Part shown: positions 1-64,000 of the stretch, piece by piece
How the letters are laid out: each line of letters opens with the position of its first letter
How positions within the stretch are numbered: the first letter of the stretch is position 1
Origin: a virus
Lineage: Duplodnaviria > Heunggongvirae > Uroviricota > Caudoviricetes
Strand: one strand, 5' to 3'
DNA: 64,000 nt
IMG/VR virus record: IMGVR_UViG_3300034102_002845
The notes under the pieces: model-generated
What the model was told of the DNA's origin: nothing
The model's database searches: none
The model's input: only the letters and a program-made list of their open reading frames with translations
Translations under genes and position numbers: made by a program

Positions 1-252
1 CTCTCTGGTTCCTCGGCCCGTTGAACAAACGGGTGAAGCTCTCCCAGGCACTCGCAACTGGCACGGCAGATGACGTTCGCTTTGCCGCTCAGGCATCCCT
101 GCCTGGCGTAACATGCCCTAAGGCACGCAAGCGCCTCGAACTCGCCCTGCGAGTGCCTTCAGAGAAGCAAGTTGAGGGAAAGGCGGTTAACCGAACCTCT
201 ACGGGCGGTTTACCGGCTTGGCTTTCCGAAGGAAAAGCGGTATAGTAAGTGC

Positions 253-444
253 ATGGAAAACACCGCTCCCATGACCGCCACACTCACCAAGGTTCTTCAC
301 GCCTACGGCAACCTTGAGGTTCAAGAAACGATGCGCTTCGCCAACGTTTCAAGCGCAGCACGCTTTCGCCGCGACATGCTCAACAAGCGTGTGGGTAGGC
401 CATGCGCCGGATCCGCCTACACCATCATTGCCGTTGAGTGGTGA
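253..444 (+). CDS. hypothetical protein (probably leaderless)
   Basis: ATG 6 nt after TATAGT, in frame with track ORF 172..444. Confidence 0.6.
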   Translation: MENTAPMTATLTKVLHAYGNLEVQETMRFANVSSAARFRRDMLNKRVGRPCAGSAYTIIAVEW

Positions 445-534
445 GCATGGATACCTGTAAAGAGCCCGTGTGGGCTAGCCCCGCCAAGAGCAAGCCCGAG
501 CCCTTTGAGGAAGTTCAGGTGAGAGTGGGAGAGG

Positions 535-1413
535 TTGTCAACCCTCGCCGCTTTGCGAGGCAGTCCAGTTACGTTTTATCGGCCTATATTAACAGGATGG
601 GGGAGTGGCGCCAGCTTTGGAACCCATCTCTCGAACCCCTGGTCGGTGTTGTGTCCTGGCGTTACATTCCCGGAACTAGGCCATGTAGGCCATGAGGGAA
701 AAAGACCGAAATACAACCCTAATCACCCTAATCGTCGGGGCCTTAGTAACCTTCCTTCTCGAGACCTTTTTCACCGCACCCTGAAGTACGAATTTCGCCT
801 CACCGCTGGAAATCCTCGACTTGTTCGCGCTGTCAATTATGGGATTGACACCTTTGAAGCAGGTACTCCAATTCTCGCAATCGAAAGCATTGACAAAGAC
901 GGTTTAGGCATTACCACGGATTGGATGACCGCCCAGAAGGCTTCACTCAATGGTGGGCACATTGCGGCTTTACGTTACCTTTTCAACGCCCAAAACAAGC
1001 TTGGATGGTACTACGGCACAACAAACGAGCCATACCGTAAAAAGATCGAAGTTGAGTACAGCACAGACTGCGTCCCTGAGGAATACCTTTATATTGAGAC
1101 TCACTTTCAGGTGAGTGCAGAGGAAGCGAAAGAACTAAAAACTGGCATCAGCCGCAATTTGTTCAGCGGAGCCCTGATTGCAACGGAAAGATGTTACGAT
1201 TCGAGCAAGTTTCACGAGTTTGCCCAGAGGAATGCCGCGTTAAACCGCAAAGTTGAGTTGTGCTTGCTTGACACGAACGTCCGGCGCGACGCTGAGGGCC
1301 GGTGGATGAAAGTTCCGAAGAAAATTGGCACCATGTCAGAGGCGTCACGTAAGACTCTTTCCGATGAGTACGGCAAGGTGTCACGATCACGTAAACTTTG
1401 GGAGGTTTCCTAA
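535..1413 (+). CDS. hypothetical protein (true start probably further downstream)
   Basis: 292-codon ORF; no motif recognised. Confidence 0.55.
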   Translation: MSTLAALRGSPVTFYRPILTGWGSGASFGTHLSNPWSVLCPGVTFPELGHVGHEGKRPKYNPNHPNRRGLSNLPSRDLFHRTLKYEFRLTAGNPRLVRAVNYGIDTFEAGTPILAIESIDKDGLGITTDWMTAQKASLNGGHIAALRYLFNAQNKLGWYYGTTNEPYRKKIEVEYSTDCVPEEYLYIETHFQVSAEEAKELKTGISRNLFSGALIATERCYDSSKFHEFAQRNAALNRKVELCLLDTNVRRDAEGRWMKVPKKIGTMSEASRKTLSDEYGKVSRSRKLWEVS

Positions 1414-1485
1414 CTTTCTCTACCCGCAAAAGACGAGCAGCCCTGGCCCATTAAACTACCTCAGACCCTTGACTCTTGGCCCCTA

Positions 1486-2070
1486 ATGATTGAAACTACC
1501 AAAGTCTTTCAGTACAGGATTCTTGAAGAACTCCCTATTGACCACTTGAGCGAGTTTAAGAACCACGACCGTTTAACTGTTTTTTACCATAAGGGGACAA
1601 CGTGTGTTCAGTGTAGTAGAACAGGGACACGCCTCATTAGAGGAGAAGGTAGAGGCGGACAACATTGGGACATTTACACAGACGATCTATATCCTCTTAC
1701 TGTTGATCACATTGTCCCTAAATCTCGTGGTGGTGGTGAGGAACTCGAAAATAAGCAACCAATGTGTGCGGGTTGCAACTTCAACAAAGGGAACGGGGAT
1801 AAGCCGTACAGCCGCACTGACTGGGTACCTGCAGGGTTCTCTAAATGTTCTCTTCTGGATGACTTGAGCCTATTAGCGGGAAAGCCAGTCTGGAAGCGTT
1901 CACCCAAACCAAACTCCAATCGAAAGCACAAAAAACTATACCATTTTGGAACTTGTTCTGAAGTTGCAATCAATCCACTAACCAAGAGAATAGCCGCAGC
2001 TGTTGCAGAAAAGCCTGGCGTCTTATTTGACTTGAGAACTCTTTTTGTTCCACAAGGCGAGTATTCCTAG
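1486..2070 (+). CDS. HNH endonuclease
   Basis: TVDHIVPKSRGG...N.QPMCAGCNFNKG HNH motif with CxxC pairs. Confidence 0.85.
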   Translation: MIETTKVFQYRILEELPIDHLSEFKNHDRLTVFYHKGTTCVQCSRTGTRLIRGEGRGGQHWDIYTDDLYPLTVDHIVPKSRGGGEELENKQPMCAGCNFNKGNGDKPYSRTDWVPAGFSKCSLLDDLSLLAGKPVWKRSPKPNSNRKHKKLYHFGTCSEVAINPLTKRIAAAVAEKPGVLFDLRTLFVPQGEYS

Positions 2071-2100
2071 CTCCCCAAACCACCACTCAACTAAACACCC

Positions 2101-2331
2101 ATGAGCATCGCTGACATTCTCACTAACCACCCGGCAATGTCCGTCAGACGTACTTTCTTTTATGCTGGATTTGAGCTAAAAGCTGACGGAGTCCAAAACT
2201 ACTTTCAGGGGTTCTACATCACCGACAAATTCGACCCCGAGGCTGGGTTTGGTCTCGTACGAACCGACATAACGCAGCATTTGGGCTCCGATCCCGGTAA
2301 AGTGCACATCTCTACCTTCACACCTTTGTAG
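2101..2331 (+). CDS. hypothetical protein
   Basis: ORF in tightly packed + strand run. Confidence 0.55.
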   Translation: MSIADILTNHPAMSVRRTFFYAGFELKADGVQNYFQGFYITDKFDPEAGFGLVRTDITQHLGSDPGKVHISTFTPL

Positions 2332-2337
2332 TCTTAA

Positions 2338-2958
2338 ATGACGCACCCCATGGAAGACGATGCACCATCCTATAACCCTGCCGAAGACAGTTTTGTCGCC
2401 ACCGTCAACGAACTTGCAACACGTACTGGCCAAAGCAAAGCAGATGTGCTCGCGAATGCTGTGAACTTATACTACGATTTTGTCACTGAGAAGCAAAGTA
2501 CGGGCCAAGAAAAAGTTGAGATTCAACCTGGTGCTACAGCACTAATTCAACAGAAAGGTCCATGGTGGATCGGTTGGGTTGAAGAGGTTCCTGGGGTAAA
2601 CGCTCAGGAACGCACTCGTGACAGTCTTCTTGCGTCTTTGACAGAAATCCTTAGGGAAGAAGAGACACTTCGACGAGAGAAGAGGGAGAAATTACCAACG
2701 GATGAAACCCTAGTGTGGGGTATAGCTGAGCTGTTCTATCAGATAAACGGTGACTGGCTGAGTGCAAACGATGTAGCGACTAGGCTTGGCATAAATGTTA
2801 ATCATGCACGGTATCTCCTGGAAGGATCCCAGCAGTTTCTCCACACAACGGGCTTCGGTCACCCTCGCCTGTACACCACTAAGAAAAAATACTTCAGGTG
2901 GTCTAACCTAAAGCATATAATCGCGGACTTTCTTTCGCAGCAAATTTCTGTTAAGTAA
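2338..2958 (+). CDS. fusion protein: RHH-like segment, HicB-family antitoxin domain and HTH-like tail
   Basis: IQQKGPWWIGWVEEVPGVNAQERTRDSLLASL matches the HicB pattern; VNELATRTGQSKADVLANAVNLY resembles RHH helices. Confidence 0.6.
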   Translation: MTHPMEDDAPSYNPAEDSFVATVNELATRTGQSKADVLANAVNLYYDFVTEKQSTGQEKVEIQPGATALIQQKGPWWIGWVEEVPGVNAQERTRDSLLASLTEILREEETLRREKREKLPTDETLVWGIAELFYQINGDWLSANDVATRLGINVNHARYLLEGSQQFLHTTGFGHPRLYTTKKKYFRWSNLKHIIADFLSQQISVK

Positions 2959-2966
2959 GCAACTCT

Positions 2967-3293
2967 ATGACCAATCTCGAACCAGAAGGTGAAAGTTATC
3001 CTTACAGTGTGAGAGTAAGCGAAAAGGGAAAGAAGCACGCTGAAAGAATTGCAGCGTTACTGGAGCTTGACGAGTGGTGGCAAGCTTACGGTATTGGTTT
3101 TCTTTTTGCGATAGACCACGCTGAAGCCCACGTCAAGGGTAGCACCGAAGTAGTATTTTGCAGGCCAGAAGTTAAGGAGCTGCTGGAGAACAACCCGCAG
3201 TTTATTGAAGCACTTTGCGAAGAAGGTGTAGTCGAGTGGCTGACGCCGTTTGTCTTAGCCAAGTTGAAAAACAAGAGTACCACGCCAAACTAA
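2967..3293 (+). CDS. hypothetical protein
   Basis: ORF in operon. Confidence 0.6.
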   Translation: MTNLEPEGESYPYSVRVSEKGKKHAERIAALLELDEWWQAYGIGFLFAIDHAEAHVKGSTEVVFCRPEVKELLENNPQFIEALCEEGVVEWLTPFVLAKLKNKSTTPN

Positions 3294-3313
3294 CCAATCA
3301 TAGATCTAAAATC

Positions 3314-3520
3314 ATGAACATACTTCAGTCTATTCGCCGCGCCATTCGTGCTCTCCCAATAAACTTTCTATGCCGCATAGGAGTCCATGAGTGGCACTTC
3401 CTGCTATCCGAGGTTGGTTACGTCCCCCTGAGGGGCTGGCCGAACGGTACAACATGCCTTCACTGTAGAAAGCCACACCCTTGCTCCACCCCCAGTCTAA
3501 GAGATGAGAATGTTAGATGA
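3314..3520 (+). CDS. small Cys/His-rich hypothetical protein
   Basis: LCRIGVHEW...CLHC motif; stop overlaps next gene. Confidence 0.5.
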   Translation: MNILQSIRRAIRALPINFLCRIGVHEWHFLLSEVGYVPLRGWPNGTTCLHCRKPHPCSTPSLRDENVR

Positions 3521-4013
3521 ACGTTTCATCGGGGGCGACTTCTATGATTTCCTACGTGGAGAAGGATTCATATGCGGCAAAGAGACAGGGCTTAAGATAG
3601 CCGCAGGAAATCCAAACGTTTTCGTAACGAATCTCTGCGACTATTACGGTCCGTACATAATGAGGTATGTAGGTACAATTGACCAGGCTGAAGCCCTTCG
3701 CCTCAATGATGTTGATATCGTGTACAAATGGGCAAAAAAGTTTCACCCTGTGCACTACTTCTATAGCCACCTTCTCACGAACAGTCAAAAGTGCGAGAGT
3801 GGAAGTGGGTGCATGAAGTGGGACGTGTGGACTGCCGTGGCCGAGGACAACCCAGACTGGCGTGCTATTCCAGGAACACCCTACTACGGGAAACTAACCG
3901 TCAGGAACCTGAGAAAGAAGTCACTCCCGATTGCCATAGACGAGAAAAAGGTGGAACAGTGGATTTCTGCTTCGGCGGAAATTCCAGGGTTATACACCGT
4001 ATTAACCGTTTAA
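3504..4013 (+). CDS. hypothetical protein
   Basis: 169-aa ORF. Confidence 0.6.
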   Translation: MRMLDERFIGGDFYDFLRGEGFICGKETGLKIAAGNPNVFVTNLCDYYGPYIMRYVGTIDQAEALRLNDVDIVYKWAKKFHPVHYFYSHLLTNSQKCESGSGCMKWDVWTAVAEDNPDWRAIPGTPYYGKLTVRNLRKKSLPIAIDEKKVEQWISASAEIPGLYTVLTV

Positions 4014-4237
4014 CCTCCCGAATTTTGACTAAACTAGTGCAGTAGGTGCGCTTGGCGCAACCCGCGAGCAAGTTTTAACTACAAATGTACAAGAGGCTCG
4101 CACAGAGTACTCGTCGTACAAACAAAGTTTCTGACTGACGAGGGCATTTGCGCCCTCCAAACCAGACTCATCCTAGCGCAAGCTTCAGCGTGCTCTGACT
4201 CGTAGGGGTCACACGTGTCGTCTCTTGTAGCAGAAGG

Positions 4238-5029
4238 GTGCCAATAAACCAAACAACTATTCAAACAATGTTTAGAACTGATGGCTCCACACACTACTCC
4301 GGTGTGTTGAACGAACTTGAGACCATACGAGTAATGCAGCAGTTGAACCTCCTGAGCGAGGAAACTACACGACTCGGGGGCACACGGCATAAGGCCGACT
4401 GGGAGGATAGAGGGGTTTCCTACAGCGCCAAACACAAGTCTTGCTTGGGTAAGGGATCCTTTGATTGGATTAATACAACACGCCTAGGACAAAGCGACAC
4501 AGACATAGTTAAAAACTTTCTCAGAAATGTTCACGAACTTTCCTGTAAGGTTGTTCCAGACAAGGCAAACACGGCAGTTGTGAAAACTGCACGGAGCCTT
4601 TTCTCGGATACCTCACGGGAACTTTTGGATGAATGGACCTCGGACAACCTTTCTGATTTTCTGTCAGAACACCTTGTTGGTCCCAATCGAAGTATGCAGT
4701 GTGTAATAACAGAATCCAGCAAGCGAAAGTTGTACATTTTTCCAGTGAGCAATCACCCTGCGGTCCGAATGCTGAAACAAGGATACACCCCAAAGCTGAG
4801 TGGCACTGCAAAAGGTTCTCGTAAGATCACGTTTTGTAAGGGGTCGGACGAAGTAGAATCGGGACTTAGGCTTCGCCTAACGTTGAATAACGGTGTGAAG
4901 GCTCTTTTAGGGTTAGCTACGGATAAGGATGGAAGGAAAAAGCACAGCAGCTTGGTTGCAAAACTACAGCAGGACAACATAAAGCAGCTTGTTGAAAGGA
5001 GCGACGCCGAAGTTTATGACTATGCGTAA
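4238..5029 (+). CDS. hypothetical protein, possible PD-(D/E)xK endonuclease
   Basis: 263-aa ORF; E...KAD...SAK spacing is only suggestive. Confidence 0.45.
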   Translation: MPINQTTIQTMFRTDGSTHYSGVLNELETIRVMQQLNLLSEETTRLGGTRHKADWEDRGVSYSAKHKSCLGKGSFDWINTTRLGQSDTDIVKNFLRNVHELSCKVVPDKANTAVVKTARSLFSDTSRELLDEWTSDNLSDFLSEHLVGPNRSMQCVITESSKRKLYIFPVSNHPAVRMLKQGYTPKLSGTAKGSRKITFCKGSDEVESGLRLRLTLNNGVKALLGLATDKDGRKKHSSLVAKLQQDNIKQLVERSDAEVYDYA

Positions 5030-5125
5030 AAGCTTAGCTTAAACGCCCCTTGCCAAGGGCGGTTTACCCCCTTGCCTTTCCGAAAGGAAAGCGGTATAGT
5101 TACTTTGTAACAACCTTGTCCCCCT

Positions 5126-5506
5126 ATGACAACTTGGTGCTACAGCGACCAAATGAACCCCTACGGGTTTAAAGACCTAGTAGAAGGTGTGAAAACTCCG
5201 CAGTCTCACCCGTACAGCTACGACCCTTTCACGATATGGAAGAATCGTGTAGAGCCTAAAAATGCCGTCTACTCCGACCGACTTCTGAGTTGGGATCGCA
5301 AAAGGCACGACGAGCTTTGCAAGAGACACTTCAAAAATCAAGGGCATAACTGGTCTCATCGCGATCCCCGCAAAATTGAACGCTTTCTGAGAGACTACTT
5401 CGACAGTCCCACACTGGTTCTTTGCGAAGTTATTCAAGGGTGCAATGTGAGCAATGGCTACCCTTATTGGGCCTTTCTTTACACTTCACCTGGACTTGAA
5501 GAATGA
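5126..5506 (+). CDS. conserved phage hypothetical protein
   Basis: first ORF after promoter; CNVSNGYPYW motif. Confidence 0.65.
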   Translation: MTTWCYSDQMNPYGFKDLVEGVKTPQSHPYSYDPFTIWKNRVEPKNAVYSDRLLSWDRKRHDELCKRHFKNQGHNWSHRDPRKIERFLRDYFDSPTLVLCEVIQGCNVSNGYPYWAFLYTSPGLEE

Positions 5507-5740
5507 CACACGTGTCCTTCATAACTCTCGTACCTCTGGCAGAAACTCACTTCGACGTCACAACGGTGCCAAGGGTGGGAGATGATATTTGCCTGGAAGC
5601 TCCTAATGGTGCTCTTGTGATGTTCAAGGTGAAAAAGTCACATGGTACGTGGCAAGTAAACCTTACACGGGGCTTGAGGCAGAAGTTAATCTTTCGCTGG
5701 TGGGGCGGCAAGGGGGTAACACCTTTCACCAGGGCGGTTT
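5503..5740 (+). pseudogene. frameshifted hypothetical gene, paralog of 6104..6352
   Basis: Shares VPRVG motif. Adding one A to the A5 run near 5633 restores VKKVTWYV...EVNLSL, matching the paralog's V.KVVW...VTVHL pattern. Confidence 0.5.
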
Positions 5741-5807
5741 CCCGCCTTGCCCCTTGCTGCTAAACCACGCTATAGTAAATACAGCGAACCAACTCACGCA
5801 CTCTAAA

Positions 5808-6023
5808 ATGAACGACTTGATTGAGGCTCTTCAAATTCTGCGTAAGTACGGGAACCCTGATAAACCCACCTACTGCGGCCATGACGTACTCTCTGTTTCA
5901 CCTGAGATAGACCCTGACGACGTGTCAGACGAGGATAGGAAAAAACTCGATGAGCGTGGGTTCTTCGTATCTACCGCCGACGGAGTGAAGGTCTTTCGTT
6001 CTTTCTGGTTTGGAAGTTGCTGA
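5808..6023 (+). CDS. conserved phage hypothetical protein
   Basis: MNDLIEALQILRKYG...HDVL motif; follows promoter. Confidence 0.65.
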   Translation: MNDLIEALQILRKYGNPDKPTYCGHDVLSVSPEIDPDDVSDEDRKKLDERGFFVSTADGVKVFRSFWFGSC

Positions 6024-6103
6024 GGCGGTTTACCGCCTTGTTTTCCCGAAGGAAAACGGTATAATTAATTCAGCTCAAGCAAACCCACTCGCCCACTCCG
6101 AAA

Positions 6104-6352
6104 ATGAAGATCAACTTTCGCACCGAGTCATCGGTCAAACTTCAAAGGAAATCCTGCGTTTCGTCCGTAGTCCCTCGTGTGGGAGAAACGATTGAGTTGC
6201 CTGCGTTAGACGAGAAGGAGCCTTGTAAGGCTGAGTACACAGTGAGCAAAGTAGTTTGGGAGCTAAACGACTACTTCATGGACACAGACGACCTTCAAGT
6301 TACAGTCCATCTGGTTTTTATTAGATGGTTTCCGAGAACCACGGCCCGATGA
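6104..6352 (+). CDS. hypothetical protein (VPRVG family)
   Basis: first ORF after promoter. Confidence 0.6.
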   Translation: MKINFRTESSVKLQRKSCVSSVVPRVGETIELPALDEKEPCKAEYTVSKVVWELNDYFMDTDDLQVTVHLVFIRWFPRTTAR

Positions 6353-6600
6353 ACACCGAAACCATCGAGGAGGCTTGCAACGAAGCTTGCCGAGACATTG
6401 CAGTTCTGATACACTCCCGCAAGAACTCAGGTAAACCCTTACCAACATCTGAGGTTTTAGCGGTTGGGTTAGAGCGACTGCTTTCCCACGGGGTGTCACA
6501 GAAAGACTTGTGGAGCTGTGTAGATGCCTTGTTCAGGAGAGCCGAAGACCTAAAGTTCCAGAAAGCTTTGGATGGTGGCTCCTCCGAGGTAGGCCGGTAA
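6349..6600 (+). CDS. hypothetical protein
   Basis: ATGA overlap with upstream stop. Confidence 0.55.
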   Translation: MNTETIEEACNEACRDIAVLIHSRKNSGKPLPTSEVLAVGLERLLSHGVSQKDLWSCVDALFRRAEDLKFQKALDGGSSEVGR

Positions 6601-6693
6601 GTAGCTCCTTTCGGGGCGGTTTCCCGGCTTGTTTTTGCTCGGCAGCTAAGTTAAACTAATCACAGCCACCCGACCTCTCACCCTTGGCTCCCA

Positions 6694-7263
6694 ATGACTG
6701 AAACCACCAAAGTCTTTCAGTACAGGATTCTTGAAGAACGCCCCCTTGACCACTTGACCGAGTTTAAACATCACCCCCGTCTAACTGTTTTTTACCATAA
6801 AGGCACGACTTGCGTTCAGTGTAGTAAAACAGGAACCCGACTTATTAAAGGTGAAGGTAGGAGTGGCCATCATTGGGATATTTACACTGATGACCTGTAC
6901 CCAATCACTGTTGATCATATTATCCCCAAATCCCATGGTGGCGGTGAGGAACTCGAAAATAAGCAACCAATGTGTGCGGGTTGCAACTTCAACAAAGGGA
7001 ACGGGGTAGTAAGGCCAAGGAAGACAAGGAAGACAGAGCTACCACCAAACATGGTAAGTGCTCTTGAGTTTAAAGACCCCGGAAGAGAAATCGTGGGCAA
7101 GACGCTTTGGCGAAAGACCGGGAAGTCGAGGACGATGGAACCCGTAGGAGAAGCTAGTTCCGTTGCCCCTAACCCGCATACCGGGGAAACCTCCGCAAAG
7201 TTAGTGGGGAACGACCGCACATTTCTCCATCTTTCTTCGTTATACCTGTGCGTCACAGCTTAG
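6694..7263 (+). CDS. HNH endonuclease (paralog of 1486..2070)
   Basis: near-identical N-terminal ~105 aa including the HNH motif. Confidence 0.85.
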   Translation: MTETTKVFQYRILEERPLDHLTEFKHHPRLTVFYHKGTTCVQCSKTGTRLIKGEGRSGHHWDIYTDDLYPITVDHIIPKSHGGGEELENKQPMCAGCNFNKGNGVVRPRKTRKTELPPNMVSALEFKDPGREIVGKTLWRKTGKSRTMEPVGEASSVAPNPHTGETSAKLVGNDRTFLHLSSLYLCVTA

Positions 7264-7350
7264 ACCGGTTAACCCCCTTGCTCCGGGGCGGTTTCCCCCT
7301 TGTTTCTGCGGTGCAGAAACGGTATAGTTACTTTATTGACCTCCGACCCA

Positions 7351-8088
7351 ATGACCACCTTTCAGTTCTACGAAGTCGGCGGTGCCGTGAGAGACTCCCT
7401 CCTTGGGATATCGAGCAAGGACGTTGACTTCTCCGTTGTTGCTCCCGAGGGCGTCTTTCCCACGGCAGACAGCGCCTTTCTGGCAATGGAATCCCAGCTC
7501 ACCGGGCAAGGCTTTCAGGTCTTCGAATCTCGCCGTGAGTTCCTGACCATTCGTGCACGGGTCCCGAAGGGCCATGCGCTGGAAGCCCGCACCGCTGTCG
7601 CTGATTTCGTACTGGCCCGCCGAGACGGTCCTTACAGCGATGGCAGGCGGCCAGACTGGGTCGCTCCTGGTACCCTGGCCGATGATCTGGCTCGGCGTGA
7701 CTTTTCTGTAAATGCACTCGCCCGAGGCGTGGACGGCACCCTGATAGACCTGTTCGGTGGTGTGGAGGATTTGGGTGCCAGTCTGCTGCGCTTTGTGGGT
7801 GACCCCACGAACAGAATCGCTGAGGACGGGCTAAGGGTTGTGCGTGGCTTCCGCTTCTACATCACCAAAGGTCTTGACATCGAGGCCGAAACTTGGAAAG
7901 CCCTCATCTCCGAGTTCGCTGCGGAGAAGCTCTCGAAAGTTTCCGTCGAAAGGGTGCGCGAAGAACTGAACAAAATGTTCCGTGCAAACACCCTGCACTC
8001 TCTTCGCTTGCTCGGTGAGCTGCCTCAGCACACCCAAGAAGCGATCTTCCGCGACGGTCTCCGCCTCGACGCCACAATGGCTCAGTGA
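7351..8088 (+). CDS. cca: class II tRNA nucleotidyltransferase (CCA-adding/poly(A) polymerase family), compact
   Basis: VGGAVRD.LLG..SKDVDF, RRDFSVNALA and EDGLRVVRGFRF motifs. Confidence 0.85.
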   Translation: MTTFQFYEVGGAVRDSLLGISSKDVDFSVVAPEGVFPTADSAFLAMESQLTGQGFQVFESRREFLTIRARVPKGHALEARTAVADFVLARRDGPYSDGRRPDWVAPGTLADDLARRDFSVNALARGVDGTLIDLFGGVEDLGASLLRFVGDPTNRIAEDGLRVVRGFRFYITKGLDIEAETWKALISEFAAEKLSKVSVERVREELNKMFRANTLHSLRLLGELPQHTQEAIFRDGLRLDATMAQ

Positions 8089-8184
8089 GGTCCTTGCGGA
8101 CTGCTTACTGAGGGCGGTTTGCCGCCCTGCCTTTTCGACAGGAAAGCGGTATAGTTAGTATGGAAGGTGAACAACCCCAAACCA

Positions 8185-8361
8185 ATGAAAAATCATCCGG
8201 AAATCAACTCGTTTCTCACGCTGGCTGAGGAGATTCAAGATCTGCAAAAGGCTAAGGATCTTCTTCTTGAAGTGTTTTTCGCCTTGGACAGGGGGAATCC
8301 GGTTGACCTGTCCTTAAAGCGTCAGGTTCAAGACTACTTCAAGCTTGACGAGGACGAATGA
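8185..8361 (+). CDS. hypothetical protein
   Basis: after promoter; ATGA overlap with next gene. Confidence 0.55.
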   Translation: MKNHPEINSFLTLAEEIQDLQKAKDLLLEVFFALDRGNPVDLSLKRQVQDYFKLDEDE

Positions 8362-8876
8362 CGAAGCCCATACTTCTTGGAGCCATTCACCTTGACGACG
8401 ACGTCGTAGTGAGTCACCTGATCAAAGAACTTCAGCAGACTGACACTGGCAGCCTTAATTACGTCATTCCTTTAAAAGGCGTGTACGATGGAATAGGAGA
8501 AACGCTAAAAAAGCGTGCTGCTCTTTCGGGCTTTAAGCCACGGAAATCAGCATTGTACGGCTCAGGGTCGATTATACCGATTGTAGGGTCAATCGGGTTG
8601 CACAATGACCCCGGACTCGGGAATGTACTGTGTTGGCTTTTGTACTCAGACTTTCCGAGCCACATCTGTCAGCACAAGGGTATGACCTCGAACGGTTCTT
8701 ATCAACGACCTAAACCTGAGCTAATAACCTCTCACGGGTCGCTCACAGTGAGCCAAGGCGAGTTTTTTGTGTTCAACGCTAACAACGGCCACGCCTGGGT
8801 GTCGAACACTCGCTGTGTGCTCGCTCAGATCCCCGTATCAAAACTCCCATCAAAAAAGCAGAGTTTCAAACCATGA
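8358..8876 (+). CDS. possible 2OG-Fe(II)/cupin-fold protein
   Basis: GLHND...FVFNANNGHAW, an HxD...H arrangement. Confidence 0.4.
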   Translation: MTKPILLGAIHLDDDVVVSHLIKELQQTDTGSLNYVIPLKGVYDGIGETLKKRAALSGFKPRKSALYGSGSIIPIVGSIGLHNDPGLGNVLCWLLYSDFPSHICQHKGMTSNGSYQRPKPELITSHGSLTVSQGEFFVFNANNGHAWVSNTRCVLAQIPVSKLPSKKQSFKP

Positions 8877-8962
8877 GCATCGTACACAGCACTCCTGTCC
8901 TTCAGTCTACCACTCGCACAGGGAGGGAAAAGTTCTGGCAAGAGTGTGTGGCAAACATCTGA
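8873..8962 (+). pseudogene. 29-codon truncated copy of the DNA ligase N-terminus
   Basis: MSIVHSTPVLQSTTRTGREKFWQ versus ligase MNIVYSTPVLQSTTRIGKVKFWQ. Confidence 0.8.
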
Positions 8963-9017
8963 GATACTAATTGTCTCCACCTAGGCAGGGTAAGTAATAT
9001 AGAGCTAATTACATAAA

Positions 9018-9888
9018 ATGCAACCAAGAGTATATGTGTACAGAATAACATTTGAGGAAGTTCCGAATTTTTATCATGGGTGGCATAAAGAAAAAATTTA
9101 TGATGAACTTTATATGGGTTCCCCTATAACCTGTAGAGATCTTTGGGAACTTTACACCCCTAAGAAAGAGATACTAAAAGAGTTTGACTATTCTGAGGAG
9201 GGGATGTGGGAGGCTCTAAGCTATGAAGACAAGCTGATAGAAGAGAACTGGCTTAATCCCTTAGCTCTTAATAGGAGCCGAGGGGGTTTTATGCACCCAT
9301 GTTTATTGCAGCAGATGTGGAAGGATCAGAAGTATAGGACTAAGAAATCAGAGCAAGTTCGATCCCAAATGATAGATCAGTGGAAGGATCCAGAGTTCAG
9401 AAGAAAGATGGCTTACCACAGACAGAACAACGGACACATGGAAAGATGGAGAAATACCCTGGAAACTCTGAAGGATAACTCCGAACACTGGGAAAGAATG
9501 TCTATCTTAATGTCAGAAATGACTAAAAATAGGTGGGAAGACCCGGGATTCCGGGAAAGAATTTCCTCTGCTGCTAGAGAACAAATGCTGGAGCAGTGGA
9601 AAGACCCTGTCTTCAGGGGGAAAAAGATCACAGGACAGCTCAGGGGAAAGAAACTCTCAGTACGGTACCATGTGGGTAACAGATGGAACTCCGGAGGGTA
9701 ACAGAAAAATTAACCAGGGTGATGAGGTGCCCGTTGGTTTCTTTAGGGGGAGAACCTTTAATTCGGGGGAAGAGAACCCTAATTTTGGGAAAATGTGGAT
9801 AACGGATGACACTAAAGAAGGTAGTAGGATGGTACCTAAAGATTCAGACATACCTGGGGGGTTTAGAAAAGGCAGAGTTAGGGGTTAA
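9018..9888 (+). mobile_element. free-standing homing endonuclease-like gene (GIY-YIG-like N-terminus, WKDPEFR repeats, NUMOD-like C-terminal repeats), split by a frameshift near 9616-9625
   Basis: VYVYRITF...FYHG...YMGS; two MW.TD.T..G.R...G..PxGF..GR repeats in the +1 frame. Confidence 0.7.
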
Positions 9889-9964
9889 AAAATTGTGAAC
9901 TCCCCTTGAAACAACTTGCCCTCAGCTGTACCCCCTTGGCACTAAATATTAACTGAAAAAAGAA

Positions 9965-11092
9965 ATGAACATAGTTTATAGCACCCCTGTCCTACAGTCA
10001 ACAACTCGCATCGGCAAGGTCAAGTTTTGGCAAGGTCACGTTCTTTGTGATGACCGGGGGCAGTGGTTCACACAGTCGTCGTACTGGCAAACCAATAACG
10101 ATAGCTCTTCCTCAGTGATTCAGTTTAGTGATCCTTACTACGTTTGCGGCAAGAATATAGGCAGGTCTAACGAGACCTCCTCCGAGACTCAAGTTTACCT
10201 TGAAATCGAACGTGACTTTAAAAAGCAAGCAGATAAAGGTTACTCGGAGACTGGAAAAAAGTCAAAGGTTCTCCCACTGCCCATGTTGGCTCACAAGTTC
10301 TCGGAAAAAGGACACAAGGTTATCTGGCCTGCTTTCGTTCAACCTAAACTGAACGGACAACGGATGCTACTCGACAATAATGGGGGGTGGTCTCGCGGCG
10401 GCAAAGAAATCATTCCAGAGTGCATTGCTCACATCAAAGATGAGATTGGGCTATTACCTGACGGTGTGATTCTAGACGGAGAACTCATTCTGCCGGGAAA
10501 CCTTCTGCTGCAAAAAACAATGACGGCTATCAAAAAGTTTCGACCAGAGTTGTCCCCCACTCTCGTATACTGGGTATACGACATTGTTGACCCCTCTAAG
10601 ACATTCTCGGAAAGGTTTAGCTTGTTGAGAAACATTCTTGTCCTTGACAAAGAGCATGTGAAAGTCACACCTACGAAGACGGTGGGCAACGCTGCCGAAG
10701 TAATGGCCTACCACGAACATTTCGTTCGCCTCAGATTCGAGGGTTCCATGGTTCGCTTTGACTTGGAAGGTTACGACATTGGCCACCGCAACAACCAACT
10801 CCAGAAAGTGAAAGATTTCGTTGACGGCGAGTTTGAGGTTCTCGATATTGTGGAAGGCGGAGGCAGGTTCAAAGGTGCGGCAATCTTCGAGTGTCGTGCC
10901 ACCACCACGGAAACTTTCACAGTAGTTCCCGAAGGCGACATGGACTACCGCAGAGACCTTTACAGGAATCGAGAGGAAATTCTTTCCACAACGAAGTATC
11001 TTACCGTTCGATACCAAGAACTGAGCAAAGATGGCGTTCCAATCTTTCCTGTTGGGGTATCCTTGCGAGAGACTCAGACGGAGGGTTTCTGA
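9965..11092 (+). CDS. ATP-dependent DNA ligase
   Basis: QPKLNG (motif I), LDGEL (III), EGSMVR (IV), LQKVK (V), C-terminal OB fold. Confidence 0.9.
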   Translation: MNIVYSTPVLQSTTRIGKVKFWQGHVLCDDRGQWFTQSSYWQTNNDSSSSVIQFSDPYYVCGKNIGRSNETSSETQVYLEIERDFKKQADKGYSETGKKSKVLPLPMLAHKFSEKGHKVIWPAFVQPKLNGQRMLLDNNGGWSRGGKEIIPECIAHIKDEIGLLPDGVILDGELILPGNLLLQKTMTAIKKFRPELSPTLVYWVYDIVDPSKTFSERFSLLRNILVLDKEHVKVTPTKTVGNAAEVMAYHEHFVRLRFEGSMVRFDLEGYDIGHRNNQLQKVKDFVDGEFEVLDIVEGGGRFKGAAIFECRATTTETFTVVPEGDMDYRRDLYRNREEILSTTKYLTVRYQELSKDGVPIFPVGVSLRETQTEGF

Positions 11093-11203
11093 TAGGCTAG
11101 GGCGGTTAACCGCCCAAACCGAACGGTTTCCCGACTTGTTTTCCCGAGAAGAAAGCGCTATAATAGGTTTATGCAAACAGGCCTGAGTACATCCTGATAA
11201 AAC

Positions 11204-11440
11204 ATGAGAGATACCCAAAGTAGCGTCCACACAACACACTGCTGTCCCAAATGCGGTTGCAAGTACTTTGACCCTGACTGTCCAGTTGAACTTGGTGTAC
11301 GGGAAGCTGAGTATGACTGCGAGGATTGTCAGAAGCGAGAAGAAGAGCTACGAGAGCAATTTTCCCAAATGTACCTTTACGAGTTGTCACAAACCCTAAA
11401 CTTAATCCACAGTTTCATAGATGCTAAGACCAATGAATGA
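11204..11440 (+). CDS. small Zn-finger-like hypothetical protein
   Basis: CPKC...CEDC. Confidence 0.5.
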   Translation: MRDTQSSVHTTHCCPKCGCKYFDPDCPVELGVREAEYDCEDCQKREEELREQFSQMYLYELSQTLNLIHSFIDAKTNE

Positions 11441-11768
11441 AGATAAACTGGGCGAAGTCTCAGACGGTTACCACACCTTTGACGAACTTTACGAGCACAG
11501 GCACAGCCTGTTCCTTGCCCTGATGCGTTGCCTGCCTTACTGCTCCTGGCTCAGCCGTTGGCACGATGATGGAACTTTCTTCGAAGGTATGTTCATTTGC
11601 GGCATCGACTTACCCCGCGCAGGCGGCACAGTAACGTACCACCTTCCAGAGAGGCTCTGGGCTACAGCGGTGGCCACAGGTGCGAAGAAACTAGAAAGAG
11701 CGCCTAAATGGGACGGTCACACTTCAGACGATGTTGTCTCACGTTTAATCCACTTTGCAACTTTTTAG
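11433..11768 (+). CDS. conserved phage hypothetical protein
   Basis: SDGYHTFDELYEHR...APKWDGHT motif. Confidence 0.7.
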   Translation: MNEDKLGEVSDGYHTFDELYEHRHSLFLALMRCLPYCSWLSRWHDDGTFFEGMFICGIDLPRAGGTVTYHLPERLWATAVATGAKKLERAPKWDGHTSDDVVSRLIHFATF

Positions 11769-11840
11769 CTCAGCAGAGTATCCCTAAAGTTTAACACGGT
11801 TAAATTTCAAGCTAACACACCCCAAAGAATCACACCAAAA

Positions 11841-12731
11841 ATGAGTCACTTTTCAGTAATGGTTATTGGCCCCAACCCTGAGGACCAACTTGCACCGTAC
11901 CACGAGTTTGAATGCACAGGAGTAGACGACGAGTATGTCCAGGATGTTGACACCACAGAGGATGTCCTCAGCCGCTTAACAATAGTGGGTGTAGACGGTA
12001 AGACGGAAACTTTGCAGGAAGCACTTGAGTGGCACGGGCTTGAAAACAGGGTTGTTGGTGATTTGTCTGAAGTTGAGACGGAAGGAGACCACAAGTACGG
12101 CTGGGTCCTTGTTCAAAGCGGCCAGTTAGTGAAAGCTGTGAGGAGAACCAATCCGAACGCAAAGTGGGACTGGTACCAAGTTGGCGGGCGGTGGACTGGC
12201 TTCCTTAAGCTAAAGCCCGGTGCAAAGGGGAGCGTCGGTGAACCAGGGCTAATGACACAACCTGCCTCGGTTGGTAGGGCAGACGCGGCACTTTTCGGAG
12301 ACATCGACATTGAGGGGATGCGCCATGACGCCGGAGAAGAAGCCTCTGAGCGTTGGATTCGTGCTCGAAAGGTAGCTCCAGACCTGTGGGAAAGCTGGGA
12401 GTCTGTTCGAAACCGATTCGACTCCCTTGACGATGCGCGAGAGTTTTACAATGGCCAAGACGCGATTAAAGCCTTACACAAGGGGGATATTTGGTTCGAC
12501 ACAGACCAGTTTCTAACTGACCATGGCACCTATGTCGAAGACGCACGGAACGCCGCGTTGACAACTTTTACAGTCATCTACCAAGGAACCTGGTACGAGC
12601 GTGGCAAAATGGGGTGGTTCGGATGTGTCTCCGAAGAGAAAGAAAAGGATGTTTGGCTAGAAACCTTTGAGGAAATTCTGGGCAAGCTCACTCCCACCGA
12701 CTTAGTCACAATTGTTGACTGCCACATTTAA
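11841..12731 (+). CDS. conserved phage hypothetical protein
   Basis: MSHFSVMV...NPNAKWDWYQVGGRW...VDCHI motif set. Confidence 0.75.
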   Translation: MSHFSVMVIGPNPEDQLAPYHEFECTGVDDEYVQDVDTTEDVLSRLTIVGVDGKTETLQEALEWHGLENRVVGDLSEVETEGDHKYGWVLVQSGQLVKAVRRTNPNAKWDWYQVGGRWTGFLKLKPGAKGSVGEPGLMTQPASVGRADAALFGDIDIEGMRHDAGEEASERWIRARKVAPDLWESWESVRNRFDSLDDAREFYNGQDAIKALHKGDIWFDTDQFLTDHGTYVEDARNAALTTFTVIYQGTWYERGKMGWFGCVSEEKEKDVWLETFEEILGKLTPTDLVTIVDCHI

Positions 12732-12835
12732 CCCTGCATCTGCCATACAAAAACACAAGGCAGGGCGGTTTCCCGAACTACCGGGGGGCGGTTTCCCGGC
12801 TTGTTTCTGCTCAGCAGAAACGGTATAGTAAGTTC

Positions 12836-13240
12836 ATGGAAAGCAAAGCCCCGATGATCTACGCCACCGCCGCTCGCTCCCCAATCGCGCACAGCCTGGA
12901 CGGGTCCCAGTTCACCGCAGAACCTTGCGACTCTCCCGCAAAACAGCGGAGGCAGTGGTGGGACGTTTGCGAGCACCCCGACCAAGACCTTTGCCTTGAG
13001 GACGGCGAGTTTCAGCTTTCCGGACCGCACGGCTTCCGCAGAATCGCACGGTTTACAGGGCGAATGCGCTGGGTCAACTCCGGCACCTGTGCACCTACAA
13101 TCGAGGTGTTCGATGTGGACACGGTTGTTGCAATGGTGGGAGACCTCCCCGTGATTGTGGGATGCAGAGGTGAGCGAATCAAGGGAACCTGGTGGACTCA
13201 CTGGAATGCTGTGAACCACGATATTGTAACCCTAAAGTGA
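12836..13240 (+). CDS. hypothetical protein (probably leaderless)
   Basis: ATG 6 nt after TATAGT. Confidence 0.6.
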   Translation: MESKAPMIYATAARSPIAHSLDGSQFTAEPCDSPAKQRRQWWDVCEHPDQDLCLEDGEFQLSGPHGFRRIARFTGRMRWVNSGTCAPTIEVFDVDTVVAMVGDLPVIVGCRGERIKGTWWTHWNAVNHDIVTLK

Positions 13241-13245
13241 CTGTC

Positions 13246-13644
13246 ATGAAGTATTACAATGACTATCCGACTGAGCCAATTGGTAAGGGAAACCCGTACC
13301 ACTGCTGTTCCTATTGCAAAGTTTCCGTCCCGTCAATAAACGGCAACCTTGAAAACCACTTAGAATGGTGCGAGTACCGCAGACTCAAAACTCTTGAGGA
13401 GGACTTGGAGCTTGCTAAACTGGAGATCGAGTGCCTCAAACTAGAGGCCCAACAGCCCCTACATTGCGTATTTCGCAGTTGGTCTGAAGAGTATTTAGGA
13501 TCAGGAGATGACGTCTCAACCTTAAAGCTTTTTCACAGGGCTGAAGACGCCCTCGAGTACGAGGACCAGCTTAAGAAAGAGTATAATTGCGATAGAGACG
13601 GGAGTACTAATTTTGTAGAAACAACGACCAAACACATTCTTTGA
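13246..13644 (+). CDS. hypothetical protein
   Basis: GNPYHCCSYC...H...CEYR motif. Confidence 0.6.
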   Translation: MKYYNDYPTEPIGKGNPYHCCSYCKVSVPSINGNLENHLEWCEYRRLKTLEEDLELAKLEIECLKLEAQQPLHCVFRSWSEEYLGSGDDVSTLKLFHRAEDALEYEDQLKKEYNCDRDGSTNFVETTTKHIL

Positions 13645-13654
13645 AGTACAGCCC

Positions 13655-14110
13655 ATGAAAGTGTTTCTTGATGATGAAAGGCCCACGCCAGGCGGCTGGG
13701 TACGTGCCTTCACCGCCCCTGAAGCCATCGAGTTGCTGACAACAGGGCAAGTCACTGAGCTTTCTTTGGATCACGACCTTGGGCCGGAAGAAGCAGGAAC
13801 TGGATACGACGTTTGCCTGTGGGTGGAAGAGAAAGTCTTCTCTCAAGACTTTTGTACTGAGGACCCTTTTACACCTCCAATCATGAGTGTGCATTCCGCC
13901 AACCCTGTTGGTCGGCAACGAATGGAATTTGCTATTCAAGTAATTTACCATCACTTTAAGGTTACTCAGCCTACGGAGTGGGATTCCTTTAAGCAAACTC
14001 TCCAAGAGAGCCGACGTGACGCGTCCAGAGAATCCTTAGATGCCATCTACAAGCTCCAACAGGACCTGGGTGGTTATGGCGACGACTACGGACCAACGAC
14101 GCGAGACTGA
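13655..14110 (+). CDS. cyclic-phosphate-processing receiver-like domain protein
   Basis: VFLDDER, SLDHDLG, TGYDV and HSANPVG motifs. Confidence 0.75.
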   Translation: MKVFLDDERPTPGGWVRAFTAPEAIELLTTGQVTELSLDHDLGPEEAGTGYDVCLWVEEKVFSQDFCTEDPFTPPIMSVHSANPVGRQRMEFAIQVIYHHFKVTQPTEWDSFKQTLQESRRDASRESLDAIYKLQQDLGGYGDDYGPTTRD

Positions 14111-14219
14111 ACTCGCTTCAGATTCCAACACGAGGACAGACCGTTGCCGGTACGGTTTTCCGTCCCCTTGCTCCCCCGCAACAGGGGCTATAATTAGGAG
14201 GTAAGCAAGCCGAACGAAA

Positions 14220-14417
14220 ATGGGCGTCATTGCCGACTCACTCCGCGCCAGTCTTCGGGACCTGGCCCAAGCTGATGCCCGACTTTACCGGGGCCTGGCC
14301 GACGAGCTGGGGTCTCATACTCCAGCGCTCCCTAGCGCCGTGACTGAGGCGGAACTAGCCGCTGCTGTCGCGCTGCTCAAAGCGCACGGATACCGGGTTA
14401 CAGCACCCAAAGCTTGA
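14220..14417 (+). CDS. small hypothetical protein, host-like (GC-rich, AGGAGG RBS)
   Basis: after promoter; strong SD. Confidence 0.6.
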   Translation: MGVIADSLRASLRDLAQADARLYRGLADELGSHTPALPSAVTEAELAAAVALLKAHGYRVTAPKA

Positions 14418-14438
14418 TCCCAACACCAACCCCACAAA

Positions 14439-14924
14439 ATGGCAATGAAAACCCTTAGCTACACAACCATTGATCGACAAGCCTTGAGTTGGCCATCTGG
14501 CCCGTGGGACAATGAGCCCGACAAGGTCCAGTGGCCTGACATGGCGACCGGACTCCCTTGCTTAGCAGTTCGCCACCCTGACTTAGGACATTGGTGCGGC
14601 TACGTTGGCGTTGACAACGAGCACCCTTGCTTCGGTAAGAACTGGGAGGATGTTCCGGGAATTGATATCCACGGCGGACTCACTTTCTCCGACCACTGTC
14701 AACCTGACAGTGAGGAGACAGGAATATGCCACATTCCAGGTGAGGGACAACCCGACCACGTTTGGTGGTTCGGCTTCGACTGCGCCCACTACGGTGATTC
14801 TTCACCGCAACTACAAGTTTACTTAGGTACGGAACGCCACCAAGAATACAGGACTCTTAAGTACGTGAAAGAAGAGTGCGGTTTTCTTGCACGCCAACTT
14901 TCCTACACTACCCTACTCGCGTAA
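14439..14924 (+). CDS. conserved phage hypothetical protein
   Basis: GHWCGYVG...HGGLTFS...GFDCAHYGD motif. Confidence 0.75.
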   Translation: MAMKTLSYTTIDRQALSWPSGPWDNEPDKVQWPDMATGLPCLAVRHPDLGHWCGYVGVDNEHPCFGKNWEDVPGIDIHGGLTFSDHCQPDSEETGICHIPGEGQPDHVWWFGFDCAHYGDSSPQLQVYLGTERHQEYRTLKYVKEECGFLARQLSYTTLLA

Positions 14925-15306
14925 AGTGGAAAAGAATCTTCTCGACGCTTTTGACCTTGAAAAGTACGACTACGAAGTCGCCTTTGAGTTTCGCGACTCT
15001 GGCTTCTTTCGCCGACTTTTCACTCGCAAAAAAGATTTCTTGGTGTATTACATTCGTCGAGTGCCGAAGATTGCGTCTGACCCGGCGAAAGAGAGTCAGG
15101 GGGAGAAGGTTCTATCGTCTTTGACAAGACTTACGAGCGTTAACAGTCGGGAAGAGACTTTCTATGCTTTTTGCTCAGGAAATGACCAGTCATGGGGTCC
15201 AATGCACTTTTCTACCTCAGACGAACCTCAACAGTTGCTCATGAGAGTACGCCTGAAGCTTCGACTCTCAAGCGACAACGTTACCTTTTCTACCGCAACT
15301 CACTAG
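14887..15306 (+). CDS. hypothetical protein, tandem paralog A (start uncertain)
   Basis: FD...Y.Y.VAFEFR.SGF.RRL.TRK.D.L.YYIRR shared with the next ORF. Confidence 0.6.
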   Translation: MHANFPTLPYSRKVEKNLLDAFDLEKYDYEVAFEFRDSGFFRRLFTRKKDFLVYYIRRVPKIASDPAKESQGEKVLSSLTRLTSVNSREETFYAFCSGNDQSWGPMHFSTSDEPQQLLMRVRLKLRLSSDNVTFSTATH

Positions 15307-15332
15307 GGTTTGCAGCACACTGAATTAAAACT

Positions 15333-15716
15333 TTGACAATGGTAAACGTACCACTCAGTAATTTTGATTTCGACCGCTACAACTATGTAGTAGCATTTGA
15401 GTTTCGCAATTCGGGTTTTCTTCGTAGGCTTCTCACTCGAAAGAGTGATCATTTGTTATACTACATTCGACGGGAATGTAAGCTGAAATCTCAAAAACAA
15501 GACGGGGAGGAAATACTGTCTAGTTACTACTATCTTGAGGATCTTGAGAGATGGTTTTGTTTCCTTTCAAGAGGTGATGCCAGTTACAAACCCATATACT
15601 GGAACAACCCCACTGAACCCCAGGAGTTTCTCACCCGAACATATATGAAACTCAAACCTTCCCAAGACAACGTTATTTTTTCGACCACAAGCCTCAACTC
15701 CACGGAACAAAAATAA
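15333..15716 (+). CDS. hypothetical protein, tandem paralog B
   Basis: same motif as 14887..15306. Confidence 0.6.
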   Translation: MTMVNVPLSNFDFDRYNYVVAFEFRNSGFLRRLLTRKSDHLLYYIRRECKLKSQKQDGEEILSSYYYLEDLERWFCFLSRGDASYKPIYWNNPTEPQEFLTRTYMKLKPSQDNVIFSTTSLNSTEQK

Positions 15717-15725
15717 CCTAGCAAT

Positions 15726-16493
15726 ATGGCACACACAGACACTCTCGGAGACCTCCTTAAGACCCAAGAACAGGCGGAAGCGGGTCGAAAAGCCGACCCG
15801 TTCCTTCCCCTTGTGGCACGTATCGACGGTAGCTGCTTCAGTGCTTTCACTAGGGGGCTAGAGCGACCGTTTGACGAGCGATTTATGCAGTTAATGATTG
15901 AAACCACCAAGTTTCTCGTTGACAAGAGTGAAGCCCAACTTGGGTACTGCCAAAGCGATGAAATTACTCTCTACTGGTACCTCGACAAGGAAAGTTTCTC
16001 GAACAGGGAGTTCTGGTTCGGCGGAAAGTTTCAAAAGCTGACCTCGATCCTGGCCGGCTCCGCATCGTCATACTTTAGTGCGAACATTCCAAAAGTTCTG
16101 CATGAAAAGCAAGGGTGCTATCCCGTGTTTGACGCGAGAGTGTGGAATGTCCCGGACTTAGAACACGCATACCTAAACTTTGTCTGGAGACAACAAGATG
16201 CGCAGAAAAACTCCGTGTCCATGTACGCTCGCCACTTCTTCTCCCACAAGTCTCTTCAGGGCAAAACCTGCCAAGAGATGAAGGAGATGCTCGCCGAAGT
16301 CGGAAAGCCGTGGGAAGAACTCCCTAAGTTTTTCACTCACGGGACGTTCGTGCGAAGACAGCGCCGTCTTGTCAACCCGGAGGATCTTGTTGGCATTCCC
16401 GAGAAGTACCGCCCGACCAAGGCAATCGTTCGCACTGTTGTTGAAAAGTGGGAGCCTTATGGGGAACTTTCCTTGAGCGACTTTGCTCCTTAG
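15726..16493 (+). CDS. thg1: Thg1-like 3'-5' nucleotidyltransferase (tRNA-His guanylyltransferase family)
   Basis: ARIDG, QSDEITL, FDARV and WRQQDAQKNSVSM motifs. Confidence 0.9.
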   Translation: MAHTDTLGDLLKTQEQAEAGRKADPFLPLVARIDGSCFSAFTRGLERPFDERFMQLMIETTKFLVDKSEAQLGYCQSDEITLYWYLDKESFSNREFWFGGKFQKLTSILAGSASSYFSANIPKVLHEKQGCYPVFDARVWNVPDLEHAYLNFVWRQQDAQKNSVSMYARHFFSHKSLQGKTCQEMKEMLAEVGKPWEELPKFFTHGTFVRRQRRLVNPEDLVGIPEKYRPTKAIVRTVVEKWEPYGELSLSDFAP

Positions 16494-16692
16494 TTCCATG
16501 CGCGGTACTGAGTACCCCCTTGGGATTTCCCTGAGCAACCCTACTCCTTAGGCCCATTGCGCTGTGGGGAACTCACCCAGGAACTTTCCCCGTGCGACTT
16601 TACTTCCTCGGCCCCTGGCGCTATACTGGTTTCACCAGGGAATTCGCCCCCTTAGTCCCCTTACGCTGTAAGGGATTCATCGGGAGACCAAT

Positions 16693-16764
16693 GCGAGTGT
16701 AGTTCAGCGGTAGAACGTTAGCTTCCCAAGCTAAATGTCGCCGGTTCAAATCCGGTCACTCGCT
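16693..16764 (+). tRNA. trnG: tRNA-Gly(CCC)
   Basis: cloverleaf; loop TTCCCAA. Confidence 0.9.
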
Positions 16765-16790
16765 CTCTTCCCCGTAAAGTAATAATCGTT

Positions 16791-17255
16791 ATGGAACCGT
16801 TAAACGAAGACCCGAATTCAGCAAGCCCTCCCATTAGCCCTGGCTCAGTGGAACAGATTGAAAAGGAAGTTATTGAGTTCTTGAACACAAAGGGAGGACG
16901 TGCAAAGCTTCGTGAAGTTCAAACTAGGTTTGAGCAGGAAACAGTGAAGTCCATTCAAAACCTCACAGTCGCACCGGGGTCTGTAGTTCTCGACATGATT
17001 GCAAACAACAAGCTTTATCTCAATTCCGACTGGGAAGCTGTACTAATGCACACCTGTCCAGTCAAGGCATTACCTCTGCCCACTCGGTACGTCACCACTG
17101 GGAGCTTTTCCGTGCGCAACGATATAATCTGCCCACGCTGCGGTCTTCAGCATGTTGATCGGGGCGACTGGGCCAAGAGACTGCACAGAAAGCACCTCTG
17201 CGAACGATGCGGCTGCATCTGGCAGCCTGAGGATGGGTATAGTTTCGGAATCTGA
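16791..17255 (+). CDS. hypothetical protein with C-terminal Zn finger
   Basis: CPRC...H...H.CERC. Confidence 0.55.
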   Translation: MEPLNEDPNSASPPISPGSVEQIEKEVIEFLNTKGGRAKLREVQTRFEQETVKSIQNLTVAPGSVVLDMIANNKLYLNSDWEAVLMHTCPVKALPLPTRYVTTGSFSVRNDIICPRCGLQHVDRGDWAKRLHRKHLCERCGCIWQPEDGYSFGI

Positions 17256-17688
17256 CCCTAAGTGTTCAATTCAGTGAGCAGGGCGGTTTACCGCCTTGCC
17301 TTTTCCAGGAATTTAAGGTATAATTAACGAGAAGCTGATCGATGACACCGGAACAATGAAGTCCACATTTTACGTGAAGAACGAAAAGGTTGAAAGTACA
17401 AAAGCTCTCGTTCGCCAACACGCAACTCTAAGATTTCTGCAGAACCCTTTACAGGGGGATCTACGACGGAGTTTTGCCTTGAGGGCGAGGTCCAAGACTT
17501 TAATTCTCTCAACGTGCTGATGGAGGAGCTAAACGTCAAAGAAAAACCAGAACCAGGGAGCTTTGTTGAACATTTCTGGTCTGTTGTAAAGGGTTCCCCT
17601 CGCAATCGCAACCTGTGAGTGCTCCGGGGTTAATTCTCTCACAACCCAAGCGGGCGGTAAACCGCCCCTTTACTGGGGGTTTACACCC

Positions 17689-18237
17689 TTGGTCCTGTGG
17701 ATCAGAACCGGTATAATTAGTTCAGTCAAAGCAACCCCCCAAGCAACCGTGAAAAGCACTGAAAGCGCCGAAAGCCCCAAACCGCCTACGGTAGAACTCG
17801 TCGAGTATTGTTGGGCTAACCGAGAGCGGTACATTCGTGACAGTCTGGAGCCCATGTATAGGGATCGATTCGACGAAGCCATTGAGGGGTTCGACTGCCT
17901 TGTTGGAATGGTAGAAGATGGAACTGTGTCCACAATGGAAGAACTGTCTAAGTACGGGATGGACTACCGAGAGGCTGTAGCCAGTCCTTCACCCACCCCA
18001 CCAACCTACACGGACCGAGAAAGCATCATGGGGCTAGCCCTTGATTCAGGTTTTGAGAAGAACTGGGCGGTTGTCCAAGGCGACGGCGACACCGATGAGC
18101 TGGCGGCCGGAAACCAGGCGCTGCCGTTGCTTTACCCCTACTACCGGGCGATCCAGATCTTGCCGGCGGAGCTGATTCAGCTCCTGCAGACGGAACTCAC
18201 TGGTGAAGGCGGCAGGTTGAAAAACTACCTCGCTTAA
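17689..18237 (+). CDS. hypothetical protein (start uncertain, probably after the promoter at 17712)
   Basis: long ORF; promoter lies inside its 5' part. Confidence 0.45.
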   Translation: MVLWIRTGIISSVKATPQATVKSTESAESPKPPTVELVEYCWANRERYIRDSLEPMYRDRFDEAIEGFDCLVGMVEDGTVSTMEELSKYGMDYREAVASPSPTPPTYTDRESIMGLALDSGFEKNWAVVQGDGDTDELAAGNQALPLLYPYYRAIQILPAELIQLLQTELTGEGGRLKNYLA

Positions 18238-18345
18238 ACGACCCAAGCGCACTTTAAATCAGGTGCCCTTACCACAAAATTCGCCCCTCCCGCCCGATGG
18301 GGCGGTTACCCGCCCTTTACTTCCCCGGTCAAACCGGCTATGCTT

Positions 18346-18412
18346 AAGGGGTGGTTGAGAGCTTCGCCTCTCGCCCTGAACCCGGTCTATCCGGGGCAAC
18401 TTGAAAATTTAA
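18346..18412 (+). promoter_or_regulatory. tRNA-operon leader 1: two hairpins plus boxA-like GCAACTTGAAAATTTAA
   Basis: conserved with leaders at 25398, 27208 and 29459. Confidence 0.75.
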
Positions 18413-18425
18413 GAGTTTCACACAC

Positions 18426-18497
18426 TGGTACGTAGCTCAGTGTTAGAGCTGGGGCCTAATCAGCCAGCGGTCGCAGGTTCAATTCCTGCCGTACCAG
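18426..18497 (+). tRNA. degenerate tRNA, anticodon AAT (Ile-like), weak anticodon stem
   Basis: good acceptor, D and T arms; only 3 bp in anticodon stem; C37. Confidence 0.5.
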
Positions 18498-18523
18498 TTG
18501 CCCCTGTAAATTCAGGGGTGTAA

Positions 18524-18597
18524 GCTGCAGTAGGCGAATTGGTTAAGCCGCCAGACTTTCAATCTGGAAATTACGGGTTCAAACCCCGTCTGCAGTA
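18524..18597 (+). tRNA. trnE: tRNA-Glu(TTC)
   Basis: cloverleaf; loop CTTTCAA. Confidence 0.9.
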
Positions 18598-18702
18598 TGA
18601 CCCTGCGGTTTTAACCCCAGGGCAAACCCACCTTGCCCCTACAGATCGGGAGATAACCTCAAAACGAGTCATCGTGGACGGGGATAAGACTCGGTGGGTT
18701 TC

Positions 18703-18829
18703 TGACTAAGAGTGTTAGCGGTTAGCATGTTCCTTTGGGCGAAAACAGTAAGATAGAACGAAGGCCAAGTTCCGTATCTGTAAGTAGTTTTGGACAGAGG
18801 AGGTTGAGGTTCGAGTCCTCATTAGTCAA
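18703..18829 (+). ncRNA. tRNA-like RNA with ~52-nt hairpin insertion in the anticodon arm
   Basis: TGACTAA/TTAGTCA acceptor, TGAGG-TTCGAGT-CCTCA T arm, insert closed by AAAAC/GTTTT. Confidence 0.65.
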
Positions 18830-19039
18830 TTGTCCCCGGCGAAACCGGGTAAGAGGGAAAATTGTCCCTAGGCAACAGGGTGCTTCGTTATGCCCTGACC
18901 ATCAAACATAACGCCATTTCTCGTGAGGGTAAGATCGAGACTCTGCATCCCGGAGTTAAGGGACGCTTCCCCTGGTTGTCGGACAACGAGGCGTTGCATC
19001 TTACGAAAATGATGCAAGTCACAGCTGGTAACTGTGACA

Positions 19040-19101
19040 GGGGATAAGTCTGGTTGACGTTCTGTGCACAAGAACCACGGGTTCGATTCCCGGTTTCTTC
19101 G
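19040..19101 (+). ncRNA. compact 62-nt tRNA-like RNA (GCA in 7-nt loop)
   Basis: GTC/GAC D stem, GTTCT/AGAAC stem, T arm, 1-nt variable region. Confidence 0.45.
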
Positions 19102-19342
19102 TTGGTTTGCGACAGCAAACCGGAAATTGCCCTGGAGGCACACTCACAGGCAAACGCGAGAGAAATTATGGACAATAGAGCCCGAGACGAATTCTCGGGT
19201 ACTCACCCGGCACCCTTCGGGTCCCTTCAAGGGATAACTCCTTAGCCTCATAATGTGAGTGCCTTTCGGGCATTATTCTGCCTGACACAATTCCTCACCG
19301 GACGGTGGGGTGGACCACGGTGATACGGGTTAGGACGAATGT

Positions 19343-19420
19343 TGAAACGGAGCTGGATGCCCATACTCGTACAGGATGGCCTCTGTGCGAACAATGCAGG
19401 TTCGATCCCTGCCGTTTTAA
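19343..19420 (+). ncRNA. degenerate tRNA-Tyr(GTA)-like RNA
   Basis: TGAAACG/CGTTTTA acceptor, GCAGG-TTCGATC-CCTGC T arm, poor D arm. Confidence 0.4.
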
Positions 19421-19705
19421 TTGCCTATGACTAACCACCAGGGAGTCTTGGTAAGGTTTAATCACATGGCAACAAGGTGTCTCGCAGCCTTGACCAAAAG
19501 TGCAGGACCGAAGCGGGGTTTTCACCGCTTGCCGAAACTCTCTGAGGCATGATGAGGGGTTGATGTACCACCAACTGAACTGGTACTCCTGTCAACTTGG
19601 GCCAAGTTGTAAAGTCCCGGCTGGTAATCGGGGAAATCGGCGTTGTTCCTGGAGCTGTATCTGGGGCAGACTCTGCAGAGGCGCCAACTCTCGAAAGAGG
19701 GTTTC

Positions 19706-19781
19706 CGGGACATCGCCTAACTTGGCTATGGCACCACTTTTGGGAAGTGGAAAAATCTCAGTTCGAATCTGAGTTTCCCGA
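19706..19781 (+). tRNA. trnP: tRNA-Pro(TGG)
   Basis: CCACT-TTTGGGA-AGTGG. Confidence 0.85.
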
Positions 19782-19958
19782 TTGCCACTTTGCGCTGGAA
19801 AGATAAACCAGGCTGCCGGTGGCTCAAACCCCCCTTGTTACAAAATTCCTGCTAAACAAGGGGGGGGGGTAAGCGCAGGCTCATCCTTAGATGCCATTTG
19901 TTGGTTTCCTTAGTCTAAGGTGGTATAAAGGTAAACCAACAATCCCTCCGGAGGGGAA

Positions 19959-20023
19959 GGTGCGTGGCTTAGTGGTAAAGCTGGTCCGAAAGGCTGAACG
20001 CAGGTTCGATTCCTGCCGCACCA
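19959..20023 (+). ncRNA. mini-tRNA with anticodon arm replaced by a GAAA tetraloop hairpin
   Basis: GGTGCG/CGCACC acceptor, GCTT/AAGC D stem, canonical T arm. Confidence 0.6.
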
Positions 20024-20252
20024 CTCAAAGTGAGATTCGAGAGTTAGTCGCCTCGACACCCGCAGGGGTGTAGCTTAAAAGACTCCCTAACAGAGCGCAC
20101 TCAACCCCAGTCATCCCACGGCGCTGGTCGCATAGCCGAAGGCACTTCCTGAAGAAGGAACAACTACCGCTGGCGGACCTGGGGCGGTTTGTTGTAAAAC
20201 AATTGGTAATCAGTAGCGTCTCGCGAGCAACGCTGATACAACCAGGTCCTGC

Positions 20253-20320
20253 GACCCTAAGTTAATGCCTCCACGCGGCAGGGTTGGTAACTTTCCCTTT
20301 TGGGAAAGGCTAAATTAACT
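20253..20320 (+). ncRNA. HDV-like self-cleaving ribozyme
   Basis: P1 GACCCT/AGGGTT with G+1.U wobble, P2 AGTTAAT/ATTAACT, P3 GCC/GGC, L3 TCCACGC, P1.1 CC/GG, P4 CTTTCCC/GGGAAAG, J4/2 GCTAA. Confidence 0.85.
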
Positions 20321-20467
20321 GGGAATTTCTCATCCCGTACGTGAGAAACCTCGACCAAGGTGAGAAGTCAGTCGCTCAGGACACTCTGGGAAAACCTGCC
20401 AAGGGTTAATTTGGACGGAACTTTCATCCGTTACGTGAAAGCTCTCCTTTGGATTTCGAAGGAATCC

Positions 20468-20545
20468 GGGGTACTTTGACAGCGATTTGCTTTAAAACCT
20501 CCAGTAGGTCTGGCAATTCGGTGGGTTTGATTCCCGCTTACTCCA
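20468..20545 (+). ncRNA. tRNA-like RNA with G3.U70 and A73, no D stem
   Basis: GGGGTAC/TTACTCC-A acceptor, GTGGG-TTTGATT-CCCGC T arm. Confidence 0.45.
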
Positions 20546-20924
20546 TTGGATTTTCTCAAATCCGACACCCCAGAAAAGTTTACTACCCCTGGTAGTGACT
20601 ATAATGGATGAGTCACTGCTCTGCTTGGGCGAAAGCTAAACGGATAACCGGACCGTTCAGCTCCAAGTATCAGGTTTCCCCTGGGTTAGCTCCCAGGGGG
20701 TTTAACCCATTCTAGAAACTGGGATCGTAAGGAAAACGTCGTTAAGTTCTCGTCACTGCCCTGTAAACAGACGTTAACATGGGGTGCTTTCTTGAGGGCT
20801 GTCTTGCCGCTGGTGCCGCTAGATGAAACACTCTTACCGGCCAGTTTGCGAGCCCTGCTGAAAGCTTAGTCCCCTCTGTGCGGCATTGGTTCGCCAAGGC
20901 CACGGGATTAGCCTCCCGTGCTAC

Positions 20925-21000
20925 CCAGGTATCGCCTAACTTGGCTATGGCACCTCTTTCGGGAAGAGGAATAGTCCCGGTTCAAATCCGGGTGCCTGGA
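20925..21000 (+). tRNA. trnP: tRNA-Pro(CGG)
   Basis: CCTCT-TTCGGGA-AGAGG. Confidence 0.9.
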
Positions 21001-21071
21001 TGTCCCACTAACGTGGGAGCAAGGAAACTTGATAACTAAGAAACTATTCTGTCGCAAATGCGATAGCATTT

Positions 21072-21144
21072 GGGGTCTTAGCTCAGTTGGTAGAGCATCT
21101 CTGTGGCACGGAGAAGGTGACCGGTTCGACCCCGGTAGATTCCA
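21072..21144 (+). tRNA. trnA: tRNA-Ala(GGC)
   Basis: G3.U70; loop GTGGCAC. Confidence 0.9.
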
Positions 21145-21172
21145 CTTTGTGGGCAACCACAAACTAGATCAA

Positions 21173-21246
21173 GGGCTTACATGTACCAAGGCTGGCGAGA
21201 TTGCTTTGCAAGCAAACTGTGAAGAGTTCGATTCTCTTTAGGTCCA
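21173..21246 (+). tRNA. trnA: tRNA-Ala(TGC), atypical D arm
   Basis: G3.U70; loop TTTGCAA. Confidence 0.8.
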
Positions 21247-21264
21247 CTTTCGCTAACGCGAAAA

Positions 21265-21382
21265 CACGAGGGAGAAATGTCGGTTCAAGTCCGACCCTGG
21301 GAGCCTATAACGTAGGGTCCTGGGTAGTTTAACTGGTGCCAAGGACTTGTTATCAGTACGCACAAGTCCAAAAACTTCTCCC
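21265..21382 (+). ncRNA. apparently circularly permuted tRNA (3' half 21265-21303 precedes 5' half 21318-21382)
   Basis: acceptor TCCTGGG/CCTGGGA and anticodon stem TTCTCCC/GGGAGAA pair between the halves. Confidence 0.7.
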
Positions 21383-21386
21383 ACAA

Positions 21387-21459
21387 CCCCTCATAGTGTA
21401 GCGGCCAAGCACGCACCTCTGTCTAAGGTGTATCACGGGTTCAAATCCCGTTGAGGGGG
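21387..21459 (+). tRNA. trnD: tRNA-Asp(GTC)
   Basis: CACCT-CTGTCTA-AGGTG. Confidence 0.9.
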
Positions 21460-21495
21460 TTATTCCGAGGGGTGGCCACCCCAATGACGAATAAA

Positions 21496-21555
21496 GCCAG
21501 AGTCCCTGGATAGGGAAGAGTCGCGACAACTGGGTTCGAATCCCAAGCTCTGGTG
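21496..21555 (+). ncRNA. 60-nt mini-tRNA-like RNA lacking an anticodon arm
   Basis: GCCAGAG/CTCTGGT acceptor, TCCCT/AGGGA hairpin, TTCGAAT T loop. Confidence 0.55.
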
Positions 21556-21640
21556 TTGATACTTCGTATCAATTGCTGCTCCGGCAACGCTGCGGTGTTG
21601 CCTAAGAGCAAATCCCCTTTCTTTAAACCTCAAAGAAAGA

Positions 21641-21700
21641 TTTCACGATCCTACTGGAGGATTGCCATCGGCAAAGCAGGTTCGAGTCCTGCCTTGGAAA
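21641..21700 (+). ncRNA. 60-nt mini-tRNA-like RNA
   Basis: ATCCT/AGGAT and TGCC/GGCA hairpins, GCAGG-TTCGAGT-CCTGC T arm. Confidence 0.5.
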
Positions 21701-21791
21701 TTGGTGCGAAGATCCCTAAATCTTTAAGCCAGCTTGCCTCAGAATCCAGCTGTTTGCTTAGGGGCGAACGATCTCTGGTGAAAAGAGCGAG

Positions 21792-21864
21792 TCTCTCATC
21801 GACTAATTGGACAAGTCCCCGCCCGCTCAGGGTGGTAATCCAGGTTCGAACCCTGGTGAGAGTG
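21792..21864 (+). tRNA. trnE: tRNA-Glu(CTC)
   Basis: CCGCC-CGCTCAG-GGTGG; G at position 33. Confidence 0.75.
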
Positions 21865-21893
21865 TTTGCTCTAGCGTGCTAGAGTAGTTAAGA

Positions 21894-21967
21894 GCCCGAG
21901 TGACCCAGCGGAAGAGGTGCCTGACTTAAAATCAGGAAGTCGTAGGGTTCGAATCCCACCTCGGGTA
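21894..21967 (+). tRNA. trnL: tRNA-Leu(TAA), short variable loop
   Basis: CCTGA-CTTAAAA-TCAGG. Confidence 0.85.
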
Positions 21968-22018
21968 TTGCTCCTTTGGCCTGGGCCTGGAAGCTCAGTG
22001 AATAAGGAACAAACAATC

Positions 22019-22094
22019 GCGTATGTACCCCAACCGGAAGAGGGGCAACACTGAGACTGTTGTTATGTGGAGGTTCGACCCCCTCTCATGCGCA
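22019..22094 (+). tRNA. trnL: tRNA-Leu(GAG), short variable loop
   Basis: CAACA-CTGAGAC-TGTTG. Confidence 0.8.
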
Positions 22095-22167
22095 TTTTCC
22101 TCTCACCCCTTTCCTCACGGTGGCGTGAACTTGGAAAGAACCCTACGGTTGAAAACCATGGGCAAAA

Positions 22168-22238
22168 TCTCGAATCGACTAGTGGTAGGTCGCCTGTCTC
22201 TGAAACAGGAAACTTTGGTTCGAATCCAAATTTGAGAA
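22168..22238 (+). tRNA. trnQ: tRNA-Gln(CTG)
   Basis: CCTGT-CTCTGAA-ACAGG; U1-A72. Confidence 0.85.
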
Positions 22239-22291
22239 TAACGCTTGGGGCGTGTGTGCGGTCCTGCGTACGTTTCTCGTATAGAAACCTT

Positions 22292-22380
22292 GGAAGAGTG
22301 GTCGAGTGGCTGATGACGATTGCTTGGAAAGCAATTGAGGCGCAAAAGCGTCTCCGGAGGTTCGAATCCTCTCTCTTCCG
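22292..22380 (+). tRNA. trnS: tRNA-Ser(GGA)
   Basis: long variable arm; loop TTGGAAA. Confidence 0.9.
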
Positions 22381-22439
22381 TCTCACTTGAGAGTAGTACA
22401 GCATATAGGGTAAATTAAGGAAGTCAATACGAGCTTATT

Positions 22440-23141
22440 ATGTCGCTAGGTTACTTCTCAGACGAGGTAGTTGAGTGGCTTTACGAAAATTACTCAGAGT
22501 TGGCCGGGAGTATTCTCTACGAATTTACAACGTGCCAGCGACCCAACGGGACTGTCTACGGCACGGCAGGAACTTGTCGAAAAGGCACAGAGATAGAACA
22601 ACGCCGCCAGGAGTCAATAACTCACCTGAACACTACCCTGGCTTCCTTAAGGGACAAGCTAGATAAGTCCCCCAAAGAGGGCAGGGACAGGATAAATAGA
22701 CTGATCACCAAGTTGGAAACGGACCTAAAGGCTATTCAGGGTGTCAAAGGGGTGGAAAAGAAAAGTACGGGGGTCGGTAGTAGGGCAACAAGTCAGGATC
22801 TTTCTCGAAATACTAGAGATGCCTCCTCGATGACGCCTGAAAGGTCTCAAAATAAGGAGTATGGGTTTTACGGTACTACTCAATACGCGAATCCCAAGGA
22901 AGTGGAAGAGCGCTGGCGTAACGCATCACGAGGGATTCAGTCTCAAGGGGTGCTTCCGATATACGCACGACGCCTGCTCGACGCGTCGTGGGGTAGGCAT
23001 TTGGCAAATGAGCTGGGGAAGACACCGACTGACAAGGTTTGGAAAACGGTCCAAGGAAAGCTTGAGAAGCGTGGTTCACCAGAACGAAAACACTTCCTGA
23101 AGATGTTGAGGATGGTCACACAAGAGGACTACGAAGATTGA
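22440..23141 (+). CDS. hypothetical protein with C.R..G..YGT.G.CRKG motif
   Basis: motif shared with 40625..41434. Confidence 0.7.
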   Translation: MSLGYFSDEVVEWLYENYSELAGSILYEFTTCQRPNGTVYGTAGTCRKGTEIEQRRQESITHLNTTLASLRDKLDKSPKEGRDRINRLITKLETDLKAIQGVKGVEKKSTGVGSRATSQDLSRNTRDASSMTPERSQNKEYGFYGTTQYANPKEVEERWRNASRGIQSQGVLPIYARRLLDASWGRHLANELGKTPTDKVWKTVQGKLEKRGSPERKHFLKMLRMVTQEDYED

Positions 23142-23321
23142 TTGGGCTTGATGGCCCTGCGTAGGCCCCAGAGAGCTCCGAACTCGGGTATAGGCCCCTT
23201 GGGGCTGAGTTCAGGTGAGTGGCCCTTCAAGGACATTCAGGTGCTTTCAGGGCGGTCTTCACTGCGTAAAGGGCGGTTTACCTCCCTTTGTTTTTCACGG
23301 CGGAAACGGTATAATTAAAGG

Positions 23322-23510
23322 GTGAGTGGTGCCAATGACATGGAAGTCTTTGCTGTAATGATCGAACCTTACGGGTTTGTTGACTCCTTTGGTTTCGAAG
23401 ATGCCCGTCTGCGTCTTTTTGTGCGTCAGGAACACGCTGAAGCTTACCGAAAGGAGCTTACCGATGAGGGGTACGACGGGGTCCTGTTGAAACCCCTCCC
23501 AGTGCTTTAA
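23322..23510 (+). CDS. hypothetical protein (probably leaderless, GTG start)
   Basis: start 6 nt after TATAAT. Confidence 0.5.
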   Translation: MSGANDMEVFAVMIEPYGFVDSFGFEDARLRLFVRQEHAEAYRKELTDEGYDGVLLKPLPVL

Positions 23511-23555
23511 CTCGACTCAGTTTACACCTTGTCCCTGGAAACTCCGAATTTAACC

Positions 23556-23993
23556 ATGAAAATCAACTTCGACACCATCGCCCTGCCAACAGAGTGCTCT
23601 GGTGGGGTTGTCTCAGGGAATTTCTTCCTGGTTGCTGACAACGACCTAGACTTTGAGATCGCCCACGCAGACGTAATTGAGGCGGAAACAAACTACGAAA
23701 AATACAAGAATTTCCCCCTAGGCAAGGAAAGACGGTTTAAAGTTCTCTATGAGGCGTGCGAAAGGCTACTAAAAGCCCTGTGGAAAGTTCGTAAGGTTCA
23801 AGGAACGGACGAGGCAGTTTTTCTCCTGAGACTTCATAAAGGGTTCGCCAGGAACCTTTACAATCTTCTTCAATACGGCTGGTCCATCGACCCGAAGCTG
23901 GCGAATACCCGGAAGTTTAAGGACATAACTTACGAATTTTTCAGTTGGGGAGGAGACTACTCCTACGACTTTTTCAATCGCACAATGCCGTAA
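23556..23993 (+). CDS. hypothetical protein
   Basis: ORF. Confidence 0.6.
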   Translation: MKINFDTIALPTECSGGVVSGNFFLVADNDLDFEIAHADVIEAETNYEKYKNFPLGKERRFKVLYEACERLLKALWKVRKVQGTDEAVFLLRLHKGFARNLYNLLQYGWSIDPKLANTRKFKDITYEFFSWGGDYSYDFFNRTMP

Positions 23994-24082
23994 GCGTGTT
24001 AGGGTTGTGTGGCCCACAGACCCGTTGAGGGCGGTTTTCCCCCTTTGTTTTGCTCGGCAAAACCGCTATACTTACAGGGTAA

Positions 24083-24286
24083 GTGATTCTAATCACAACG
24101 ATGAGAACTCCCCTCGGATCTTACCGAAATCGCGCCCACAGAGAAATAACAGAGGTTTGCGCCATGGTGCACCCCGACTGTATAGCTTATTTGTATGGTT
24201 TCTCTCCCTGGCCGAACCTTGAATTGCGAAGAACCGTCTCAGAGACTTATGAACGTTTGCGAAACGACTTCCCTGGTTGCCACTGA
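24083..24286 (+). CDS. hypothetical protein
   Basis: after promoter. Confidence 0.45.
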   Translation: MILITTMRTPLGSYRNRAHREITEVCAMVHPDCIAYLYGFSPWPNLELRRTVSETYERLRNDFPGCH

Positions 24287-24345
24287 AAGATCATAAGCAA
24301 CCCCACTCACAAAAGTTTTGACTCCGCTAGTCTCACCAGCTCACA

Positions 24346-24534
24346 ATGGACCACATTTTCGTCCTCCTAATTTTCAGATGGGGAGACTTTGACATTCGGC
24401 AAAGCCTACTCGTCTCTGCTCACTCAACTGAGACCCTCGCCCTAACAGCCGGCTTCAACCTTGGCTTACCTAACGAACCTCCAGAAGACGACGGGGACTG
24501 GTTCGGAGTTGAGAAGGTTAGGTTCGGAGTCTAA
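24346..24534 (+). CDS. hypothetical protein
   Basis: ORF. Confidence 0.45.
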   Translation: MDHIFVLLIFRWGDFDIRQSLLVSAHSTETLALTAGFNLGLPNEPPEDDGDWFGVEKVRFGV

Positions 24535-24543
24535 CCATCCCTT

Positions 24544-24945
24544 TTGTTAATACACACAAGCAAACCTATGTTCTCCACAAAACCTTCGCTCATCGAGAAA
24601 ACTACATTGTTTTCGATTGACAATCACTCAGACAAGCAGGTTACGGTGACCACTCGCTTTACCCACCCTAGCACAGGTGAAGAAGTAGGAGAGTATTCCT
24701 ATATAGTCTTCTGTGAGAGTGCTTACCTTGGCAGCAACGGGGACGCGGTTCTGGTTAGCCCGTGGAAATGGGTGGGACACTGGGTCACCTATTACTTGAA
24801 GGACGGTGTCACGGAGGTATCCGTGCCCTCCGTCTCTCACGTTCAGGCACGCAGAGTCCTTAATCGAAGAACCTCGTGGTGGGGTCGAGTAATGAATACG
24901 CTAACTGGGTACGGGAGCGGCGAATTGTTTGCACCTTGGAACTAG
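24544..24945 (+). CDS. hypothetical protein
   Basis: ORF. Confidence 0.55.
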   Translation: MLIHTSKPMFSTKPSLIEKTTLFSIDNHSDKQVTVTTRFTHPSTGEEVGEYSYIVFCESAYLGSNGDAVLVSPWKWVGHWVTYYLKDGVTEVSVPSVSHVQARRVLNRRTSWWGRVMNTLTGYGSGELFAPWN

Positions 24946-25073
24946 GCCACTAGGCCAGTAGGGCGGTTTCCCGCCCTTGTATCTACCCCGCAGAAACGCT
25001 ATAGTTACTTCAGTGCTTTAGACAAAGCTGCTCTCTGGCATGCATCCACATTACACAAAACCACGCGAGAATC

Positions 25074-25307
25074 ATGGAAGACCACACCGAACGTTACTTA
25101 ATTGAGCAGAAAGTTGAAAACTTTCTCAAAGCCCAACAGACACTGAAAGGTTTGAATCAGATTAGAGAGAGTCAAGAAGTTAATAAGATCGGGGACATAG
25201 AGGGCGACCACGTGAAAGCCGACGGTCTCCTAGTGGACTTCGTTCTCTATCTGGGGTTCACAGAGATCGTAGAAGCTTACGAGTCTATCGGAAAATGGTA
25301 CGCCTGA
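25074..25307 (+). CDS. hypothetical protein
   Basis: GDIEGDHVKAD.LL...Y..IGKWYA phage motif. Confidence 0.6.
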   Translation: MEDHTERYLIEQKVENFLKAQQTLKGLNQIRESQEVNKIGDIEGDHVKADGLLVDFVLYLGFTEIVEAYESIGKWYA

Positions 25308-25397
25308 AAGAGGTTTACTTTTTGTAAAGTGCGCTAAGCTAGCTTGCGACTGGGGTTCAAGAGGGCGGTTTCCCCGCTTTACTTCCCTGGTGAAAAA

Positions 25398-25475
25398 CGC
25401 TATACTAAAGGGGTGGTTGGGAAGCTCGGCTTCCTCCTCGCTCCCGCTCTTGCGGACGGCACCTCGAAAACTTAA
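25398..25475 (+). promoter_or_regulatory. tRNA-operon leader 2 with boxA-like GCACCTCGAAAACTTAA
   Basis: same architecture as the other leaders. Confidence 0.75.
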
Positions 25476-25481
25476 TACCAA

Positions 25482-25554
25482 GGGAGCGTAGCTCAGCGGT
25501 AAGAGCAATCGGTTGATAACCGATAGGCCGCCTGTTCAAATCAGGCCGTTCCCA
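25482..25554 (+). tRNA. trnI: tRNA-Ile(GAT)
   Basis: ATCGG-TTGATAA-CCGAT. Confidence 0.9.
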
Positions 25555-25617
25555 TTTTCGCATTAGCGAAAAAGGTTGCCCAAGTACCTGCGATGGTGCT
25601 TTCTAAACTTGGGATTT

Positions 25618-25690
25618 GGGTTTGTAGCTCAATTGGCAGAGTAACCGGCTCTTACCCGGAACGTTGTGGGTTCGAATCCCACCAAACCCA
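25618..25690 (+). tRNA. trnK: tRNA-Lys(CTT)
   Basis: loop CTCTTAC. Confidence 0.85.
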
Positions 25691-25797
25691 TGGCCTTCGG
25701 GCATTTTTCGTAGAGCGAAAAAACGAACTGAAACGTTCCTCGCAGAGGTGAGACGCTCTGCCCCTATCGGCTAACTTTTGTTTTCCGATAAGAAAAC

Positions 25798-25870
25798 GGG
25801 GGCACATGTTCCAAGGTGGCGAGGACGCTTCGCAAGCGACTTGTGATCGGTTCAATTCCGATTGTCTCCA
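25798..25870 (+). tRNA. trnA: tRNA-Ala(CGC), atypical D arm
   Basis: G3.U70; loop TTCGCAA. Confidence 0.75.
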
Positions 25871-26022
25871 TTTTCGCACTCGCGAAAATTCCTTAAGCGA
25901 GGTTGCCGGTTTGCAACTTAAGGGATGGTAATAACCGGCTAGAGTAAGGATTCCTACTCATAAGGGGACGCTCGCGACCCCAGAGTGCTTCTTAATACCC
26001 CCTGCCGTAATGCAGGGCTCAA

Positions 26023-26103
26023 TGGGGTGTAGCATAATTGGTAATGCAGCTGGCTGTTAACCAGTGTCGAAAGACAATGAAGGTTCGAATCCTTCCACTC
26101 CAG
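26023..26103 (+). tRNA. trnN: tRNA-Asn(GTT) with extra GAAA-capped variable arm
   Basis: loop CTGTTAA; TGTC-GAAA-GACA arm. Confidence 0.85.
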
Positions 26104-26169
26104 TTTCTCCTACAGGAGAATACTAAACGGGAAGAGAACCTATTTCAGATTCTCTTCATACGTTAAGAA

Positions 26170-26324
26170 CGAAGTGTGCCGGAATTGGTATACGGCGGTG
26201 TGGATTCAGCCAATACGGATGGGGTTGTGAACAAATAGCAACCTCCTAGCTCATGGTTGCAACCACCGATCAGGTAACAGCTAGACGTAATCCTGATATG
26301 AGAGTTCGAGTCTCTCCACTTTGG
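26170..26324 (+). ncRNA. 155-nt tRNA-Leu-like scaffold with expanded anticodon domain and variable arm
   Basis: CGAAGTG/CACTTTG acceptor, Leu-type D loop, GAGAG-TTCGAGT-CTCTC T arm. Confidence 0.65.
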
Positions 26325-26418
26325 TTACCCTAAAACTTAGCCCGTGTACAACGGGTGAAAAAAAGGGGGTAAAGTTTCTTTAACTGTGTACCCTTATAAG
26401 AGGGATTGCGCAGCAATC

Positions 26419-26503
26419 CGCCCCATCGACTAACGGCGTCGTAGCCAGGTTAGGTCGCTACTTTCTTAAGGTAGAAATGCCGGTTCGACTCCGGCTGGGG
26501 CGA
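26419..26503 (+). tRNA. trnK: tRNA-Lys(CTT) with ~13-nt hairpin insertion in the D loop
   Basis: CTACT-TTCTTAA-GGTAG; GGC-GTCGTA-GCC insertion. Confidence 0.7.
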
Positions 26504-26506
26504 TTC

Positions 26507-26629
26507 CCCTAAGGTAAATAGCGGAACTAAAACTGAGTTCGATTCTCGGGATACTTGGAAGTTGTGTGGGTTCGATTCCCAACTAGAGTGCCGGCGCACG
26601 GGAAGGTTCGAAGCCTTCTATCTTAGGGT
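26507..26629 (+). ncRNA. RNA with three tandem T-loop hairpins inside a closing stem
   Basis: TTCGATT, TTCGATT and TTCGAAG hairpins; CCCTAAG/CTTAGGG closure. Confidence 0.6.
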
Positions 26630-26632
26630 GAT

Positions 26633-26721
26633 GGAAGATTGGCCGAGTGGTTGAAGGCGACGGTTTGCTAAACCGTTGAGCTGCGCAAGCAGCTCCGTGA
26701 GTTCGAATCTCACATCTTCCG
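26633..26721 (+). tRNA. trnS: tRNA-Ser(GCT)
   Basis: long variable arm; loop TTGCTAA. Confidence 0.9.
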
Positions 26722-26751
26722 TTGTTCTCTCCGAAGAACTACAAGAAAAAT

Positions 26752-26822
26752 GCCCTTCAAGCATTGTGGTGATGCAGCAGTTTTGTAAACTGCAGAGCAG
26801 GGTTCGATTCCCTGGCAGGGCT
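26752..26822 (+). tRNA. trnT: tRNA-Thr(TGT)
   Basis: GCAGT-TTTGTAA-ACTGC. Confidence 0.85.
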
Positions 26823-26934
26823 TTGCTCCGTGATTCGCTCAGTTAACCGAACGAACCGGGGCGGTTTCCCACCCTTTCGCTTCACGGTGAAACCAGCTAA
26901 ACTTAAATTGTTACCGTTGGTCCTCCAAATCAAA

Positions 26935-27159
26935 ATGGCTCAAGCAACTTTCGGCACCCTTAAAGGGTTGAGTGTTCGCAAAGAGAACGAGCTTTGTGTA
27001 TCCATCGCTGGAGAACTCACCGAGCTTTTGGAAGAGGGAGCATCCGCTCCTACCCGAGACGAGATTCTTGCGAAGCTGCAGGACTGCGTCAGGATGTACG
27101 GCAACGGGCACCTTGACGATTTCTTCGTTCGCAAGGTTGTATTTGAGTTCACCCTTTGA
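26935..27159 (+). CDS. hypothetical protein
   Basis: ATG after promoter, within track ORF 26830..27159. Confidence 0.55.
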   Translation: MAQATFGTLKGLSVRKENELCVSIAGELTELLEEGASAPTRDEILAKLQDCVRMYGNGHLDDFFVRKVVFEFTL

Positions 27160-27207
27160 TACGGCGGTTCCCGTCCTTGTTTCTGCCCCGCAGAAACGCT
27201 ATACTAA

Positions 27208-27283
27208 AGGGGTGGTTGAGAGAGGGCTTCGCCCTCACCTCCTCCCCGCTTTTGCGAAAGCAAAAGGCAACTTGAAAATTTAA
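27208..27283 (+). promoter_or_regulatory. tRNA-operon leader 3 with GAAA hairpin and boxA-like GCAACTTGAAAATTTAA
   Basis: conserved leader. Confidence 0.75.
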
Positions 27284-27288
27284 TACGG

Positions 27289-27360
27289 GGGGCATTAACT
27301 CAGCGGTAGAGTATCCGGCTTTTAACCGGTCAGTCCTCGGTTCGAATCCGAGATGCCCCA
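27289..27360 (+). tRNA. trnK: tRNA-Lys(TTT)
   Basis: loop CTTTTAA. Confidence 0.9.
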
Positions 27361-27427
27361 TTTTCTGCTTTGCAGAAAAACGGCAGCACGTTCAGGGACC
27401 GATTCAATTCCGGTCAACAGAGTTAAC

Positions 27428-27586
27428 GGGAAATTAGCTCAGCGGTAGAGCCCTGGGCACATTACCCAGGTGAGTGCTTCAGTACGAGTGTCGAATGGCG
27501 GATTGATCCCCGACCTTCGCCTTTGTAACAGCACGCTCACAACCTGATCAGTTGAGAGAGCGTTGGTTCGATTCCAACATATCCCA
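27428..27586 (+). ncRNA. 159-nt tRNA(CAT)-like RNA with 92-nt variable-region insert
   Basis: CTGGG-CACATTA-CCCAG arm, normal D and T arms, insert 27470-27561. Confidence 0.7.
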
Positions 27587-27636
27587 TTGAAAACCTTTCG
27601 GTTTTCTAGCTACAAACTTACCGTGTTATGGTAATT

Positions 27637-27724
27637 GGAGAGAGTCCGGCTGGACGAGGAGACCGTCTTGAAAACGGTTACAGGGGGGAGACCCCCTGCG
27701 CAGGTTCGATTCCTGTTCTCTCCG
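27637..27724 (+). tRNA. trnS: tRNA-Ser(TGA)
   Basis: loop CTTGAAA; long variable arm. Confidence 0.85.
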
Positions 27725-27769
27725 TTTGCCCCACTGTGGGCAATCTGTTCACCCCACTGTGGTTGAAGT

Positions 27770-27841
27770 GCGAATGTAACTCAGCGGTAGAGTACCTCGT
27801 TGCCAACGAGAATGTCGAGGGTTCAAATCCCTTCATTCGCT
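27770..27841 (+). tRNA. trnG: tRNA-Gly(GCC)
   Basis: loop TTGCCAA. Confidence 0.9.
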
Positions 27842-27869
27842 CTTTCCCTTAAATAGGGATCACAGTCAA

Positions 27870-27951
27870 GCCCGCCTGGTGAAATTGGTATATACGCTAG
27901 TTTTAGGAACTAGTGCCGAAAGGCGTGGGAGTTCGAGTCTCCCGGCGGGTA
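27870..27951 (+). tRNA. trnL: tRNA-Leu(TAG)
   Basis: loop TTTAGGA; long variable arm. Confidence 0.9.
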
Positions 27952-28001
27952 TGTTCTCTTTACGGAGAACTCTAGCTCCTTGACTTAATTCAGGGTGCAA
28001 A

Positions 28002-28120
28002 GAGCAAGTAGCTCAGTTGGTAGAGCGGCAACCTCCTCTGAGTCTCGCAAGAGACTCTCGGTAAAGGACCGTAACGCTGGAGGGCAAAGCAAGCCGTTGG
28101 TTCAAGTCCAACCTTGCTCC
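28002..28120 (+). ncRNA. 119-nt tRNA scaffold with anticodon arm replaced by a branched domain
   Basis: GAGCAAG/CTTGCTC acceptor, canonical D and T arms, GAGTCTC-GCAA-GAGACTC hairpin. Confidence 0.7.
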
Positions 28121-28195
28121 TTTCCTTGCTACCTCAGCCAAGGGTTTACTTCCCCCTTGGGAAGCTATCATAGCTTCTATACTCAAGGCAGCCGC

Positions 28196-28266
28196 TTCGA
28201 AGTCGTCTAACGGTAGGACACCTCCCTTTGAAGGAGATTATATAGGTCCGAATCCTATCTTCGAAA
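28196..28266 (+). tRNA. trnQ: tRNA-Gln(TTG)
   Basis: loop CTTTGAA. Confidence 0.8.
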
Positions 28267-28317
28267 CTTGCCTTGAGAAGTTTACTCCTAGCTAAAAACG
28301 CTATAGTAAAGGTGTAA

Positions 28318-28391
28318 CGCGGACGAGTGTCACGGTAGTCACGCTGGGCCCATAACCCAGAGGAGCAGGGGTTCAATTCCCCGGTCCGCCA
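28318..28391 (+). tRNA. trnfM: initiator tRNA-fMet(CAT)
   Basis: unpaired position 1; three consecutive G-C pairs in the anticodon stem. Confidence 0.8.
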
Positions 28392-28413
28392 TTGTTTTGC
28401 TTTCGCAAAACTT

Positions 28414-28464
28414 AGGTGATTCAGCGATTCATACCTCACTTTCTTTGGTAGAAAACAATCATCT
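28414..28464 (+). ncRNA. 50-nt repeated structured element, copy 1
   Basis: GRTGATT-CAGCGATTCA...TTTC-TTTGGTA-GAAA..AATCATC. Confidence 0.75.
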
Positions 28465-28495
28465 AGCCTAACTTTGTTGGGAACTCTCAAAGCAT

Positions 28496-28568
28496 GGTGG
28501 TAGAAGCCTAAGGGATGGGCAACTGGTTGTGAACCAGTAATTAGCGGGTTCGAGTCCCGTCTATCACC
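28496..28568 (+). tRNA. trnH: tRNA-His(GTG) with encoded G-1
   Basis: loop TTGTGAA; C73. Confidence 0.85.
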
Positions 28569-28603
28569 CTTTTCGCTTACGCGAAATTACACTAAAGCAA
28601 AAT

Positions 28604-28676
28604 GCGGTCGTAACTCAGTCGGTAGAGTGTCTTCCTTCCAAGTAGAAAGTCGCGTGTTCGAGTCACGTCGACAGCT
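28604..28676 (+). tRNA. trnG: tRNA-Gly(TCC)
   Basis: loop CTTCCAA. Confidence 0.8.
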
Positions 28677-28707
28677 CTTTTCTCTCACGAGAAAACTCAA
28701 GTAAAAT

Positions 28708-28789
28708 GCGGGTATAGCTCAGCGGTAGAGCACTTGTTTTCCAAACAAGAGGCGAATAGTTCACGCAGGTTCAAATCCTGTTACCCGCT
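28708..28789 (+). tRNA. trnG: tRNA-Gly(TCC) with 15-nt variable region
   Basis: CTTGT-TTTCCAA-ACAAG; GCGAA-TAG-TTCAC arm. Confidence 0.8.
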
Positions 28790-28820
28790 CTTTTCTCTCA
28801 CGAGAAAACTTAAGTAAAAT

Positions 28821-28891
28821 GCCGGAGTCGTCTAGTGGTAAGACTACTGCTTCCAAACCAGAAAACGGGGGTTCGATTCCTCTCTCCGGTG
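28821..28891 (+). tRNA. trnW: tRNA-Trp(CCA), weak anticodon stem
   Basis: loop TTCCAAA by canonical numbering; G73. Confidence 0.6.
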
Positions 28892-28957
28892 TAGTTTGCA
28901 CGGAAAAAGGACGGTTTAGACCCCTGTGTCTGCCTCGCAAAACGCTATGCATACCTT

Positions 28958-29167
28958 ATGGAAAACAGCCCATCTTGGCACTCGTACAAAGCCGTCAACA
29001 TAGACGGGATCTACTACAACACACCCTTCATTAAAGAGGTTGTCGAGCAGTTGATCCGGAAAAGCTTCCTCGTTCGATCCGGACTTGATGAATATTCCCT
29101 TGCCGAGGTCTTTGCACTCAAAGTTCTTGACGGTAGTAACAAGCTTCCTTCTGAAAACGGGCGGTAA
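28958..29167 (+). CDS. hypothetical protein (probably leaderless)
   Basis: ATG 6 nt after -10-like hexamer. Confidence 0.55.
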   Translation: MENSPSWHSYKAVNIDGIYYNTPFIKEVVEQLIRKSFLVRSGLDEYSLAEVFALKVLDGSNKLPSENGR

Positions 29168-29226
29168 ACCGCCCTTTCCCTTTCCGAGGAAAGGCGCTAT
29201 GATTGCACTGTAGCCGGAACAAACTA

Positions 29227-29397
29227 ATGACCTTTTATCTCAAGAAAGCCGTGACCGGGGATTCTGTTGGGGGTGAAAGCTACCCAAGCTACGGCGAGGC
29301 AATAAACGCAGCTCGCGACATTTCCCGCTCAACTGGTGAGGACATTTACATTGTCGATGCAGTTACGGGGGCGGTGTGGGACACCGTATTAACCTGA
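29227..29397 (+). CDS. small hypothetical protein
   Basis: after promoter. Confidence 0.5.
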   Translation: MTFYLKKAVTGDSVGGESYPSYGEAINAARDISRSTGEDIYIVDAVTGAVWDTVLT

Positions 29398-29458
29398 AGG
29401 CCCCCAGCAAAGGGACGGTAAACCGCCCTTTCGCCCCACGGAGAAACCGGTTATACTA

Positions 29459-29527
29459 AAGGAGTGGTTGGGAAGCTCGGCTTCCGCCTCGCTTCCGCTC
29501 TTGCGGGGGGGCAACTTGAAAATTTAA
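29459..29527 (+). promoter_or_regulatory. tRNA-operon leader 4 with boxA-like GCAACTTGAAAATTTAA
   Basis: near copy of leader 2. Confidence 0.75.
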
Positions 29528-29532
29528 ACATT

Positions 29533-29614
29533 GCCGGCCTGGCGGAATTGGTAGTCGCGCCTGACTCAAAATCAGGTTCCGAAAGGAGTGAGAGTTCGAG
29601 TCTCTCGGTCGGTA
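29533..29614 (+). tRNA. trnL: tRNA-Leu(CAA)
   Basis: loop CTCAAAA; long variable arm. Confidence 0.9.
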
Positions 29615-29725
29615 TGTTCTCTTAACGAGAACTTTAAACAATGCCCTGGTAGCTTGGTGTACCAGACTCGAGAGTTCAAGTATCTCATCGGGTGTAGTCC
29701 GGGTAAAACTTCTTAGCATTGCGCT

Positions 29726-30475
29726 TTGAAGATGGAGCCACGGATCTATTTATACCGGATAACTTTTGAAGGTAGACCCGAATGGTATTTGGGTATACAT
29801 AAAGAGAAAAAATTTGACGAGTACTATATGGGTTCTCCATGTACTCACAAGGAATTTTGGAAACTTCATACGCCTATAAAAGAGATTCTAGAAACTTTCG
29901 ACAACTCTGAAAAGGGTTGGAAAACAGCCAATATGCGGGAGCAAGAGCTAATTTCTCCTCACCTGAACGATCCCCTATGCTTGAACGAGAATTGCGGATC
30001 AGTAACTTCTTTGGCAGTTAGATCTAACACCATGAAGAGGCTAAATAAACTATGGTGGTCCGACGAAAAACACAGAGCCATGCTTTCTAAAGCCAGAAAA
30101 CTCCAGTGGCAAAACCCGGAGTATAAAGAATTCATGCTTAAAAGAGCGTCTGAAGCTAATTTAAAGAGATACGCTTGCGGGGCCGAAAGGGAAAGGATGT
30201 CCAACACAATGACAGAAAAGTGGAAAGACCCTGAGTTTAGAGACAAAATGAGGTCCCTTAATAGTTCTCACAGACTGTCCGATGAAACTATAAAGGAAAG
30301 ATTTGAAAAAGTCAAAACTGCCGGGATAGACCTAAGTAAGTATGGTTGGGTACAAAAGGTATCTAACCTTTGGGGAGTTTCCCATACTCAGGTTAAAAGA
30401 GTATTTAAAAAGCACTGGAAGGGGGAACCCCCTTACTCCAGGAAGCTTTCTACTAAGGCACTGTTGGCCCCCTGA
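29726..30475 (+). mobile_element. free-standing homing endonuclease-like gene (paralog of 9018)
   Basis: RIYLYRITFE...YLGIHKEKKFDEYYMGSP; WKDPEFR repeats. Confidence 0.7.
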
Positions 30476-30673
30476 CCAGAAAGATACAGCGTGCCCTGTT
30501 TAAGGGACACCCCGTGTACGAAAAAGAGCGGGGTGCAAGGTTAGTGAGAAACCTGACATGAGCCGATAACTCACTGTGGGCGAGGTGTTTGCTATAGCCC
30601 AGCAAAAGTCCAGGAGTGGTTTCCTGGCAGCCCCTTAGGGGGTGAAAGACCTTGGTGAAAACCCAAGGCGAAA

Positions 30674-30745
30674 GGTTTCATAGTGTAGCGGCTAACACAC
30701 CTCTCTGTCTAAGAGGAAGCAGGGGTTCGAATCCCCTTGGAACCG
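30674..30745 (+). tRNA. trnD: tRNA-Asp(GTC)
   Basis: CCTCT-CTGTCTA-AGAGG. Confidence 0.9.
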
Positions 30746-30800
30746 TTTTGCTAACGCAAAACCCAAAGCCATGGGATACTGATGGTAACAAAGGTGTGAT

Positions 30801-30870
30801 TCCTTAGGTTAAGCGACTGCAATCGCGTAAACCCTCCTTAAAATGGTATTTGCAGATACTGTGCTAGGGA
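30801..30870 (+). ncRNA. candidate kissing-loop RNA
   Basis: hairpin loops CTGCAA and TTGCAG are complementary; TCCTTAG/CTAGGGA closure. Confidence 0.5.
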
Positions 30871-30874
30871 GTTT

Positions 30875-30945
30875 TGGGTGCTAGCTCAATGGCAGAGCGT
30901 CCTCTGAGATGGGGAAGGTTGCGGGTTCGAGTCCCGTGCGCCCAG
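30875..30945 (+). tRNA. class I tRNA, anticodon probably GAG (Leu-like), G73; identity uncertain
   Basis: good acceptor, D and T arms; imperfect anticodon stem. Confidence 0.55.
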
Positions 30946-31004
30946 TTTGCCTTCGGGGTTCCCTCAAGGGTAACAACTTTCCAGGGCACGAACCTTGGTC
31001 ACAA

Positions 31005-31076
31005 CGGAAATGAGCTTGAAGGGTAAAGCGCACGGTTGAAGCCCGTGAGTACTCGGTTCGATGCCGAGATTTCCGA
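31005..31076 (+). tRNA. trnF: tRNA-Phe(GAA)
   Basis: CACGG-TTGAAGC-CCGTG. Confidence 0.85.
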
Positions 31077-31115
31077 TCTTCCCTTCACAGGGTAGAAATG
31101 CGATAGCATTTTCGA

Positions 31116-31165
31116 AGATGATTCAGCGATTCACAAATTTCTTTTTGGTAGAAAAACAATCATCT
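31116..31165 (+). ncRNA. 50-nt repeated structured element, copy 2
   Basis: near-identical to copy 3. Confidence 0.75.
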
Positions 31166-31284
31166 TGTTTAACCCACGGTTACAAGCTTCGGAACTGACT
31201 TAGAAAGTGGTGCCGACACTGCTCACAGTTTTAACTGAAGAGTTAAGTCAATCTCCTTGACCGTGGCGGGTAAACGGTCTATAA

Positions 31285-31356
31285 CGGAATGTAGCTCAGA
31301 GGGAGAGCGCTCGTCTGGGGGGCGAGAAGTCGTCGGTTCGATCCCGGCCATTCCGA
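31285..31356 (+). tRNA. trnP: tRNA-Pro(GGG)
   Basis: C1-G72; loop CTGGGGG. Confidence 0.85.
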
Positions 31357-31530
31357 TACCAACCGCAATGGGCCCTATGCGGTTGGGTTCGCCGAGCAAG
31401 TGACGAAAATCCCTAAATTCACCGATCTTGAAAGTAGTTGGATTTAGCATAGGGAAACTAACAAACTTGCAACTGGTAGAGCAATTTGCCCCTAGTAGGG
31501 TAAAACACCTAAGTTACACGCTTAGCGCAA

Positions 31531-31603
31531 GGGGCCATAGCTCAATTGGTAGAGCACCTGTTTTGCAAGCAGGGGGTATGGGGATCGTAACCCCATGGTT
31601 CCA
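31531..31603 (+). tRNA. trnA: tRNA-Ala(TGC), T loop ATCGTAA
   Basis: G3.U70; loop TTTGCAA. Confidence 0.8.
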
Positions 31604-31663
31604 CTCGGGGAATACCCCACCCGGTCTGTCCGTCCGGGTCTATATAAGACGAAACGGCTCTAA

Positions 31664-31735
31664 CCGGGGGTAGCTCAGAGGAAGAGCACTGGTTTTGGGA
31701 ACCAGAAGTCGGGATTTCGAAATTCCCCTCTCGGA
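31664..31735 (+). tRNA. trnP: tRNA-Pro(TGG)
   Basis: CTGGT-TTTGGGA-ACCAG. Confidence 0.85.
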
Positions 31736-31757
31736 CTGTTTTGCGAATGCAAAACTA

Positions 31758-31806
31758 AGATGATTCAGCGATTCACAATTTCTTTTTGGTAGAAAAACAA
31801 TCATCT
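31758..31806 (+). ncRNA. 50-nt repeated structured element, copy 3
   Basis: near-identical to copy 2. Confidence 0.75.
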
Positions 31807-31839
31807 TGTACAACCTTTGAGTCACAGCTCAAAGTAAAA

Positions 31840-31922
31840 GGGTGTGTGCCCGAGCGGTCGAAGGGAACCGGCTGTAACCCGGTTTGTTATGCACACGTAG
31901 GTTCGAATCCTTACCACACCCA
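31840..31922 (+). tRNA. trnY: tRNA-Tyr(GTA)
   Basis: loop CTGTAAC; long variable arm. Confidence 0.9.
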
Positions 31923-31967
31923 TTGTTTTGCTAGCGCAAACCCCCCCGTAAACCACGGTACTCTAAA

Positions 31968-32546
31968 ATGAGTCACGACGAAGACTATGAGTTTGAAAAA
32001 GCCTATTGGGGCGACTGTTGCAATACTTACGACGAAGAAACGAAGCAGTTTGTCTACGGGAGACTAATGGGATTGCGTCAGACTCACTACGGTTTTGACG
32101 TGGCCGGAAAGAGAGTCCTTGATATTGGGGGTGGCCCGAGTAGTCTTCTCCTAAAAGCTGTAAACCTATCTGAAGGAAAAGTTGTAGACCCGATTGCCTA
32201 CCCCCAATGGACCGTTGACCGGTACGAGACTAAAAACATCTCGGTTTCGGTTTCGCTGGGGGAAGACATTGAAGAGGAAGGGTGGGACGAGGTATGGATG
32301 TACAATTGCCTCCAGCACACCGTAGACCCTGCAAAGATCATTCGTAACGCCCTGAGAGCCGCACCGATTTTCCGAATTTTCGAATGGGTAGACGTCCCGG
32401 CCCACGAAGGCCACCCTCACAAACTCACCGAAGTTTCTCTGAATGAGTGGATAGGCCAGCTAGGTTGCACCGCCAATCTGTCCGAGTTCGGGTGCTACGG
32501 ACGAGCCTACTACGGGTGTTTTCAAACTCGTTGCCCTAACCCTTAG
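31968..32546 (+). CDS. class I SAM-dependent methyltransferase
   Basis: RVLDIGGG motif I; WDEVWMYNCLQH. Confidence 0.8.
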   Translation: MSHDEDYEFEKAYWGDCCNTYDEETKQFVYGRLMGLRQTHYGFDVAGKRVLDIGGGPSSLLLKAVNLSEGKVVDPIAYPQWTVDRYETKNISVSVSLGEDIEEEGWDEVWMYNCLQHTVDPAKIIRNALRAAPIFRIFEWVDVPAHEGHPHKLTEVSLNEWIGQLGCTANLSEFGCYGRAYYGCFQTRCPNP

Positions 32547-32861
32547 ATAGCAAGGTTAACCAAATCGCCCTAGGGCGGTTTACCGCCCTTGCACCGACGG
32601 TTTCCACCCTTGTTTCTGCGGGACAGAAACGCTATAGTAGTTAGGTTGGAACCAAAGCACCATGGACCCCCCTGAACCAAAACCTTAGTCTGACCGACCG
32701 TGTCTGGCGGTTTGCCGCAGATCACGTTGACCCAGACCCCTTAATTCAGGCTAGATTCCTATCCCTTGTCTCAGCTCTCCTGGACGCAGGGATCGAGTCA
32801 GGACGCGAAGCTGAACCCGTGGGTTAACACCCCACCCACCCCTTGACCCTTAGAGCCAACG

Positions 32862-33062
32862 ATGAAAATCAAAGCAATCACCCCTATGGGTACTTTCCTC
32901 TCTGTAGAGCTTCACATAACGGACCTCAAAAGACACTGTCTCGAAGAGACGTTGACTACGAAGATGAAAGATCTTAAGTTCTTCAACTTTGTTACTGATG
33001 AGGGTCCGACCTATTTGGGTACGGACGTGATTCAAAACTCCGTTTTTGTCCTCCTGGGTTGA
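32862..33062 (+). CDS. hypothetical protein
   Basis: ORF. Confidence 0.45.
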   Translation: MKIKAITPMGTFLSVELHITDLKRHCLEETLTTKMKDLKFFNFVTDEGPTYLGTDVIQNSVFVLLG

Positions 33063-33174
33063 AAGCGATAGGGCACAGGTTTCACTAACGTAAAACACTT
33101 AGAGTCCCACACCCTTAGAGGTGGTGACCACCTTGACTCCCTGAGACTTCTTCATGAAGATCTTCCAAATAAAC

Positions 33175-33246
33175 ACTCGGTTAGCTCAGCGGTAGAGCGC
33201 CCTCCTTACAAGTGGGATGTCGCCGGTTCAATCCCGGCACCGAGTA
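33175..33246 (+). tRNA. trnV: tRNA-Val(TAC)
   Basis: loop CTTACAA. Confidence 0.9.
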
Positions 33247-33332
33247 TTTGGAGCCTTCCTTGAAAAGATCGCTCCTTCGCATCCCAGGTATGAAGCCACC
33301 ATACCAACCCCCTGGACTTAAATCCACGGCAA

Positions 33333-33403
33333 GCCCCTATAGCTCAGTGGCAGAGTGCCTCTTTGGTAAGGAGGAGACGCGAGTTCAACTCTCGCTGGGG
33401 GCT
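33333..33403 (+). tRNA. trnT: tRNA-Thr(GGT)
   Basis: loop TTGGTAA. Confidence 0.9.
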
Positions 33404-33408
33404 TTTCT

Positions 33409-33792
33409 TTGAGTGCGAGTATTTGTATGGATCCCTCACGAGCCTTGCTCCTTGTGACTTTGCTCCTTGTCAAGCACTTTGTTGTGGACTGGTTGTTGCA
33501 AACAGACGACGAGGTGAAGCACAAGGGCACCTACCTCCATCCCAATGGAATACAGCACTCGGCGAAGCACGCACTTGCAACAATGCTCGTGTTCCTTCCC
33601 TTCTTCCCTCCTGAGTCTATCTTCTTAGGGTTGATTGACGGTGTGCTACATTATCACATTGACTGGCTAAAGCAAAATCTTGCTCGAACCCTAAGGCTCT
33701 CACCAACCAACAAGGAGTTCTGGGTGCTCATCGGCATTGACCAGCTTCTTCACCAACTCACTTACTTGGCCTTGGTCTTTTCACAGATTTAA
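33409..33792 (+). CDS. DUF3307-like membrane protein
   Basis: KHFVVDWLLQ...HYHIDW.K...IGIDQLLH. Confidence 0.75.
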   Translation: MSASICMDPSRALLLVTLLLVKHFVVDWLLQTDDEVKHKGTYLHPNGIQHSAKHALATMLVFLPFFPPESIFLGLIDGVLHYHIDWLKQNLARTLRLSPTNKEFWVLIGIDQLLHQLTYLALVFSQI

Positions 33793-33918
33793 CGCCATAG
33801 GAGTCCTGCAGAAGCTGAAAGAGTTTGTAATTTCCCGTTCGGTTGAAGGCGGTTAACCGCCCAGCCTTGGCCGGTTCCCCGGCTTGTTTCTACCCCGCAG
33901 AAACGGTATAGTAAGTGC

Positions 33919-34086
33919 ATGGAAGAAACCACCAAGCAACAAATCCTCCGACTCATTCAGTCGGAGAAGGAAGCCCGGTCCAAGGCACTGTCCGGTCAGA
34001 TGGGAACCAAACAAGCCTACGGCTTCATCGCCGGTTACACGGAGTCAATCCTTGCTCAGATAGAGCAATTGCTCACGGAGCCTTGA
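33919..34086 (+). CDS. 55-aa hypothetical protein (probably leaderless; not in ORF track)
   Basis: ATGGAA 6 nt after TATAGT; MEETTKQQILRL... Confidence 0.5.
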   Translation: MEETTKQQILRLIQSEKEARSKALSGQMGTKQAYGFIAGYTESILAQIEQLLTEP

Positions 34087-34154
34087 GGTTTAGACGGGTT
34101 ACCTCCCCCGTAAACCCGCTAAGGTTGAACCAGGGGGAAACAACCCCGAAGCAC

Positions 34155-34228
34155 GTTCCAGTCGCCAAGTGGTTAAGGCGCGGGCCTGCAAAGTCCGTAT
34201 TTCGTCGGTTCGACTCCGACCTGGAACT
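34155..34228 (+). tRNA. trnC: tRNA-Cys(GCA)
   Basis: loop CTGCAAA; U73. Confidence 0.9.
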
Positions 34229-34275
34229 TTCCCCTCAAAGGGAATCCAACGCCATCTCTCTACTCCCAGAATACA

Positions 34276-34722
34276 ATGAAACAACTAACTTTCTCAACTG
34301 GTTCCCAAGTTGAAGCTCAGTTCGGTGCCCCGACCCTTGCCCGTCGAAAAACTTTGGTGCAAAAACGTGAGACGTCCGGTAGGGAGGTTTTCTCTTTTCC
34401 TTGGGGAGAATTAGAAGCGGTACAAGGAGTGGACTACGTACTCACACCACTCGATGGCACCGATTCGTACCCTTGCAAGATTGACATCTTTGCAGATAGC
34501 TGGGAAGAGACTGTGCCGAATTCGGGAGTGTATCGGCGCAAGGCTCTGGCCAAAATTGTCCAAGTGCCGCTAGGCTTCGAGATCACCCTTGAGACCCTTG
34601 AAGGTGACACGAAAGTGTACCACCCTGACTATATTGCGATTGGGGTTACGGACGAGGTTTATAGCAACGGGAAAGAGTGGGTCGATGCCAATCTTGACAT
34701 CCTCTCTCAAACTTGCATCTGA
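34276..34722 (+). CDS. PGDYG-like hypothetical protein
   Basis: GVDYVL...YPCKIDIF..S; TLEG....PDYIAIG. Confidence 0.55.
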   Translation: MKQLTFSTGSQVEAQFGAPTLARRKTLVQKRETSGREVFSFPWGELEAVQGVDYVLTPLDGTDSYPCKIDIFADSWEETVPNSGVYRRKALAKIVQVPLGFEITLETLEGDTKVYHPDYIAIGVTDEVYSNGKEWVDANLDILSQTCI

Positions 34723-35034
34723 CACGACGCTTAAGGCTTCCAGGGTAGCCCGTCAAAGCTACCCTTAAACTAAAACCGATTAACAACGTGGAAACCCCAA
34801 ACCCAAGATTTCATCCCCGCCACACCGTTCGGGAGTGGATGTTAGAATCCCGACATGGTTAAGGTAGAATTGATTGGCAGCGCTGCTCCTGGATTGCCGC
34901 AAGGCGTTATCTGCGCAAGTTTCAACGCAGGCTGATTTGATTGACTCTTTCACCGTGGCTCACTTGAAAACCCACCGCACTAAGTAGAATGTCACGCTAC
35001 CCAAGCCCCACACCCCAACTCACTGCATTGGCGC

Positions 35035-35274
35035 ATGGTACCGATTTCTGAGAAAACAAGGACTAGACTACTAAAAGAAAGTCAGTCTTGGTTAGACTAT
35101 CATGGGACAGCTGCAGTTGAAAAGGTGGTAGCCAACTATCCGCGTGTTTGCCCTGATTTCATAAGGAAACACGCTCTGGTAATGAGAGCAATACACGACT
35201 TACCCGCCGAAATTGACAGGTTTAATAGGTTCAACTGGTGCCTTAAAACCCCTAACTGCGTGACCCCTGTTTAA
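35035..35274 (+). CDS. hypothetical protein
   Basis: ORF. Confidence 0.4.
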   Translation: MVPISEKTRTRLLKESQSWLDYHGTAAVEKVVANYPRVCPDFIRKHALVMRAIHDLPAEIDRFNRFNWCLKTPNCVTPV

Positions 35275-35602
35275 ATTCGAACTGCCCACGGCCCACTCAG
35301 AAGGCTCCGGCACTGGAGCTAAAGAGCTAGCCGACGAGTACCAGGCTGCGTACCGGGCGATTAACTGGGCCTGCGAGGCTCTGGCAGTCACCACCTGTGA
35401 CGCTAGGGACTTTCACTCAGAGTGTGCCTGGAAGCAAGCCCAGCTTGACCGAGATGATATGTTCAGCAAGTTGACTGAGTTGCAGCATTACACCGCGTCT
35501 TGGATGTGCCGGGTTTGCTCAACCCCGACTTGCGGACCCCTCACCAGCGTCAGTATCGCTGAGTAGCCTAAACAACACACTCGTTTCATTCTAACTCAAC
35601 CC

Positions 35603-35842
35603 ATGCCTAAGTTCGAAGTCATTCTCCCCTGTACAATGAGCGTCCATATGATTGTGGACGCCGTAGACAGAGAGGACGCCGTAGACAAAGCGTTAGAGGT
35701 ACCCTTTATCTGTAAAATAGATGGCGATGAGGGGAAGAGTGTAAGCGTATGGGAGTTTGAAGCACACAGGGAAGTTGTAAAAGGTAATGTTTTCTACGGC
35801 GTACAAAATGAGCCGGAGGTGACTTTGGCCGAGCACGACTGA
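35603..35842 (+). CDS. hypothetical protein
   Basis: MPKFEV...V.AVDREDAVDKA phage motif. Confidence 0.55.
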   Translation: MPKFEVILPCTMSVHMIVDAVDREDAVDKALEVPFICKIDGDEGKSVSVWEFEAHREVVKGNVFYGVQNEPEVTLAEHD

Positions 35843-36186
35843 GGTCCCTGTCGCAAGGTTACACTAAAGTGGGCGGTTTACCGAACCTAAACCGACGGTT
35901 TCCACCCTTGTTTCTGCAGCGCAGAAACGGTATAGTTACTTCATTGAAGCCCCGCCCATGACCCCAGCCACTCTTCCTCCCGTCGCTCGCGAGATCGAAG
36001 CCCAAATCCTTAAGGGGTGCGGCTCAAGGGTTGAGTAGTTCTTTCGCAGTGGCGACGCCTACACCCTTGTGGGATCCTCCGACGCTGTCCGTGCAGCTAC
36101 ATCCTTTTGCGTATCCAACAGACTAGCCAAGCTGACTGAGGAAATTCACTATAACAAAGAAACGGAAGAGGCATACGGATACTTAG

Positions 36187-36921
36187 TTGCAGCTTGACCG
36201 AAAACCTGAAACCCCACCCCCCAAGCGAACCATGTTTGACCCCAACAGCATCACCCCTCCAGCGGAGTATGTTGACTACATTGCAAATAACACACATCGC
36301 AATACGATTCAGTCCGCAGCCTTCTGGGCCCAATGGGGAGCAGCCAAGGCTGTTGAAGAACTGAGGCATCAAATGCCAACGGATGGCATTCGGGACAGGC
36401 CTCCGACTGAGGCAGATGGGGACCTTTATAAGGGGCAGGTGCAGATTCTTGAGTACGGGTACTGGAGAAACACCCACTGGACGTCCGTTGCTTCAAACCA
36501 CTGCGGAGCACTCAAGACTGACGGAGACAGGCCCGATTTATTGCCATGGCTTCACACACCCAGCTGGCGTCCGAAGCCAGAGCTCACGCCTAACGAGCGT
36601 GCGCTGGCGCTGCTAAAAGGAGTACGTGACCAGTTTACCGATGAGGAGTTCACCCTTCTTACAAGGGTTGTGGAGTCTGCGCCCGTTAAAACTACTCCCG
36701 CCACACCCTTAACCATTGGAAACCACGTAGTTAAGCCCGGAGATATCTTGACTCTTCGCAACAATAAGGCCATCACCGTCCACCAGGTAGTCTGGGGCGA
36801 CGATCTGTGGCAAGTTTCATACAGAGTTCAGCCCCTTGGCGAGACACTCGGCTGCGTATCCGTTTATGCCAATGGCATTAACCCCTTTTACAGAGAGTTA
36901 GATATTCTTGCAGTCAAGTAG
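36187..36921 (+). CDS. hypothetical protein
   Basis: 244-aa ORF. Confidence 0.55.
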   Translation: MQLDRKPETPPPKRTMFDPNSITPPAEYVDYIANNTHRNTIQSAAFWAQWGAAKAVEELRHQMPTDGIRDRPPTEADGDLYKGQVQILEYGYWRNTHWTSVASNHCGALKTDGDRPDLLPWLHTPSWRPKPELTPNERALALLKGVRDQFTDEEFTLLTRVVESAPVKTTPATPLTIGNHVVKPGDILTLRNNKAITVHQVVWGDDLWQVSYRVQPLGETLGCVSVYANGINPFYRELDILAVK

Positions 36922-36931
36922 GTGACTACCC

Positions 36932-37222
36932 TTGTCTGAGCCAACCACTGACACATTTAACGCCGATTGGGCATCACCACCCGGTGAATTGATCGGGGTG
37001 GTCCTTGAGGAACTCGGCTGGACCCGCGCCGAGCTGGCCCAGCGGCTGGATTTCAGTGCCGAAGGCGTTGATGACCTTTTAAATGGGCGCACAGCGATCA
37101 CGGGGGCTACGGCTGAGGCTCTTGCAAACGTCCTCGGGCACACGGCGGGCTTTTGGCTGCGGCTTGAGTCAAACTATCAGAACGACCTGGTGCGCATTTC
37201 GCCGTCGAAAATCTTGCTTTAG
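36932..37222 (+). CDS. HigA-family (Xre HTH) antitoxin-like protein
   Basis: SPPGE.I...LEE.G.T.AELA.RL......LLNG...IT...A..LA.VLG....FWL.LE.NY. Confidence 0.8.
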   Translation: MSEPTTDTFNADWASPPGELIGVVLEELGWTRAELAQRLDFSAEGVDDLLNGRTAITGATAEALANVLGHTAGFWLRLESNYQNDLVRISPSKILL

Positions 37223-37337
37223 GGCGGTTTCCACCCCTTGCCCTGGGGCGGTTTCCCCGTTTGTTTTCCAGAAGGAAAACGCTATAGTTGCTCCAGGGAA
37301 AGCACCACCCAACTCATAAAAACCACTGAAGCCCTGT

Positions 37338-37580
37338 ATGAAAACAACACTGAAACAACTCGTTGACCAGGGATTTGTCTTCGATAAAGCTCCACGTAGT
37401 GACGAAAACCGTATTTTCCGGAACACACGGGACGGTAATCTTTATCAGGTGTTCCTTGTAACACCGCATTTGCACACTGGGGGCTACCTGGCAGCCCAGC
37501 GTATGTTTTTTGCGAATGGGGATCCCAAAGCGATCCCGGAGTCTCGGCTCAAAGACTACGTTGTTGTTGCTCATCGGTAA
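37338..37580 (+). CDS. hypothetical protein
   Basis: after promoter. Confidence 0.55.
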   Translation: MKTTLKQLVDQGFVFDKAPRSDENRIFRNTRDGNLYQVFLVTPHLHTGGYLAAQRMFFANGDPKAIPESRLKDYVVVAHR

Positions 37581-37615
37581 CTTAAGTGAACAATCCCCTC
37601 GCAACGAAATAGAAT

Positions 37616-38035
37616 ATGGTCGTTGACCCTAATGACACCCCTACGAGTCTCGTAAAAGTCCAAGAGATTATCGAAGGAAAAAATACCGTAGTTCAACAAG
37701 TTCTAAACACACCCCTTTGGGTTTTGACTGCAGAACTACCACCCTTACAAAAGGGGGACTACGTCCTCGCCACCAAGTACGACGACGGCGACCCCTGTGA
37801 TCAGTTCTGTGTGGGCATTTACCGTAACCCTCTCACTCAGTACACCAGCCTTAGACACGACATCGTGGACTCGGATGGTAATCTTTTTCGGGGGAACGGC
37901 TTTCGGCGTGCAGAGGTTATAACTCAGGAAGAAGGGAGTGCCCTTATCGCGTTGTTCCCGGAAATAAGTGATAAGCCTGGGAAATCTCTATGGTGGCACC
38001 TTGATACAATCCGAGGCGTGCCCAACCCCCTATGA
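37616..38035 (+). CDS. hypothetical protein
   Basis: GDYVLATKY.DGDP.D..CVG phage motif. Confidence 0.6.
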   Translation: MVVDPNDTPTSLVKVQEIIEGKNTVVQQVLNTPLWVLTAELPPLQKGDYVLATKYDDGDPCDQFCVGIYRNPLTQYTSLRHDIVDSDGNLFRGNGFRRAEVITQEEGSALIALFPEISDKPGKSLWWHLDTIRGVPNPL

Positions 38036-38062
38036 CCCTTGTGAGAACCTAGACGAGTAGCC

Positions 38063-38479
38063 ATGACAGACACACAACCGAAGACAACCCCGGAAACATT
38101 TTGCATCTGGCTTCAAGGCTTCTTAGATGGAGCTGGCAGTGAACTTACATCCAACCAGCTTTCTGCCTTAAAGGAAAAGCTCCACACAGTTTTCTCTCAT
38201 TTTAACCCAGACACAGACTCCCGCACCAGCGACACAGTATCGGAGGAACTTCGCAGAGTCTACGACGAGTACTTAAGAGACAGGGAGAAGAAAGTCCCTC
38301 TTTCGCCCTTCGTACCCTCTCCGTGGTCGCCGCAAGCCCCGGTTCAAATCCCCATTCCGTATAACCCTTACAGGCACCCTGGTATCGAACCCTGGAACCC
38401 CCACAAGGTTTATACGGGGCCAGCTGTAACACAAACGTTGACTGACGCACAGCTTCACCGAAACTTCACATCTCGCTAA
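38063..38479 (+). CDS. hypothetical protein (F..WLQGF family)
   Basis: motif shared with 39691 and 39943. Confidence 0.6.
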   Translation: MTDTQPKTTPETFCIWLQGFLDGAGSELTSNQLSALKEKLHTVFSHFNPDTDSRTSDTVSEELRRVYDEYLRDREKKVPLSPFVPSPWSPQAPVQIPIPYNPYRHPGIEPWNPHKVYTGPAVTQTLTDAQLHRNFTSR

Positions 38480-38488
38480 TACAATAAA

Positions 38489-39658
38489 ATGGGCAGCTGG
38501 AACAAAACTTGTGGTCTATCCAACCTTCACATTCATGCTGGGCAACCCGTCTATGTGTTTATCCTTGAGGAAAATGTAAATAAGGGTGACTTTTGCTATT
38601 CTAGCTGCCTTTACACACCGTGTCTTGTGCCGTTCACCAGCGTGTACGACGATTACGGTGGCGGAGAGAACTCCTCTGGCATTAGCCTTCCCTACCTCCT
38701 CGATGGCTTACGAAAGAACCTCGTTGAGCTTGAAGTTGGGGCGAATAGCTACCACGACATCACCGTGAAGCGCGAAGAGTTCGACATTGATAAGTTCTTC
38801 GAGTCCTGTCACGAAGACCGCCTTCAAGTTTCCAGCCACAGGGGCAATAGGCCAGTGAAATTTACGATGATGCGCAAAGACGTTGTAGACGGGGTCCTGA
38901 ACCGCTTCTCGTTATACAACTACCAAGATTCAAAGTCTTACACTTACCGTGACTGTTTAGAACAGCTTGGGGCGGTGTCTGAGAAAATTGAAAAGGCTTT
39001 CAACGACCGGAATAACGGGTATGGGCCAACCTGGGTAGTTTCCGCAAAATTCCCCGAGTTGCACAAAATCAAGTATATCTTAGACTGGTCAGGCTCGTTG
39101 TTTACAGAGCAATTACTGTCTGGGCTGTTTAGTGGCAACAGGACGGCTTCATCGTTAAATGTTGATGATATTGTCTTTAGTATTGCAACAGCAGCGAGCC
39201 TTAGCCAGGGAGAAAGACTGTGCAACCTGAAAGAGTTTCTCTCAGACTGCCTAAAGGGTATTGTCCTTGACACTTTCATGGACAAGACACGAAAGCTGTG
39301 GACTCCAGGGGGACACGAGGGTAGCCAGAACACTGACTTGGACGGACACAAGATTCTTCTCTCAGTTGTCCAAGATGTTGTTCGCACCGAAGAAGACAAA
39401 ACAGAAAGGGAGGAGTGGCCCCTGTATGACCAAGAATCTTTGCTCAGCCCTACAACTCCATGCAACCACTTTGAGGTAAGAATGAGCGTCGAACTCGCAC
39501 AAGAGTTTCACGAGATTCAGGAAATTACTGGACTGAATGCGGCTGAAGTGTTTCGTCGCGCCATTGCTATCTACAAAATTGCAAAGGAGGCTGTGAAAAA
39601 CGGCGAACAAGTCATTCTCAGGTCCGAAGAGAGGGAGAGGTGGCTCACTTCAATCTAA
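38489..39658 (+). CDS. conserved phage protein with C-terminal RHH-like domain
   Basis: MGSWNKTCGLS N-terminus; FEVRMSVELAQEF.EI.E.TGLN.AEVFRRAI tail. Confidence 0.65.
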   Translation: MGSWNKTCGLSNLHIHAGQPVYVFILEENVNKGDFCYSSCLYTPCLVPFTSVYDDYGGGENSSGISLPYLLDGLRKNLVELEVGANSYHDITVKREEFDIDKFFESCHEDRLQVSSHRGNRPVKFTMMRKDVVDGVLNRFSLYNYQDSKSYTYRDCLEQLGAVSEKIEKAFNDRNNGYGPTWVVSAKFPELHKIKYILDWSGSLFTEQLLSGLFSGNRTASSLNVDDIVFSIATAASLSQGERLCNLKEFLSDCLKGIVLDTFMDKTRKLWTPGGHEGSQNTDLDGHKILLSVVQDVVRTEEDKTEREEWPLYDQESLLSPTTPCNHFEVRMSVELAQEFHEIQEITGLNAAEVFRRAIAIYKIAKEAVKNGEQVILRSEERERWLTSI

Positions 39659-39690
39659 CTTCTTTACTTCACTCACATCTTTCATACAAA

Positions 39691-39903
39691 ATGAACAAAG
39701 ACGAATTTTCAACTTGGCTCCAGGGGTTCATCCTTGGTGTCACAGGTGTAGAACTGAATGAAAACCAAGTAAGTCTCATCAAAGGTAACCTGAACAAGGT
39801 GAAGTCTGACACGGCCAATACCCCCGTTACAGAGACACTCACAGGTACGACCCCGTGGCGTCCTGGCGGCACCGGCCCGAACGGTGAAATTTACCGCTGC
39901 TGA
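39691..39903 (+). CDS. hypothetical protein (F..WLQGF family)
   Basis: motif. Confidence 0.55.
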   Translation: MNKDEFSTWLQGFILGVTGVELNENQVSLIKGNLNKVKSDTANTPVTETLTGTTPWRPGGTGPNGEIYRC

Positions 39904-39942
39904 TTTGATCCCTTACACAACTCACCCTAACACCTAATTAAA

Positions 39943-40266
39943 GTGAAATCACGCGACTTTTGCTACTGGCTTCAAGGATTCTTCGAGCTTGCCGAACCGG
40001 TCACACTCACACCGACGCAAGTTGAAACGATCCAAAACCACTTGAGTATGGTTTTCTACCACGAGATTGACCCTTCCTTTAGTGGTCCGAAAGAACAAGA
40101 AGCCCTAAATAGGCTTCACTCACCAAATATACACTCGGTTAGCTCAGCGGTAGAGCGCCCTCCTTACAAGTGGGGGGTGCCACAGAGTGAATCCACGTGT
40201 CCAGAGTCGGGGCACCATACGGCGCACGGAGAAGATCGTACATCGACCACCAGGATTAAATGTTGA
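39943..40266 (+). CDS. hypothetical protein (F..WLQGF family) containing an embedded tRNA-Val fragment
   Basis: motif; 40131-40174 identical to 33173-33216. Confidence 0.65.
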   Translation: MKSRDFCYWLQGFFELAEPVTLTPTQVETIQNHLSMVFYHEIDPSFSGPKEQEALNRLHSPNIHSVSSAVERPPYKWGVPQSESTCPESGHHTAHGEDRTSTTRIKC

Positions 40267-40273
40267 GCAAACA

Positions 40274-40462
40274 ATGACACTCCTCGACCCACCCACTCTG
40301 GCAGAAATAACCCGTATCGCCAGCGAGATTGCTGATGAAAAAAATAATGCGGCACGAACGCAGAGTCGGTTGGGTAAGTGGTCTCATTGGCGTTGCGTTC
40401 GTGGGTGGAATTGTACACTCTATTTGGCTCCTGAAGCAGCTCAGTGCGTTTACGAGTCTTAG
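40274..40462 (+). CDS. hypothetical protein
   Basis: ORF. Confidence 0.45.
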   Translation: MTLLDPPTLAEITRIASEIADEKNNAARTQSRLGKWSHWRCVRGWNCTLYLAPEAAQCVYES

Positions 40463-40513
40463 CTGAGGGTACAATAAATCTTTGCTTAAAACCCCGCCAC
40501 ACGGCGGGAACAA

Positions 40514-40585
40514 GGCTGTATAGTTCAGCGGTAGAACAGCTCTTTCATACGGAGTGGGTCGCAGGTTCGATTCCTGCTACAGCTT
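40514..40585 (+). tRNA. tRNA-Met/Ile2(CAT)
   Basis: GCTCT-TTCATAC-GGAGT. Confidence 0.85.
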
Positions 40586-40624
40586 TTACGGATGATTTCT
40601 AGGTAAGAGGGTAAATTTGTAAGA

Positions 40625-41434
40625 GTGCCCCCTTCCATGCAAAGTTCTTTTTCTTACGAAAGTTTTCGAAAACTCTCGCAACTTTTACCTGAGGGGTACA
40701 CGCTCGACTTCGCACGTTGTGTGAGGAAAGACGGCACTGCGTACGGAACATCGGGAAAGTGCCGTAAAGGCGTAGAGCAGGTGAAGGAAGTCCTGCGCAG
40801 GGCGGTGAAGAGGTCCGACGAGGAGAAACAGGAACAAGAGTACGAAGATCGCTGGTGGGCCAAACAGATTAACGAAAAGCTAGTTGATGAGCCCGAAAGA
40901 CGAGATATTGCTATCAAGAGGTTTAACCTAAATCGTGACAAGGCCAACAACATACGAAACTTAGACGATGGGTCCACAGTTGTCGTGTCGAACCAGACTT
41001 TTGTCTCCTTAAAGAGAAGACTGAACGACTTTGACGAAGTTTCCCTAAAATTCAAGGGGAACACGAAGGAAGTTGATTTTCTTGTAAATGGGGAGTACGA
41101 CTACGGGAGTATAGAAGACCCTCGCGACAAAGTCAAAGCGGCACTCACCGTAAGACGTATGTTTGGGCTCCTCACGCAGTCTCTTACCCCAGGCGAGGTC
41201 ATTCATTGTTACGCCTACGACGAGGACGGCAGAGGAGACAAACGCAAGAAAGCCTACGAGCGAATAGGATTTGTGGACAAAGGAGACGGACAATTGGTTG
41301 GCCAGGTTCGCAAAGGTGGTGGCGTTGAGCCGCCGCACTCCTTCTCCGAGAACCTTGGAAGTTTGAAAGACTGGTACGTTGTTCTATTCGGGGAGCTTCC
41401 CTCAAGGGGGACACCGAAGGATCACCTTGGTTGA
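40625..41434 (+). CDS. protein with C.R.DG..YGT.G.CRKG motif and possible GNAT-like C-terminus
   Basis: motif shared with 22440; DGRGDKRKKAYERIGF. Confidence 0.65.
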   Translation: MPPSMQSSFSYESFRKLSQLLPEGYTLDFARCVRKDGTAYGTSGKCRKGVEQVKEVLRRAVKRSDEEKQEQEYEDRWWAKQINEKLVDEPERRDIAIKRFNLNRDKANNIRNLDDGSTVVVSNQTFVSLKRRLNDFDEVSLKFKGNTKEVDFLVNGEYDYGSIEDPRDKVKAALTVRRMFGLLTQSLTPGEVIHCYAYDEDGRGDKRKKAYERIGFVDKGDGQLVGQVRKGGGVEPPHSFSENLGSLKDWYVVLFGELPSRGTPKDHLG

Positions 41435-41486
41435 GATTAAGCTTGCACACCTGCAAACACCCTGACACACTCTTCAACATAGTCGA

Positions 41487-41735
41487 ATGAAAAAGACCAC
41501 AGGAAAGTACGACCACTCAACCGCCGAGGGGCAAAAGCGAATGATGGCGGAGTCGATGGGCAGATTCTACTCCCCCCCCCCCAAACCAATAACCGCATGG
41601 AAGCCAGGTGACCCTGACTATGGGGCTGACCCTATCGGTGATGGTACCCATCGTATGGTTCCCTCTGGTGACATTGTTTCTCTTGAGGAAAGGTGCAGAA
41701 GGCTTGCACGCCTACAAAACCTATCAGAATCCTGA
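41487..41735 (+). CDS. hypothetical protein
   Basis: DYGADPIGDG..RMVPSG motif. Confidence 0.5.
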   Translation: MKKTTGKYDHSTAEGQKRMMAESMGRFYSPPPKPITAWKPGDPDYGADPIGDGTHRMVPSGDIVSLEERCRRLARLQNLSES

Positions 41736-41897
41736 CACCCTAAAGAAGCATGGCAAAACCTGAGTCAAAACAGGAGTCAATCCTGCTGTGGCAGCGAGGA
41801 AAGCGTAGGTGGAAGAGCCACCTGCGGTCTCTACCCTACATAAAAAGACAGATATCTCGCACTCGACGACGTCTAGCAAGGAGGGCTTTACGGACCC

Positions 41898-42158
41898 TTG
41901 AATAGGCTATACTGCGCCGTACACCTGCCCCAGGTCACTATGGACTTTGACAACCCTCATACCCCAGAAATCCCACGTCCTCCCGCACCGGACAGCATCA
42001 TTAGTTATGAGCTTGTCCCCGGTGACTCACGTTTAGGCAGCGACTCGTACATTCTTGCAGTGGATCAGGGCGGTTCTCTTTGGCTCTGCTTTCACCTACG
42101 GGGCACTCGGCGCTCCGACGTCCCCTCCCTGTCTCACAACTGGCAACGACTAAACTAG
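41898..42158 (+). CDS. hypothetical protein
   Basis: ORF. Confidence 0.4.
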   Translation: MNRLYCAVHLPQVTMDFDNPHTPEIPRPPAPDSIISYELVPGDSRLGSDSYILAVDQGGSLWLCFHLRGTRRSDVPSLSHNWQRLN

Positions 42159-42230
42159 GGCGGTTTACCCTCCTTCTCGGGGGCGGTTTACCCCTTGTCT
42201 CTGCGGGGGTAGAAACGGTATAGTTAGTTC

Positions 42231-42527
42231 ATGGAAAACAACCTCAGCCTCAGCCCCGCCCAGATCACCGCCATCGAAGAAACTCTTGCGAGTATGACTC
42301 GCGGTTTCGAGAAACGCCCCTTAGTAGACTCTTTGCTCCTGACACTGTTCCCCGAGCAAGACCCTAAGTTCCTGAGGAGCTGGGGCTCACTCAGATACAC
42401 TCATCTGAAAGTGACAGCGTTTCCTGAACGCCAGCTCTGGATCCTAAAGAATATGGTTGAGGGGGTTATTTCAGGGGCTGCCCAGGACTGGTACAAGGGC
42501 TACCTTGAAGAGTACCCCGGTGCATAA
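42231..42527 (+). CDS. hypothetical protein (probably leaderless)
   Basis: ATG 6 nt after TATAGT. Confidence 0.6.
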   Translation: MENNLSLSPAQITAIEETLASMTRGFEKRPLVDSLLLTLFPEQDPKFLRSWGSLRYTHLKVTAFPERQLWILKNMVEGVISGAAQDWYKGYLEEYPGA

Positions 42528-42581
42528 CGCACTTGGCTAAAACCAAGCAGGTGTGGCCCCGTGTAGCCCACTCCTGAGCAA

Positions 42582-42654
42582 GCCGGCATAGTTCAGCGGA
42601 CAGAACGCGAGCCTTCTAAGCTTGATGTCGGGGGTTCAAATCCCTCTGCCGGTG
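42582..42654 (+). tRNA. trnR: tRNA-Arg(TCT)
   Basis: loop CTTCTAA. Confidence 0.9.
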
Positions 42655-42674
42655 TTAACCAACCTTACAAAACA

Positions 42675-43019
42675 ATGCAAGACCGCGAAACCCACCTGCG
42701 TGGAGTTGCCGCATGGAAATTCGCCTACGCTCAGCTCAGCGAGCGTCAGCGCACTCGTAAAATGGAAATCAAGGACTCTCAGAGAAGCATCGAAGATCTT
42801 CCTGTGTTCTCCTACGTCTGGCCGCAAGAACGCCAAGACGAGTGGAACCTTAAGTACGGACGTTCCTACGGCTCCTACACCAGCTACCATTCTAAGCTTC
42901 AGCTCGCCGTTAACGACGTTGCCCTTCAAGCACAGGCGATGCTTCGAATCCGCTCTGAAATGAGGGCTCAAGCGGGTCGGGACACTTCCTTAGTTCCTAC
43001 CGTTGCAGTTGCTTCCTGA
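42675..43019 (+). CDS. hypothetical protein
   Basis: ORF. Confidence 0.6.
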   Translation: MQDRETHLRGVAAWKFAYAQLSERQRTRKMEIKDSQRSIEDLPVFSYVWPQERQDEWNLKYGRSYGSYTSYHSKLQLAVNDVALQAQAMLRIRSEMRAQAGRDTSLVPTVAVAS

Positions 43020-43128
43020 GTAGCTTCGGGGGTGAGAGGGCGGTAAACCGTTTCATTTGGGACGGTTTCCCCGCTTGTTTCTGCACCGAAGAAACGGTAT
43101 GATTAATTCAGTCGAGCCACTCGAAACA

Positions 43129-43662
43129 ATGACCAACCCCAGCCAAATTTCTGACGAAGAAACCACTCAAACAGTTGCCCAGTGGGCAGCTAGTAAAGAC
43201 CGAGCAGAACGCAAAGCTCATCTAAAGGCTGAGAAAGCTGCGCAGCAGCAAAAGGATCTTGAGGCGAATTTGGCTGCGGCGACAGCAGAGTTGCCGTGGA
43301 CCATCCTGAGCCTTATGGCTAAAGCCAGAGAGCTTAGGGTGGACCCCATCCTTGAACGAATCACCTACAGTGAGTTCGGTGAGGCTGTAACACCGGATCG
43401 ATTCTCCCTTACTCTCGACACTTCAGATCCGATGGGTGGAGGCGGTGTGAAATTCTCTCGGCGGGGGCCTCAGACACAATCGGAGCTGAGTTCCCTTGAG
43501 TCCGACCTTTGGGACGCAAAGGAGTTCCTAATCGAGGTTCAACGCTTAAAGGATGAAGAGAAGCGAGTTCGAGAACGGAAAGCCGAACTTTTAGCTTCCC
43601 TAAGCCAGGACGATCTGGAAATCCTGGGACTTGCACCCAAACCAACTACAAGTCGGTGGTGA
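43129..43662 (+). CDS. hypothetical protein
   Basis: after promoter; LLASLSQDDLEILGL tail. Confidence 0.55.
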   Translation: MTNPSQISDEETTQTVAQWAASKDRAERKAHLKAEKAAQQQKDLEANLAAATAELPWTILSLMAKARELRVDPILERITYSEFGEAVTPDRFSLTLDTSDPMGGGGVKFSRRGPQTQSELSSLESDLWDAKEFLIEVQRLKDEEKRVRERKAELLASLSQDDLEILGLAPKPTTSRW

Positions 43663-43922
43663 CGCACATGAGAAAACAAAACGTGGAATTGCACAACAAA
43701 AACGTGGCGTTGCAGAGGCAAGTTACTCTGCTACAAAATCATTGCAAAACCCTTGAGACGCTAAGGCGAATTGAGACTCTGAACGCTACAAACTTTGAAA
43801 ACTTCCTTGTTAAGAACCACTACAGGTTAGTTTTCTTGGATGGGCAAATTCACTTCCCCGTCTATCACCACCCAGGGGTAAAGGTGTGCGCCGAGGGAAG
43901 ATTTGCACGTCAAATGGGGTAG
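43656..43922 (+). CDS. hypothetical protein
   Basis: ORF. Confidence 0.4.
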   Translation: MVTHMRKQNVELHNKNVALQRQVTLLQNHCKTLETLRRIETLNATNFENFLVKNHYRLVFLDGQIHFPVYHHPGVKVCAEGRFARQMG

Positions 43923-43948
43923 TCACCCCCGGCAAATTATGCAGCCAA

Positions 43949-44022
43949 GCCTCCTTAGCTCAGCGGATTAGAGCACACGGTTTCGGCCCGTGGTGTCAGA
44001 GGTTCGAATCCTCTAGGGGGCG
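43949..44022 (+). tRNA. trnR: tRNA-Arg(TCG)
   Basis: CACGG-TTTCGGC-CCGTG. Confidence 0.9.
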
Positions 44023-44094
44023 TAACCCCATAAGGTTACCATCATACTGAGTCCGGTTTGCCCCTTGCAGGGACCATACGGGCTTAAGCCAAAA

Positions 44095-44168
44095 GCCCTG
44101 TTAGTTCAGTGGATTAGAACATCTCTTTCCTAAAGAGAATGTCGCAGGTTCAAATCCTGCACAGGGCG
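44095..44168 (+). tRNA. trnR: tRNA-Arg(CCT)
   Basis: TCTCT-TTCCTAA-AGAGA. Confidence 0.9.
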
Positions 44169-44175
44169 TTTACCC

Positions 44176-44436
44176 TTGTCCCCCCTAAGTAAGCCCACTA
44201 TAACCTCAACCCTAAACTCCGAAAACCTTGATCCCCTGGACCCTGCTCTCGCATGTTGTGCGAATGGGCCCAAACCATTAACTCTGGCCACTAGCTGTGT
44301 TATGTCTGGGACTCCTCCGTACCCTCACGAAGACTGGAATGCTTACTTTAACGATGTGGCTAAGACAGGGACTTTGGAAAATTTGCGTATAAGCGCCATT
44401 CACAACAACGGCGTAAGAAAGCCACTACTGAACTGA
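44176..44436 (+). CDS. hypothetical protein
   Basis: ORF. Confidence 0.35.
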   Translation: MSPLSKPTITSTLNSENLDPLDPALACCANGPKPLTLATSCVMSGTPPYPHEDWNAYFNDVAKTGTLENLRISAIHNNGVRKPLLN

Positions 44437-44670
44437 TTACAAACAAATGAGAAGCTTATTAGCTCTGTACCCCCTCCTCCTACTTACCGGTGTCATTTTC
44501 ATGGCCGCTGGATTTGCCATACCGGGGACAATGGGATACATTCTCGCAATGCTAGGCGGAGGAATTATTGGATTGGCGCTATTTGCTTAGGTTCGAGAGG
44601 GGGGTAGCCGCCCTAACTCGGACGGTTTCCCCGCTTTCCCTCACAGAGCAAAAGGCGGTATAGTACAAGT

Positions 44671-45063
44671 ATGGAAAACACCGCCCCTCGCCGTGGGATT
44701 CTCTGGTTGTCCAAACCGGACCAGAACTCCCCAGTTCACCCAATCTTCAGCCAAGCTGCTGAGCACTTTCACGTTACTTTGCAGTTTGGTGTGGTGGAGA
44801 ATGAGATTCCAGATGGGATCTTAGGGAGAACTTTCACAGTTCGTGCCACTGAGAACTGCTTTGGCGACCGCATTCATGCCCTGCGAGTTGAGCTTCCGAA
44901 CGGAATCCGGAGTGTTTGCTTGAACAAGCACCCTCACATGACAATTTCGATGCTTCCCGGTGTACGACCGGTTGAGTCGAATGTGATGCTTCAATCTCCA
45001 CTTTCAATTCAAAGAGAGAACTTTGGTCTTTCCCTCGTTTGCGAGTTTGTACCCTTTAACTGA
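44671..45063 (+). CDS. 2H phosphoesterase (cyclic phosphodiesterase-like), probably leaderless
   Basis: two HxT motifs: HFHVTL and HPHMTI. Confidence 0.7.
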   Translation: MENTAPRRGILWLSKPDQNSPVHPIFSQAAEHFHVTLQFGVVENEIPDGILGRTFTVRATENCFGDRIHALRVELPNGIRSVCLNKHPHMTISMLPGVRPVESNVMLQSPLSIQRENFGLSLVCEFVPFN

Positions 45064-45075
45064 GCCCTGTGACCC

Positions 45076-45318
45076 ATGAACGACTCCCCTGAATTAATCG
45101 TATCTTTTGAGGTAGTCCCCCAGAGCGTTGCAGTTTACACCACTGCGAGTGGGGATAAAGTGACTAAGGTTACGCTCGAACACGTGATTGCTCTCGACAC
45201 CAACGCAAAGCTATGGGTGAGACTAGTGGGAAATCACGAAGAGGTGGCTCCAGGAACTTTGCAGTTGTGGAGCTGTCTAAACTCACAACACAACACTCCA
45301 GCAAAAGCCCATGACTAA
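45076..45318 (+). CDS. hypothetical protein
   Basis: ORF. Confidence 0.45.
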   Translation: MNDSPELIVSFEVVPQSVAVYTTASGDKVTKVTLEHVIALDTNAKLWVRLVGNHEEVAPGTLQLWSCLNSQHNTPAKAHD

Positions 45319-45583
45319 ACAATCAGAGAACGAGTACTATGACGAACTGGAGCAGGACATGAGAGACCTTGCAGCCGAACTCGGAGTTTCTGTGAGTTGC
45401 GCTCAAGACTTGTGGTACTTGCGCACTCGTTCTCGACACACTCCGACGCTGGAAGCCGAGCTAATTGCACTTCACGCCTCAGGTACCCCTCCTCTGAATA
45501 TGTGTGACTTCGGTGTAACTGATGCCACCCAGGAAAACATTCGGAAAGTTTGTGAAAACGTCGGGAGTCTTCATGGGAACTGA
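45311..45583 (+). CDS. hypothetical protein
   Basis: YLRTRSR.T..LE.ELI.LH motif. Confidence 0.55.
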   Translation: MTKQSENEYYDELEQDMRDLAAELGVSVSCAQDLWYLRTRSRHTPTLEAELIALHASGTPPLNMCDFGVTDATQENIRKVCENVGSLHGN

Positions 45584-45763
45584 AAAAGACGGGGAAGACG
45601 CGGAACTGTTCCGATTTTGGGCGCAAGAAATGTGCTCTAACCGCAGACAGGTATCCAACGCTTTAGAGTGGTGCCGAACACCATCCGAAGTTCGAAGCGC
45701 ACTCTCGGCGATTCGTGCGCTGAACAAAGCTTGTCCAAAAAACAACACCTGAGGGATACTGTC

Positions 45764-45913
45764 ATGGCGTCAAACGTGAAAGACAACACCGTTGAGGTGC
45801 GCTTGCTGAGTGAGATCCCGTATCAAATTCCCGTAGTGAGAGAGCCCGAGTGGAAGCGAAGCGTCTACAAGCAAATTCAGGCCGAGTTTCGACTCGATCG
45901 AGAAAGATGCTAA
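45764..45913 (+). CDS. small hypothetical protein
   Basis: ORF. Confidence 0.35.
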   Translation: MASNVKDNTVEVRLLSEIPYQIPVVREPEWKRSVYKQIQAEFRLDRERC

Positions 45914-45933
45914 GGTAGGGCCGGGGAGAACCC

Positions 45934-46005
45934 ACCCACGTAGCACAGCGGTAGTGCAGCCGTTTCGTAAGCGGCAGGTCGCTGGTTCGAATCCAGTCGT
46001 GGGTT
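45934..46005 (+). tRNA. trnT: tRNA-Thr(CGT)
   Basis: GCCGT-TTCGTAA-GCGGC. Confidence 0.9.
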
Positions 46006-46069
46006 TACCCCCTTGTCCACTTCCCTAAGCCAACCTTAGTTAATACCCTTCAACTCCCGCACAAAACAC

Positions 46070-46373
46070 ATGACCGCACCTGAATTTACATCGACCCAAA
46101 CCATCGAAAGCATTGCAACCCCTGAGACGTATGAGACTGTATACTGTACGAAGTACGCCCTTTCCAAGGGAATTTTAAGGTCACTGGAAAGGCTACGGTC
46201 GACGGGTATTTCTCAGAAAAGCCCTATAAAGCAGCCTACCATACCCTATTTCTTGGCCGTGGCGACTGGCACCGAAGCTGGGCCGAAGCCGCAGCGGACG
46301 CGGAGAGGCGGTACTGAAAAAGCAAATTGTTAAGCTAAATCAGCTTAAGCTTGTGGAGGTTGACCGACCCTGA
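46070..46373 (+). pseudogene. phage hypothetical gene with two apparent frameshifts
   Basis: VYCTKYALSKGI continues in a shifted frame as F.V...GRGDWHRSWAEA..DAERR, then LKKQIVKL. Confidence 0.55.
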
Positions 46374-46528
46374 GTCCCTTCTGTGCTGTTACGTAGGGTT
46401 ACCAACCCTCAAGGGTTGCCCTTTCCACCCAGACAAGGAAGGGTAACCGGTTGCTCCGGGGCGGTTTCCCGGCTTGTTTCTGCGGCGCAGAAACGGTATA
46501 CTTACTTTAGTGCAAACCCTCAAGTCCT

Positions 46529-46861
46529 ATGACCCTCCTCGAACAGTTTCTCCTTAAGCGTATTTTCAAGCGCCAGGTCCGCCAAGGCCCTGACCACGAC
46601 ATACGAATCCAGAACCTGTACCTTATGGTTCGTCAAGCTGCTGCGGAAGAGTTTTCTAAAGACAACTACATCACGTTGGAATCCTTTCTTGAGGAGCAAT
46701 TTCAAGCGTCTTGTGTCACAGACCAGAGGCAACCTGGGCTAAGCATGGGCGATGCTCACGAGATTTGGGCTCTTGCACAGTTAGCGCCTAATGAAGGCAT
46801 CGAAGATAGCGTCGATCGAATTCTCGGTTTCTTTAAATCGAAACGACTTAACCGTAACTGA
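46529..46861 (+). CDS. hypothetical protein
   Basis: AHEIWALAQLAPNEGIEDSV.RI module. Confidence 0.55.
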   Translation: MTLLEQFLLKRIFKRQVRQGPDHDIRIQNLYLMVRQAAAEEFSKDNYITLESFLEEQFQASCVTDQRQPGLSMGDAHEIWALAQLAPNEGIEDSVDRILGFFKSKRLNRN

Positions 46862-46879
46862 AACAACACAGCAAAACAA

Positions 46880-47596
46880 ATGGAAAACACCAAACTAACA
46901 CCAAAGGAAGCCTTTGAAACAATCTACAGCAGGTTGAACTTTTTAGAACGTGCTTGTTTGTATGGCGAAGAAGCTGAGATTGTTCGAGATGCACTATACT
47001 CAATGGCCAAACTTTCTGGTGGTTATTTCCCACCCGAACCCGACTCCGAACTTGGTGTGAAAATGAGTAAGGAAACTGATGATCAGAGCATAGTCGCCAG
47101 AAGTCAGGCGATTAATGCTAGATCCATAGCGCGAGTCGACCGGATTAGACGCAGCTTTGCAGAAGCCCGATTAGCACCACGTATTCTAGCAATGTGCAAG
47201 AGGCGTGGTTGGTCACTGCACTGGTCGGCTCGTGGTGCATACCTACACCTTGAGGCATCAGAACTAATTGAGGCGATTCGTGGGAAGCGTGGTGATCCGA
47301 AGTCGGAAGCCGCAGATGTTCTACTTGTCTTGATGTCAATTACAGAGGCCAATGGGATCTCCTGGTCAGACGTTGTTGCGCAAGCTACAGCAACGTGCGC
47401 ACGGCTGGAGACCTGCGACCCCTACCCTGGAGAAGAGAGACAAGAGCATGAATGCGCCACGAGTCAAACCCCTCACACTCGCTCTACCCTGTTTCGAATG
47501 CCTGCACAAATTACATTCTACACCCTCTTCACTGCTTTCCAGACTCTGCTCTTGTGTTGGGAAATTGCGGTGGCCTTAGACCTCTTACCAAACTAA
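46880..47596 (+). CDS. MazG-like nucleotide pyrophosphohydrolase domain protein
   Basis: LHLEASELIEA...EAADVLLVL. Confidence 0.65.
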   Translation: MENTKLTPKEAFETIYSRLNFLERACLYGEEAEIVRDALYSMAKLSGGYFPPEPDSELGVKMSKETDDQSIVARSQAINARSIARVDRIRRSFAEARLAPRILAMCKRRGWSLHWSARGAYLHLEASELIEAIRGKRGDPKSEAADVLLVLMSITEANGISWSDVVAQATATCARLETCDPYPGEERQEHECATSQTPHTRSTLFRMPAQITFYTLFTAFQTLLLCWEIAVALDLLPN

Positions 47597-47598
47597 CA

Positions 47599-47940
47599 AT
47601 GACTGTAACTATGAGATCCGCTTTGAAGCGGTTGATTGAACTTGAGGACCAAAATGGACCTGACCCGGCAATCGCAAATTCCTGGACTGACGCCATTGAC
47701 GATGCTCGCACTGCCTTGCTAAAGACTCCGGGCCAAACGAACCCGGTAGACGAAGATGAGATAGTATACCTAGAGAGCCGCCTGTGGGTGACGGCTAACA
47801 GCTTAGAACACTTTGGTCAATGTCACGTAGTTCCCCCTGCCCTACTTTTCCGCGCCGCAGAACTCATCTCGAAGCTGGACGCTAGAATTGACGAGCTTGA
47901 GTATCTAGTACAAGAAAATATCGACAGAATCGCACCATGA
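47599..47940 (+). CDS. hypothetical protein
   Basis: ORF in operon. Confidence 0.5.
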   Translation: MTVTMRSALKRLIELEDQNGPDPAIANSWTDAIDDARTALLKTPGQTNPVDEDEIVYLESRLWVTANSLEHFGQCHVVPPALLFRAAELISKLDARIDELEYLVQENIDRIAP

Positions 47941-48521
47941 GCACCGATCATGAGCACGCGGATTACATGCTGCGGTTTCGCAGTATTATTGGGAAGAACA
48001 GCACTGCCCTTGCTGAGACGGAAAAGGAAACTTCAGTGACACAGGCACCGGGTAAAAGCAAGCAATTGCGCCTCGTCGAGCAAGGTATTGCGTTTTGCTT
48101 CGGCAAGTTTCAACCTAGCCCTTTTGAAGCCCGTTACATTGACCCTTGGGTTGTAGCTGACGTGTTCGGGGCAGAGGCGTTGGCCGAGTTTAGCGGGTCC
48201 GGACCTTCACCGAATCAGGGATCGAGCCTAGCCGATGTTAGACAACTGTGTGTAGACAACGAAATTGCGATGTTTGTTGACTCAAACGACTTTGACACCG
48301 TTGTTGTCGCAATTCTGGAGATTGTTCGCACCGCCCTTGCCCACAGGGTAGCTTTGCCACCCCGGAGCCAGGGAGTAGACCAGTGGTACCCTGACTTTGC
48401 TAATTGGCTTGAGGGGGAAATGCCCGAGGGCACAGTTATAGGTGATCCGTTGTGGTGGGCTTCAAAGATCGCTAGCTACTTCTGCTGCCCTGCCCCAACA
48501 ACTACAACCGAACAACCATGA
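47937..48521 (+). CDS. hypothetical protein
   Basis: ATGA overlaps; WLEGEMPEGTVIGDP.WWA module. Confidence 0.55.
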   Translation: MSTDHEHADYMLRFRSIIGKNSTALAETEKETSVTQAPGKSKQLRLVEQGIAFCFGKFQPSPFEARYIDPWVVADVFGAEALAEFSGSGPSPNQGSSLADVRQLCVDNEIAMFVDSNDFDTVVVAILEIVRTALAHRVALPPRSQGVDQWYPDFANWLEGEMPEGTVIGDPLWWASKIASYFCCPAPTTTTEQP

Positions 48522-48733
48522 CAACAACAAATGACTGGGCAAAAGCCCTTACGAGCTTTGTCGATGAAATTGGAGGCGATGGCCCTTCTCTTTGGCAGTG
48601 GGCCGGAATTACTCCGACTCCAGAAAAAGTTGTGGACTACCTTCGAGATCAAGTCCATTATCTTATAGCGCTGTACGCGCACCCCAAGCCTAGTGCTACC
48701 CGCCCCTCACGGTTGATGATCTTGCGGATATAA
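48518..48733 (+). CDS. hypothetical protein
   Basis: ATGA overlap. Confidence 0.45.
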   Translation: MTTTNDWAKALTSFVDEIGGDGPSLWQWAGITPTPEKVVDYLRDQVHYLIALYAHPKPSATRPSRLMILRI

Positions 48734-49410
48734 TGCGGGGTGACACTCTTAACCCAATTACCGCTGGTTTTACGATAGAAGACCTTGCTCGTCATCTGCT
48801 AACTCATCCTGCTACTGCACCGTTGCTTAATCCCGCATTACACACACACTCTGGTACACCTGCCTTAGAAGAAACAGACCGGCTCGCCGTTGACCAGTTT
48901 GCCGCTGAAATGAAGCTTAAACTTTCCCGAAAGAGCAAAGAAGGCAAGCAAGGGTGGAAAGAAGCATCCGCTGAGCACCTGTCTCGTCTTCTATGCGAAC
49001 ACATTCGCAAAGGGGACCCAGTGGATGTTGCAAACTTTGCCATGATGCTACATCAGAATGGTCAAAGCATTACACCGGATTGTACACCTTTGGCAGATGT
49101 GGACGCCTTGATTCATGCACTTAACACTACTGCCGAGTATATGGAGCCAGGGAGTGAGGACCGCTGGGATATCGAAAACGTTGCCTTTCAGCTGTCGGAG
49201 CTACCCAACAGAAGGCCGCCATCACCTGAGAATCAAAACGTGAAAAATGTTGTGGAATGGCTACAGACTGAGTCGGGAGAAGCTTCCTACGAAGGAAGGG
49301 TTAGCATGGCAGAACGACTCGCTTGCGCTGCGATTTTAGTACAGGAGCAGGAAGCCAGGATAGCAGAGCTTGAGGCGCAAAATGTTGAACTTGGACGGGT
49401 AGGTTGGTAG
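48733..49410 (+). CDS. hypothetical protein
   Basis: FAAEMKLKL...G..GW...L..H..KGDPVDVANFAMML phage module. Confidence 0.6.
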   Translation: MRGDTLNPITAGFTIEDLARHLLTHPATAPLLNPALHTHSGTPALEETDRLAVDQFAAEMKLKLSRKSKEGKQGWKEASAEHLSRLLCEHIRKGDPVDVANFAMMLHQNGQSITPDCTPLADVDALIHALNTTAEYMEPGSEDRWDIENVAFQLSELPNRRPPSPENQNVKNVVEWLQTESGEASYEGRVSMAERLACAAILVQEQEARIAELEAQNVELGRVGW

Positions 49411-49555
49411 CTAGCGCAAAATGACCCAGGGGTTACGGGTTTACTTTAACCGAGTGCACCCAAAACTAAGGGGGTGCTAAACCCCCTTAAAACGAATGTT
49501 CTCCGGGCGTACCCCCGGAAATTCTTCATCCGTTTTCTACACTCAGTTCTAGTCT

Positions 49556-51232
49556 ATGAAACCATTAACCCTGGTTGAGCTAATTGCAAAAGAGTCGTTC
49601 GTCGAGCTGCGCTACAGCGACACCCTCAATAGCATTCTGCCCAGTTTCAGCCGCTTTCAGGTTTCCGTCAACGGCATCCGCCGCAGCCTCACTGGCCCCG
49701 CCATGCTGCGCGGCGGCGGCACCACCATCCGCCTGAACCTCGCCACACCGATCCTGGCCACGGACACCGTTGCGATTACTTATGGCAGCGTAAATGGACT
49801 CGACAAAGTTGGTTTCGGCGACATTCGCTCTTTAAGCACTAATCAGAAGGCCGCTTTCTTTCGCAACCAAAAGGCCGCCAACATCACGCCACCGGTCAAT
49901 CAGCCTGGTCCCGACCAAGTTCTGTCTTGGATTAGCTGTGCTCTGGAAGCAATCCAATCAGCGGGCAGCAATAGAAAACCTGGAGTGCCTCCTACCACGG
50001 GTAGTCGTCTGATGGCAATGCTTTCCACGGCAATGTTGGACACTCGGGCAGCGTTCGGTGATCAAGTGGCATTCTACAAGATCGACCAAAACGCACCCGC
50101 TGCCGCTAGCGTAGATGCCGCTTTGATTGGTGCGGCCTACCGCATTCTTTCGTTGGAGCTTCCTGGAGAACAAGAAATACTCCAAAAGCACTACAAATCA
50201 AGTCTGGCCAATCTGACGGGAACCTCGCAGAGCATTCACTCTGGCTTAGCCCTGGGGTCCGGAATAGCTGATCAAATCCGCTCACTAAGATCCAACGACG
50301 GATCAACAAATAATACACCTTATCAACCCCCTACTAATAGCTTTCCGGGATATACCTGGATGCCAGCCTCAAGCGGACCCAATGCAGGGGCTGCTCTAGG
50401 CCCCAATTGGGGCACAGTAAAACCTTGGGGTTTAGACAGTGAAGTTACACATAGGACCAACGGTCTGCAGGGGAGGCCAGACGTGAACTTGGACCTGTAC
50501 GCCAGAGACTTAGCTGAAGTGCGTTTGTACGGCGGACTAACAAACACTGCAACCACCACCTCGCGCCGCAATGCCGACCAGACGGACATTGCTCTTTTTT
50601 GGGCTTACGATCGGCCTGACACCTATAGGCCGTATGGTCAGTTGTTTGATATTGCGACTGAAATAGCAACGAACCAAGCAACAACCCCAGCTAACAACGC
50701 TAGGTTATTCGCTAGCTTAAGCGTCGCCATGGCAGACGCCGTAACCGTGGCATGGAAGAAAAAATACGACAATGTTCAGCCTCGACCGTGGGACGTAATC
50801 ACTGGCAGTTTTTCCGACGAAGACGGCTCAGACCTCACTGTCCGAGACACAGAGTGGAAGTCGTTGCTTTCCTCCATAAACGGAGTACAATCTCCACCGT
50901 TCCCTGACTTTATATCTGGCCACTCAGTAATGGGTGGAGTATTTGCGAGTGTAATGACACACTTTTTTGGTGACAACCTCGTATGGTCAACAACTTCGCA
51001 GGACCTGCCCGGAAAGTCTCGATCTTTTGACGGTCGCATTGCAAACGGGAGTCTAGGTGATATAAGCTCCGTGACAAGCTCTAGCCTGTGGAAAGATAAC
51101 AGCTTCTTTGAAGCTGGCTTGGAAAATGCCATAGGACGTGTTTATGGTGGCGTTCACGTTCGAGAAGCATGCGAGGATTCTTTTCTCTTGGGAGTTGCGA
51201 TAGGAAATTCCACAGTGCACAAGCTTGGTTAG
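49556..51232 (+). CDS. vanadium-dependent haloperoxidase (PAP2 superfamily) with N-terminal SwmB-like domain
   Basis: K-X6-RP (KYDNVQPRP), PPFPDFISGHS and R-X5-H (RVYGGVH) motifs; N-terminal LRYSDTL...FQVSVNG...V.ITY repeat. Confidence 0.85.
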   Translation: MKPLTLVELIAKESFVELRYSDTLNSILPSFSRFQVSVNGIRRSLTGPAMLRGGGTTIRLNLATPILATDTVAITYGSVNGLDKVGFGDIRSLSTNQKAAFFRNQKAANITPPVNQPGPDQVLSWISCALEAIQSAGSNRKPGVPPTTGSRLMAMLSTAMLDTRAAFGDQVAFYKIDQNAPAAASVDAALIGAAYRILSLELPGEQEILQKHYKSSLANLTGTSQSIHSGLALGSGIADQIRSLRSNDGSTNNTPYQPPTNSFPGYTWMPASSGPNAGAALGPNWGTVKPWGLDSEVTHRTNGLQGRPDVNLDLYARDLAEVRLYGGLTNTATTTSRRNADQTDIALFWAYDRPDTYRPYGQLFDIATEIATNQATTPANNARLFASLSVAMADAVTVAWKKKYDNVQPRPWDVITGSFSDEDGSDLTVRDTEWKSLLSSINGVQSPPFPDFISGHSVMGGVFASVMTHFFGDNLVWSTTSQDLPGKSRSFDGRIANGSLGDISSVTSSSLWKDNSFFEAGLENAIGRVYGGVHVREACEDSFLLGVAIGNSTVHKLG

Positions 51233-51362
51233 TAGTTGTTACACTCTAAAGGGGCGGTTAACCGTTTGCCCTGGGACGGTTTCCCGGCTTGTTTTCTGAT
51301 GAGTTACACGCTATAGTTATCAAAAGAACTAGTATTCCCCCATCACACCACAAGAGCTACGC

Positions 51363-51641
51363 ATGTCACTCAGCATTCTCCGAGACCTAATCGCCGATGA
51401 TTCCTATGCCATTAGTTTTCAGACTCTTGGTCAGTATCGCTCTGCCCTACTGAAAGAACTTGACTCCCAGGAACAAGACACCAGGACTTGGGGTTCAACC
51501 AATCCCTTAGAAAAGTCAGCCCTTGACTACATCGTTTGGTATGAGCAAATAAGAGCAGAAATAGGGTGGAACGAAGCTCAGCATAATGTTCGTATGACTC
51601 TTTCCCTCCCTCTCCTGCCTACCCCAAAACCCGGCCAATGA
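51363..51641 (+). CDS. hypothetical protein
   Basis: LIADDSYA.SFQTLGQYRSALLK module. Confidence 0.6.
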   Translation: MSLSILRDLIADDSYAISFQTLGQYRSALLKELDSQEQDTRTWGSTNPLEKSALDYIVWYEQIRAEIGWNEAQHNVRMTLSLPLLPTPKPGQ

Positions 51642-51892
51642 TCCTATCTGACTTTACGCCAACTAAAATCACCGGAAAAAGCGCACTCGACTACACGTAC
51701 TTTGCCGACGTAACTGTCACTACTACCACGGGAGCACTGTGGTGGAAGAAAACAAACGTGTCAAGACAAACCATCTCGCGTGAGTTCTTGGGATACTGGT
51801 TTTTCGTGGACACTGGTGAGTACACTCCTGGGAGCCAAGCTGAGAACCTGGAACAATCTTTTAAGGCAAAAGCGAACCTACCCCTGGAATAG
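51638..51892 (+). CDS. hypothetical protein
   Basis: ATGA overlap. Confidence 0.55.
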   Translation: MILSDFTPTKITGKSALDYTYFADVTVTTTTGALWWKKTNVSRQTISREFLGYWFFVDTGEYTPGSQAENLEQSFKAKANLPLE

Positions 51893-51894
51893 TA

Positions 51895-52509
51895 ATGTTG
51901 GAACAGAACTTTCGTAAACTGTGCACCGAGCTGCTAGTTGCCCTGGACGAGGCATCTGAGGCGCTTGACCGAACGAGCGACTGCTGCTATGTCAGTTTTC
52001 CAGAGGTCTACGCTCAGTGCTCAGACCTAATCGGAAAACACGACAAGCTCCTTGAAAGAGCTCGGGCCGCACTGAATGGGCCGGTATTAGACGAAACCAA
52101 CGATATTGCCATAGGGCATCGTGGACTAAACAACACAGAGGTCCTTAGAGACGCCATCTCTTGGTTAGGTTGGAGACCAGAGGGGAAACCCAGCCTGCCG
52201 GGCTCTGACTTCATTTCAAACTCAGACGAGATACGACGTTGGAACGCCATTGCTCGCGCCCTGGCTACCTTAGCAGGTCCCCTTTCGTGTTACGGGAAAG
52301 TGTATGATGCTTTCTCGGACCATGAAGAAGGTACTAGTAGGGTTCTGAGCATAGCTAAAGAGATCGACAAGTGTTTCGGCGCTGTCGAGGAGATTCGGCT
52401 CGTTATGTCTACGGAACAACAACAGCGGTACGCGGCACGGATCACTAAAATTGATGCTCGAAACAAGGTAGCTCAACAAAACTACACGAAAACTATAGAA
52501 GATTTTTAA
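51895..52509 (+). CDS. hypothetical protein
   Basis: NFR.LC.ELL.AL N-terminus shared with 52548. Confidence 0.55.
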   Translation: MLEQNFRKLCTELLVALDEASEALDRTSDCCYVSFPEVYAQCSDLIGKHDKLLERARAALNGPVLDETNDIAIGHRGLNNTEVLRDAISWLGWRPEGKPSLPGSDFISNSDEIRRWNAIARALATLAGPLSCYGKVYDAFSDHEEGTSRVLSIAKEIDKCFGAVEEIRLVMSTEQQQRYAARITKIDARNKVAQQNYTKTIEDF

Positions 52510-52547
52510 AAGTCGATGCCGCCAACCAAGTACCGCACTAAAATGCC

Positions 52548-53090
52548 ATGAGTTATAACTTTCGTGAGCTTTGCACCAGGATGCTCGAAGCTTGCAATTC
52601 TTACTTGTTCTTTGCGGACGCCGAGACAACCACCGCGTCCCAAAGGGCGGAGCGACTGAATGGGGCTCTGAAAGAGGCTTCTCTTGCATTGAGAACCCCT
52701 GTTTCGGAAGACCCCTTTGACATTTTCCTTAAGATGCGGGTTGGCGAAGACGGTAACACTTCAGGTTACTACATAGACCACCCTGAGTTCTACTGTGACC
52801 TGGAGGAAGAAAAGGGTGTGTGGAGTGTTTATTTTAGGGATAAGAAAACCGATCAGGAAGTGTTTGAAGAGCAAAGTAACAAACCCACACGCTCAGAAAT
52901 CCTGACTTGGATAGAAGACCGATCATCTTGGGGCTCAGACGACTACCTTGGCCGAGTGGCTCATATAGTAGAAGAAGCCCTGGCACACTGGCCCCCTAAG
53001 ACTAGAAGGGGGGGCGGTTTCCCCCTCCTCGTTTTGCGGAGGAAAAGCCGCTATAATAAAGGAGACAGAAGAGAGACCTCATGTCGCTAA
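52548..53090 (+). CDS. hypothetical protein
   Basis: NFRELC..ML.A N-terminus. Confidence 0.5.
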   Translation: MSYNFRELCTRMLEACNSYLFFADAETTTASQRAERLNGALKEASLALRTPVSEDPFDIFLKMRVGEDGNTSGYYIDHPEFYCDLEEEKGVWSVYFRDKKTDQEVFEEQSNKPTRSEILTWIEDRSSWGSDDYLGRVAHIVEEALAHWPPKTRRGGGFPLLVLRRKSRYNKGDRRETSCR

Positions 53091-53250
53091 CACAACTTCC
53101 CATCCAAGACCTGGCTGAGATCGGGAGGCTGATACGTCTTTTTGAAGGCGACGCTGAGTGCATCGCCGCAGAGCAACTCGACTTGATTAATCTAACGGAC
53201 AAAGACTTGCTGAGTGCTGTCCGCATCCTACGACTTCTTCTTTCAACCCC

Positions 53251-53451
53251 ATGACACTCACAGTGATCCAAATTTTGACAACGATCTACATCTCAGGTGT
53301 TGTGGTAGTTGCACTTGTTCACCGAGTGGAACTAACTTTAGGTGATGTTTTCACATGGGGTACGTACAAGTCTCCGGTTAAACCAGCGAGGGTTGCGTTG
53401 CTTTGGCCTTTGTTCCTCCTGAACAACTTTCTGAGACGTGTTCTCAAATGA
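53251..53451 (+). CDS. small membrane hypothetical protein
   Basis: hydrophobic segments, LLWPLF. Confidence 0.45.
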   Translation: MTLTVIQILTTIYISGVVVVALVHRVELTLGDVFTWGTYKSPVKPARVALLWPLFLLNNFLRRVLK

Positions 53452-53478
53452 GTTCATTCCCTTTATTTTTGTAAAACT

Positions 53479-53907
53479 GTGAAGCTCATGCCTACACAAC
53501 AACACTACTCACAGGGTTTAACTGAGCTTGGACTCGACCGGTCCCGACGGGAAATTAGAAAACTTCGGGAGTTATGCGCAGCCATTTACCAAGTTTGCGG
53601 AGTTCTCAACGCGAGCGTAGAGGTGCTTGACGCTTTATCCGCCGCCAGCACCGGTGACTACGACGGAAATCCCTTGGACCTCCTTCCGTACAACTCGTTG
53701 AACCCTGTCCCTAAGACCGAAAGGTTACCTGGAGCTGAAGAATGTGACTCGAAGGGGTACTGCTGGTGGGGCAACCCCTCCATAGGGGGAAGTTCTCACC
53801 CAATGTACTCCTGTAGCTCGTGGAAATACTCGGCCAGGGTTGGGGACGGCAGCCACTGGTTGCCCTACTACGCGCTTCCTGAGGTACCTGCTCGCCCCAT
53901 GCTCTAA
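53479..53907 (+). CDS. hypothetical protein
   Basis: ERLPG.E.CD..G.CWWG...SHWLPYYALP module. Confidence 0.55.
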   Translation: MKLMPTQQHYSQGLTELGLDRSRREIRKLRELCAAIYQVCGVLNASVEVLDALSAASTGDYDGNPLDLLPYNSLNPVPKTERLPGAEECDSKGYCWWGNPSIGGSSHPMYSCSSWKYSARVGDGSHWLPYYALPEVPARPML

Positions 53908-54088
53908 ACTGGCACGGGTCACAAATCAGACGGCAAGCAGAACGACACCCCCTAAAAAGTATGCGAACTTTCTAAAAGTTTTCAGAAAAGTGGGTGGCTT
54001 GAAAGTCCCACTCCTCTTTTCACGAGCGTTCCCCCAAGCTTACGACACAAATTTTCCAGTACTTAATCTCTCAGACCATTCACAAACG

Positions 54089-54547
54089 ATGACCATTCAA
54101 ACAAGACAAGCAGCTTTTGAAACCAACAGTTCAAGCACCCACTCACTCAGTATCTCTTCAGGTTCCACAGATCTCCTTGATACCTTGCCCTTAAACGAAC
54201 AGGGGGAAGTGGTCCTCAATGGGGGCCAGTTTGGCTGGGGAGTGGAAGACTACTCCGATGCGGGCACTAAGGCGAGTTACGCGGCCATTTACGTTTCCGA
54301 CTGGTCTGGGGAAAAGAGTGCGGAGTTCAAGGAAGTTCTTGACACAGTAATCAAGCAGCAAACGGGTTGCTCAAACGTTGTATACGATTTTTCTACAGAC
54401 TGGTCTCACCCAAGGGAAACATCGTACATCGACCACCAGTCTGTTGAGGGGGGTCAGCTAGACTACTTGTTCGAAGACCCAGAACTTTTGCGCCAGTTTA
54501 TCTTCAACCCTCGCAGTGTCCTTCATACCGACAATGACAATTACTGA
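54089..54547 (+). CDS. FETNSSSTHS-motif phage protein
   Basis: R..AFETNSSSTHSLSI...YIDHQS. Confidence 0.75.
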   Translation: MTIQTRQAAFETNSSSTHSLSISSGSTDLLDTLPLNEQGEVVLNGGQFGWGVEDYSDAGTKASYAAIYVSDWSGEKSAEFKEVLDTVIKQQTGCSNVVYDFSTDWSHPRETSYIDHQSVEGGQLDYLFEDPELLRQFIFNPRSVLHTDNDNY

Positions 54548-55430
54548 GACAGTCCTTCACGCGTACAAAAACGGCAACTGCAACGTTACTTTGTGGTCTG
54601 GCGGCACCAAGACTCGAGAGAATCTGGACGCAGACCACCCTTGGGCAGAACACCCGGAAAGCATTGACATTAAGGTTACAAACTTTTGCGACCTGGCATG
54701 CCCTTACTGTCACGAAAACTCTACTCTCGAAGGAAAGCACGGGGATCTGAACCGCTTACTTACAGTTTTGGAGCCTTTACCGCCAGGAGTAGAGCTGGCG
54801 ATAGGGGGTGGAAACCCTCTCTCTCACCCTGACCTTATACCGTTCCTTCGCAAAGTTAAGACCAAAGGGTTGGTGGCTAATTTAACCGTAAACGAGAGAC
54901 ACCTGGAACCCTACAAGTTTCTTTTGAGCTACTTGCGATGGAAAGATCTAATAAAAGGTATTGGTGTTTCAGTTACAGGTTCGAACCTACCCCTGGTAAA
55001 ACAATTTCTGGAAAACAACCCGCACACCGTGTTTCATGTAATTGCTGGTGTGCACTCGCCCAGAGTTCTATCAGACCTAAGCACCCTCCCGAACAGCAAA
55101 ACTCTTGTGCTCGGGTACAAAACCTTTGGCCGTGGTATCCAGTTCTACGGTAACAAGACCAAGAAGCTTCTTTCCGAATGGTACAGGGCCATCCCAACTT
55201 TCCTTGGAAAGACACACTTGTCGTTCGACAACCTTGCTGTGGAACAACTTAACATCAAGAGATTGCTAACGAACGAGGGTTGGTCAAAGTTTTACATGGG
55301 GGACGACGGTAGCTTCACAATGTACATCGACGCCGTCGACGGAACGTACGCAAAAACAAGTCGGAGCAGCGAACGCACTCCGTTCGATAGCACGGACCTA
55401 CTCACTTACTTCCAAAGTTTGTCCAAGTGA
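54534..55430 (+). CDS. radical SAM protein
   Basis: CDLACPYC (CxxxCxxC), GGGNPL. Confidence 0.9.
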   Translation: MTITETVLHAYKNGNCNVTLWSGGTKTRENLDADHPWAEHPESIDIKVTNFCDLACPYCHENSTLEGKHGDLNRLLTVLEPLPPGVELAIGGGNPLSHPDLIPFLRKVKTKGLVANLTVNERHLEPYKFLLSYLRWKDLIKGIGVSVTGSNLPLVKQFLENNPHTVFHVIAGVHSPRVLSDLSTLPNSKTLVLGYKTFGRGIQFYGNKTKKLLSEWYRAIPTFLGKTHLSFDNLAVEQLNIKRLLTNEGWSKFYMGDDGSFTMYIDAVDGTYAKTSRSSERTPFDSTDLLTYFQSLSK

Positions 55431-55530
55431 AGGGATGGTTTTCCGCCCTTGTTTCTGCGCTGCGGAAACGCTAAAGTTGTACTGAATGAAGCAGCAAAAC
55501 ACACAACCAACTCCAACCGACACACAACAG

Positions 55531-55891
55531 ATGAAAAAAGCTATTTACAAGTTCTTCTTCGACTGCGGAAGAATGGGCGAGCTTGAGGGAATTTTTGTTG
55601 CCGAACTTCAGGATGTCAAAAGGTTGGTCGATAGTGGTGAAGAACTTTATTTCGGCGAAGTTCTCGGATAAGCACAGCGAAATTTCCGGAGTTGTATCCG
55701 TGGAAAACTTCACTTTCGTAACAGATAAGGAAGAAATTGTAAACTTCTTCGAGATCCACGGGATGGCAACGGGCATTAACCCGCTTAGCTACTTCGAAGA
55801 AGAGGGTGCTGAGGATGACATTAATGAAGAGGACAGTGGTGGCGACGTTCTAAGCGAGGACCATTCTTTTGAGGGCTTCCCGTGGAACTAA
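55531..55891 (+). pseudogene. phage hypothetical gene with a 1-nt frameshift near 55668
   Basis: YKFFFDCGRMGELEG...YFGEVLG* continues as KHSEISG in the next frame. Confidence 0.6.
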
Positions 55892-56106
55892 TCAACGCTA
55901 AACTGATTGACAAGCTAAGGTTAGTGGCCTCAAGGCGCCACCTTCTAGACCGGACGGACGAGCAAGGGACATATGACTTCGACCTGCACAACATAGACAG
56001 GGTCGACGACGCTTTTGACACAGGGTGCAGAGTCGGAGAGATTTATTTTGCGCGAGAACTTTGCACACTATTACGCATAGAGTACACAATTGAGTCCGAC
56101 GACTGA
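55882..56106 (+). CDS. hypothetical protein
   Basis: ORF. Confidence 0.55.
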   Translation: MELINAKLIDKLRLVASRRHLLDRTDEQGTYDFDLHNIDRVDDAFDTGCRVGEIYFARELCTLLRIEYTIESDD

Positions 56107-56120
56107 CTTACTGACCCCCA

Positions 56121-56471
56121 ATGAGCAAACCCCAAACAACCTTCAGCAACCTCTTAAGCAAACTTCAAGGGCTTAACCTCAAGCAAACGGGTTACTGGAT
56201 CGACGACCTTCCGGAAGACATTTACGAAAACTTCTTCTACGGCACCGACTACGAAGTTGTGGCTAGGGACTTAGACCTTGATAGGCACAGGTGGTACGAA
56301 ATTTCCACAGAAGTGATCAAGATTCACGGGTCTTTCCTTGGAATACGCCAAGTTACCCATATTAAGAACGAAAACGACAGTGTCGGAGACACTAGCTTCG
56401 TGTATCAATTCTTTGAAATGCGGGAGAAAACAGTGACTTCCTACGAAAAGGTGCCTAACATTGCTCAGTAA
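56121..56471 (+). CDS. hypothetical protein
   Basis: D.HRWYEISTEV motif. Confidence 0.6.
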   Translation: MSKPQTTFSNLLSKLQGLNLKQTGYWIDDLPEDIYENFFYGTDYEVVARDLDLDRHRWYEISTEVIKIHGSFLGIRQVTHIKNENDSVGDTSFVYQFFEMREKTVTSYEKVPNIAQ

Positions 56472-56697
56472 GTCCGACGAGCTCTACGTCTTAACCTTGC
56501 CTGGTTGGAGTGAGTCCACTGGAGTTCAGTCCGAGATCTCTTTCGCACAGCTGTTGGGAGTGCCTCTTTCTCTACACATTCCTGCGCTCCTGGGCGGTTA
56601 GCCGTTTGCTCGGGACGGTTTCCCGGCTTGGTTTCTCGAAGAGAAAGCGTTATAGTATTTACAGCCTGAATAACCCCCTCTACCACACCTAAGTAAA

Positions 56698-57306
56698 ATG
56701 GCTTCCACCCCTCCAACAATCCTACAAGTTAAGTCCCTGCGAGAAAAGACCGGTGCGGGCCTGATTCTCTGCAAAGAAGCACTTATTTTTTCTGACAGTG
56801 ATGAGGCCGGTGCGATCACGTGGTTGCGGCAGAGAGGAGTGGCCTTAGCCGATGGTAAGGTTGGTCGGAGCGCACGAGAAGGTACTGTGGGCAGCTACAT
56901 TCACACTGGCGGTAAGGTTGGAGTCCTTATCGAGGTGAACTGCGAAACGGATTTTGTGGCCAAATCGGAGCCTTTCCAGGAACTTGTTCGAAATCTTTCG
57001 ATGCAAATTGCAGCGTGCCCCTCTGTGTGCCACGTTTCAATCTTTGATATCCCTGAGGAGACTCTCCTTGAGGAGACTCGGATTGAGTCCGGCAAGGCAG
57101 ATCTTGCTAAGAAACCCGAAGCAATGCGAAACAAGATCGTTGAGGGTCGTGTGGCAAAGCGATTCAGAGAGCTGTCTCTCATGGACCAGCCCTACATCAA
57201 AGACAACTCAATGAGTATCGAAACATACGTGAAGAACTTCGCTGCGGTAGTTGGCGAAAACATCGTTGTGAAGCGATTCGTACGTTTTGTCCTCGGCAGC
57301 TCCTGA
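56698..57306 (+). CDS. tsf: translation elongation factor Ts (short cyanobacterial type)
   Basis: VK.LREKTGAG...CK.AL; YIHTGGKVGVLIEVNCETDFVA; L..QPYIKD; V.RFVRF.LG. Confidence 0.92.
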   Translation: MASTPPTILQVKSLREKTGAGLILCKEALIFSDSDEAGAITWLRQRGVALADGKVGRSAREGTVGSYIHTGGKVGVLIEVNCETDFVAKSEPFQELVRNLSMQIAACPSVCHVSIFDIPEETLLEETRIESGKADLAKKPEAMRNKIVEGRVAKRFRELSLMDQPYIKDNSMSIETYVKNFAAVVGENIVVKRFVRFVLGSS

Positions 57307-57320
57307 GTCTCCTTAAACAA

Positions 57321-57545
57321 ATGTGGTGCCCAGCCTTCTTACCATTGTGGATGCGAATGCCCCTCCCCCCGATGGGCAAAAGACTCGAAGATCTTCGAGC
57401 TGAGACCCTCGCCCTGAAGGAGGAAGAACTTTCTTTTCGAGAAGACACACTGAGGCTAAGAGCCCAGGAGCTGGCCCTTAAAGAGCTGGGGCTTGAAATT
57501 GAGTTAAACGAGTTAAACAAGCTGAAACAACCCCGAAAACAATGA
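57321..57545 (+). CDS. small coiled-coil hypothetical protein
   Basis: ORF. Confidence 0.4.
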   Translation: MWCPAFLPLWMRMPLPPMGKRLEDLRAETLALKEEELSFREDTLRLRAQELALKELGLEIELNELNKLKQPRKQ

Positions 57546-57754
57546 ACATCGAACTCGCAACACCTGGAACACGAGTGGCCTACGTCCCACTCCATGCCTC
57601 AGGATGCCTAGACCACTTTGACGTTGAGCACGGCACGGTATCCTCTCACAATGGTAAGAATGTTTTTGTAAAGTTCAACGAGGCAGTGTCCCGTTTTGGG
57701 TGGGACGGGGCTCCATCTCGGGCTTGTGACCCTGCCGACTTAGTAAAGGTTTGA
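57542..57754 (+). CDS. hypothetical protein
   Basis: VAYVP.HA......D.E.G.VSS.N...VFVKF motif. Confidence 0.55.
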   Translation: MNIELATPGTRVAYVPLHASGCLDHFDVEHGTVSSHNGKNVFVKFNEAVSRFGWDGAPSRACDPADLVKV

Positions 57755-57848
57755 CCGATTAACCCTTAGCGGGGTTACCTGTCTTGTTCACGTTACAAAC
57801 ACTCGCTACACTTAGTTGTCACACTCCGAAAACAACCTGAGCTTAAGC

Positions 57849-58117
57849 ATGGACAAGCCTTTCCTCTTAATTGCCGGCAATGACTACTACCCCCCAAGAA
57901 GGCAGTGGGGACTGGGTGCAATGTTTTTCTTCTCTAGACGAGGCACTCGAACTTGTAGTCAATGAAGACGCCCACACGTACTTCACAAAAGGAAGAAGGA
58001 AAGGGGAAATTAAGTCAACCCTTACCACTTTTGTAATAAAGGGTGGGGGGAGAAAGAGGGTACGACCGGAGCTGTGACTGGTACGAGATTATTGACTTGA
58101 GAGAGTGGGCTCAGTAA
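57849..58117 (+). pseudogene. phage hypothetical gene with two homopolymer frameshifts
   Basis: FLLIAGNDYYP|QEGSGDW...|CDWYEIIDLREW is restored by removing one C (57890-95) and one G (near 58045-50). Confidence 0.55.
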
Positions 58118-58157
58118 CCGCTAGCAGCATACCTAGACAAAACAGTAACCAGGCAAA

Positions 58158-59300
58158 ATGACAATTACACGAAAAGAAATTGAAGACGGGATGATCCTGT
58201 TTTGCAAGTCAGGCAGCCACGCCTATGGCCTCAACACCGAGATGTCTGACCTGGACTTTAAGGGCATCTGTGTTGCGCCACAGCGGTTTTACACCACTCT
58301 CGAAACATTTGAGCAAAAGGATAAAGGGTGGGCAGGGGAGCAACAAGACGAGGGTGAGTTCAACTCAAGATTCCCTGAGTTAGATAATTCCGACTCAGTG
58401 GTGTACGGCATTCGCAGGTACCTGAGCTTGTTACGGTCGCAAAACCCAAACATTTTGGAGATGCTGTGGCAAACTCCCGAAAGCTACCTATACCTTGACT
58501 TTCTGGGGCAGTCGCTAATTGATAACCGAAGGAAGCTCATTTCCAAGAGAATCTCTGGCACATTCGTTCAGTACGCAAGGTCCCAGATCAAGAAAATGGA
58601 GACTCACCGCAAGTGGCTCTTAAACCCTCCAACACGGCGACCGACGTGGGAGGACTACGGGGTTTCTTCGCCGAGCTTAACCCCCTCTCAAATCGAGTCA
58701 TTCATTGAGTACTTGTACTTGCTGATTAAAGACAGAATCGAATACTACCAGCCTTCAGTCGAGCTGTACGAGTTACTCAACGACCGAGTTGATTGGAAGG
58801 GAATCCTGAAGCAGAGTGTCTTACCGGAAGAGTGCTTCGACGAGACGCAGAAAATCACGAGGGCAAGTGACGAGTACATGGCCCTTCTTCACTCAAGCCA
58901 GCAGTACCGGTCAGATTTAAAACGGTGGAGTAATTACCAAGATTGGTTGACTAATCGGAATGTGAAGCGATCCGAAATTGAGCGGGCCTGTGGGTACGAT
59001 GGGAAGAACGCCAGCCACTGTGTTCGACTTATGAAAATGGCTATTGAGGGAATGCGAACCGGAGAGCTTCTTGTGAATAGGAAGTTAGCGGGGGACGCAG
59101 ATTTTCTTCTGGACATTAAGTACGGCAAGATTACGTATGACGAACTAAGCTCAATTGTAACTCAACTGTTTAAGGAGGCTGAGCACGTAATGACGAACGA
59201 GTGCGTCTTACCGAGCACGGTAGATGACCAACTCATCAATACTCTTTGCGCTGAGACTGTGGAAAAATTTCAAAGTCTCGGTTGTATTGAGAACCGGTGA
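58158..59300 (+). CDS. DNA polymerase beta-superfamily nucleotidyltransferase (RlaP-like)
   Basis: GSHAYG....SD.D.KG; NPNILEML; YDGKNASHCVRL. Confidence 0.8.
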   Translation: MTITRKEIEDGMILFCKSGSHAYGLNTEMSDLDFKGICVAPQRFYTTLETFEQKDKGWAGEQQDEGEFNSRFPELDNSDSVVYGIRRYLSLLRSQNPNILEMLWQTPESYLYLDFLGQSLIDNRRKLISKRISGTFVQYARSQIKKMETHRKWLLNPPTRRPTWEDYGVSSPSLTPSQIESFIEYLYLLIKDRIEYYQPSVELYELLNDRVDWKGILKQSVLPEECFDETQKITRASDEYMALLHSSQQYRSDLKRWSNYQDWLTNRNVKRSEIERACGYDGKNASHCVRLMKMAIEGMRTGELLVNRKLAGDADFLLDIKYGKITYDELSSIVTQLFKEAEHVMTNECVLPSTVDDQLINTLCAETVEKFQSLGCIENR

Positions 59301-59809
59301 GCGCAAGGGTAACATTTTCTGTGCGAATGCCTACTACTCATATGACAATTGAAACTGAGGCCATCGAAAAAATTGAGTTGGTTTTCACACATATTCAAAA
59401 TGTGCAGAGGAGCTGCTATAAGCTTGGCCTAAAGCTTATGAAACGTGGCGACATTGAGCTGGGGCGCAACTTAATAGCAAACGGGCAGATTCATGACAAT
59501 TCAAAGTTCAAGGGAATTGAATTTGCACACCTTTTTCACTCAGATCCCTTGCTATCTGAAGTCGTAAAGCACCACCAGTCAGTAAACCCTCACCACCCAG
59601 AGTACTGGGGAAGCATTCACGACATGCCCAAAGTTTACGTCGCTGAGATGGTTTGCGACTGGTACGCAAGGTCCACCGAGTTCGGAACAGGAGTGAGAGA
59701 GTGGATTGACGACAAGGCAACCGAAAAGTTCGCCTTTACAGTTGAAGATCCCATCTACGCGACCATACAGGAAATGCTGTCGTTGCTCCTTGAGCCTTCC
59801 TTCACCTGA
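59297..59809 (+). CDS. HD-like metal-binding hypothetical protein (DUF5662-like)
   Basis: HDNSK, HH...NPHHPEYW, EMVCDW. Confidence 0.65.
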   Translation: MSARVTFSVRMPTTHMTIETEAIEKIELVFTHIQNVQRSCYKLGLKLMKRGDIELGRNLIANGQIHDNSKFKGIEFAHLFHSDPLLSEVVKHHQSVNPHHPEYWGSIHDMPKVYVAEMVCDWYARSTEFGTGVREWIDDKATEKFAFTVEDPIYATIQEMLSLLLEPSFT

Positions 59810-59954
59810 GTCCTGTAGTTTCTTGGCCAGACCGGGAACGGTTAACCGTTTGATCCTGGGCGGTTTCCCGTCTTGTTTCTGCTCCGAAGAAACGGTATAG
59901 TATTTACATGAGCAGCGGTGCTCAGACACTTAGCCCCCTAACTCAGGAGACCCA

Positions 59955-60197
59955 ATGGACTTTCAGGAATTTGTCGAATGGGCTTCCAACCAACCCCAGA
60001 CCAAGGGTATTCGGTGGGGTCAACACCTTGTTAACCAGCTCATGAAGCTGAGCCCCACGGCTTATAGCCGAGTCCCAGAGGACCTAGACCCCTTCTACAG
60101 CGACACTCTTGTCCCAGGGTTCCTGGCCTTCCTAGGCGATAACTGGGGGAGTCTTACCACTCCGCTGTACCACCCTGAGATGGAGGAATGCGCTTAG
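59955..60197 (+). CDS. hypothetical protein
   Basis: R.GQ...N.L.......DPFY motif. Confidence 0.55.
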   Translation: MDFQEFVEWASNQPQTKGIRWGQHLVNQLMKLSPTAYSRVPEDLDPFYSDTLVPGFLAFLGDNWGSLTTPLYHPEMEECA

Positions 60198-60374
60198 TCC
60201 CCCGGTCAAACAAAGCCAGGGCAGCCCTGGAAAAGTCGATGGGCGGTGACAGCGCCGTTCGGCTGGAAAAACGCACTGGCAACAAAGTACTTGTCTCTTC
60301 CAAGAGTGGGTACTGCGTATGGGTCGACCTCTCGGGAGACCCTAACTGGGATCTTGTCCTTTAACCCTGCCCCT

Positions 60375-60674
60375 ATGAAGTTTATACTGAGCTTAATCCT
60401 CTGCGCCCTATGCTCGTTTTCTTCGGCACAACCTGCTTTCGCATACCACCCGGAGGGGTGGAGACCTTTCTGGTCAAAGGACGCTCAGAAAGTCACAGAG
60501 GAAAGCTGCAAGTTAATCGCTGGAGCACAAAGTGTTGGGACACAAACTTGGGAGTTTCTCTACAAGTGCCCCAACGGTGACTCCTTCTGGTCCGAGGTTC
60601 TCGTCCCCTTCAACCCCACACTGCTTACTCCGCCCTTCTCACCAAATGGAAAAGCGTCACCAGACTCAGACTGA
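60375..60674 (+). CDS. hypothetical protein with signal-peptide-like N-terminus
   Basis: MKFILSLILCALCSFSSAQPAFA. Confidence 0.5.
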   Translation: MKFILSLILCALCSFSSAQPAFAYHPEGWRPFWSKDAQKVTEESCKLIAGAQSVGTQTWEFLYKCPNGDSFWSEVLVPFNPTLLTPPFSPNGKASPDSD

Positions 60675-61044
60675 AGTCCCCTCGCAGACCTTGGGAGACC
60701 CCATAGCCCTGAGTAGCACAGTTGTGGATGGCCTCTGGATCCTGATAATTGTGGCACTATCCCTCTCTGCTCTATTCAGGGTCTCCCGAAGCAGGGTCTT
60801 TCGCCAGAAGTCCCGGTTTTGACTACACTAAAAACACTCTCAGGTAACTCCCGCAAAGTCCATGGAACTCTATCGTAGTCTCACAGCTGAAGAAGAGGAC
60901 TCTTTTCGTAGCTGGGCCAGGGAAAACTACGTCCCGTTTTCCGAGATAAAAGGATTCTGGCACCCTTCTGTGCAAGCAGAGTGTGTTCTCATGAATTCTG
61001 AAGCCGGTTTACTCACCCCATCTCACAGTTAAACTGTTAACACA

Positions 61045-61305
61045 ATGTCTCACCTTGATTGTTCCGAAGATGACTACAAACTAAACCTTATGATTGAAGT
61101 GGATAACCTACTCTATAAGTTCCAAAAAGAAATACTCAGTACGAGGCAGGTTATCCCGTGGGCGAGCACCAGGGTTGGACCCTGCTACGCTGTCCCTCAG
61201 GACCAAGTTGTAGGGGTGTTTAAGGGGCTGAAGAAAGAGCTTTTAGCACTTTTAGTACGGAAGTACGACGTGAAACCGAAACTTGAGGGGCTTAATGTGT
61301 CATGA
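61045..61305 (+). CDS. hypothetical protein
   Basis: ORF. Confidence 0.5.
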   Translation: MSHLDCSEDDYKLNLMIEVDNLLYKFQKEILSTRQVIPWASTRVGPCYAVPQDQVVGVFKGLKKELLALLVRKYDVKPKLEGLNVS

Positions 61306-61499
61306 CTGAAGGAGACCTAGAAAAGTTGGTAGAAAACGGAGACATTCTGAGCTACTCTTACTTAGAGGTTAAAGATTACCAGGGCTCACACTGCGGAGAA
61401 TACCTACAACTCAATTTACCGTCCGGAGCTTGCATAGGGGTAAGCTCGTGGTCAACTCCCGCCCCTGAAACGAGTGGGCTAAGAATAGGAGTTTATTAG
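61302..61499 (+). CDS. hypothetical protein
   Basis: ATGA overlap. Confidence 0.5.
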   Translation: MTEGDLEKLVENGDILSYSYLEVKDYQGSHCGEYLQLNLPSGACIGVSSWSTPAPETSGLRIGVY

Positions 61500-61530
61500 G
61501 CGGACAGTCCTACCATACGACTCTAAACTA

Positions 61531-61831
61531 GGGGTAGCTCTGGAAGATAGTGCCCTATACAGGGGTTCGAATCCCCTCACCTCCATTTGAGAACGTGACC
61601 GTCCCTTCTTCAACCTTCCGACTTACTGAGAAGGCAGGGTCACTGTGGGTTAAACTCCCACCTCTAGTCAAGGGGGTGCCATGGTCTCGCTAGGGTAAAG
61701 ATGTCGCCTGAGTGAAAGCCGCTTGCATAAGCACAAAATAGACGCTAACAACATCGTCAAATTCGAGAGGATTGCCGTTGCCGTTTGAGCAACCGCACTC
61801 TGACTCATAACTCGGGGGGTTTCGGCCCCCT
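61531..61831 (+). ncRNA. ssrA: two-piece (circularly permuted) tmRNA: acceptor piece ~61531-61585, intervening segment, coding piece from 61672; tag (A)ANNIVKFERIAVAV
   Basis: AGGGG-TTCGAAT-CCCCT T arm and CACCTCC-A lie upstream of GGGGGTG (G3.U70); helix TAGGGTA/TGCCCTA; tag ORF 61744-61788. Confidence 0.9.
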
Positions 61832-61891
61832 TACACCGCCAACTTTCCTGGCCAAAACAGCACCCTACACTCCAACCCACGCTGAAACACT

Positions 61892-62260
61892 GTGAACCTT
61901 GAACTAAAGGCCCTTAGTCCTTCAGGAAAGAAAAAGGCCAAGAAACTAATGTTGTACCCCGTAGAAATACGAAACTACGGTGTATTTAATTGGGCAGATT
62001 TCAAAAGTTCAGAAGACTTCTACCGGTTTAAGGTGGAGTGGGACACACACCAGGTCATGCGGGAGATCTTGTCTGGTTTGAACACCGAAGAGGTCACCCC
62101 GAATCCGACGAGCGACGCGGGAATTAACTGGACGAACTTGTCCGTGTCTCAAGAGAAAGTGTTTATTAACCTTGCCCGTATCATCCTGGACTTGAGGCAG
62201 AAAGCGGAAAACGCTGAAGAAGCGGCGAGAGAAGTCTCACGGCGGTTGGACAGAGTATGA
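61892..62260 (+). CDS. hypothetical protein
   Basis: ORF. Confidence 0.5.
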   Translation: MNLELKALSPSGKKKAKKLMLYPVEIRNYGVFNWADFKSSEDFYRFKVEWDTHQVMREILSGLNTEEVTPNPTSDAGINWTNLSVSQEKVFINLARIILDLRQKAENAEEAAREVSRRLDRV

Positions 62261-62466
62261 TAATGCTACTGAAGGGACCCGATGGGGGAAAATATATAGC
62301 CGACTGGACCCCTGATAGGGAGAGATGGCTAGTAACTGAGTTTGGCCCCCGAGTTGGTTCCGATGTGTTGCCGTCAGAGTGGTGGGACAAGGAAGCCATA
62401 AACCACTGGGGACGTTCTCAAACTTACGACAATCTTGATGCGTTTGCCATACTAGCATCCCACTAA
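62257..62466 (+). CDS. hypothetical protein
   Basis: ATGA overlap. Confidence 0.5.
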   Translation: MIMLLKGPDGGKYIADWTPDRERWLVTEFGPRVGSDVLPSEWWDKEAINHWGRSQTYDNLDAFAILASH

Positions 62467-62519
62467 GACTCCGACACGTTAACCATCAGAACCAGGCAGG
62501 GGCCTAAATCAGTAGGAAA

Positions 62520-63212
62520 ATGAAGATCCAATCAAAATTCAAGGACTACTACGACTATGTGGAGTATTTGTACTCTCAAGAAGGTGGTGACCCCTCGAAC
62601 ACTTACGTTCGCAAAGAGCTGTCACAGCCTGACCAACCGGACTCTTCGAATGTGTACGTAAACGTCAACGAAACTGATAACATACCTGACGTGCCCCGTC
62701 AACGAAACCACGGGGAGATCCTTCCGTGGGCGTTTAAATGGTGCTCAGTTTGCGGAGAGCTCTACCTTCTTGTTTCAAAAGAAAGTTCCACACCCGATTG
62801 GAAACTAATTACAGAAGACCACCCATCCTTGCGCATGCTACACAGCAGCCACCGGAGATGGTTCGAAGAAATTAGGATGGACGAAATATGGGGTGTTCCG
62901 AACAAAAGTTGTGTGGATATCTCAAGACAACTTCAGGTTCCCGTATTCGTGATAGAGCCCACTCCGAGGCTCAGCGGACTTAAAAAGTCGCCTCAAGTGG
63001 CCGTAAGTCGCGAGATCCCAAACCTTGGAAAATTGGGCTTCGCCTCAGTAATTCCTGCTGAGCAAATGTACCAAAATATATCAATGTTTATTACCTCGCT
63101 GAGGGATAGCCCAGACAATGTTCCACCTGTCAATGTATCGGACAAGGACCGGTTGACACAGAAGGGTTTTGACGCTAAGATATCCTTTCGAGGTAAGGTT
63201 CCCCGTGCTTAA
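62520..63212 (+). CDS. conserved phage hypothetical protein
   Basis: MKIQSKFKDYYD...L..LGF...IP....YQ.I..F...GFD.K.SFR. Confidence 0.7.
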   Translation: MKIQSKFKDYYDYVEYLYSQEGGDPSNTYVRKELSQPDQPDSSNVYVNVNETDNIPDVPRQRNHGEILPWAFKWCSVCGELYLLVSKESSTPDWKLITEDHPSLRMLHSSHRRWFEEIRMDEIWGVPNKSCVDISRQLQVPVFVIEPTPRLSGLKKSPQVAVSREIPNLGKLGFASVIPAEQMYQNISMFITSLRDSPDNVPPVNVSDKDRLTQKGFDAKISFRGKVPRA

Positions 63213-63448
63213 CATCGAATGCTATCCTCGTTGATTTTAGACTCAACCGCCTGCCCCTGGTGCGGGTCCCCAACCTACACGTGGGGCAACGTACTTCCCG
63301 GTCAGTCTACACCAGGTCTAGGAGCCTACGACTCAAGGGAGCGGGAGCATCGCACTTGTGTAGAGTGTAAGGCCACTGTTTCTTAGTGCTACCTTGCTCC
63401 CCGCAAATAGCTCAGGTCCGTTCACTCCTCTTAAACCAACTTGGAAAA

Positions 63449-64000
63449 ATGACAACTTTTGACAAATGCCTCGGAGCCTTTATTGGCCTTGCAATTGGTG
63501 ACGCGATGGGTGCGCCAGTGGAGTTTTCAGCCCCAGGGACATTCGAGCCAGTCACAGGCTACCGAGAAGGAGGACCCTTTAATCTGCCTTCAGGGTACTG
63601 GACGGACGACACATCGCAGGCTGTTTGCCTTGCCGAGTCTTTTATTCATTGCAATGGGCAGATCAATCTTGGAGACCAAATGCGTCGGTACTCCAACTGG
63701 TACGAGTACGGAAGGAACAGCTCAACAGGAGTCTGTTTTGACATCGGCAATGGAACACTCCGTGCAATTGAGACTTTTCTCGTTGAGGGGTCTTTGAGTC
63801 TCTATCCGGAGAATTCGAAAGGAAACGGGTCTTTGATGCGTTTGTCCCCCGTTTCTATTGTTTACCACAAATCGAGTGAGGGGGACGCTGTAGCAGCTTG
63901 TGACGCGTCATCCTCAACAACCCATGGCCACTTGGCATCCGACCTATGCAAAGATCTCGGTCGTTTGCTGCACCGATACTTGAATGGTACGGGGGAGAAA
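63449..64000 (+). CDS. ADP-ribosylglycohydrolase (DraG/ARH family), runs off the window; not in ORF track
   Basis: GLAIGDAMGAPVEF, G.WTDDTS, GNGSLMR motifs, read from ATG 63449. Confidence 0.9.
   Translation, partial: MTTFDKCLGAFIGLAIGDAMGAPVEFSAPGTFEPVTGYREGGPFNLPSGYWTDDTSQAVCLAESFIHCNGQINLGDQMRRYSNWYEYGRNSSTGVCFDIGNGTLRAIETFLVEGSLSLYPENSKGNGSLMRLSPVSIVYHKSSEGDAVAACDASSSTTHGHLASDLCKDLGRLLHRYLNGTGEK

Follow-up and report, generated by a model that had tools for sequence, protein, structure and literature searches.

Apparent near-copies of the host rRNA hairpin-boxA leader open the tRNA arrays of a giant freshwater cyanophage and of cultured cyanophages

Sequence comparison indicates that a giant freshwater cyanophage and cultured cyanophages, including S-PM2, open their tRNA arrays with a near-copy of the hairpin-boxA leader of the host rRNA operons. 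The best explanation as a whole, to which a probability of roughly 0.7 is assigned, is a promoter for the host polymerase followed by an rrn-type hairpin-boxA leader that recruits host Nus factors. The observations on which this rests are the repeat itself, its restriction to array heads, its resemblance to host boxA sites of three classes, its conservation and the covariation of its hairpins across distant cyanophages, and the presence of NusB in the hosts together with the absence of Nus genes from the phages.

Four modules (18300-18412, 25363-25475, 27163-27283 and 29412-29527) were identified in the 64,000-nt stretch of DNA that was analysed, here called the window, and were alignable across ~130 nt. 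Each is composed, in order, of a GC stem-loop, a -35 element, a 17-nt spacer, a -10 element, AAAGG, GG(G/A)GTGGTTG, hairpin 1, hairpin 2 and the box. The promoters are of the sigma-70 type, 51-61 nt separate the end of the -10 from the box, and the gap between the end of the box and the first tRNA is 4-12 nt. The box pattern GCAMCTYGAAAAYTTAA gave exactly four matches in the window, all on the + strand and one in each module, against 0.08 expected, and none of 100 shuffles reached four; the 5' motif GGRGTGGTTG was found without mismatch solely at the starts of the four leaders. The locations of all parts are shown in Table 1. Module 1 is followed by operon 1, which covers ~4 kb, extends to 22382 and contains tRNAs along with further non-coding RNA.

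Table 1. Positions of the parts of the four modules and of a weak internal candidate in the window
Feature	Position	Strand	Parts and remarks	Basis
Module 1 promoter cassette	18300..18344	+	stem-loop GGGCGG-TTA-CCCGCCC 18300-18315; -35 TTTACT 18316-18321; 17-nt spacer; -10 TATGCT 18339-18344	sequence reading, alignment, pattern scan
Module 1 leader	18348..18395	+	5' motif GGGGTGGTTG 18348-18357; hairpin 1 GAGAG/CTCTC 18357-18372; hairpin 2 CCCGG-TCTAT-CCGGG 18381-18395	
Module 1 box GCAACTTGAAAATTTAA	18396..18412	+	12 nt upstream of tRNA-Ile(aat) 18425; 1 mismatch to GMACCTNGAMAAYT	
Module 2 promoter cassette	25363..25406	+	stem-loop GGGCGG-TTT-CCCCGC; -35 TTTACT 25378-25383; -10 TATACT 25401-25406	
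Module 2 leader	25410..25455	+	5' motif GGGGTGGTTG 25410-25419; hairpin 1 GGGAAGC-TCG-GCTTCC 25419-25435; hairpin 2 CCGC-TCTT-GCGG 25444-25455	
Module 2 box GCACCTCGAAAACTTAA	25459..25475	+	6 nt upstream of tRNA-Ile(gat) 25482; 0 mismatches to host consensus GMACCTNGAMAAYT	
Module 3 promoter cassette	27163..27205	+	stem-loop GGCGG-TTC-CCGTC 27163-27175; -35 TTGTTT 27177-27182; -10 TATACT 27200-27205	
Module 3 leader	27209..27266	+	GGGGTGGTTG 27209-27218, base of extended hairpin 1; apical stem of hairpin 1 AGGGC-TTC-GCCCT 27223-27235; hairpin 2 CTTTTGC-GAAA-GCAAAAG 27249-27266; fold z-score -2.4	
Module 3 box GCAACTTGAAAATTTAA	27267..27283	+	5 nt upstream of tRNA-Lys(ttt) 27289	
Module 4 promoter cassette	29412..29457	+	stem-loop GGGACGG-TAAA-CCGCCC 29412-29428; -35 TTTCGC 29429-29434; -10 TATACT 29452-29457	
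Module 4 leader	29461..29509	+	5' motif GGAGTGGTTG 29461-29470; hairpin 1 GGAAGC-TCG-GCTTCC 29471-29485; hairpin 2 TTCCGC-TCTT-GCGGGGG 29493-29509	
Module 4 box GCAACTTGAAAATTTAA	29511..29527	+	4 nt upstream of tRNA-Leu(caa) 29532	
Weak internal 'spacer' box candidate	21003..21037	+	hairpin TCCCAC-TAAC-GTGGGA 21003-21018, then GAAACTTGATAACT 21024-21037; 2.7 kb into operon 1, between tRNA-Pro and tRNA-Ala	

Three other promoters of this class, at 17319, 23310 and 53052, are followed by an ORF within 30-40 nt and have neither hairpins nor box. The first-pass annotation, which had described four leaders with a common motif, hairpins and box placed after a promoter and before tRNA arrays, and had not seen the motif in front of protein-gene units, was thus borne out on both points. 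A pattern scan of the window found further promoters, at 16622, 28178 and 28302, that lead to tRNAs without the leader, and no such leader was found in phages S-CRM01 and S-SKS1; the leader is therefore not required for phage tRNA expression.

In the hosts, a comparable box was found in three contexts. The picocyanobacterial rrn leader carries G(C/A)ACCT(G/A)GA(C/A)AAYT behind two hairpins, 55-79 nt downstream of a conserved -10-like element and 325-425 nt upstream of the 16S gene; the 16S-23S spacer carries GAACCTTGACAACT behind the boxB hairpin; and the tuf-rpsJ spacer carries GAACCTCGACAACT behind a hairpin, ~45 nt upstream of the start of S10/NusE. The consensus GMACCTNGAMAAYT, drawn from these three contexts, matched five host genomes 14 times, against none for the control, and 13 of the 14 matches were rrn leader, spacer or rpsJ sites. 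The site upstream of rpsJ agrees with the autoregulation of Nus factors, NusE included, that has been proposed for gamma-proteobacteria (Baniulyte et al. 2017, PMC5725501). The function of cyanobacterial boxA itself rests on homology; neither binding nor genetic data on it were found in the literature.

The mimicry proposed in the first-pass annotation would have been undermined by a dissimilar host boxA, but alignment to the host rrn boxA found the two to be similar, and the cyanobacterial boxA that had been given there is correct for the spacer (GAACCTTGAAAA then CTGCATA in cyanobacteria generally, PMC8461337; GAACCTTGACAACTGCATAG in picocyanobacteria, PMC9769826). The best host counterpart of the phage boxes is the 16S leader boxA, which is closer than the spacer boxA. 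One window box equals the host consensus exactly and each of the other three differs by a single base; at up to one mismatch the consensus has six sites in the window against 0.96 expected. When 112 host rrn loci of up to 8 kb were scanned on both strands with a weight matrix derived from 13 different phage boxes alone, host boxA sites took first or second rank in every locus; these were the spacer boxA and, where present, the leader box before 16S. The boxes of related phages fit the consensus GMACCTNGAMAAYT exactly and differ from those of the host by 0-1 bases: GCACCTTGAAAATTTAA of the relatives has 16 of 17 bases in common with GCACCTAGAAAATTTAA from the leader of Prochlorococcus, GAACCTTGACAA of phage B3 equals the 12-mer of the host spacer, and ACCTTGAAAACTG of S-PM2 equals a 13-nt stretch of boxA plus D4 in its general cyanobacterial form (PMC8461337). 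Phage and host also have a common layout, in which a -10 is followed by two hairpins and a box, at the distances given above. Host-like sequence and rrn order together support reading the leaders as putative rrn mimics.

The likeness is not complete. At the fourth base of the box, which is C5 when numbered as in E. coli and Aquifex, all host boxA sites found have C, as do those two species, whereas three of the four window boxes have A and read GCAACTTG, as do all five copies in the nearest relative (G001). The contact bases of boxA in this numbering are G2, C5, C/U6 and U8, and C5A in lambda boxA strongly reduces NusB-NusE binding (PMC3177189). G2, C6 and U7 are retained in all four window boxes; position 8 is C in the box at 25459, a position at which the hosts are also variable (A, G, T or C). 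The conserved sequence that follows the host box, AAGTTTAGGAACTGA, is missing from the phage leaders, in which the box is followed by TTTAA, 4-12 variable nt and then the tRNA, and no equivalent of boxC or of the boxA-boxC linker was seen. In E. coli rrn these are the contact for NusA and SuhB.

The box is unpaired in centroid folds, its 3' end is A/U-rich (GAAAATTTAA) and it always lies 4-25 nt upstream of a tRNA 5' end, as would be expected of a single-stranded signal that guides trimming by RNase E or RNase P, with the likeness to boxA being secondary. As tRNA-Lys(UUU) stands first in several lineages, the box could even travel with that gene. Such a processing or stability signal is nevertheless considered unlikely: it would have no use for the 5' half with its G and C bases (GMACCT), the portion that is conserved and common to the three host Nus contexts; tRNAs further inside these arrays are processed although they have no box; in the window, tRNA-Ile (twice) and tRNA-Leu stand behind the box as well; and the stand-alone tRNA genes of five host genomes have no such box.

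RNA contigs cover the tRNA operons, with coverage that starts in the bin after 18303, and metatranscriptome contigs across the first operon are of high depth. Only assembled contigs were available and some of them, 26879-27384 and 26693-27289, span the promoters, so start sites are not resolved and read-through is not excluded. The depth would also suit a decoy, whereby abundant boxA leaders freed by RNase P titrate host NusB-S10 and, as a contribution to host takeover, lower rRNA synthesis or interfere with NusE autoregulation. The same is true of the four near-consensus promoters, from which every transcript would release a leader, and of the use of the same box by the host at rrn and upstream of rpsJ. 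Titration, however, requires no placement in front of long RNA operons, and a single strong unit would be enough; the placement instead mirrors the rrn layout at equal promoter distance, there is no evidence that the leader is stable, and phages generally depend on the host ribosome supply during infection. A decoy is accordingly regarded as quite improbable.

Related leaders were found at the head of tRNA arrays in S-PM2, S-CREM1, B3, S-CBWM1 and ~20 metagenomic phage contigs; no paper describing boxA leaders of tRNA arrays in cyanophages was found. The pattern GMAMCTNGAMAAYT gave 11 matches across the ~1.03 Mb of five phage genomes, related or cultured, against 0 for the reversed control, and 10 of these lie within 25 nt upstream of a tRNA at an array head. 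Of 24 phage leaders, 22 have a hairpin whose end lies 0-3 nt upstream of the box, compared with 23% of random positions. Nine different stem sequences adjoin the box, among them GGTGGT/ACCACC, GGTGGG/CCCACC, GTTGA/TCAAC, CCCGG/CCGGG, CCGC/GCGG and TTTTGC/GCAAAA, and the hairpins covary across the phage leaders. This coupling of the box to covarying hairpins indicates a constraint at the level of RNA.

The same comparisons bear on the possibility that the module is a mobile cassette carrying a promoter, or a fragment acquired from a host rrn leader, which persists through duplication and recombination while its box has no present role. The stem-loop and promoter are indeed repeated, and in one host the first hairpin of the leader, GTCGCTGAGAG, is similar to the sequence with which the phage leader begins, GTGGTTGAGAG. 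When equivalent modules of the window and of G001 are compared, however, the hairpin sequences differ, yet the pairing and the box are retained; Kyanoviridae, Aokuangvirus and the present jumbo group keep the hairpin-box unit in leaders that have otherwise diverged; and cassettes of the same class upstream of ORFs lack the box, which leaves a relic without function very doubtful. Least credible is a DNA operator for a phage or host regulator ~55 nt downstream of the start site, as a strictly conserved 14-17-bp element at fixed promoter distance might suggest, for the box is on one strand only and not palindromic, is under the RNA-level constraint described above, and recurs in the host in the transcribed 16S-23S spacer, far from any promoter.

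Under the preferred reading, recruitment of Nus factors, each module would provide a promoter for host RNA polymerase and then a transcribed leader of ~50-60 nt that mimics the promoter-proximal host rRNA leader, with one or two stable hairpins at the boxB position and a single-stranded boxA. On emerging from the polymerase, the boxA would be bound by host NusB-S10(NusE) and, with NusG, NusA and possibly SuhB and S4, the polymerase would become an rrn-type elongation complex, predicted to be faster, insensitive to hairpin-dependent pauses and weak terminators, and able to assist folding of the nascent RNA. Arrays of 1.5-4 kb of tRNAs and structured RNAs, with no ribosome following, are suited to such elongation. 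RNase P would later remove the leader from the first tRNA. The leaders thus probably load host rRNA transcription and folding factors onto untranslated phage RNA operons, but there is no experimental test and the function is only inferred; that the promoters are active, that the leaders recruit and bind Nus factors and that elongation is affected are likewise inferences.

NusB is present in all four picocyanobacterial host genomes investigated, and NusB, NusG and S10 were all detected in the Synechococcus elongatus control; the three were absent from five phage genomes. Rho was not found in the hosts, and speed, pause resistance and RNA folding are therefore likelier benefits than relief from Rho termination. 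The earlier proposal that the phage recruits host rrn antitermination is supported by the likeness of the leader to host boxA, although the recruitment itself is inferred and the principal gain is probably something other than antitermination as understood in E. coli. Three wider suggestions are speculative, and the chance that they hold jointly is rated as low but not negligible. The boxA heading stable-RNA operons may be a general rule, by which tRNA-rich phages make the polymerase fast and folding-competent, as for rRNA; if so, cyanophages in Rho-less hosts would reveal the ancestral boxA-Nus job to be speed and RNA folding rather than opposition to Rho; and the deviant C5A boxes and the leader freed by RNase P might tune or compete for a limited host NusB-S10 pool, tying tRNA output to ribosome synthesis.

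In bacterial rrn operons, boxB-boxA-boxC nucleates an elongation and chaperone complex of NusA, NusB, NusE, NusG, SuhB and S4 (PMC8632103, PMC6614797). The phage leader is similar in that a hairpin and then a single-stranded boxA, 0-1 mismatches from the host rrn consensus and at a similar promoter distance, head a long untranslated structured RNA. It differs in heading tRNA arrays rather than rRNA, in having no boxC or leader-trailer helix that could be seen and in the A at the otherwise invariant C5 of three window boxes; the anti-Rho rationale of E. coli is not transferable to hosts without Rho. As in the lambda nut site, a phage RNA element would engage host NusB-NusE through a boxA beside a hairpin, which for the cyanophage is inferred. 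In lambda, however, boxA comes first, whereas the hairpin-boxA order of the cyanophage is that of rrn (PMC8632103), and lambda requires N protein on boxB, whereas no N-like dependence was evident in the cyanophage, for which only Nus families were searched. A lambda-type nut site was rejected, as the hairpin precedes the box and loops and stems vary freely.

As a precedent, T7 has a functional boxA downstream of the early host-polymerase promoters A1-A3 (Savalia et al. 2010, cited in PMC3709561). Both phages place a host-type boxA directly behind strong host-polymerase promoters, which in the cyanophage are inferred from sequence, with no need of a phage N-like protein; in T7 it stands before early mRNAs in E. 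coli, which has Rho, whereas in the cyanophage it precedes operons of tRNAs and non-coding RNAs, with four copies in 11 kb, and the host has no Rho. The boxA upstream of suhB, nusB and rpsJ, proposed to serve autoregulation (Baniulyte et al. 2017, PMC5725501), works outside rRNA operons, and cyanophage hosts carry the same box before rpsJ. Those sites repress mRNA, via Rho in E. coli, whereas the phage sites head stable-RNA operons and would be expected to promote transcription.

The weak candidate inside operon 1, at 21024, scored 12.2 bits with the phage-box matrix, compared with 24-28 for the four leader boxes, and may have arisen by chance. The stem-loop and promoter form a repeated cassette, with ~30 stem-loop copies in the window. 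A GC stem-loop directly before or overlapping an early sigma-70-type promoter, with many repeats per genome, is also the arrangement of the PeSL (promoter-early stem-loop) cassettes of T4-type phages, reportedly described by Arbiol et al. 2010 as promoter cassettes only; the four window cassettes differ in carrying an added transcribed rrn-like leader, which lies outside that description.

In the window, ARAGORN identified 43 tRNA genes and a tmRNA in two pieces, which makes it a tRNA-rich phage region. The boxA-like pattern GCAMCTYGAAAAYTTAA matched it exactly four times (0.08 expected from shuffles), and the 5' motif GGRGTGGTTG, searched at 0 mismatches, was likewise found at four positions only (see the table). 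Alignment and direct reading of the window sequence placed both elements in a ~130-nt module present in four copies. Each copy opens with a GC stem-loop (GGGCGG-TTA-CCCGCCC or similar) and a -35 hexamer starting in the T-run after the stem, followed by a 17-nt spacer, TATACT or TATGCT, and AAAGG; the 5' motif, hairpin 1, hairpin 2 and the box come next, and a tRNA lies 4-12 nt past the box. Two variants of the box occur, GCACCUCGAAAA and GCAACUUGAAAA. The exact boxes, exact motifs and aligned modules bear out the four shared leaders before tRNA arrays that were described in the first-pass annotation. Window matches at 13345, 43791 and 27108 lie within coding sequence and were rejected as chance.

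Box copies were counted within 64 kb only, and the nearest related record, G001 (277 kb, 22% related), was used for a wider view; it holds five copies, two of the five with GACAA replacing GAAAA. When viral contigs were scanned broadly with a pattern of 14 fixed bases, most matches were due to chance, whereas combined motif-gap-box patterns were specific. Two such specific scans yielded further two-hairpin leaders on viral contigs and, on 15 other contigs, a short-form leader, TGGTATTCT-TAAAG-GGTGGTT-GAGA-GACCACC-A-GCACCT(T/C)GA(A/C)AATTTAA-tRNA-Lys. The short form explains the 5' motif, which supplies the 5' arm and the loop of a hairpin capped by a GNRA tetraloop; judged from sequence, the long form in the window is an extended version of this hairpin. 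The hairpin-box unit was also located by BLAST in the cultured cyanophages S-PM2, S-CREM1, B3, B23 and S-CBWM1. It heads the main tRNA array in S-PM2, S-CREM1, B3 and, as the first of two leaders, S-CBWM1, where the second leader stands at the head of two more tRNAs. In the complete genomes of G001, S-PM2, S-CREM1, B3 and S-CBWM1, GMAMCTNGAMAAYT gave 11 matches (none in the reversed control), 10 of them no more than 25 nt 5' of a tRNA. A second box match in S-CREM1, inside a large ORF, was discounted as chance, as was an A/T-rich stretch of Bacillus phage vB_BsuS_PJN02 that BLAST aligned with the box region; the stretch lies in a small ORF, away from any tRNA. No box was found at up to 3 mismatches near the first tRNAs of the S-CRM01 and S-SKS1 tRNA clusters.

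Coordinates and sequences of the leader, promoter and associated features
Feature	Position	Sequence or remark
Box, + strand	18396, 25459, 27267, 29511	GCAMCTYGAAAAYTTAA
5' motif	18348, 25410, 27209, 29461	GGRGTGGTTG
Promoters before ORFs, no leader	17319, 23310, 53052	upstream stem-loop
Promoter before single tRNA, no leader	16622	
Promoter before single tRNA, no leader	28178-28196	TATACTCAAGG; adjoins tRNA-Gln
Promoter before single tRNA, no leader	28302-28318	TATAGTAAAGG; adjoins tRNA-like gene
GC stem-loop, examples	5058-5072, 6024-6038, 11101-11115, 17282-17296, 17653-17667, 29160-29174, 32574-32588, 53013-53027	GGGCGGT(TTA/AAA)CCGCCC
Three-hairpin leader	30590-30673	opens CCAGGAGTGGTTTCCTGG; before tRNA-Asp (30674)
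tRNA, anticodon TTA	26419-26503	ARAGORN
Long-arm tRNA-Ser(tga)	27636-27725	
S-PM2 leader		GGTGGG...CCCACC-A-GCACCTTGAAAACTG
S-CREM1 leader		GGAGG...CCTCC-A-GCACCTTGACAATTTAA
B3 and B23 leaders		GTTGA-GAAA-TCAAC-A-GAACCTTGACAATTTAA
S-CBWM1, first leader		GAACCTAGACAATT; with the window's GGGCGGTAAACCGCCCTTTAC promoter cassette
S-CBWM1, second leader		GCAACTTGAAAATT
Host rrn leaders, examples	L131:84-180, L167:1050-1150	GGTGTTGTAAGTT, two hairpins, boxA, AAGTTTAGGAACTGAYGCTTT
Host tuf-rpsJ boxA, genome G006	L270:601-614	GAACCTCGACAACT
Host tuf-rpsJ boxA, genome G004	L272:604-617	GAACCTCGACAACT

A scan for the -10/start region revealed the same promoter class, with its upstream stem-loop, at three sites where ORFs begin within 30-40 nt. 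Hairpins and box were absent from all three, in agreement with the earlier statement that the motif does not precede protein-gene units. Three further promoters directly precede single tRNAs and have no leader; the leader is therefore found only at the heads of the four tRNA arrays, as proposed, but does not extend to the other tRNA units. As the same promoter class occurs without it, the leader is an addition to a promoter cassette of general use, and some tRNA units and some cyanophages do without it. Transcripts from the promoters adjoining tRNA-Gln and the tRNA-like gene are predicted to start approximately at the mature 5' end and to be leaderless. The GC stem-loop recurs throughout the window, at ~30 loci (48 pattern matches, 2.4 expected), and in many cases it adjoins the -35 of a TTTACT-N17-TATAMT-WAAAGG promoter or overlaps with it. 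The same stem-loop promoter cassette is carried by Synechococcus phage S-CBWM1, and is similar to the PeSL promoter cassettes found in T4-type phages. The leader preceding tRNA-Asp is different, with three hairpins and an opening that echoes the GGAGTGGTT motif; it contains no box.

In per-sequence folds, a hairpin ended 0-3 nt 5' of the box in 22 of the 24 phage leaders, compared with 23% at random window positions. The binomial figure for this enrichment is inflated and overstates the significance, because the leaders are related. Nine different stem sequences were present among the hairpins, and corresponding copies in the window and G001 had GGGAAGC/GCTTCC versus GGAAAGC/GCTTTCC and CCGC/GCGG versus CCCGG/CCGGG. 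The stems change in pairs while the 5' motif and box are nearly invariant, which is the pattern that would be expected of a structural hairpin combined with a sequence-specific single-strand RNA element. MAFFT plus RNAalifold gave a poor consensus for ten long leaders, as the stems differ in sequence and length, and the hairpins were therefore scored sequence by sequence; single-sequence fold z-scores were weak (-0.6 to -2.4).

The cyanobacterial spacer boxA has been given as GAACCTTGAAAA, then CTGCATA (PMC8461337, after Iteman et al. 2000), and that of marine picocyanobacteria as GAACCTTGACAACTGCATAG, the reverse complement of a published primer (PMC9769826). Scanning bacterial genomes with GAACCTTGACAACTGCATAG recovered rrn loci of Prochlorococcus, Synechococcus, Vulcanococcus and related MAGs, in which the spacer box lies directly 3' of the boxB hairpin. 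A weight matrix was built from 13 distinct phage boxes alone and run over both strands of 112 host rrn loci. The host spacer boxA (17.7 bits) ranked first or second in every locus, and the only site to outscore it lay 325-425 nt 5' of 16S; Prochlorococcus, for instance, has TGCACCTAGAAAATTTAA there and Synechococcus CS-1330 has AGCACCTGGACAACTAAA. The likeness to rrn boxA inferred in the first-pass annotation was thus substantiated, leader and spacer sites both being retrieved by the phage boxes. A first regex for the host leader box, [CT]T[CT]GA[AC]AA, had found nothing within 420 nt of 16S, and the aligned last 330 nt before 16S held only an E. coli-like GCACTCTTTGAA element; the regex missed the box because it is further upstream and has a purine at a position that the regex fixed. 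Exact GMACCTTGAMAA matches elsewhere in the host genomes were in coding sequence and were considered chance.

The host leader box lies 55-79 nt past a conserved GGTGTTGTAAGTT element, which is likely to be the -10, and is preceded by two hairpins whose stems covary among hosts. The window leaders have the same layout, with 51-61 nt from -10 to box. In the hosts the box is followed by an invariant AAGTTTAGGAACTGAYGCTTT, which might correspond to boxC in these hosts or to the beginning of the 16S processing stem; boxC is absent from the phage leaders.

In five host genomes GMACCTNGAMAAYT gave 14 matches and its reversed control none. Eleven of these were rrn leader and spacer sites and one was unexplained; the remaining two, in different genomes, were in the tuf-rpsJ spacer, after a hairpin and ~45 nt 5' of the S10 (NusE) start. 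Autoregulation of Nus factors, NusE included, by such sites has been proposed in gamma-proteobacteria (Baniulyte et al., PMC5725501), and by analogy the tuf-rpsJ boxA looks like regulation of this kind. One motif in three Nus-related contexts is good indirect evidence that it is the boxA read by picocyanobacterial NusB-S10; direct biochemical support for a cyanobacterial boxA was not found in the literature.

The window box at 25459 fits the host consensus exactly and the other three have one mismatch each; at up to 1 mismatch the consensus found six window sites (0.96 expected). The boxes of relatives match better. The short-form box and the Prochlorococcus leader box are identical at 16 of 17 positions, TTTAA tail included, the B3 box is the host spacer 12-mer, and the S-PM2 box has 13 consecutive bases in common with the general cyanobacterial boxA plus D4. 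The spacer 12-mer itself, at up to 2 mismatches, matched 22 window sites against 16.7 expected, and its likeness to the putative boxes is not compelling from the window alone. The case for mimicry rests on the family, the leader-type host box and the shared architecture; that the phage leader mimics the host rrn leader is well supported, with a probability of about 0.95. Position 5 of boxA is A in three window copies and all G001 copies, and C in every host site found. In lambda, C5A lowers NusB-NusE binding (PMC3177189), and the A conserved in the phage clade may reflect binding adjusted to a lower affinity, or recognition by another factor.

NusB is encoded in all four host genomes, and NusB, NusG and S10 were not found in the five phage genomes, which means that whatever reads the box must come from the host. 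That the leader functionally recruits the Nus factors of the host is probable, though without experimental test. The Rho RNA-binding domain was absent from four picocyanobacterial genomes and a Synechococcus elongatus control, and present in nine other bacterial controls. In E. coli, rrn antitermination is held to protect untranslated RNA from Rho, whereas the cyanophage hosts have no Rho; anti-Rho protection is therefore probably not the main benefit of the phage leader. The rrn complex also suppresses pausing and forms a ring at the exit channel that serves as an RNA chaperone (PMC8632103); the effect of boxA on elongation kinetics has been studied as well (Vogel and Jensen 1995, cited in the same paper). 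Each tRNA or folded RNA in an array would be a potential pause or terminator-like hairpin, and we infer that pause suppression and chaperoning could be useful over 1.5-4 kb of such RNAs back to back.

Dozens of tRNA genes are common in large phages, and to our knowledge the efficient transcription of long untranslated phage tRNA arrays has hardly been studied. Phage use of boxA is a textbook matter in lambda nut. It is also documented for the T7 early region (PMC3709561), and boxA outside rRNA is documented before Nus-factor genes (PMC5725501). Full-text literature searches on boxA or antitermination in connection with the tRNA genes of cyanophages, or of phages in general, gave nothing relevant. 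New here are the cyanobacterial version, the host consensus from three contexts (rrn leader, rrn spacer and pre-rpsJ region), which provides a working picocyanobacterial boxA consensus, and the hosts without Rho, a natural system for the role of the Nus-boxA complex in such bacteria. If the leaders are confirmed, cyanophages copy the host rRNA leader to transcribe tRNA arrays efficiently, an idea directly testable in the model phage S-PM2 and the other cultured phages. Annotators can use the box as a simple marker of where phage non-coding RNA operons start.

Metatranscriptome data were available as Logan contigs only, in which 5' ends are not visible. Contig coverage over the tRNA region begins after 18303 and some contigs cross promoters, which is weak evidence. 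In two runs of one study, the non-tRNA part of operon 1 (18904-21307) had depths of roughly 100-1000, these being contig depths and not an expression measure; no contigs in the same runs covered the 1.2 kb (17101-18302) that precede the first promoter. Among the tRNA genes, the one with anticodon TTA is a possible ochre suppressor, and the long-arm tRNA-Ser(tga) scored 53 bits with the Rfam tRNA-Sec model, above the gathering score of 47.

What the first reader, a model, noticed from the sequence alone, without database searches (positions are those of the whole stretch)
18703..28120. Family of tRNA-scaffold RNAs: intact acceptor/D/T elbow carrying foreign cargo domains
Seen: at least four RNAs (18703-18829, 26170-26324, 27428-27586, 28002-28120) keep a 7-bp acceptor stem and a canonical T arm (three also a clear D arm) but carry 50-90 extra structured nucleotides in the anticodon or variable position. 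They sit among normal tRNAs in the same operons, alongside mini-tRNAs, a triple-T-loop RNA and a permuted tRNA. Established: RNase P, tRNase Z and CCA enzymes recognise the elbow and acceptor, so such RNAs could be cut out and stabilised like tRNAs. Inference: the phage may use the tRNA frame as a chassis for stable small RNAs or decoys, for example against anticodon nucleases or tRNA-sensing defences. This is my best candidate for an undescribed system.
Basis: partly seen in the sequence, partly recalled or inferred. Interest (0 to 1): 0.88.

Follow-up and report, generated by a model that had tools for sequence, protein, structure and literature searches.

The report
Four tRNA-framed non-decoding phage RNAs
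A large cyanophage-type phage carries, among its ordinary tRNA genes, four conserved RNAs that keep the ends and elbow of a tRNA but replace the decoding arm with other folded domains, so they are probably stable non-coding RNAs cut out like tRNAs, and their job is not known.

Summary
All four loci (c1 18703-18829, c2 26170-26324, c3 27428-27586, c4 28002-28120) have a 7-bp acceptor stem and a T arm. c3 and c4 pass Rfam's tRNA threshold once a 100- or 59-nt insert is skipped.

c1, c2 and c4 recur in related uncultured jumbo phages at 84-89% identity. Compensatory changes keep the acceptor stems (all three), the T stem (c1) and at least one cargo helix paired. Parts of the cargo are invariant. 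c1's cargo is the only DNA of this 13.7-kb region shared with a complete, otherwise unlike 195-kb phage. c3 is known only at 97% identity or more.

They are four separate families, not one. None has a usable anticodon loop, and I found no sign of splicing.

The same clade encodes a Ro60-like protein. Other insert-bearing tRNA-shaped RNAs follow that gene and share a hairpin-CAGCA module. The scan has noted this theme before on other DNA. Models of that module do not find c1-c4, and the 195-kb phage has c1 but neither the protein nor the module. Only c3 shows a loose likeness.

Best reading: tRNA-processed, non-decoding RNAs with specific cargo domains of unknown function. This is a new variant of a known kind.

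The parts
18703..18829 (+). c1, a 127-nt tRNA-framed RNA. Acceptor 18703-09 / 18822-28. Weak D arm 18712-28. 8-bp basal stem 18730-37 / 18795-802 closing a conserved cargo of about 55 nt. T arm 18805-21. Discriminator A at 18829.
   Evidence: ARAGORN intron mode. Five homologues, including two from other phage records. Nine pairs with changes on both sides, 98.2% of cells paired, 0 of 500 shuffles as high.
26170..26324 (+). c2, a 155-nt class-II-like frame. It has a 3-bp D stem with an 11-nt loop. The anticodon arm is replaced by a 2-helix domain of about 70 nt. A long variable-arm hairpin has a loop that pairs with the junction of that domain. T arm and a 7-bp acceptor complete it.
   Evidence: Fold. 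Six homologues at 84-97% identity. Six pairs with double changes. Loop-loop helix 97% paired, with one A-U to G-C swap.
27428..27586 (+). c3, a 159-nt RNA with a full cloverleaf. Its anticodon arm copies the stem of the phage's initiator tRNA (loop has CAU but A33). A domain of about 90 nt sits in the variable position and reads GUCGAAUG, then a hairpin, then 7 nt, then CAGCA.
   Evidence: Rfam tRNA 38.9 bits. Only three near-identical copies are known. Initiator gene 28318-28391 for comparison. Composite-motif statistics. A strain variant lacking 72 nt appears in RNA-library contigs.
28002..28120 (+). c4, a 119-nt RNA with a flawless acceptor, D arm and T arm. The anticodon arm is replaced by a three-way junction: a CCUCC/GGAGG stem, a variable hairpin 1 and an invariant hairpin 2 (CGGU-AAAGG-ACCG) with invariant joining strands.
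   Evidence: Rfam tRNA 45.4 bits. Five homologues. Five pairs with double changes, three of them in hairpin 1. A distant 177-nt relative in another tRNA array has hairpin 1 replaced by about 85 nt.

Best explanation
c1-c4 are four independent, non-decoding, tRNA-framed small RNAs.

Processing (inferred). They are transcribed inside the phage's tRNA operons. Because they keep the acceptor stem, the elbow and the tRNA-type 3' trailer, RNase P and the tRNA 3'-end enzymes should cut them out like tRNAs. They are probably CCA-tailed and stabilised by the same route.

Cargo (inferred). The frame presents a specific folded domain in place of the anticodon limb (c1, c2, c4) or as a giant variable arm (c3). 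Sequence-invariant cores next to freely covarying stems suggest that each cargo is a binding site for a particular protein or RNA partner.

c3 may be a divergent partner RNA of the clade's Ro60-like protein. c1 is not tied to that protein. For c2 and c4 I found no link.

Shown: the structures, their conservation and covariation, the shared unit layout, and their presence unspliced in RNA-library contigs. Inferred: processing, stability, partner binding and any biological role.
For: Frame:
- Rfam tRNA hits for c3 and c4 and ARAGORN intron-mode hits for c1, c3 and c4.
- Acceptor and T stems covary. c1 has 4 acceptor, 3 T-stem and 2 cargo-stem double changes, with 0 of 500 shuffles as high. c4 has 2 acceptor and 3 hairpin-1 double changes. 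c2 has 2 acceptor and 4 variable-arm double changes.

Cargo under selection:
- c4's hairpin 2 and junction strands are invariant in 5 sequences, and they are kept in a distant relative whose hairpin 1 is about 85 nt.
- c1's 84-nt cargo is 86% identical in a complete 194.6-kb phage. That phage shares no other DNA with window 18300-32000 at E<=1e-5.
- c2's loop-loop pairing is kept through a compensatory swap.

Same unit design as true tRNAs: a U(U) + trailer hairpin follows the discriminator in c1, c3 and c4, and lies 15 nt downstream in c2.

Not decoding:
- c2 and c4 have no 7-nt loop.
- c1's loop candidate is paired.
- c3 has A33.
- In the 194.6-kb phage the neighbouring tRNA genes encode CCA, but the c1 homologue does not.

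RNA-library contigs from lake metatranscriptomes contain c1, c2 and c4 with their inserts.
Against: - No direct evidence exists for discrete processed products, CCA tails or any partner.
- The contigs come from RNA libraries that may hold DNA or primary transcripts. They cannot show RNA ends.
- Sequence sets are small (3-6 per RNA) and the covariation rests on few independent events.
- c3 is known only from copies at 97% identity or more. A strain variant lacks 72 nt of it, so selection on c3 is not shown.
- c1's elbow nucleotides change in one relative, so it may not form a true tRNA elbow.
Confidence: 0.55

Rival explanations
1. All four are Y-RNA-like partners of the phage's Ro60-like ring protein. 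On this reading they are tRNA-shaped versions of YrlA in which the cargo is the docking arm.
For: - The nearest relative encodes a DUF2828/DUF7788 vWA protein. The 13 best PDB matches of its model are all Ro60/TROVE structures (E-values 1.7e-7 to 6.7e-5).
- In every relative, 1-4 insert-bearing tRNA-shaped genes follow that gene on the same strand.
- Stand-alone stem-CAGCRAUU-hairpin elements of the same type sit inside the window's tRNA arrays.
- c3 has GUCGAAUG (the published GNCGAAN0-1G/CGAA motif), then a hairpin, then CAGCA. That composite occurs only 7 times in 2.06 Mb.
Against: - A covariance model of the module finds exactly the two RNAs beside the gene in each of two complete relatives. 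It finds no c1-c4 homologue, and nothing better than E 1.5 in the window.
- A model of the commonest Ro60-linked RNA type scores ordinary tRNAs above c2, c4 and c1.
- Rfam YrlA gives no hit at E<=1 across 16000-35000.
- In the nearest relative the homologues lie 21-75 kb from the gene.
- A complete phage has c1 but no Ro60-like gene and no module.
- CGAA and CAGCA are short and were partly chosen after the fact.
Confidence: 0.15
2. They are intron-containing tRNA genes. The inserts would be removed, for example by cleavage followed by one of the phage's RNA ligases, to give working tRNAs.
For: - ARAGORN's intron mode calls c1, c3 and c4.
- Relatives carry a tRNA(CAU) with a 43-60-nt insert exactly between positions 33 and 34. 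Removing it restores a normal loop.
- Earlier notes on this genome report several RNA ligases. I did not test that here.
Against: - Trying every single excision gives no consistent canonical tRNA for c2 or c4.
- c1's loop candidate is part of a covarying stem.
- c3's arm is already whole, and it lacks U33.
- The inserts are too short for group I introns, and no intron family hit appears.
- Invariant cargo sequence is not expected of a spacer.
- All 20 amino acids are already served by the 43 normal tRNAs.
- No contig joint matches an insert boundary.
Confidence: 0.08
3. They are decaying tRNA pseudogenes or chimeric duplication products of a fast-evolving tRNA array, and have no function of their own.
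For: - The array contains many tRNA fragments, such as T-arm-only hairpins and a mini-tRNA.
- c3 is confined to near-identical genomes, and one strain lacks 72 nt of it.
- c1's elbow is degenerate in one relative.
Against: - Compensatory changes keep the stems paired in c1, c2 and c4.
- Between diverged relatives, matches are almost all confined to tRNAs, short repeat elements and these RNAs, and the spacers mostly do not align.
- The cargo cores are invariant.
Confidence: 0.1
4. They act in cis within the polycistronic tRNA transcripts, for example as entry or pause sites for processing enzymes, and not as free RNAs.
For: They lie inside operons between true tRNAs. The island also holds T-arm-only hairpins and an HDV-like ribozyme candidate.
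Against: A cis signal would not need a full 7-bp acceptor that covaries, a D arm and a trailer hairpin identical in layout to released tRNAs. The loci also move independently between arrays in relatives.
Confidence: 0.07

Closest known systems
YrlA-type bacterial and phage Y RNAs with Ro60/Rsr (Rfam RF02553; Chen et al. 2014, PMC4201824; Thermus phage phiLo Ro60 with Yrl1/Yrl2, PMC12135203)
   Same: Both are non-coding RNAs that imitate the tRNA acceptor, D and T arms and carry a non-tRNA module. YrlA is cleaved by RNase P and receives CCA (PMC4201824). This phage clade encodes a Ro60-like protein followed by tRNA-shaped RNAs.
   Different: - YrlA is open at the anticodon end and closed at the acceptor end. 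c1-c4 have normal tRNA topology.
- There is no RF02553 hit.
- None lies within 4 kb of the Ro60-like gene.
- The clade's own docking module is absent by model search.
- c1 occurs in a phage that lacks the protein.
Bacteriophage T4 stable RNAs species 1 and 2 (RNA C and D), encoded in the T4 tRNA cluster.
   Same: They are small stable RNAs of unknown function encoded among phage tRNA genes. As I recall, they have tRNA-like termini and are matured by the tRNA-processing enzymes.
   Different: I made no sequence or structure comparison. A paper search found no usable text.
Ordinary tRNA (Rfam RF00005), including class II tRNAs with long variable arms
   Same: Acceptor, D arm, T arm, U8, G18/G19 and the T-loop consensus are present in c2-c4. 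c3 and c4 exceed the family threshold.
   Different: There is no functional anticodon loop. The inserts of 50-100 nt are far larger than any natural variable arm.
Engineered 'tRNA scaffold' for producing recombinant RNAs. This is from my own knowledge and was not checked.
   Same: The design principle matches: the anticodon arm is replaced by cargo, so the cell processes and protects the chimera as if it were a tRNA.
   Different: That scaffold is a laboratory construct. These RNAs are natural, conserved genes.

Membership tests
tRNA (RF00005), as a decoding tRNA | Cloverleaf frame: 7-bp acceptor, D arm and T arm with the conserved loops | tested here: met
   c4 scores 45.4 bits and c3 38.9 bits against a threshold of 29. 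c2 folds this way but is not reported by the model. c1 has a weak D arm.
tRNA (RF00005), as a decoding tRNA | 5-bp anticodon stem with a 7-nt loop, U33 and a purine at position 37 | tested here: not met
   c2 and c4 have no such loop. c1's candidate loop is paired. c3's loop is CACAUUA, with A33 and U37.
YrlA (RF02553) | Match to the family covariance model | tested here: not met
   No YrlA hit at E<=1 in window 16000-35000. The best hits in the nearest relative are 18.8 bits or less, against a gathering score of 69, and cover only the D/T parts of tRNAs.
YrlA (RF02553) | Encoded within about 4 kb of the Ro60 gene on the same strand | tested here: not met
   In the nearest relative the Ro60-like gene is at 62.1-63.6 kb. 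The c1 homologue is at 41.4 kb and the c2-c4 homologues at 137.9-140.0 kb.
YrlA (RF02553) | GNCGAAN0-1G / CGAA motif near the Ro60-binding stem | tested here: inconclusive
   c3 has GUCGAAUG. c1 has two CGAA. c2 and c4 have none. A 4-mer is expected by chance in about a third of 100-nt inserts.
This clade's Ro60-linked tRNA-shaped RNAs (A-rich stretch, hairpin, CAGCA module) | Match to a covariance model of the module built from 17 RNAs that lie beside the Ro60-like gene | tested here: not met
   No hit at c1-c4; the best window hit is E 1.5 elsewhere. In two complete relatives only the two RNAs beside the gene match. By a looser pattern, c3 alone has a hairpin, then 7 nt, then CAGCA.
Group I intron in a tRNA gene | Intron of 200 nt or more with a group I core, inserted in the anticodon loop | tested here: not met
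   The inserts are 50-100 nt. No intron family matches at E<=10 over 26100-28450 or at E<=1 over 16000-35000.
Protein-spliced tRNA intron | Excision of one segment restores a canonical tRNA | tested here: not met
   Exhaustive single excisions scored with ARAGORN give no consistent product for c2 or c4. For c1 and c3 the calls rest on loops that lack U33 or a purine at 37. I did not examine bulge-helix-bulge motifs.

The most novel reading that the evidence does not exclude
Large phages use the tRNA frame as a general, modular chassis. Several unrelated cargo domains, each a specific binding site, are matured and protected by the host's tRNA machinery. This class is independent of Ro60. At least one member (c1) is spread across distinct jumbo-phage lineages, where its cargo is more conserved than any tRNA.
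Probability: 0.35. Interest if true: 0.8.

Novelty: new variant of a known kind. Interest (0 to 1): 0.6.

Why it matters
If these are stable, tRNA-processed RNAs with specific partners, phage tRNA islands hold more than decoding capacity. They would be a source of structured regulatory or counter-defence RNAs that current annotation labels as pseudo-tRNAs, intron-bearing tRNAs or nothing.

c1 is the best first target, because its cargo is shared by otherwise unlike phages.

The result also sets a limit on the Ro60 explanation that this scan has often given for insert-bearing phage tRNAs. It does not fit c1, and I found no support for it in c2 or c4.

Tried and rejected
- **Phage collection:** searching the INPHARED phage collection with the region found only a 59-nt match.
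- **Neighbouring protein:** The search for related loci with the 233-aa protein at 22440-23138 gave only close relatives.
- **IMG/VR pattern scans:** the c2 18-mer gave 4 chance hits and 1 new relative. The c4 18-mer gave only known records.
- **Other collection scans:** the metagenome scan with a c3 18-mer gave one relative and 4 chance hits. The genome-contig scan with the c1 18-mer gave 15 chance hits with unrelated flanks.
- **Ro60-like protein by sequence:** a Pfam TROVE search of the nearest relative found nothing. Sequence and profile searches of PDB were also empty. Only the fold comparison showed the likeness to Ro60.
- **Kinship of c2 with the commonest Ro60-linked RNA:** I saw a 15-nt likeness if a 7-nt gap is allowed, but the covariance model did not support it.
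- **Resemblance to rRNA:** by eye, c3 and c4 recalled the sarcin-ricin loop, c2 recalled the L11-binding rRNA, and c2 and c4 recalled the anti-Shine-Dalgarno sequence. These rest on 7- to 11-mers recalled from memory, and no rRNA family hit appeared. I rejected them as probable chance.
- **Parental tRNAs:** I looked for tRNAs from which c1-c4 might derive. No clear parent emerged, apart from c3's anticodon arm, which copies the initiator's stem.
- **Cargo motifs elsewhere:** motifs from the cargos do not recur elsewhere in seven related records.
- **Read depth and uncovered stretches:** figures from the RNA-library contigs were not used to rank expression.


Full report
**Setting.** The window holds 43 ARAGORN tRNA genes and a permuted tmRNA, all on the + strand. 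Its own assembly is not held. The nearest record (G001) is a 277-kb, 98%-complete uncultured phage that is 76-99% identical across the tRNA region. Public runs that hold the stretch are lake-water metagenomes. I call the four RNAs c1 (18703-18829), c2 (26170-26324), c3 (27428-27586) and c4 (28002-28120).

- With permissive filters, Rfam's tRNA model matches c4 (45.4 bits) and c3 (38.9 bits) from end to end. It skips 59 and 100 nt in place of the anticodon arm. The gathering score is 29 bits.
- A simple scan for a T arm, a complementary 7-mer 95-230 nt upstream and a D arm finds all four. It finds nothing on the window's minus strand.
- Free folding gives acceptor, D and T arms for c2, c3 and c4.
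- c1 is the weakest frame. It has G8 and a D stem with two G-U pairs. In one relative both the D-loop GG and the T-loop UU are changed.

**Conservation and covariation.** Homologues came from six whole phage records fetched for this purpose, from pattern scans of IMG/VR and from one metagenome scan.

| RNA | Sequences | Cells paired | Pairs changed on both sides | Shuffles as high |
|---|---|---|---|---|
| c1 | 5 | 98.2% | 9 (4 acceptor, 3 T stem, 2 basal cargo stem) | 0 of 500 |
| c4 | 5 | 98.8% | 5 (2 acceptor, 3 hairpin 1) | not counted here |
| c2 | 6 | 97.4% | 6 (2 acceptor, 4 variable-arm hairpin) | not counted here |

- In c4, hairpin 1 has three quite different 7-bp sequences. Hairpin 2 and both joining strands never vary.
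- In c2, the loop-loop pairing proposed in another first-reader note is 97% paired, with one A-U to G-C swap.
- These are small sets with few independent events, so the figures support the structures but do not prove them.
- c3 is known only from three copies at 97% identity or more. Selection on c3 is therefore not shown.

**Reach beyond the clade.**
- c1's 84-nt cargo is 86% identical in a complete 194.6-kb phage with terminal repeats (G007). It is the only DNA of window 18300-32000 that matches that genome at E<=1e-5.
- In G007 the c1 homologue sits in a tRNA array directly after tRNA-Leu. It keeps a T arm and a 6-7-bp acceptor with quite different sequences. It lacks an encoded CCA, although the neighbouring tRNA genes have one.
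- A 177-nt c4-like RNA lies in another phage's tRNA array. It has the same D arm, the CCUCC-type stem, hairpin 2 and the following strand. An insert of about 85 nt takes the place of hairpin 1.

**Are they decoding tRNAs or intron-bearing genes?** Probably not.
- c2 and c4 have no 7-nt loop.
- c1's UUGGGCG is half buried in the covarying basal stem.
- c3's arm has the same stem as the phage's own initiator tRNA (28318-28391). Its loop is CACAUUA, with A33.
- Trying every single excision and re-scoring with ARAGORN gave no consistent canonical product for c2 or c4.
- The inserts are too short for group I introns, and no intron or ribozyme family matches them.
- Contigs from four lake metatranscriptome libraries contain c1, c2 and c4 with inserts in place. 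No joint coincides with an insert boundary. Contigs cannot show RNA ends or exclude rare spliced forms.
- In three of those libraries a strain variant of c3 has 72 nt replaced by 4 letters. Whether that form also exists as DNA could not be checked.

**Same unit design as tRNAs.** Almost every tRNA in the array is followed, directly after the discriminator, by U(U) and a short trailer hairpin. So are c1, c3 and c4. In c2 the hairpin lies 15 nt downstream. This is why I infer tRNA-type maturation.

**The Ro60 lead.** Earlier notes of this scan report a Ro60-like protein with tRNA-shaped partner RNAs in this genome and in many other phages. I tested this on the nearest relative.
- G001 encodes a 492-aa DUF2828/DUF7788 vWA protein.
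- An AlphaFold model built from nine homologues has a mean pLDDT of 68. Its 13 best PDB matches are all Ro60/TROVE structures, including the Thermus phage phiLo protein. E-values run from 1.7e-7 to 6.7e-5, although TM-scores are only about 0.35.
- In every relative, 1-4 insert-bearing tRNA-shaped genes follow this gene on the same strand. All share an A-rich stretch, a covarying hairpin and an invariant CAGCA.
- A covariance model of that module finds exactly the two RNAs beside the gene in each of two complete relatives, and nothing else there. In the window it finds nothing at c1-c4; the best hit is E 1.5 elsewhere.
- A model of the commonest Ro60-linked RNA type ranks ordinary tRNAs above c2, c4 and c1.
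- G007 has c1 but no Ro60-like gene and no module.

So c1 is independent of that system, and nothing ties c2 or c4 to it.

c3 is the exception. Its variable-arm domain reads GUCGAAUG, then a 6-bp hairpin, then 7 nt, then CAGCA directly before the closing strand.
- GUCGAAUG fits the published GNCGAAN0-1G and CGAA motifs.
- The composite of CGAA, hairpin and CAGCA occurs 7 times in 2.06 Mb. Two of these are c3, one is a Ro60-linked RNA and four lie elsewhere.
- A hairpin followed by CAGCA alone occurs 221 times.
- This is suggestive but partly chosen after the fact. I put c3's link to Ro60 at about 0.4.

**Conclusion.** The four loci are real RNA genes, or at least conserved RNA structures in the cases of c1, c2 and c4. 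They use the tRNA frame and carry specific cargo. They form four families, not one. The chassis idea fits the data. A role as decoys for anticodon nucleases has no support. Function remains open, and I commit to protein- or RNA-binding cargo presented on a tRNA-processed frame, at confidence 0.55. The nearest published concept is the tRNA-mimicking Y RNA. The T4 stable RNAs from that phage's tRNA cluster are a second parallel, from my own memory only.

Noticed in passing
window 28413-28466, 31115-31167 and 31757-31809: Three copies of a 50-nt element lie between tRNA units. Each has an outer stem GAUGAUU/AAUCAUC, an unpaired CAGCGAUUCA and an inner hairpin. Relatives have CAGCAAUUA at the same place. 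Copies also sit beside the Ro60-linked RNAs (G001 60739, G003 59528). They look like small stand-alone Y-like RNAs.
   Followed up: partly
window about 18900-19650, 19813-20015 and from 20624: In one metatranscriptome, contigs over this non-coding island have depths of about 340-3300, against about 15 elsewhere. Sequencing adaptor sits directly at 19642, 19813, 20015 and 20624. This suggests very abundant, discrete small RNAs, one of about 375 nt (19268-19642). No Rfam family matches them.
   Followed up: no
G004:C1:73580-73712 and G005:C1:64647-64762 (relatives, not in the window): A tRNA(CAU) gene is interrupted exactly between positions 33 and 34 by a 43-60-nt insert that itself contains a T-arm-like hairpin. 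Removing the insert restores a normal CUCAUAA loop. This looks like a real short intron whose means of removal is unknown.
   Followed up: no
window 19958-20024: A 67-nt mini-tRNA (Rfam tRNA 40.4 bits) has its anticodon arm replaced by a stretch of about 10 nt containing GGUCCGAAAGG. GGUCCGA is the animal Y-RNA Ro-binding sequence quoted in PMC4201824.
   Followed up: no
window 21265-21385: This tRNA-like RNA is circularly permuted, with the 3' half first, then a linker hairpin, then the 5' half. That is the strand order of YrlA. It gives no RF02553 hit at E<=1.
   Followed up: partly
window 26419-26503 and 26507-26625: A tRNA-like gene called a UUA suppressor has an extra hairpin between the acceptor and the D arm (Rfam 31.4 bits). 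It is followed by three T-loop hairpins in a row.
   Followed up: no
window 28318-28391: The phage's initiator-type tRNA has a C1-C72 mismatch, three G-C pairs next to the loop, and C33 instead of U33. ARAGORN misses it and Rfam scores it at only 31.1 bits.
   Followed up: no
window 18300-18360, 26860-26910 and 27160-27215, with many copies in G001: A repeat of about 50 nt (GGCGGTT..CC..TTT...AAAC.GCTAnnCTTAA) is followed by GGGGTGGTTGAGAG and hairpins. It heads each tRNA operon and is scattered through the relative's genome. It is probably a phage promoter plus leader.
   Followed up: no
window 58158-59300 and 9965-11092: An RlaP-family nucleotidyltransferase (RNA repair pathway) is encoded near the tmRNA gene. 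An ATP-dependent ligase is also encoded in the window.
   Followed up: no
window 20253-20320: There is a weak match to an HDV-like ribozyme family (24.8 bits, below the threshold of 44). The relative has a match at the same place (25.6 bits).
   Followed up: no

Follow-up and report, generated by a model that had tools for sequence, protein, structure and literature searches.

HDV-like ribozymes located beside phage tRNAs were first described in 2024, whereby the members reported at that time, the theta ribozymes, were found to be minimal: they lack the P4 domain, possess a short L4 only and originate from gut Caudoviricetes (PMC10879173). The tRNA-associated theta ribozymes cut within 5 nt to either side of the tRNA 3' end, 42% of the theta occurrences lie isolated in non-coding sequence, no tRNA adjoining them, and genes for CCA-adding-type enzymes are enriched in the phages which carry these ribozymes (PMC10879173). 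The locus described here is part of a phage DNA stretch of 64,000 nucleotides, which was analysed as a whole and is referred to as the window. Like the theta ribozymes, it comprises a double pseudoknot in sense orientation within a phage tRNA region, which is predicted to generate the 3' terminus of the upstream RNA; as in theta phages, a CCA-adding-type enzyme is encoded by the same phage. Furthermore, a 10-bp stem which ends at position -1 of the predicted cut resembles the tRNA acceptor stem found ahead of a theta ribozyme. Unlike the theta ribozymes, however, the locus possesses a P4 of 7 bp, and as compared to the limit of 5 nt in the tRNA-associated subgroup, its predicted cut and the nearest tRNA-like 3' end (20024) are 228 nt apart. 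The hosts differ as well, theta hosts being recoded gut phages whereas the host of the locus is a lake-water jumbo phage with the standard code. The label theta, which the sequence-only reading had brought in, therefore does not apply by the published definition (PMC10879173), since the locus bears P4 and adjoins no tRNA 3' end. Rather, it looks like a full-size freshwater counterpart of the isolated theta class, with a defined upstream product. As such, it represents a concrete orphan case: the HDV-like ribozyme is full-size, its host is a freshwater jumbo phage, and environmental RNA provides evidence of cutting.

Next to the theta ribozymes, drz-Fpra-1 (Rfam RF02682) resembles the locus in the layout of P1, P3 and P4, in the type of L3 and in the GGCUAA of J4/2, while P1 of the locus comprises 6 bp and not 7, its P2 region is shorter and its setting is a phage tRNA/ncRNA operon. 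Punctuation of long non-coding transcripts by tRNA-like structures is known from the mitochondrial tRNA punctuation model and from the 3' processing of MALAT1-mascRNA. As in these systems, at the locus a non-decoding tRNA shape appears to mark a processing site which frees a non-tRNA RNA, with the difference that here the other end of this RNA would be made by a ribozyme.

Phage ribozymes of the same build were retrieved from IMG/VR by a pattern search which required the P3/L3 type, the GG and the GGCTAA core. Their P1, P2 and P4 differ in sequence yet pair, and they are not homologues of this locus. Three of them were found with G+1 directly after the 3' end of a tRNA:

L005, position 645, minus strand: G+1 directly after tRNA-Asp
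L007, position 8226: G+1 directly after tRNA-Thr
L010, position 8630, minus strand: G+1 directly after tRNA-Leu

These three share with the locus an L3 of the type UCCNCGN, GG-(A/U)AAC in J1/4, a P4, the GGCUAA and a 6-bp P1 with the G.U pair first; the L3 type is common to the tRNA-abutting phage ribozymes, but was demanded by the search pattern. They differ from it in that their G+1 abuts a tRNA, whereas at the locus a non-tRNA three-way junction, with its closing stem, takes the position of the tRNA. In further contigs (L013 and L033-L040) a distance of 8-35 nt separates the ribozyme from a tRNA downstream of it, and the sequence ahead of the ribozyme is not tRNA. Given these varied tRNA-adjacent finds, P4-bearing HDV-like ribozymes therefore recur in phage tRNA regions, and theta-type tRNA trimming is predicted from L005, L007 and L010 to extend beyond the P4-less ribozymes.

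At the locus itself the following features were assigned:

19958-20024, plus strand: mini-tRNA (Rfam tRNA, 40.4 bits; cloverleaf as MFE structure; identical in all haplotypes)
20025-20252, plus strand: 228-nt non-coding RNA, likely client of the ribozyme (RNA contig 20029-20248 in metatranscriptome run X22)
20126-20132, plus strand: GGTCGCA, proposed anti-P1 strand (not conserved, within chance)
20253-20320, plus strand: HDV-like, predicted self-cleaving ribozyme of 68 bases (hand reading, descriptor, RF02682, MFE fold, haplotypes)
20253-58 with 20280-85, plus strand: P1, GACCCT with AGGGTT, first pair G20253.U20285, same in all haplotypes
20259, plus strand: J1/2, A
20260-66 with 20314-20, plus strand: P2, AGTTAAT with ATTAACT
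20267-69 with 20277-79, plus strand: P3, GCC with GGC
20270-76, plus strand: L3, TCCACGC (UCCACGC in RNA), last base C or T across haplotypes
C20271-C20272 with G20286-G20287, plus strand: P1.1
20288-90, plus strand: J1/4, UAA
20291-97 with 20302-08, plus strand: P4 hairpin of 7 bp, CTTTCCC with GGGAAAG, loop TTTT, pairing probability at least 0.9
20309-20313, plus strand: J4/2, GCTAA, with putative catalytic C20310 (invariant) and T or C at 20311

Every helix of the HDV-like nested double pseudoknot is thus present on the plus strand of 20253-20320, i.e., a P1 within the usual 6-7 bp, a P2, a 3-bp P3, a 2-bp P1.1 and the optional P4, whereby G+1 contributes a G20253.T20285 wobble to the base of P1. 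Each pairing could be read from the sequence, which bears out the earlier claim that all HDV-like elements are in place. The conserved core of P2 comprises 6 bp (20261-66 with 20314-19), as the end pair A20260-T20320 is gone in the haplotypes L001 (A) and L030 (C). In J4/2 the putative catalytic C is followed by N-R-A, which reads C20310-T-A-A in the window and C-C-A-A in L001 and L030. When the isolated 68-mer was folded, the MFE structure corresponded to the nested part, namely P1, P3 and P4. The cut is predicted between C20252 and G20253, and the sequence supports this earlier placement of the cleavage site of a complete HDV-like ribozyme. We therefore consider the element to be a real HDV-like ribozyme which very probably cleaves itself.

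Alternatively, the motif could be a chance look-alike or an inactive relic, in which case the breaks in RNA contigs described below would be artefacts of assembly or coverage; this explanation is held to be very improbable. A descriptor was employed in which P1 must open with a G.U pair and be followed by GG, P3 must be Watson-Crick paired, L3 must contain CC, P2 must comprise at least 5 bp, and the 3' strand of P2 must be preceded by C-N-R-A. When both strands were scanned, 20253-20320 was the sole match in the window, and dinucleotide-preserving shuffles of the window yielded 0.037-0.045 matches of the core descriptor per 64 kb. Upon addition of a P4 of at least 5 bp, none out of 1000 shuffled windows matched, which argues against a look-alike: the ribozyme motif exceeds chance. 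The comparison with family models speaks for the ribozyme by its alignment, and for a look-alike or relic by its score. Here, RF02682 (HDV-F-prausnitzii) aligns over its full model length at 20254-20320 with the same helices, but its score of 24.8 bits (E = 0.045 in a 1.35-kb search) is below the gathering score of 44, whereby the model was made from unrelated sequences and P2 and P1.1 are not scored by Rfam models. RF02682 is the only HDV-family match in the 64-kb window and appears only in the permissive search; at gathering scores, the whole window gave no match to any ribozyme family, and the other HDV-family models gave none at E up to 10. A blastn search of 19900-20950 against GenBank phages was without match, and so was the search for the exact core 21-mer in IMG/VR, the latter because the relatives have T at 20276. 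By pattern search, the ribozyme was found as a single copy in a 277-kb IMG/VR relative.

The conservation of the locus was derived from three haplotypes of other lake metagenomes (L001/L002 together with L050-L052; L030; the window-like L046-L049), which share 94-97% identity with the window. For the block consisting of mini-tRNA, 228-nt RNA and ribozyme, no homologues of greater divergence were found, every copy being at least 94% identical, and a metagenome scan anchored on the neighbouring protein returned short contigs only, none of which extends to the ribozyme. Within the ribozyme six alignment columns are variable. L3 varies in its final base, 20276 (C or T); 20298, 20301 and 20302 form part of the L4 loop and the P4 apex and give rise to the loops UUUU, CUUUA and UUC with a stem of 6-7 bp kept throughout; the N of J4/2, 20311, is U or C; and in the P2 pair farthest out, 20320 is T, A or C. 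No haplotype carries a substitution in P1, the 6-bp P2 core, P3, P1.1 or at C20310. If the P4 apex pair is taken to be under constraint as well, the constrained positions number 49 out of 68, and no more than one variable column out of six falls on them (hypergeometric p ~0.005). This pattern is consistent with purifying selection on the predicted fold, not with covariation; compensatory changes in P1 to P4 are missing because the haplotypes are too alike (at least 94% identical). That there is no covariation at the locus, and that the whole RNA block is dispensable, being absent from L003 and L053-L057, would both suit an inactive relic, against which it has to be held that the variable sites all avoid the core.

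Upstream of the ribozyme, the mini-tRNA possesses the acceptor, D and T arms but, in the place of the anticodon arm, a short hairpin with a GAAA loop, so that its anticodon region accounts for 12 nt in the Rfam alignment as compared to 17 nt; it was not called by ARAGORN (19958-20024). It probably serves as an RNase P/RNase Z processing signal by which the 228-nt RNA would obtain its 5' end, a role suggested by a single contig start at 20029 (X22). A weaker tRNA-shaped candidate was noted at 20469-20546 (antisense Rfam match with E = 5, fold z of -0.6). The 228-nt RNA possesses no start codon that would give at least 40 aa and has no Rfam match, and for 20025-20924 neither paralogues nor long complements exist elsewhere in the window. 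The sequence-only reading had described the upstream partner as a large structured ncRNA. As a whole, the 228 nt fold like their shuffles (z = -0.02), and the description is confined by this result to the last 80 nt, which form a three-way junction (20173-20252, z = -2.3). Its closing stem of 10 bp pairs 20173-82 with 20242-52, leaves T20250 bulged and ends exactly at -1. Farther upstream, the hairpin 20056-61/20066-71 shows one compensatory change, C20057-G20070 being replaced by U-A in L001. A cryptic tRNA ending at 20252 was considered and rejected, as there is no T-arm and neither ARAGORN nor Rfam reports a tRNA with this end, which upholds the earlier view of a non-tRNA partner. Wherever the haplotypes have the block, mini-tRNA, 228-nt RNA and ribozyme occur together. 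Since these three travel together while the downstream neighbour varies, the upstream 228-nt RNA was assigned as the client of the ribozyme, and the locus hence offers an exact candidate product of 228 nt, placed between mini-tRNA and ribozyme.

Parts of the region are contained in four lake metatranscriptome runs (X19, X20, X21 and X22). In X21 the RNA contigs extend over 19940-20246 and 20264-20814, and in X22 over 20029-20248 and 20268-20780; in these two runs no RNA contig spans 20252/20253, there are no loose ends, and the depth changes from one side to the other, while DNA contigs are uninterrupted across the site. The first of the X22 contigs is nearly identical to the interval from the mini-tRNA 3' end (20024) to the cut site. 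The gaps comprise 4-6 nt before and 11-15 nt after the predicted cut, and such shortfalls would match the losses of random-primed libraries at true RNA ends, whereby contigs cannot show true RNA ends and a coverage drop-out caused by a tight pseudoknot is an alternative cause of the gap. The depth of the RNA block is 5-10 times that of the flanking ORFs, so the signal is RNA and not carried-over DNA. A promoter or terminator was rejected as cause of the break, as no consensus is found at the site. Overall, the contig breaks bracket 20252/20253 and lend moderate support to the predicted cut; the contig stops are a weak hint, and the two runs likely belong to one campaign. This weakness of contigs as evidence for RNA ends could be taken in favour of a relic with artefactual breaks. 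The polymorphisms at 20209 and 20276, however, are expected to place k-mer branch points at ~20275 and ~20246 and would not yield an uncovered gap of 17-19 nt centred on the cut.

In X19 and X20, 20042-20509 is nearly absent and 20276-20509 is of zero depth, the latter not being counted as evidence of absence; the client RNA is therefore not an abundant stable species in these two runs. Both runs contain a joint at which 20107 is followed, after an intervening TTGT, by the upstream position 20029 (depth 17-20); a rearranged strain, a chimera formed in the library, or a fragment that is circular or concatenated could account for it. The non-tRNA segments 18883-19642, 19813-20015 and 20624-21001 are adapter-flanked in X19 and X20 and reach a depth of 400-1400 as compared to ~10 for neighbouring ORFs; these segments are stable phage ncRNAs. 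Several of the ncRNAs abundant in X19 and X20 carry a T-arm-like GGTTCGA (18800-18830, 19076-19100 and 19394-19420).

Regulated self-processing of an ncRNA had been proposed for the locus, and the two parts of this proposal fared differently. Self-processing finds support in the RNA contigs which break at the site. For regulation, the heptamer GGTCGCA (20126-32) had been put forward, and its exact complementarity to TGCGACC (20250-56) is true in sequence. By pairing across the cut, 20126-32 would block P1 and keep cleavage off until a signal releases the helix, an explanation which we regard as improbable. Next to the exact match of 7 nt, it can draw on the pairing probability of the anti-P1 helix in a pseudoknot-free energy model of 20025-20320, amounting to ~0.9 for the window and ~0.63 for L001, whereby the helix stacks on the stem 20175-82/20242-49. 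For the window, the nested-only model gives -95.5 kcal/mol for the anti-P1 fold versus -91.1 kcal/mol with P1, P3 and P4 enforced, P2 and P1.1 being uncounted. On the other hand, when the upstream 216 nt were shuffled, 9.4% of the shuffles contained a complement of at least 7 nt to the cleavage-site region, and 36% attained the same duplex energy, which makes it an ordinary value. In L030 the heptamer reads GGTTATA, i.e., three substitutions with the target unchanged, so that the pairing is lost uncompensated (probability 0), and in the upstream-only fold the three bases concerned sit in an unpaired loop. Further, the RNA contigs bear L001-type differences and thus belong to a haplotype in which the heptamer is intact, and these contigs nevertheless break at the cut. 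A ligand- or protein-binding element is not evident. Alternative-helix regulation is exemplified by Alt1-type inhibition in HDV, to which the heptamer of the locus compares as a pairing without conservation: it is within chance and lost in L030, hence a conserved alternative pairing which sequesters P1 is not supported. A conserved anti-P1 switch is thus unlikely; what the helix may do is to slow folding modestly in some haplotypes.

Considering the above, the P4-bearing ribozyme was reasoned to be, with fair probability, a constitutive punctuation element which determines the 3' end at which the 228-nt RNA 20025-20252 stops. The motif, its rarity by chance, its variation, the transcription of the region and the contig breaks are observed, whereas we infer catalysis, the chemistry of the ends, the RNA which benefits and the processing at the mini-tRNA. 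The suggested mechanism assumes that the ribozyme folds into the double pseudoknot as the polymerase finishes 20253-20320. General acid-base catalysis, in which C20310 and Mg2+ take part, would then sever the chain directly ahead of the ribozyme, between C20252 and G20253. The upstream RNA would thereby end in a 2',3'-cyclic phosphate, and the ribozyme would begin with a 5'-OH and remain joined to the downstream RNA. Together with the presumed RNase P/RNase Z site provided by the mini-tRNA 19958-20024, the cut would free the 228-nt RNA, whose 3' end would be located at the foot of the 10-bp stem. The ribozyme would hence punctuate a junction which lacks a tRNA to recruit protein RNases, thereby doing the same job as theta ribozymes do at tRNA 3' ends. 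Beyond the single element, the locus suggests that tRNA-shaped signals and ribozymes in combination divide the RNA-only operons of phages.

A different assignment of the beneficiary was weighed as well, namely that the ribozyme serves the RNA downstream, either because its compact fold with a 5'-OH shields an ncRNA/tRNA-Pro precursor from 5' decay or because the cut removes a leader. Such a downstream service is considered unlikely, albeit with some points in its favour: the ribozymes of L013 and L033-L040 stand shortly ahead of a tRNA, and the contigs which start inside the ribozyme are deeper than those upstream of the break (20 versus 13.9 in X21 and 14.2 versus 5.3 in X22). At the locus, however, the next canonical tRNA is 270-600 nt away, the zero-depth stretch 20276-20509 of X19 and X20 is located on this side, and L030 is devoid of 20333-20547, while no haplotype has the ribozyme without the mini-tRNA and the upstream RNA. 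The difference in L030 is a 215-nt indel between 11-nt near-identical direct repeats, GGAATTTCTCA and GGATTTTCTCA.

The punctuation reading leaves the cyclic phosphate as a by-product of the cut. An improbable extension of it takes this end as the purpose, whereby the end of the 228-nt RNA would be healed, CCA-tagged, ligated or sensed by a phage RNA-end toolkit; with equally little probability, this toolkit would consist of the cREC protein, RlaP, the ligase, the CCA-adding enzyme and, in relatives, PNKP. Within this extension, the anti-P1 helix might act as an attenuator in some haplotypes, and the joint 20107 to 20029 could be a trace of ligation. If true, the locus would stand for a ribozyme-initiated pathway of RNA maturation or signalling and for a new class of phage ncRNA.

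The phage itself provides the background for these considerations. Near-identical viral contigs are found in IMG/VR, one of which is of 277 kb and 98% complete by CheckV, and likewise in many lake-water metagenomes, on account of which the window was assigned to a large freshwater phage of about 260-280 kb. The window contains 44 tRNA genes and a permuted tmRNA, and all long ORFs and RNA genes are on the plus strand. The ribozyme is accordingly located in a non-coding region of a tailed-phage genome and in sense with its neighbours: around it, a tRNA/ncRNA transcription unit of ~4 kb (18240-22440) has no credible ORF, is flanked by hairpin terminators and includes a phage promoter with a leader repeat at ~18310-18393. 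A recoded genetic code hiding an ORF was considered and rejected, as all three stops end long ORFs; reassigning any stop opens both strands about equally, and hence the standard genetic code fits. A tRNA with the anticodon UUA, which would read the UAA stop, was reported by ARAGORN at 26419-26503 (Rfam tRNA, 31 bits).

The window further encodes a PolyA_pol/CCA-adding-type nucleotidyltransferase, an ATP-dependent ligase, a protein with a cREC cyclic-phosphate-processing domain, Thg1, EF-Ts and RlaP, and relatives in addition encode a HAD_PNKP phosphatase (L050, 7069-7470, minus strand). These phage-encoded RNA-end enzymes fit the type of RNA ends which a ribozyme would make. The genes and the promoter-like repeats of the window are located as follows:

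7300-8088, 9965-11092, 13655-14110, 15726-16493, 56698-57306 and 58158-59300: translation/RNA-repair gene loci
17651-17726, 24939-25014, 27153-27206, 32572-32647, 33846-33921, 35870-35945, 43037-43112 and 46436-46511: promoter-like repeats

The repeated promoter-like motif consists of a GGGCGGTTTACCGCCC hairpin followed by CTTGTTTCTGC...GCAGAAACGGTATAGT, and a conserved leader of ~84 nt is found ahead of tRNA arrays only (18310-18393, 25372-25455 and 29423-29506). The RNA-only block is modular, as 19426-19939, 20333-20547 and 18381-21599 are present or absent among L001, L030, L003, L025 and L053-L057, with 19426-19939 missing from both L001 and L030. Finally, the permuted tmRNA, which is of the two-piece type, is located at 61530-61788 (Rfam RF04321, 68 bits), and ARAGORN predicts ANNIVKFERIAVAV as its tag peptide.
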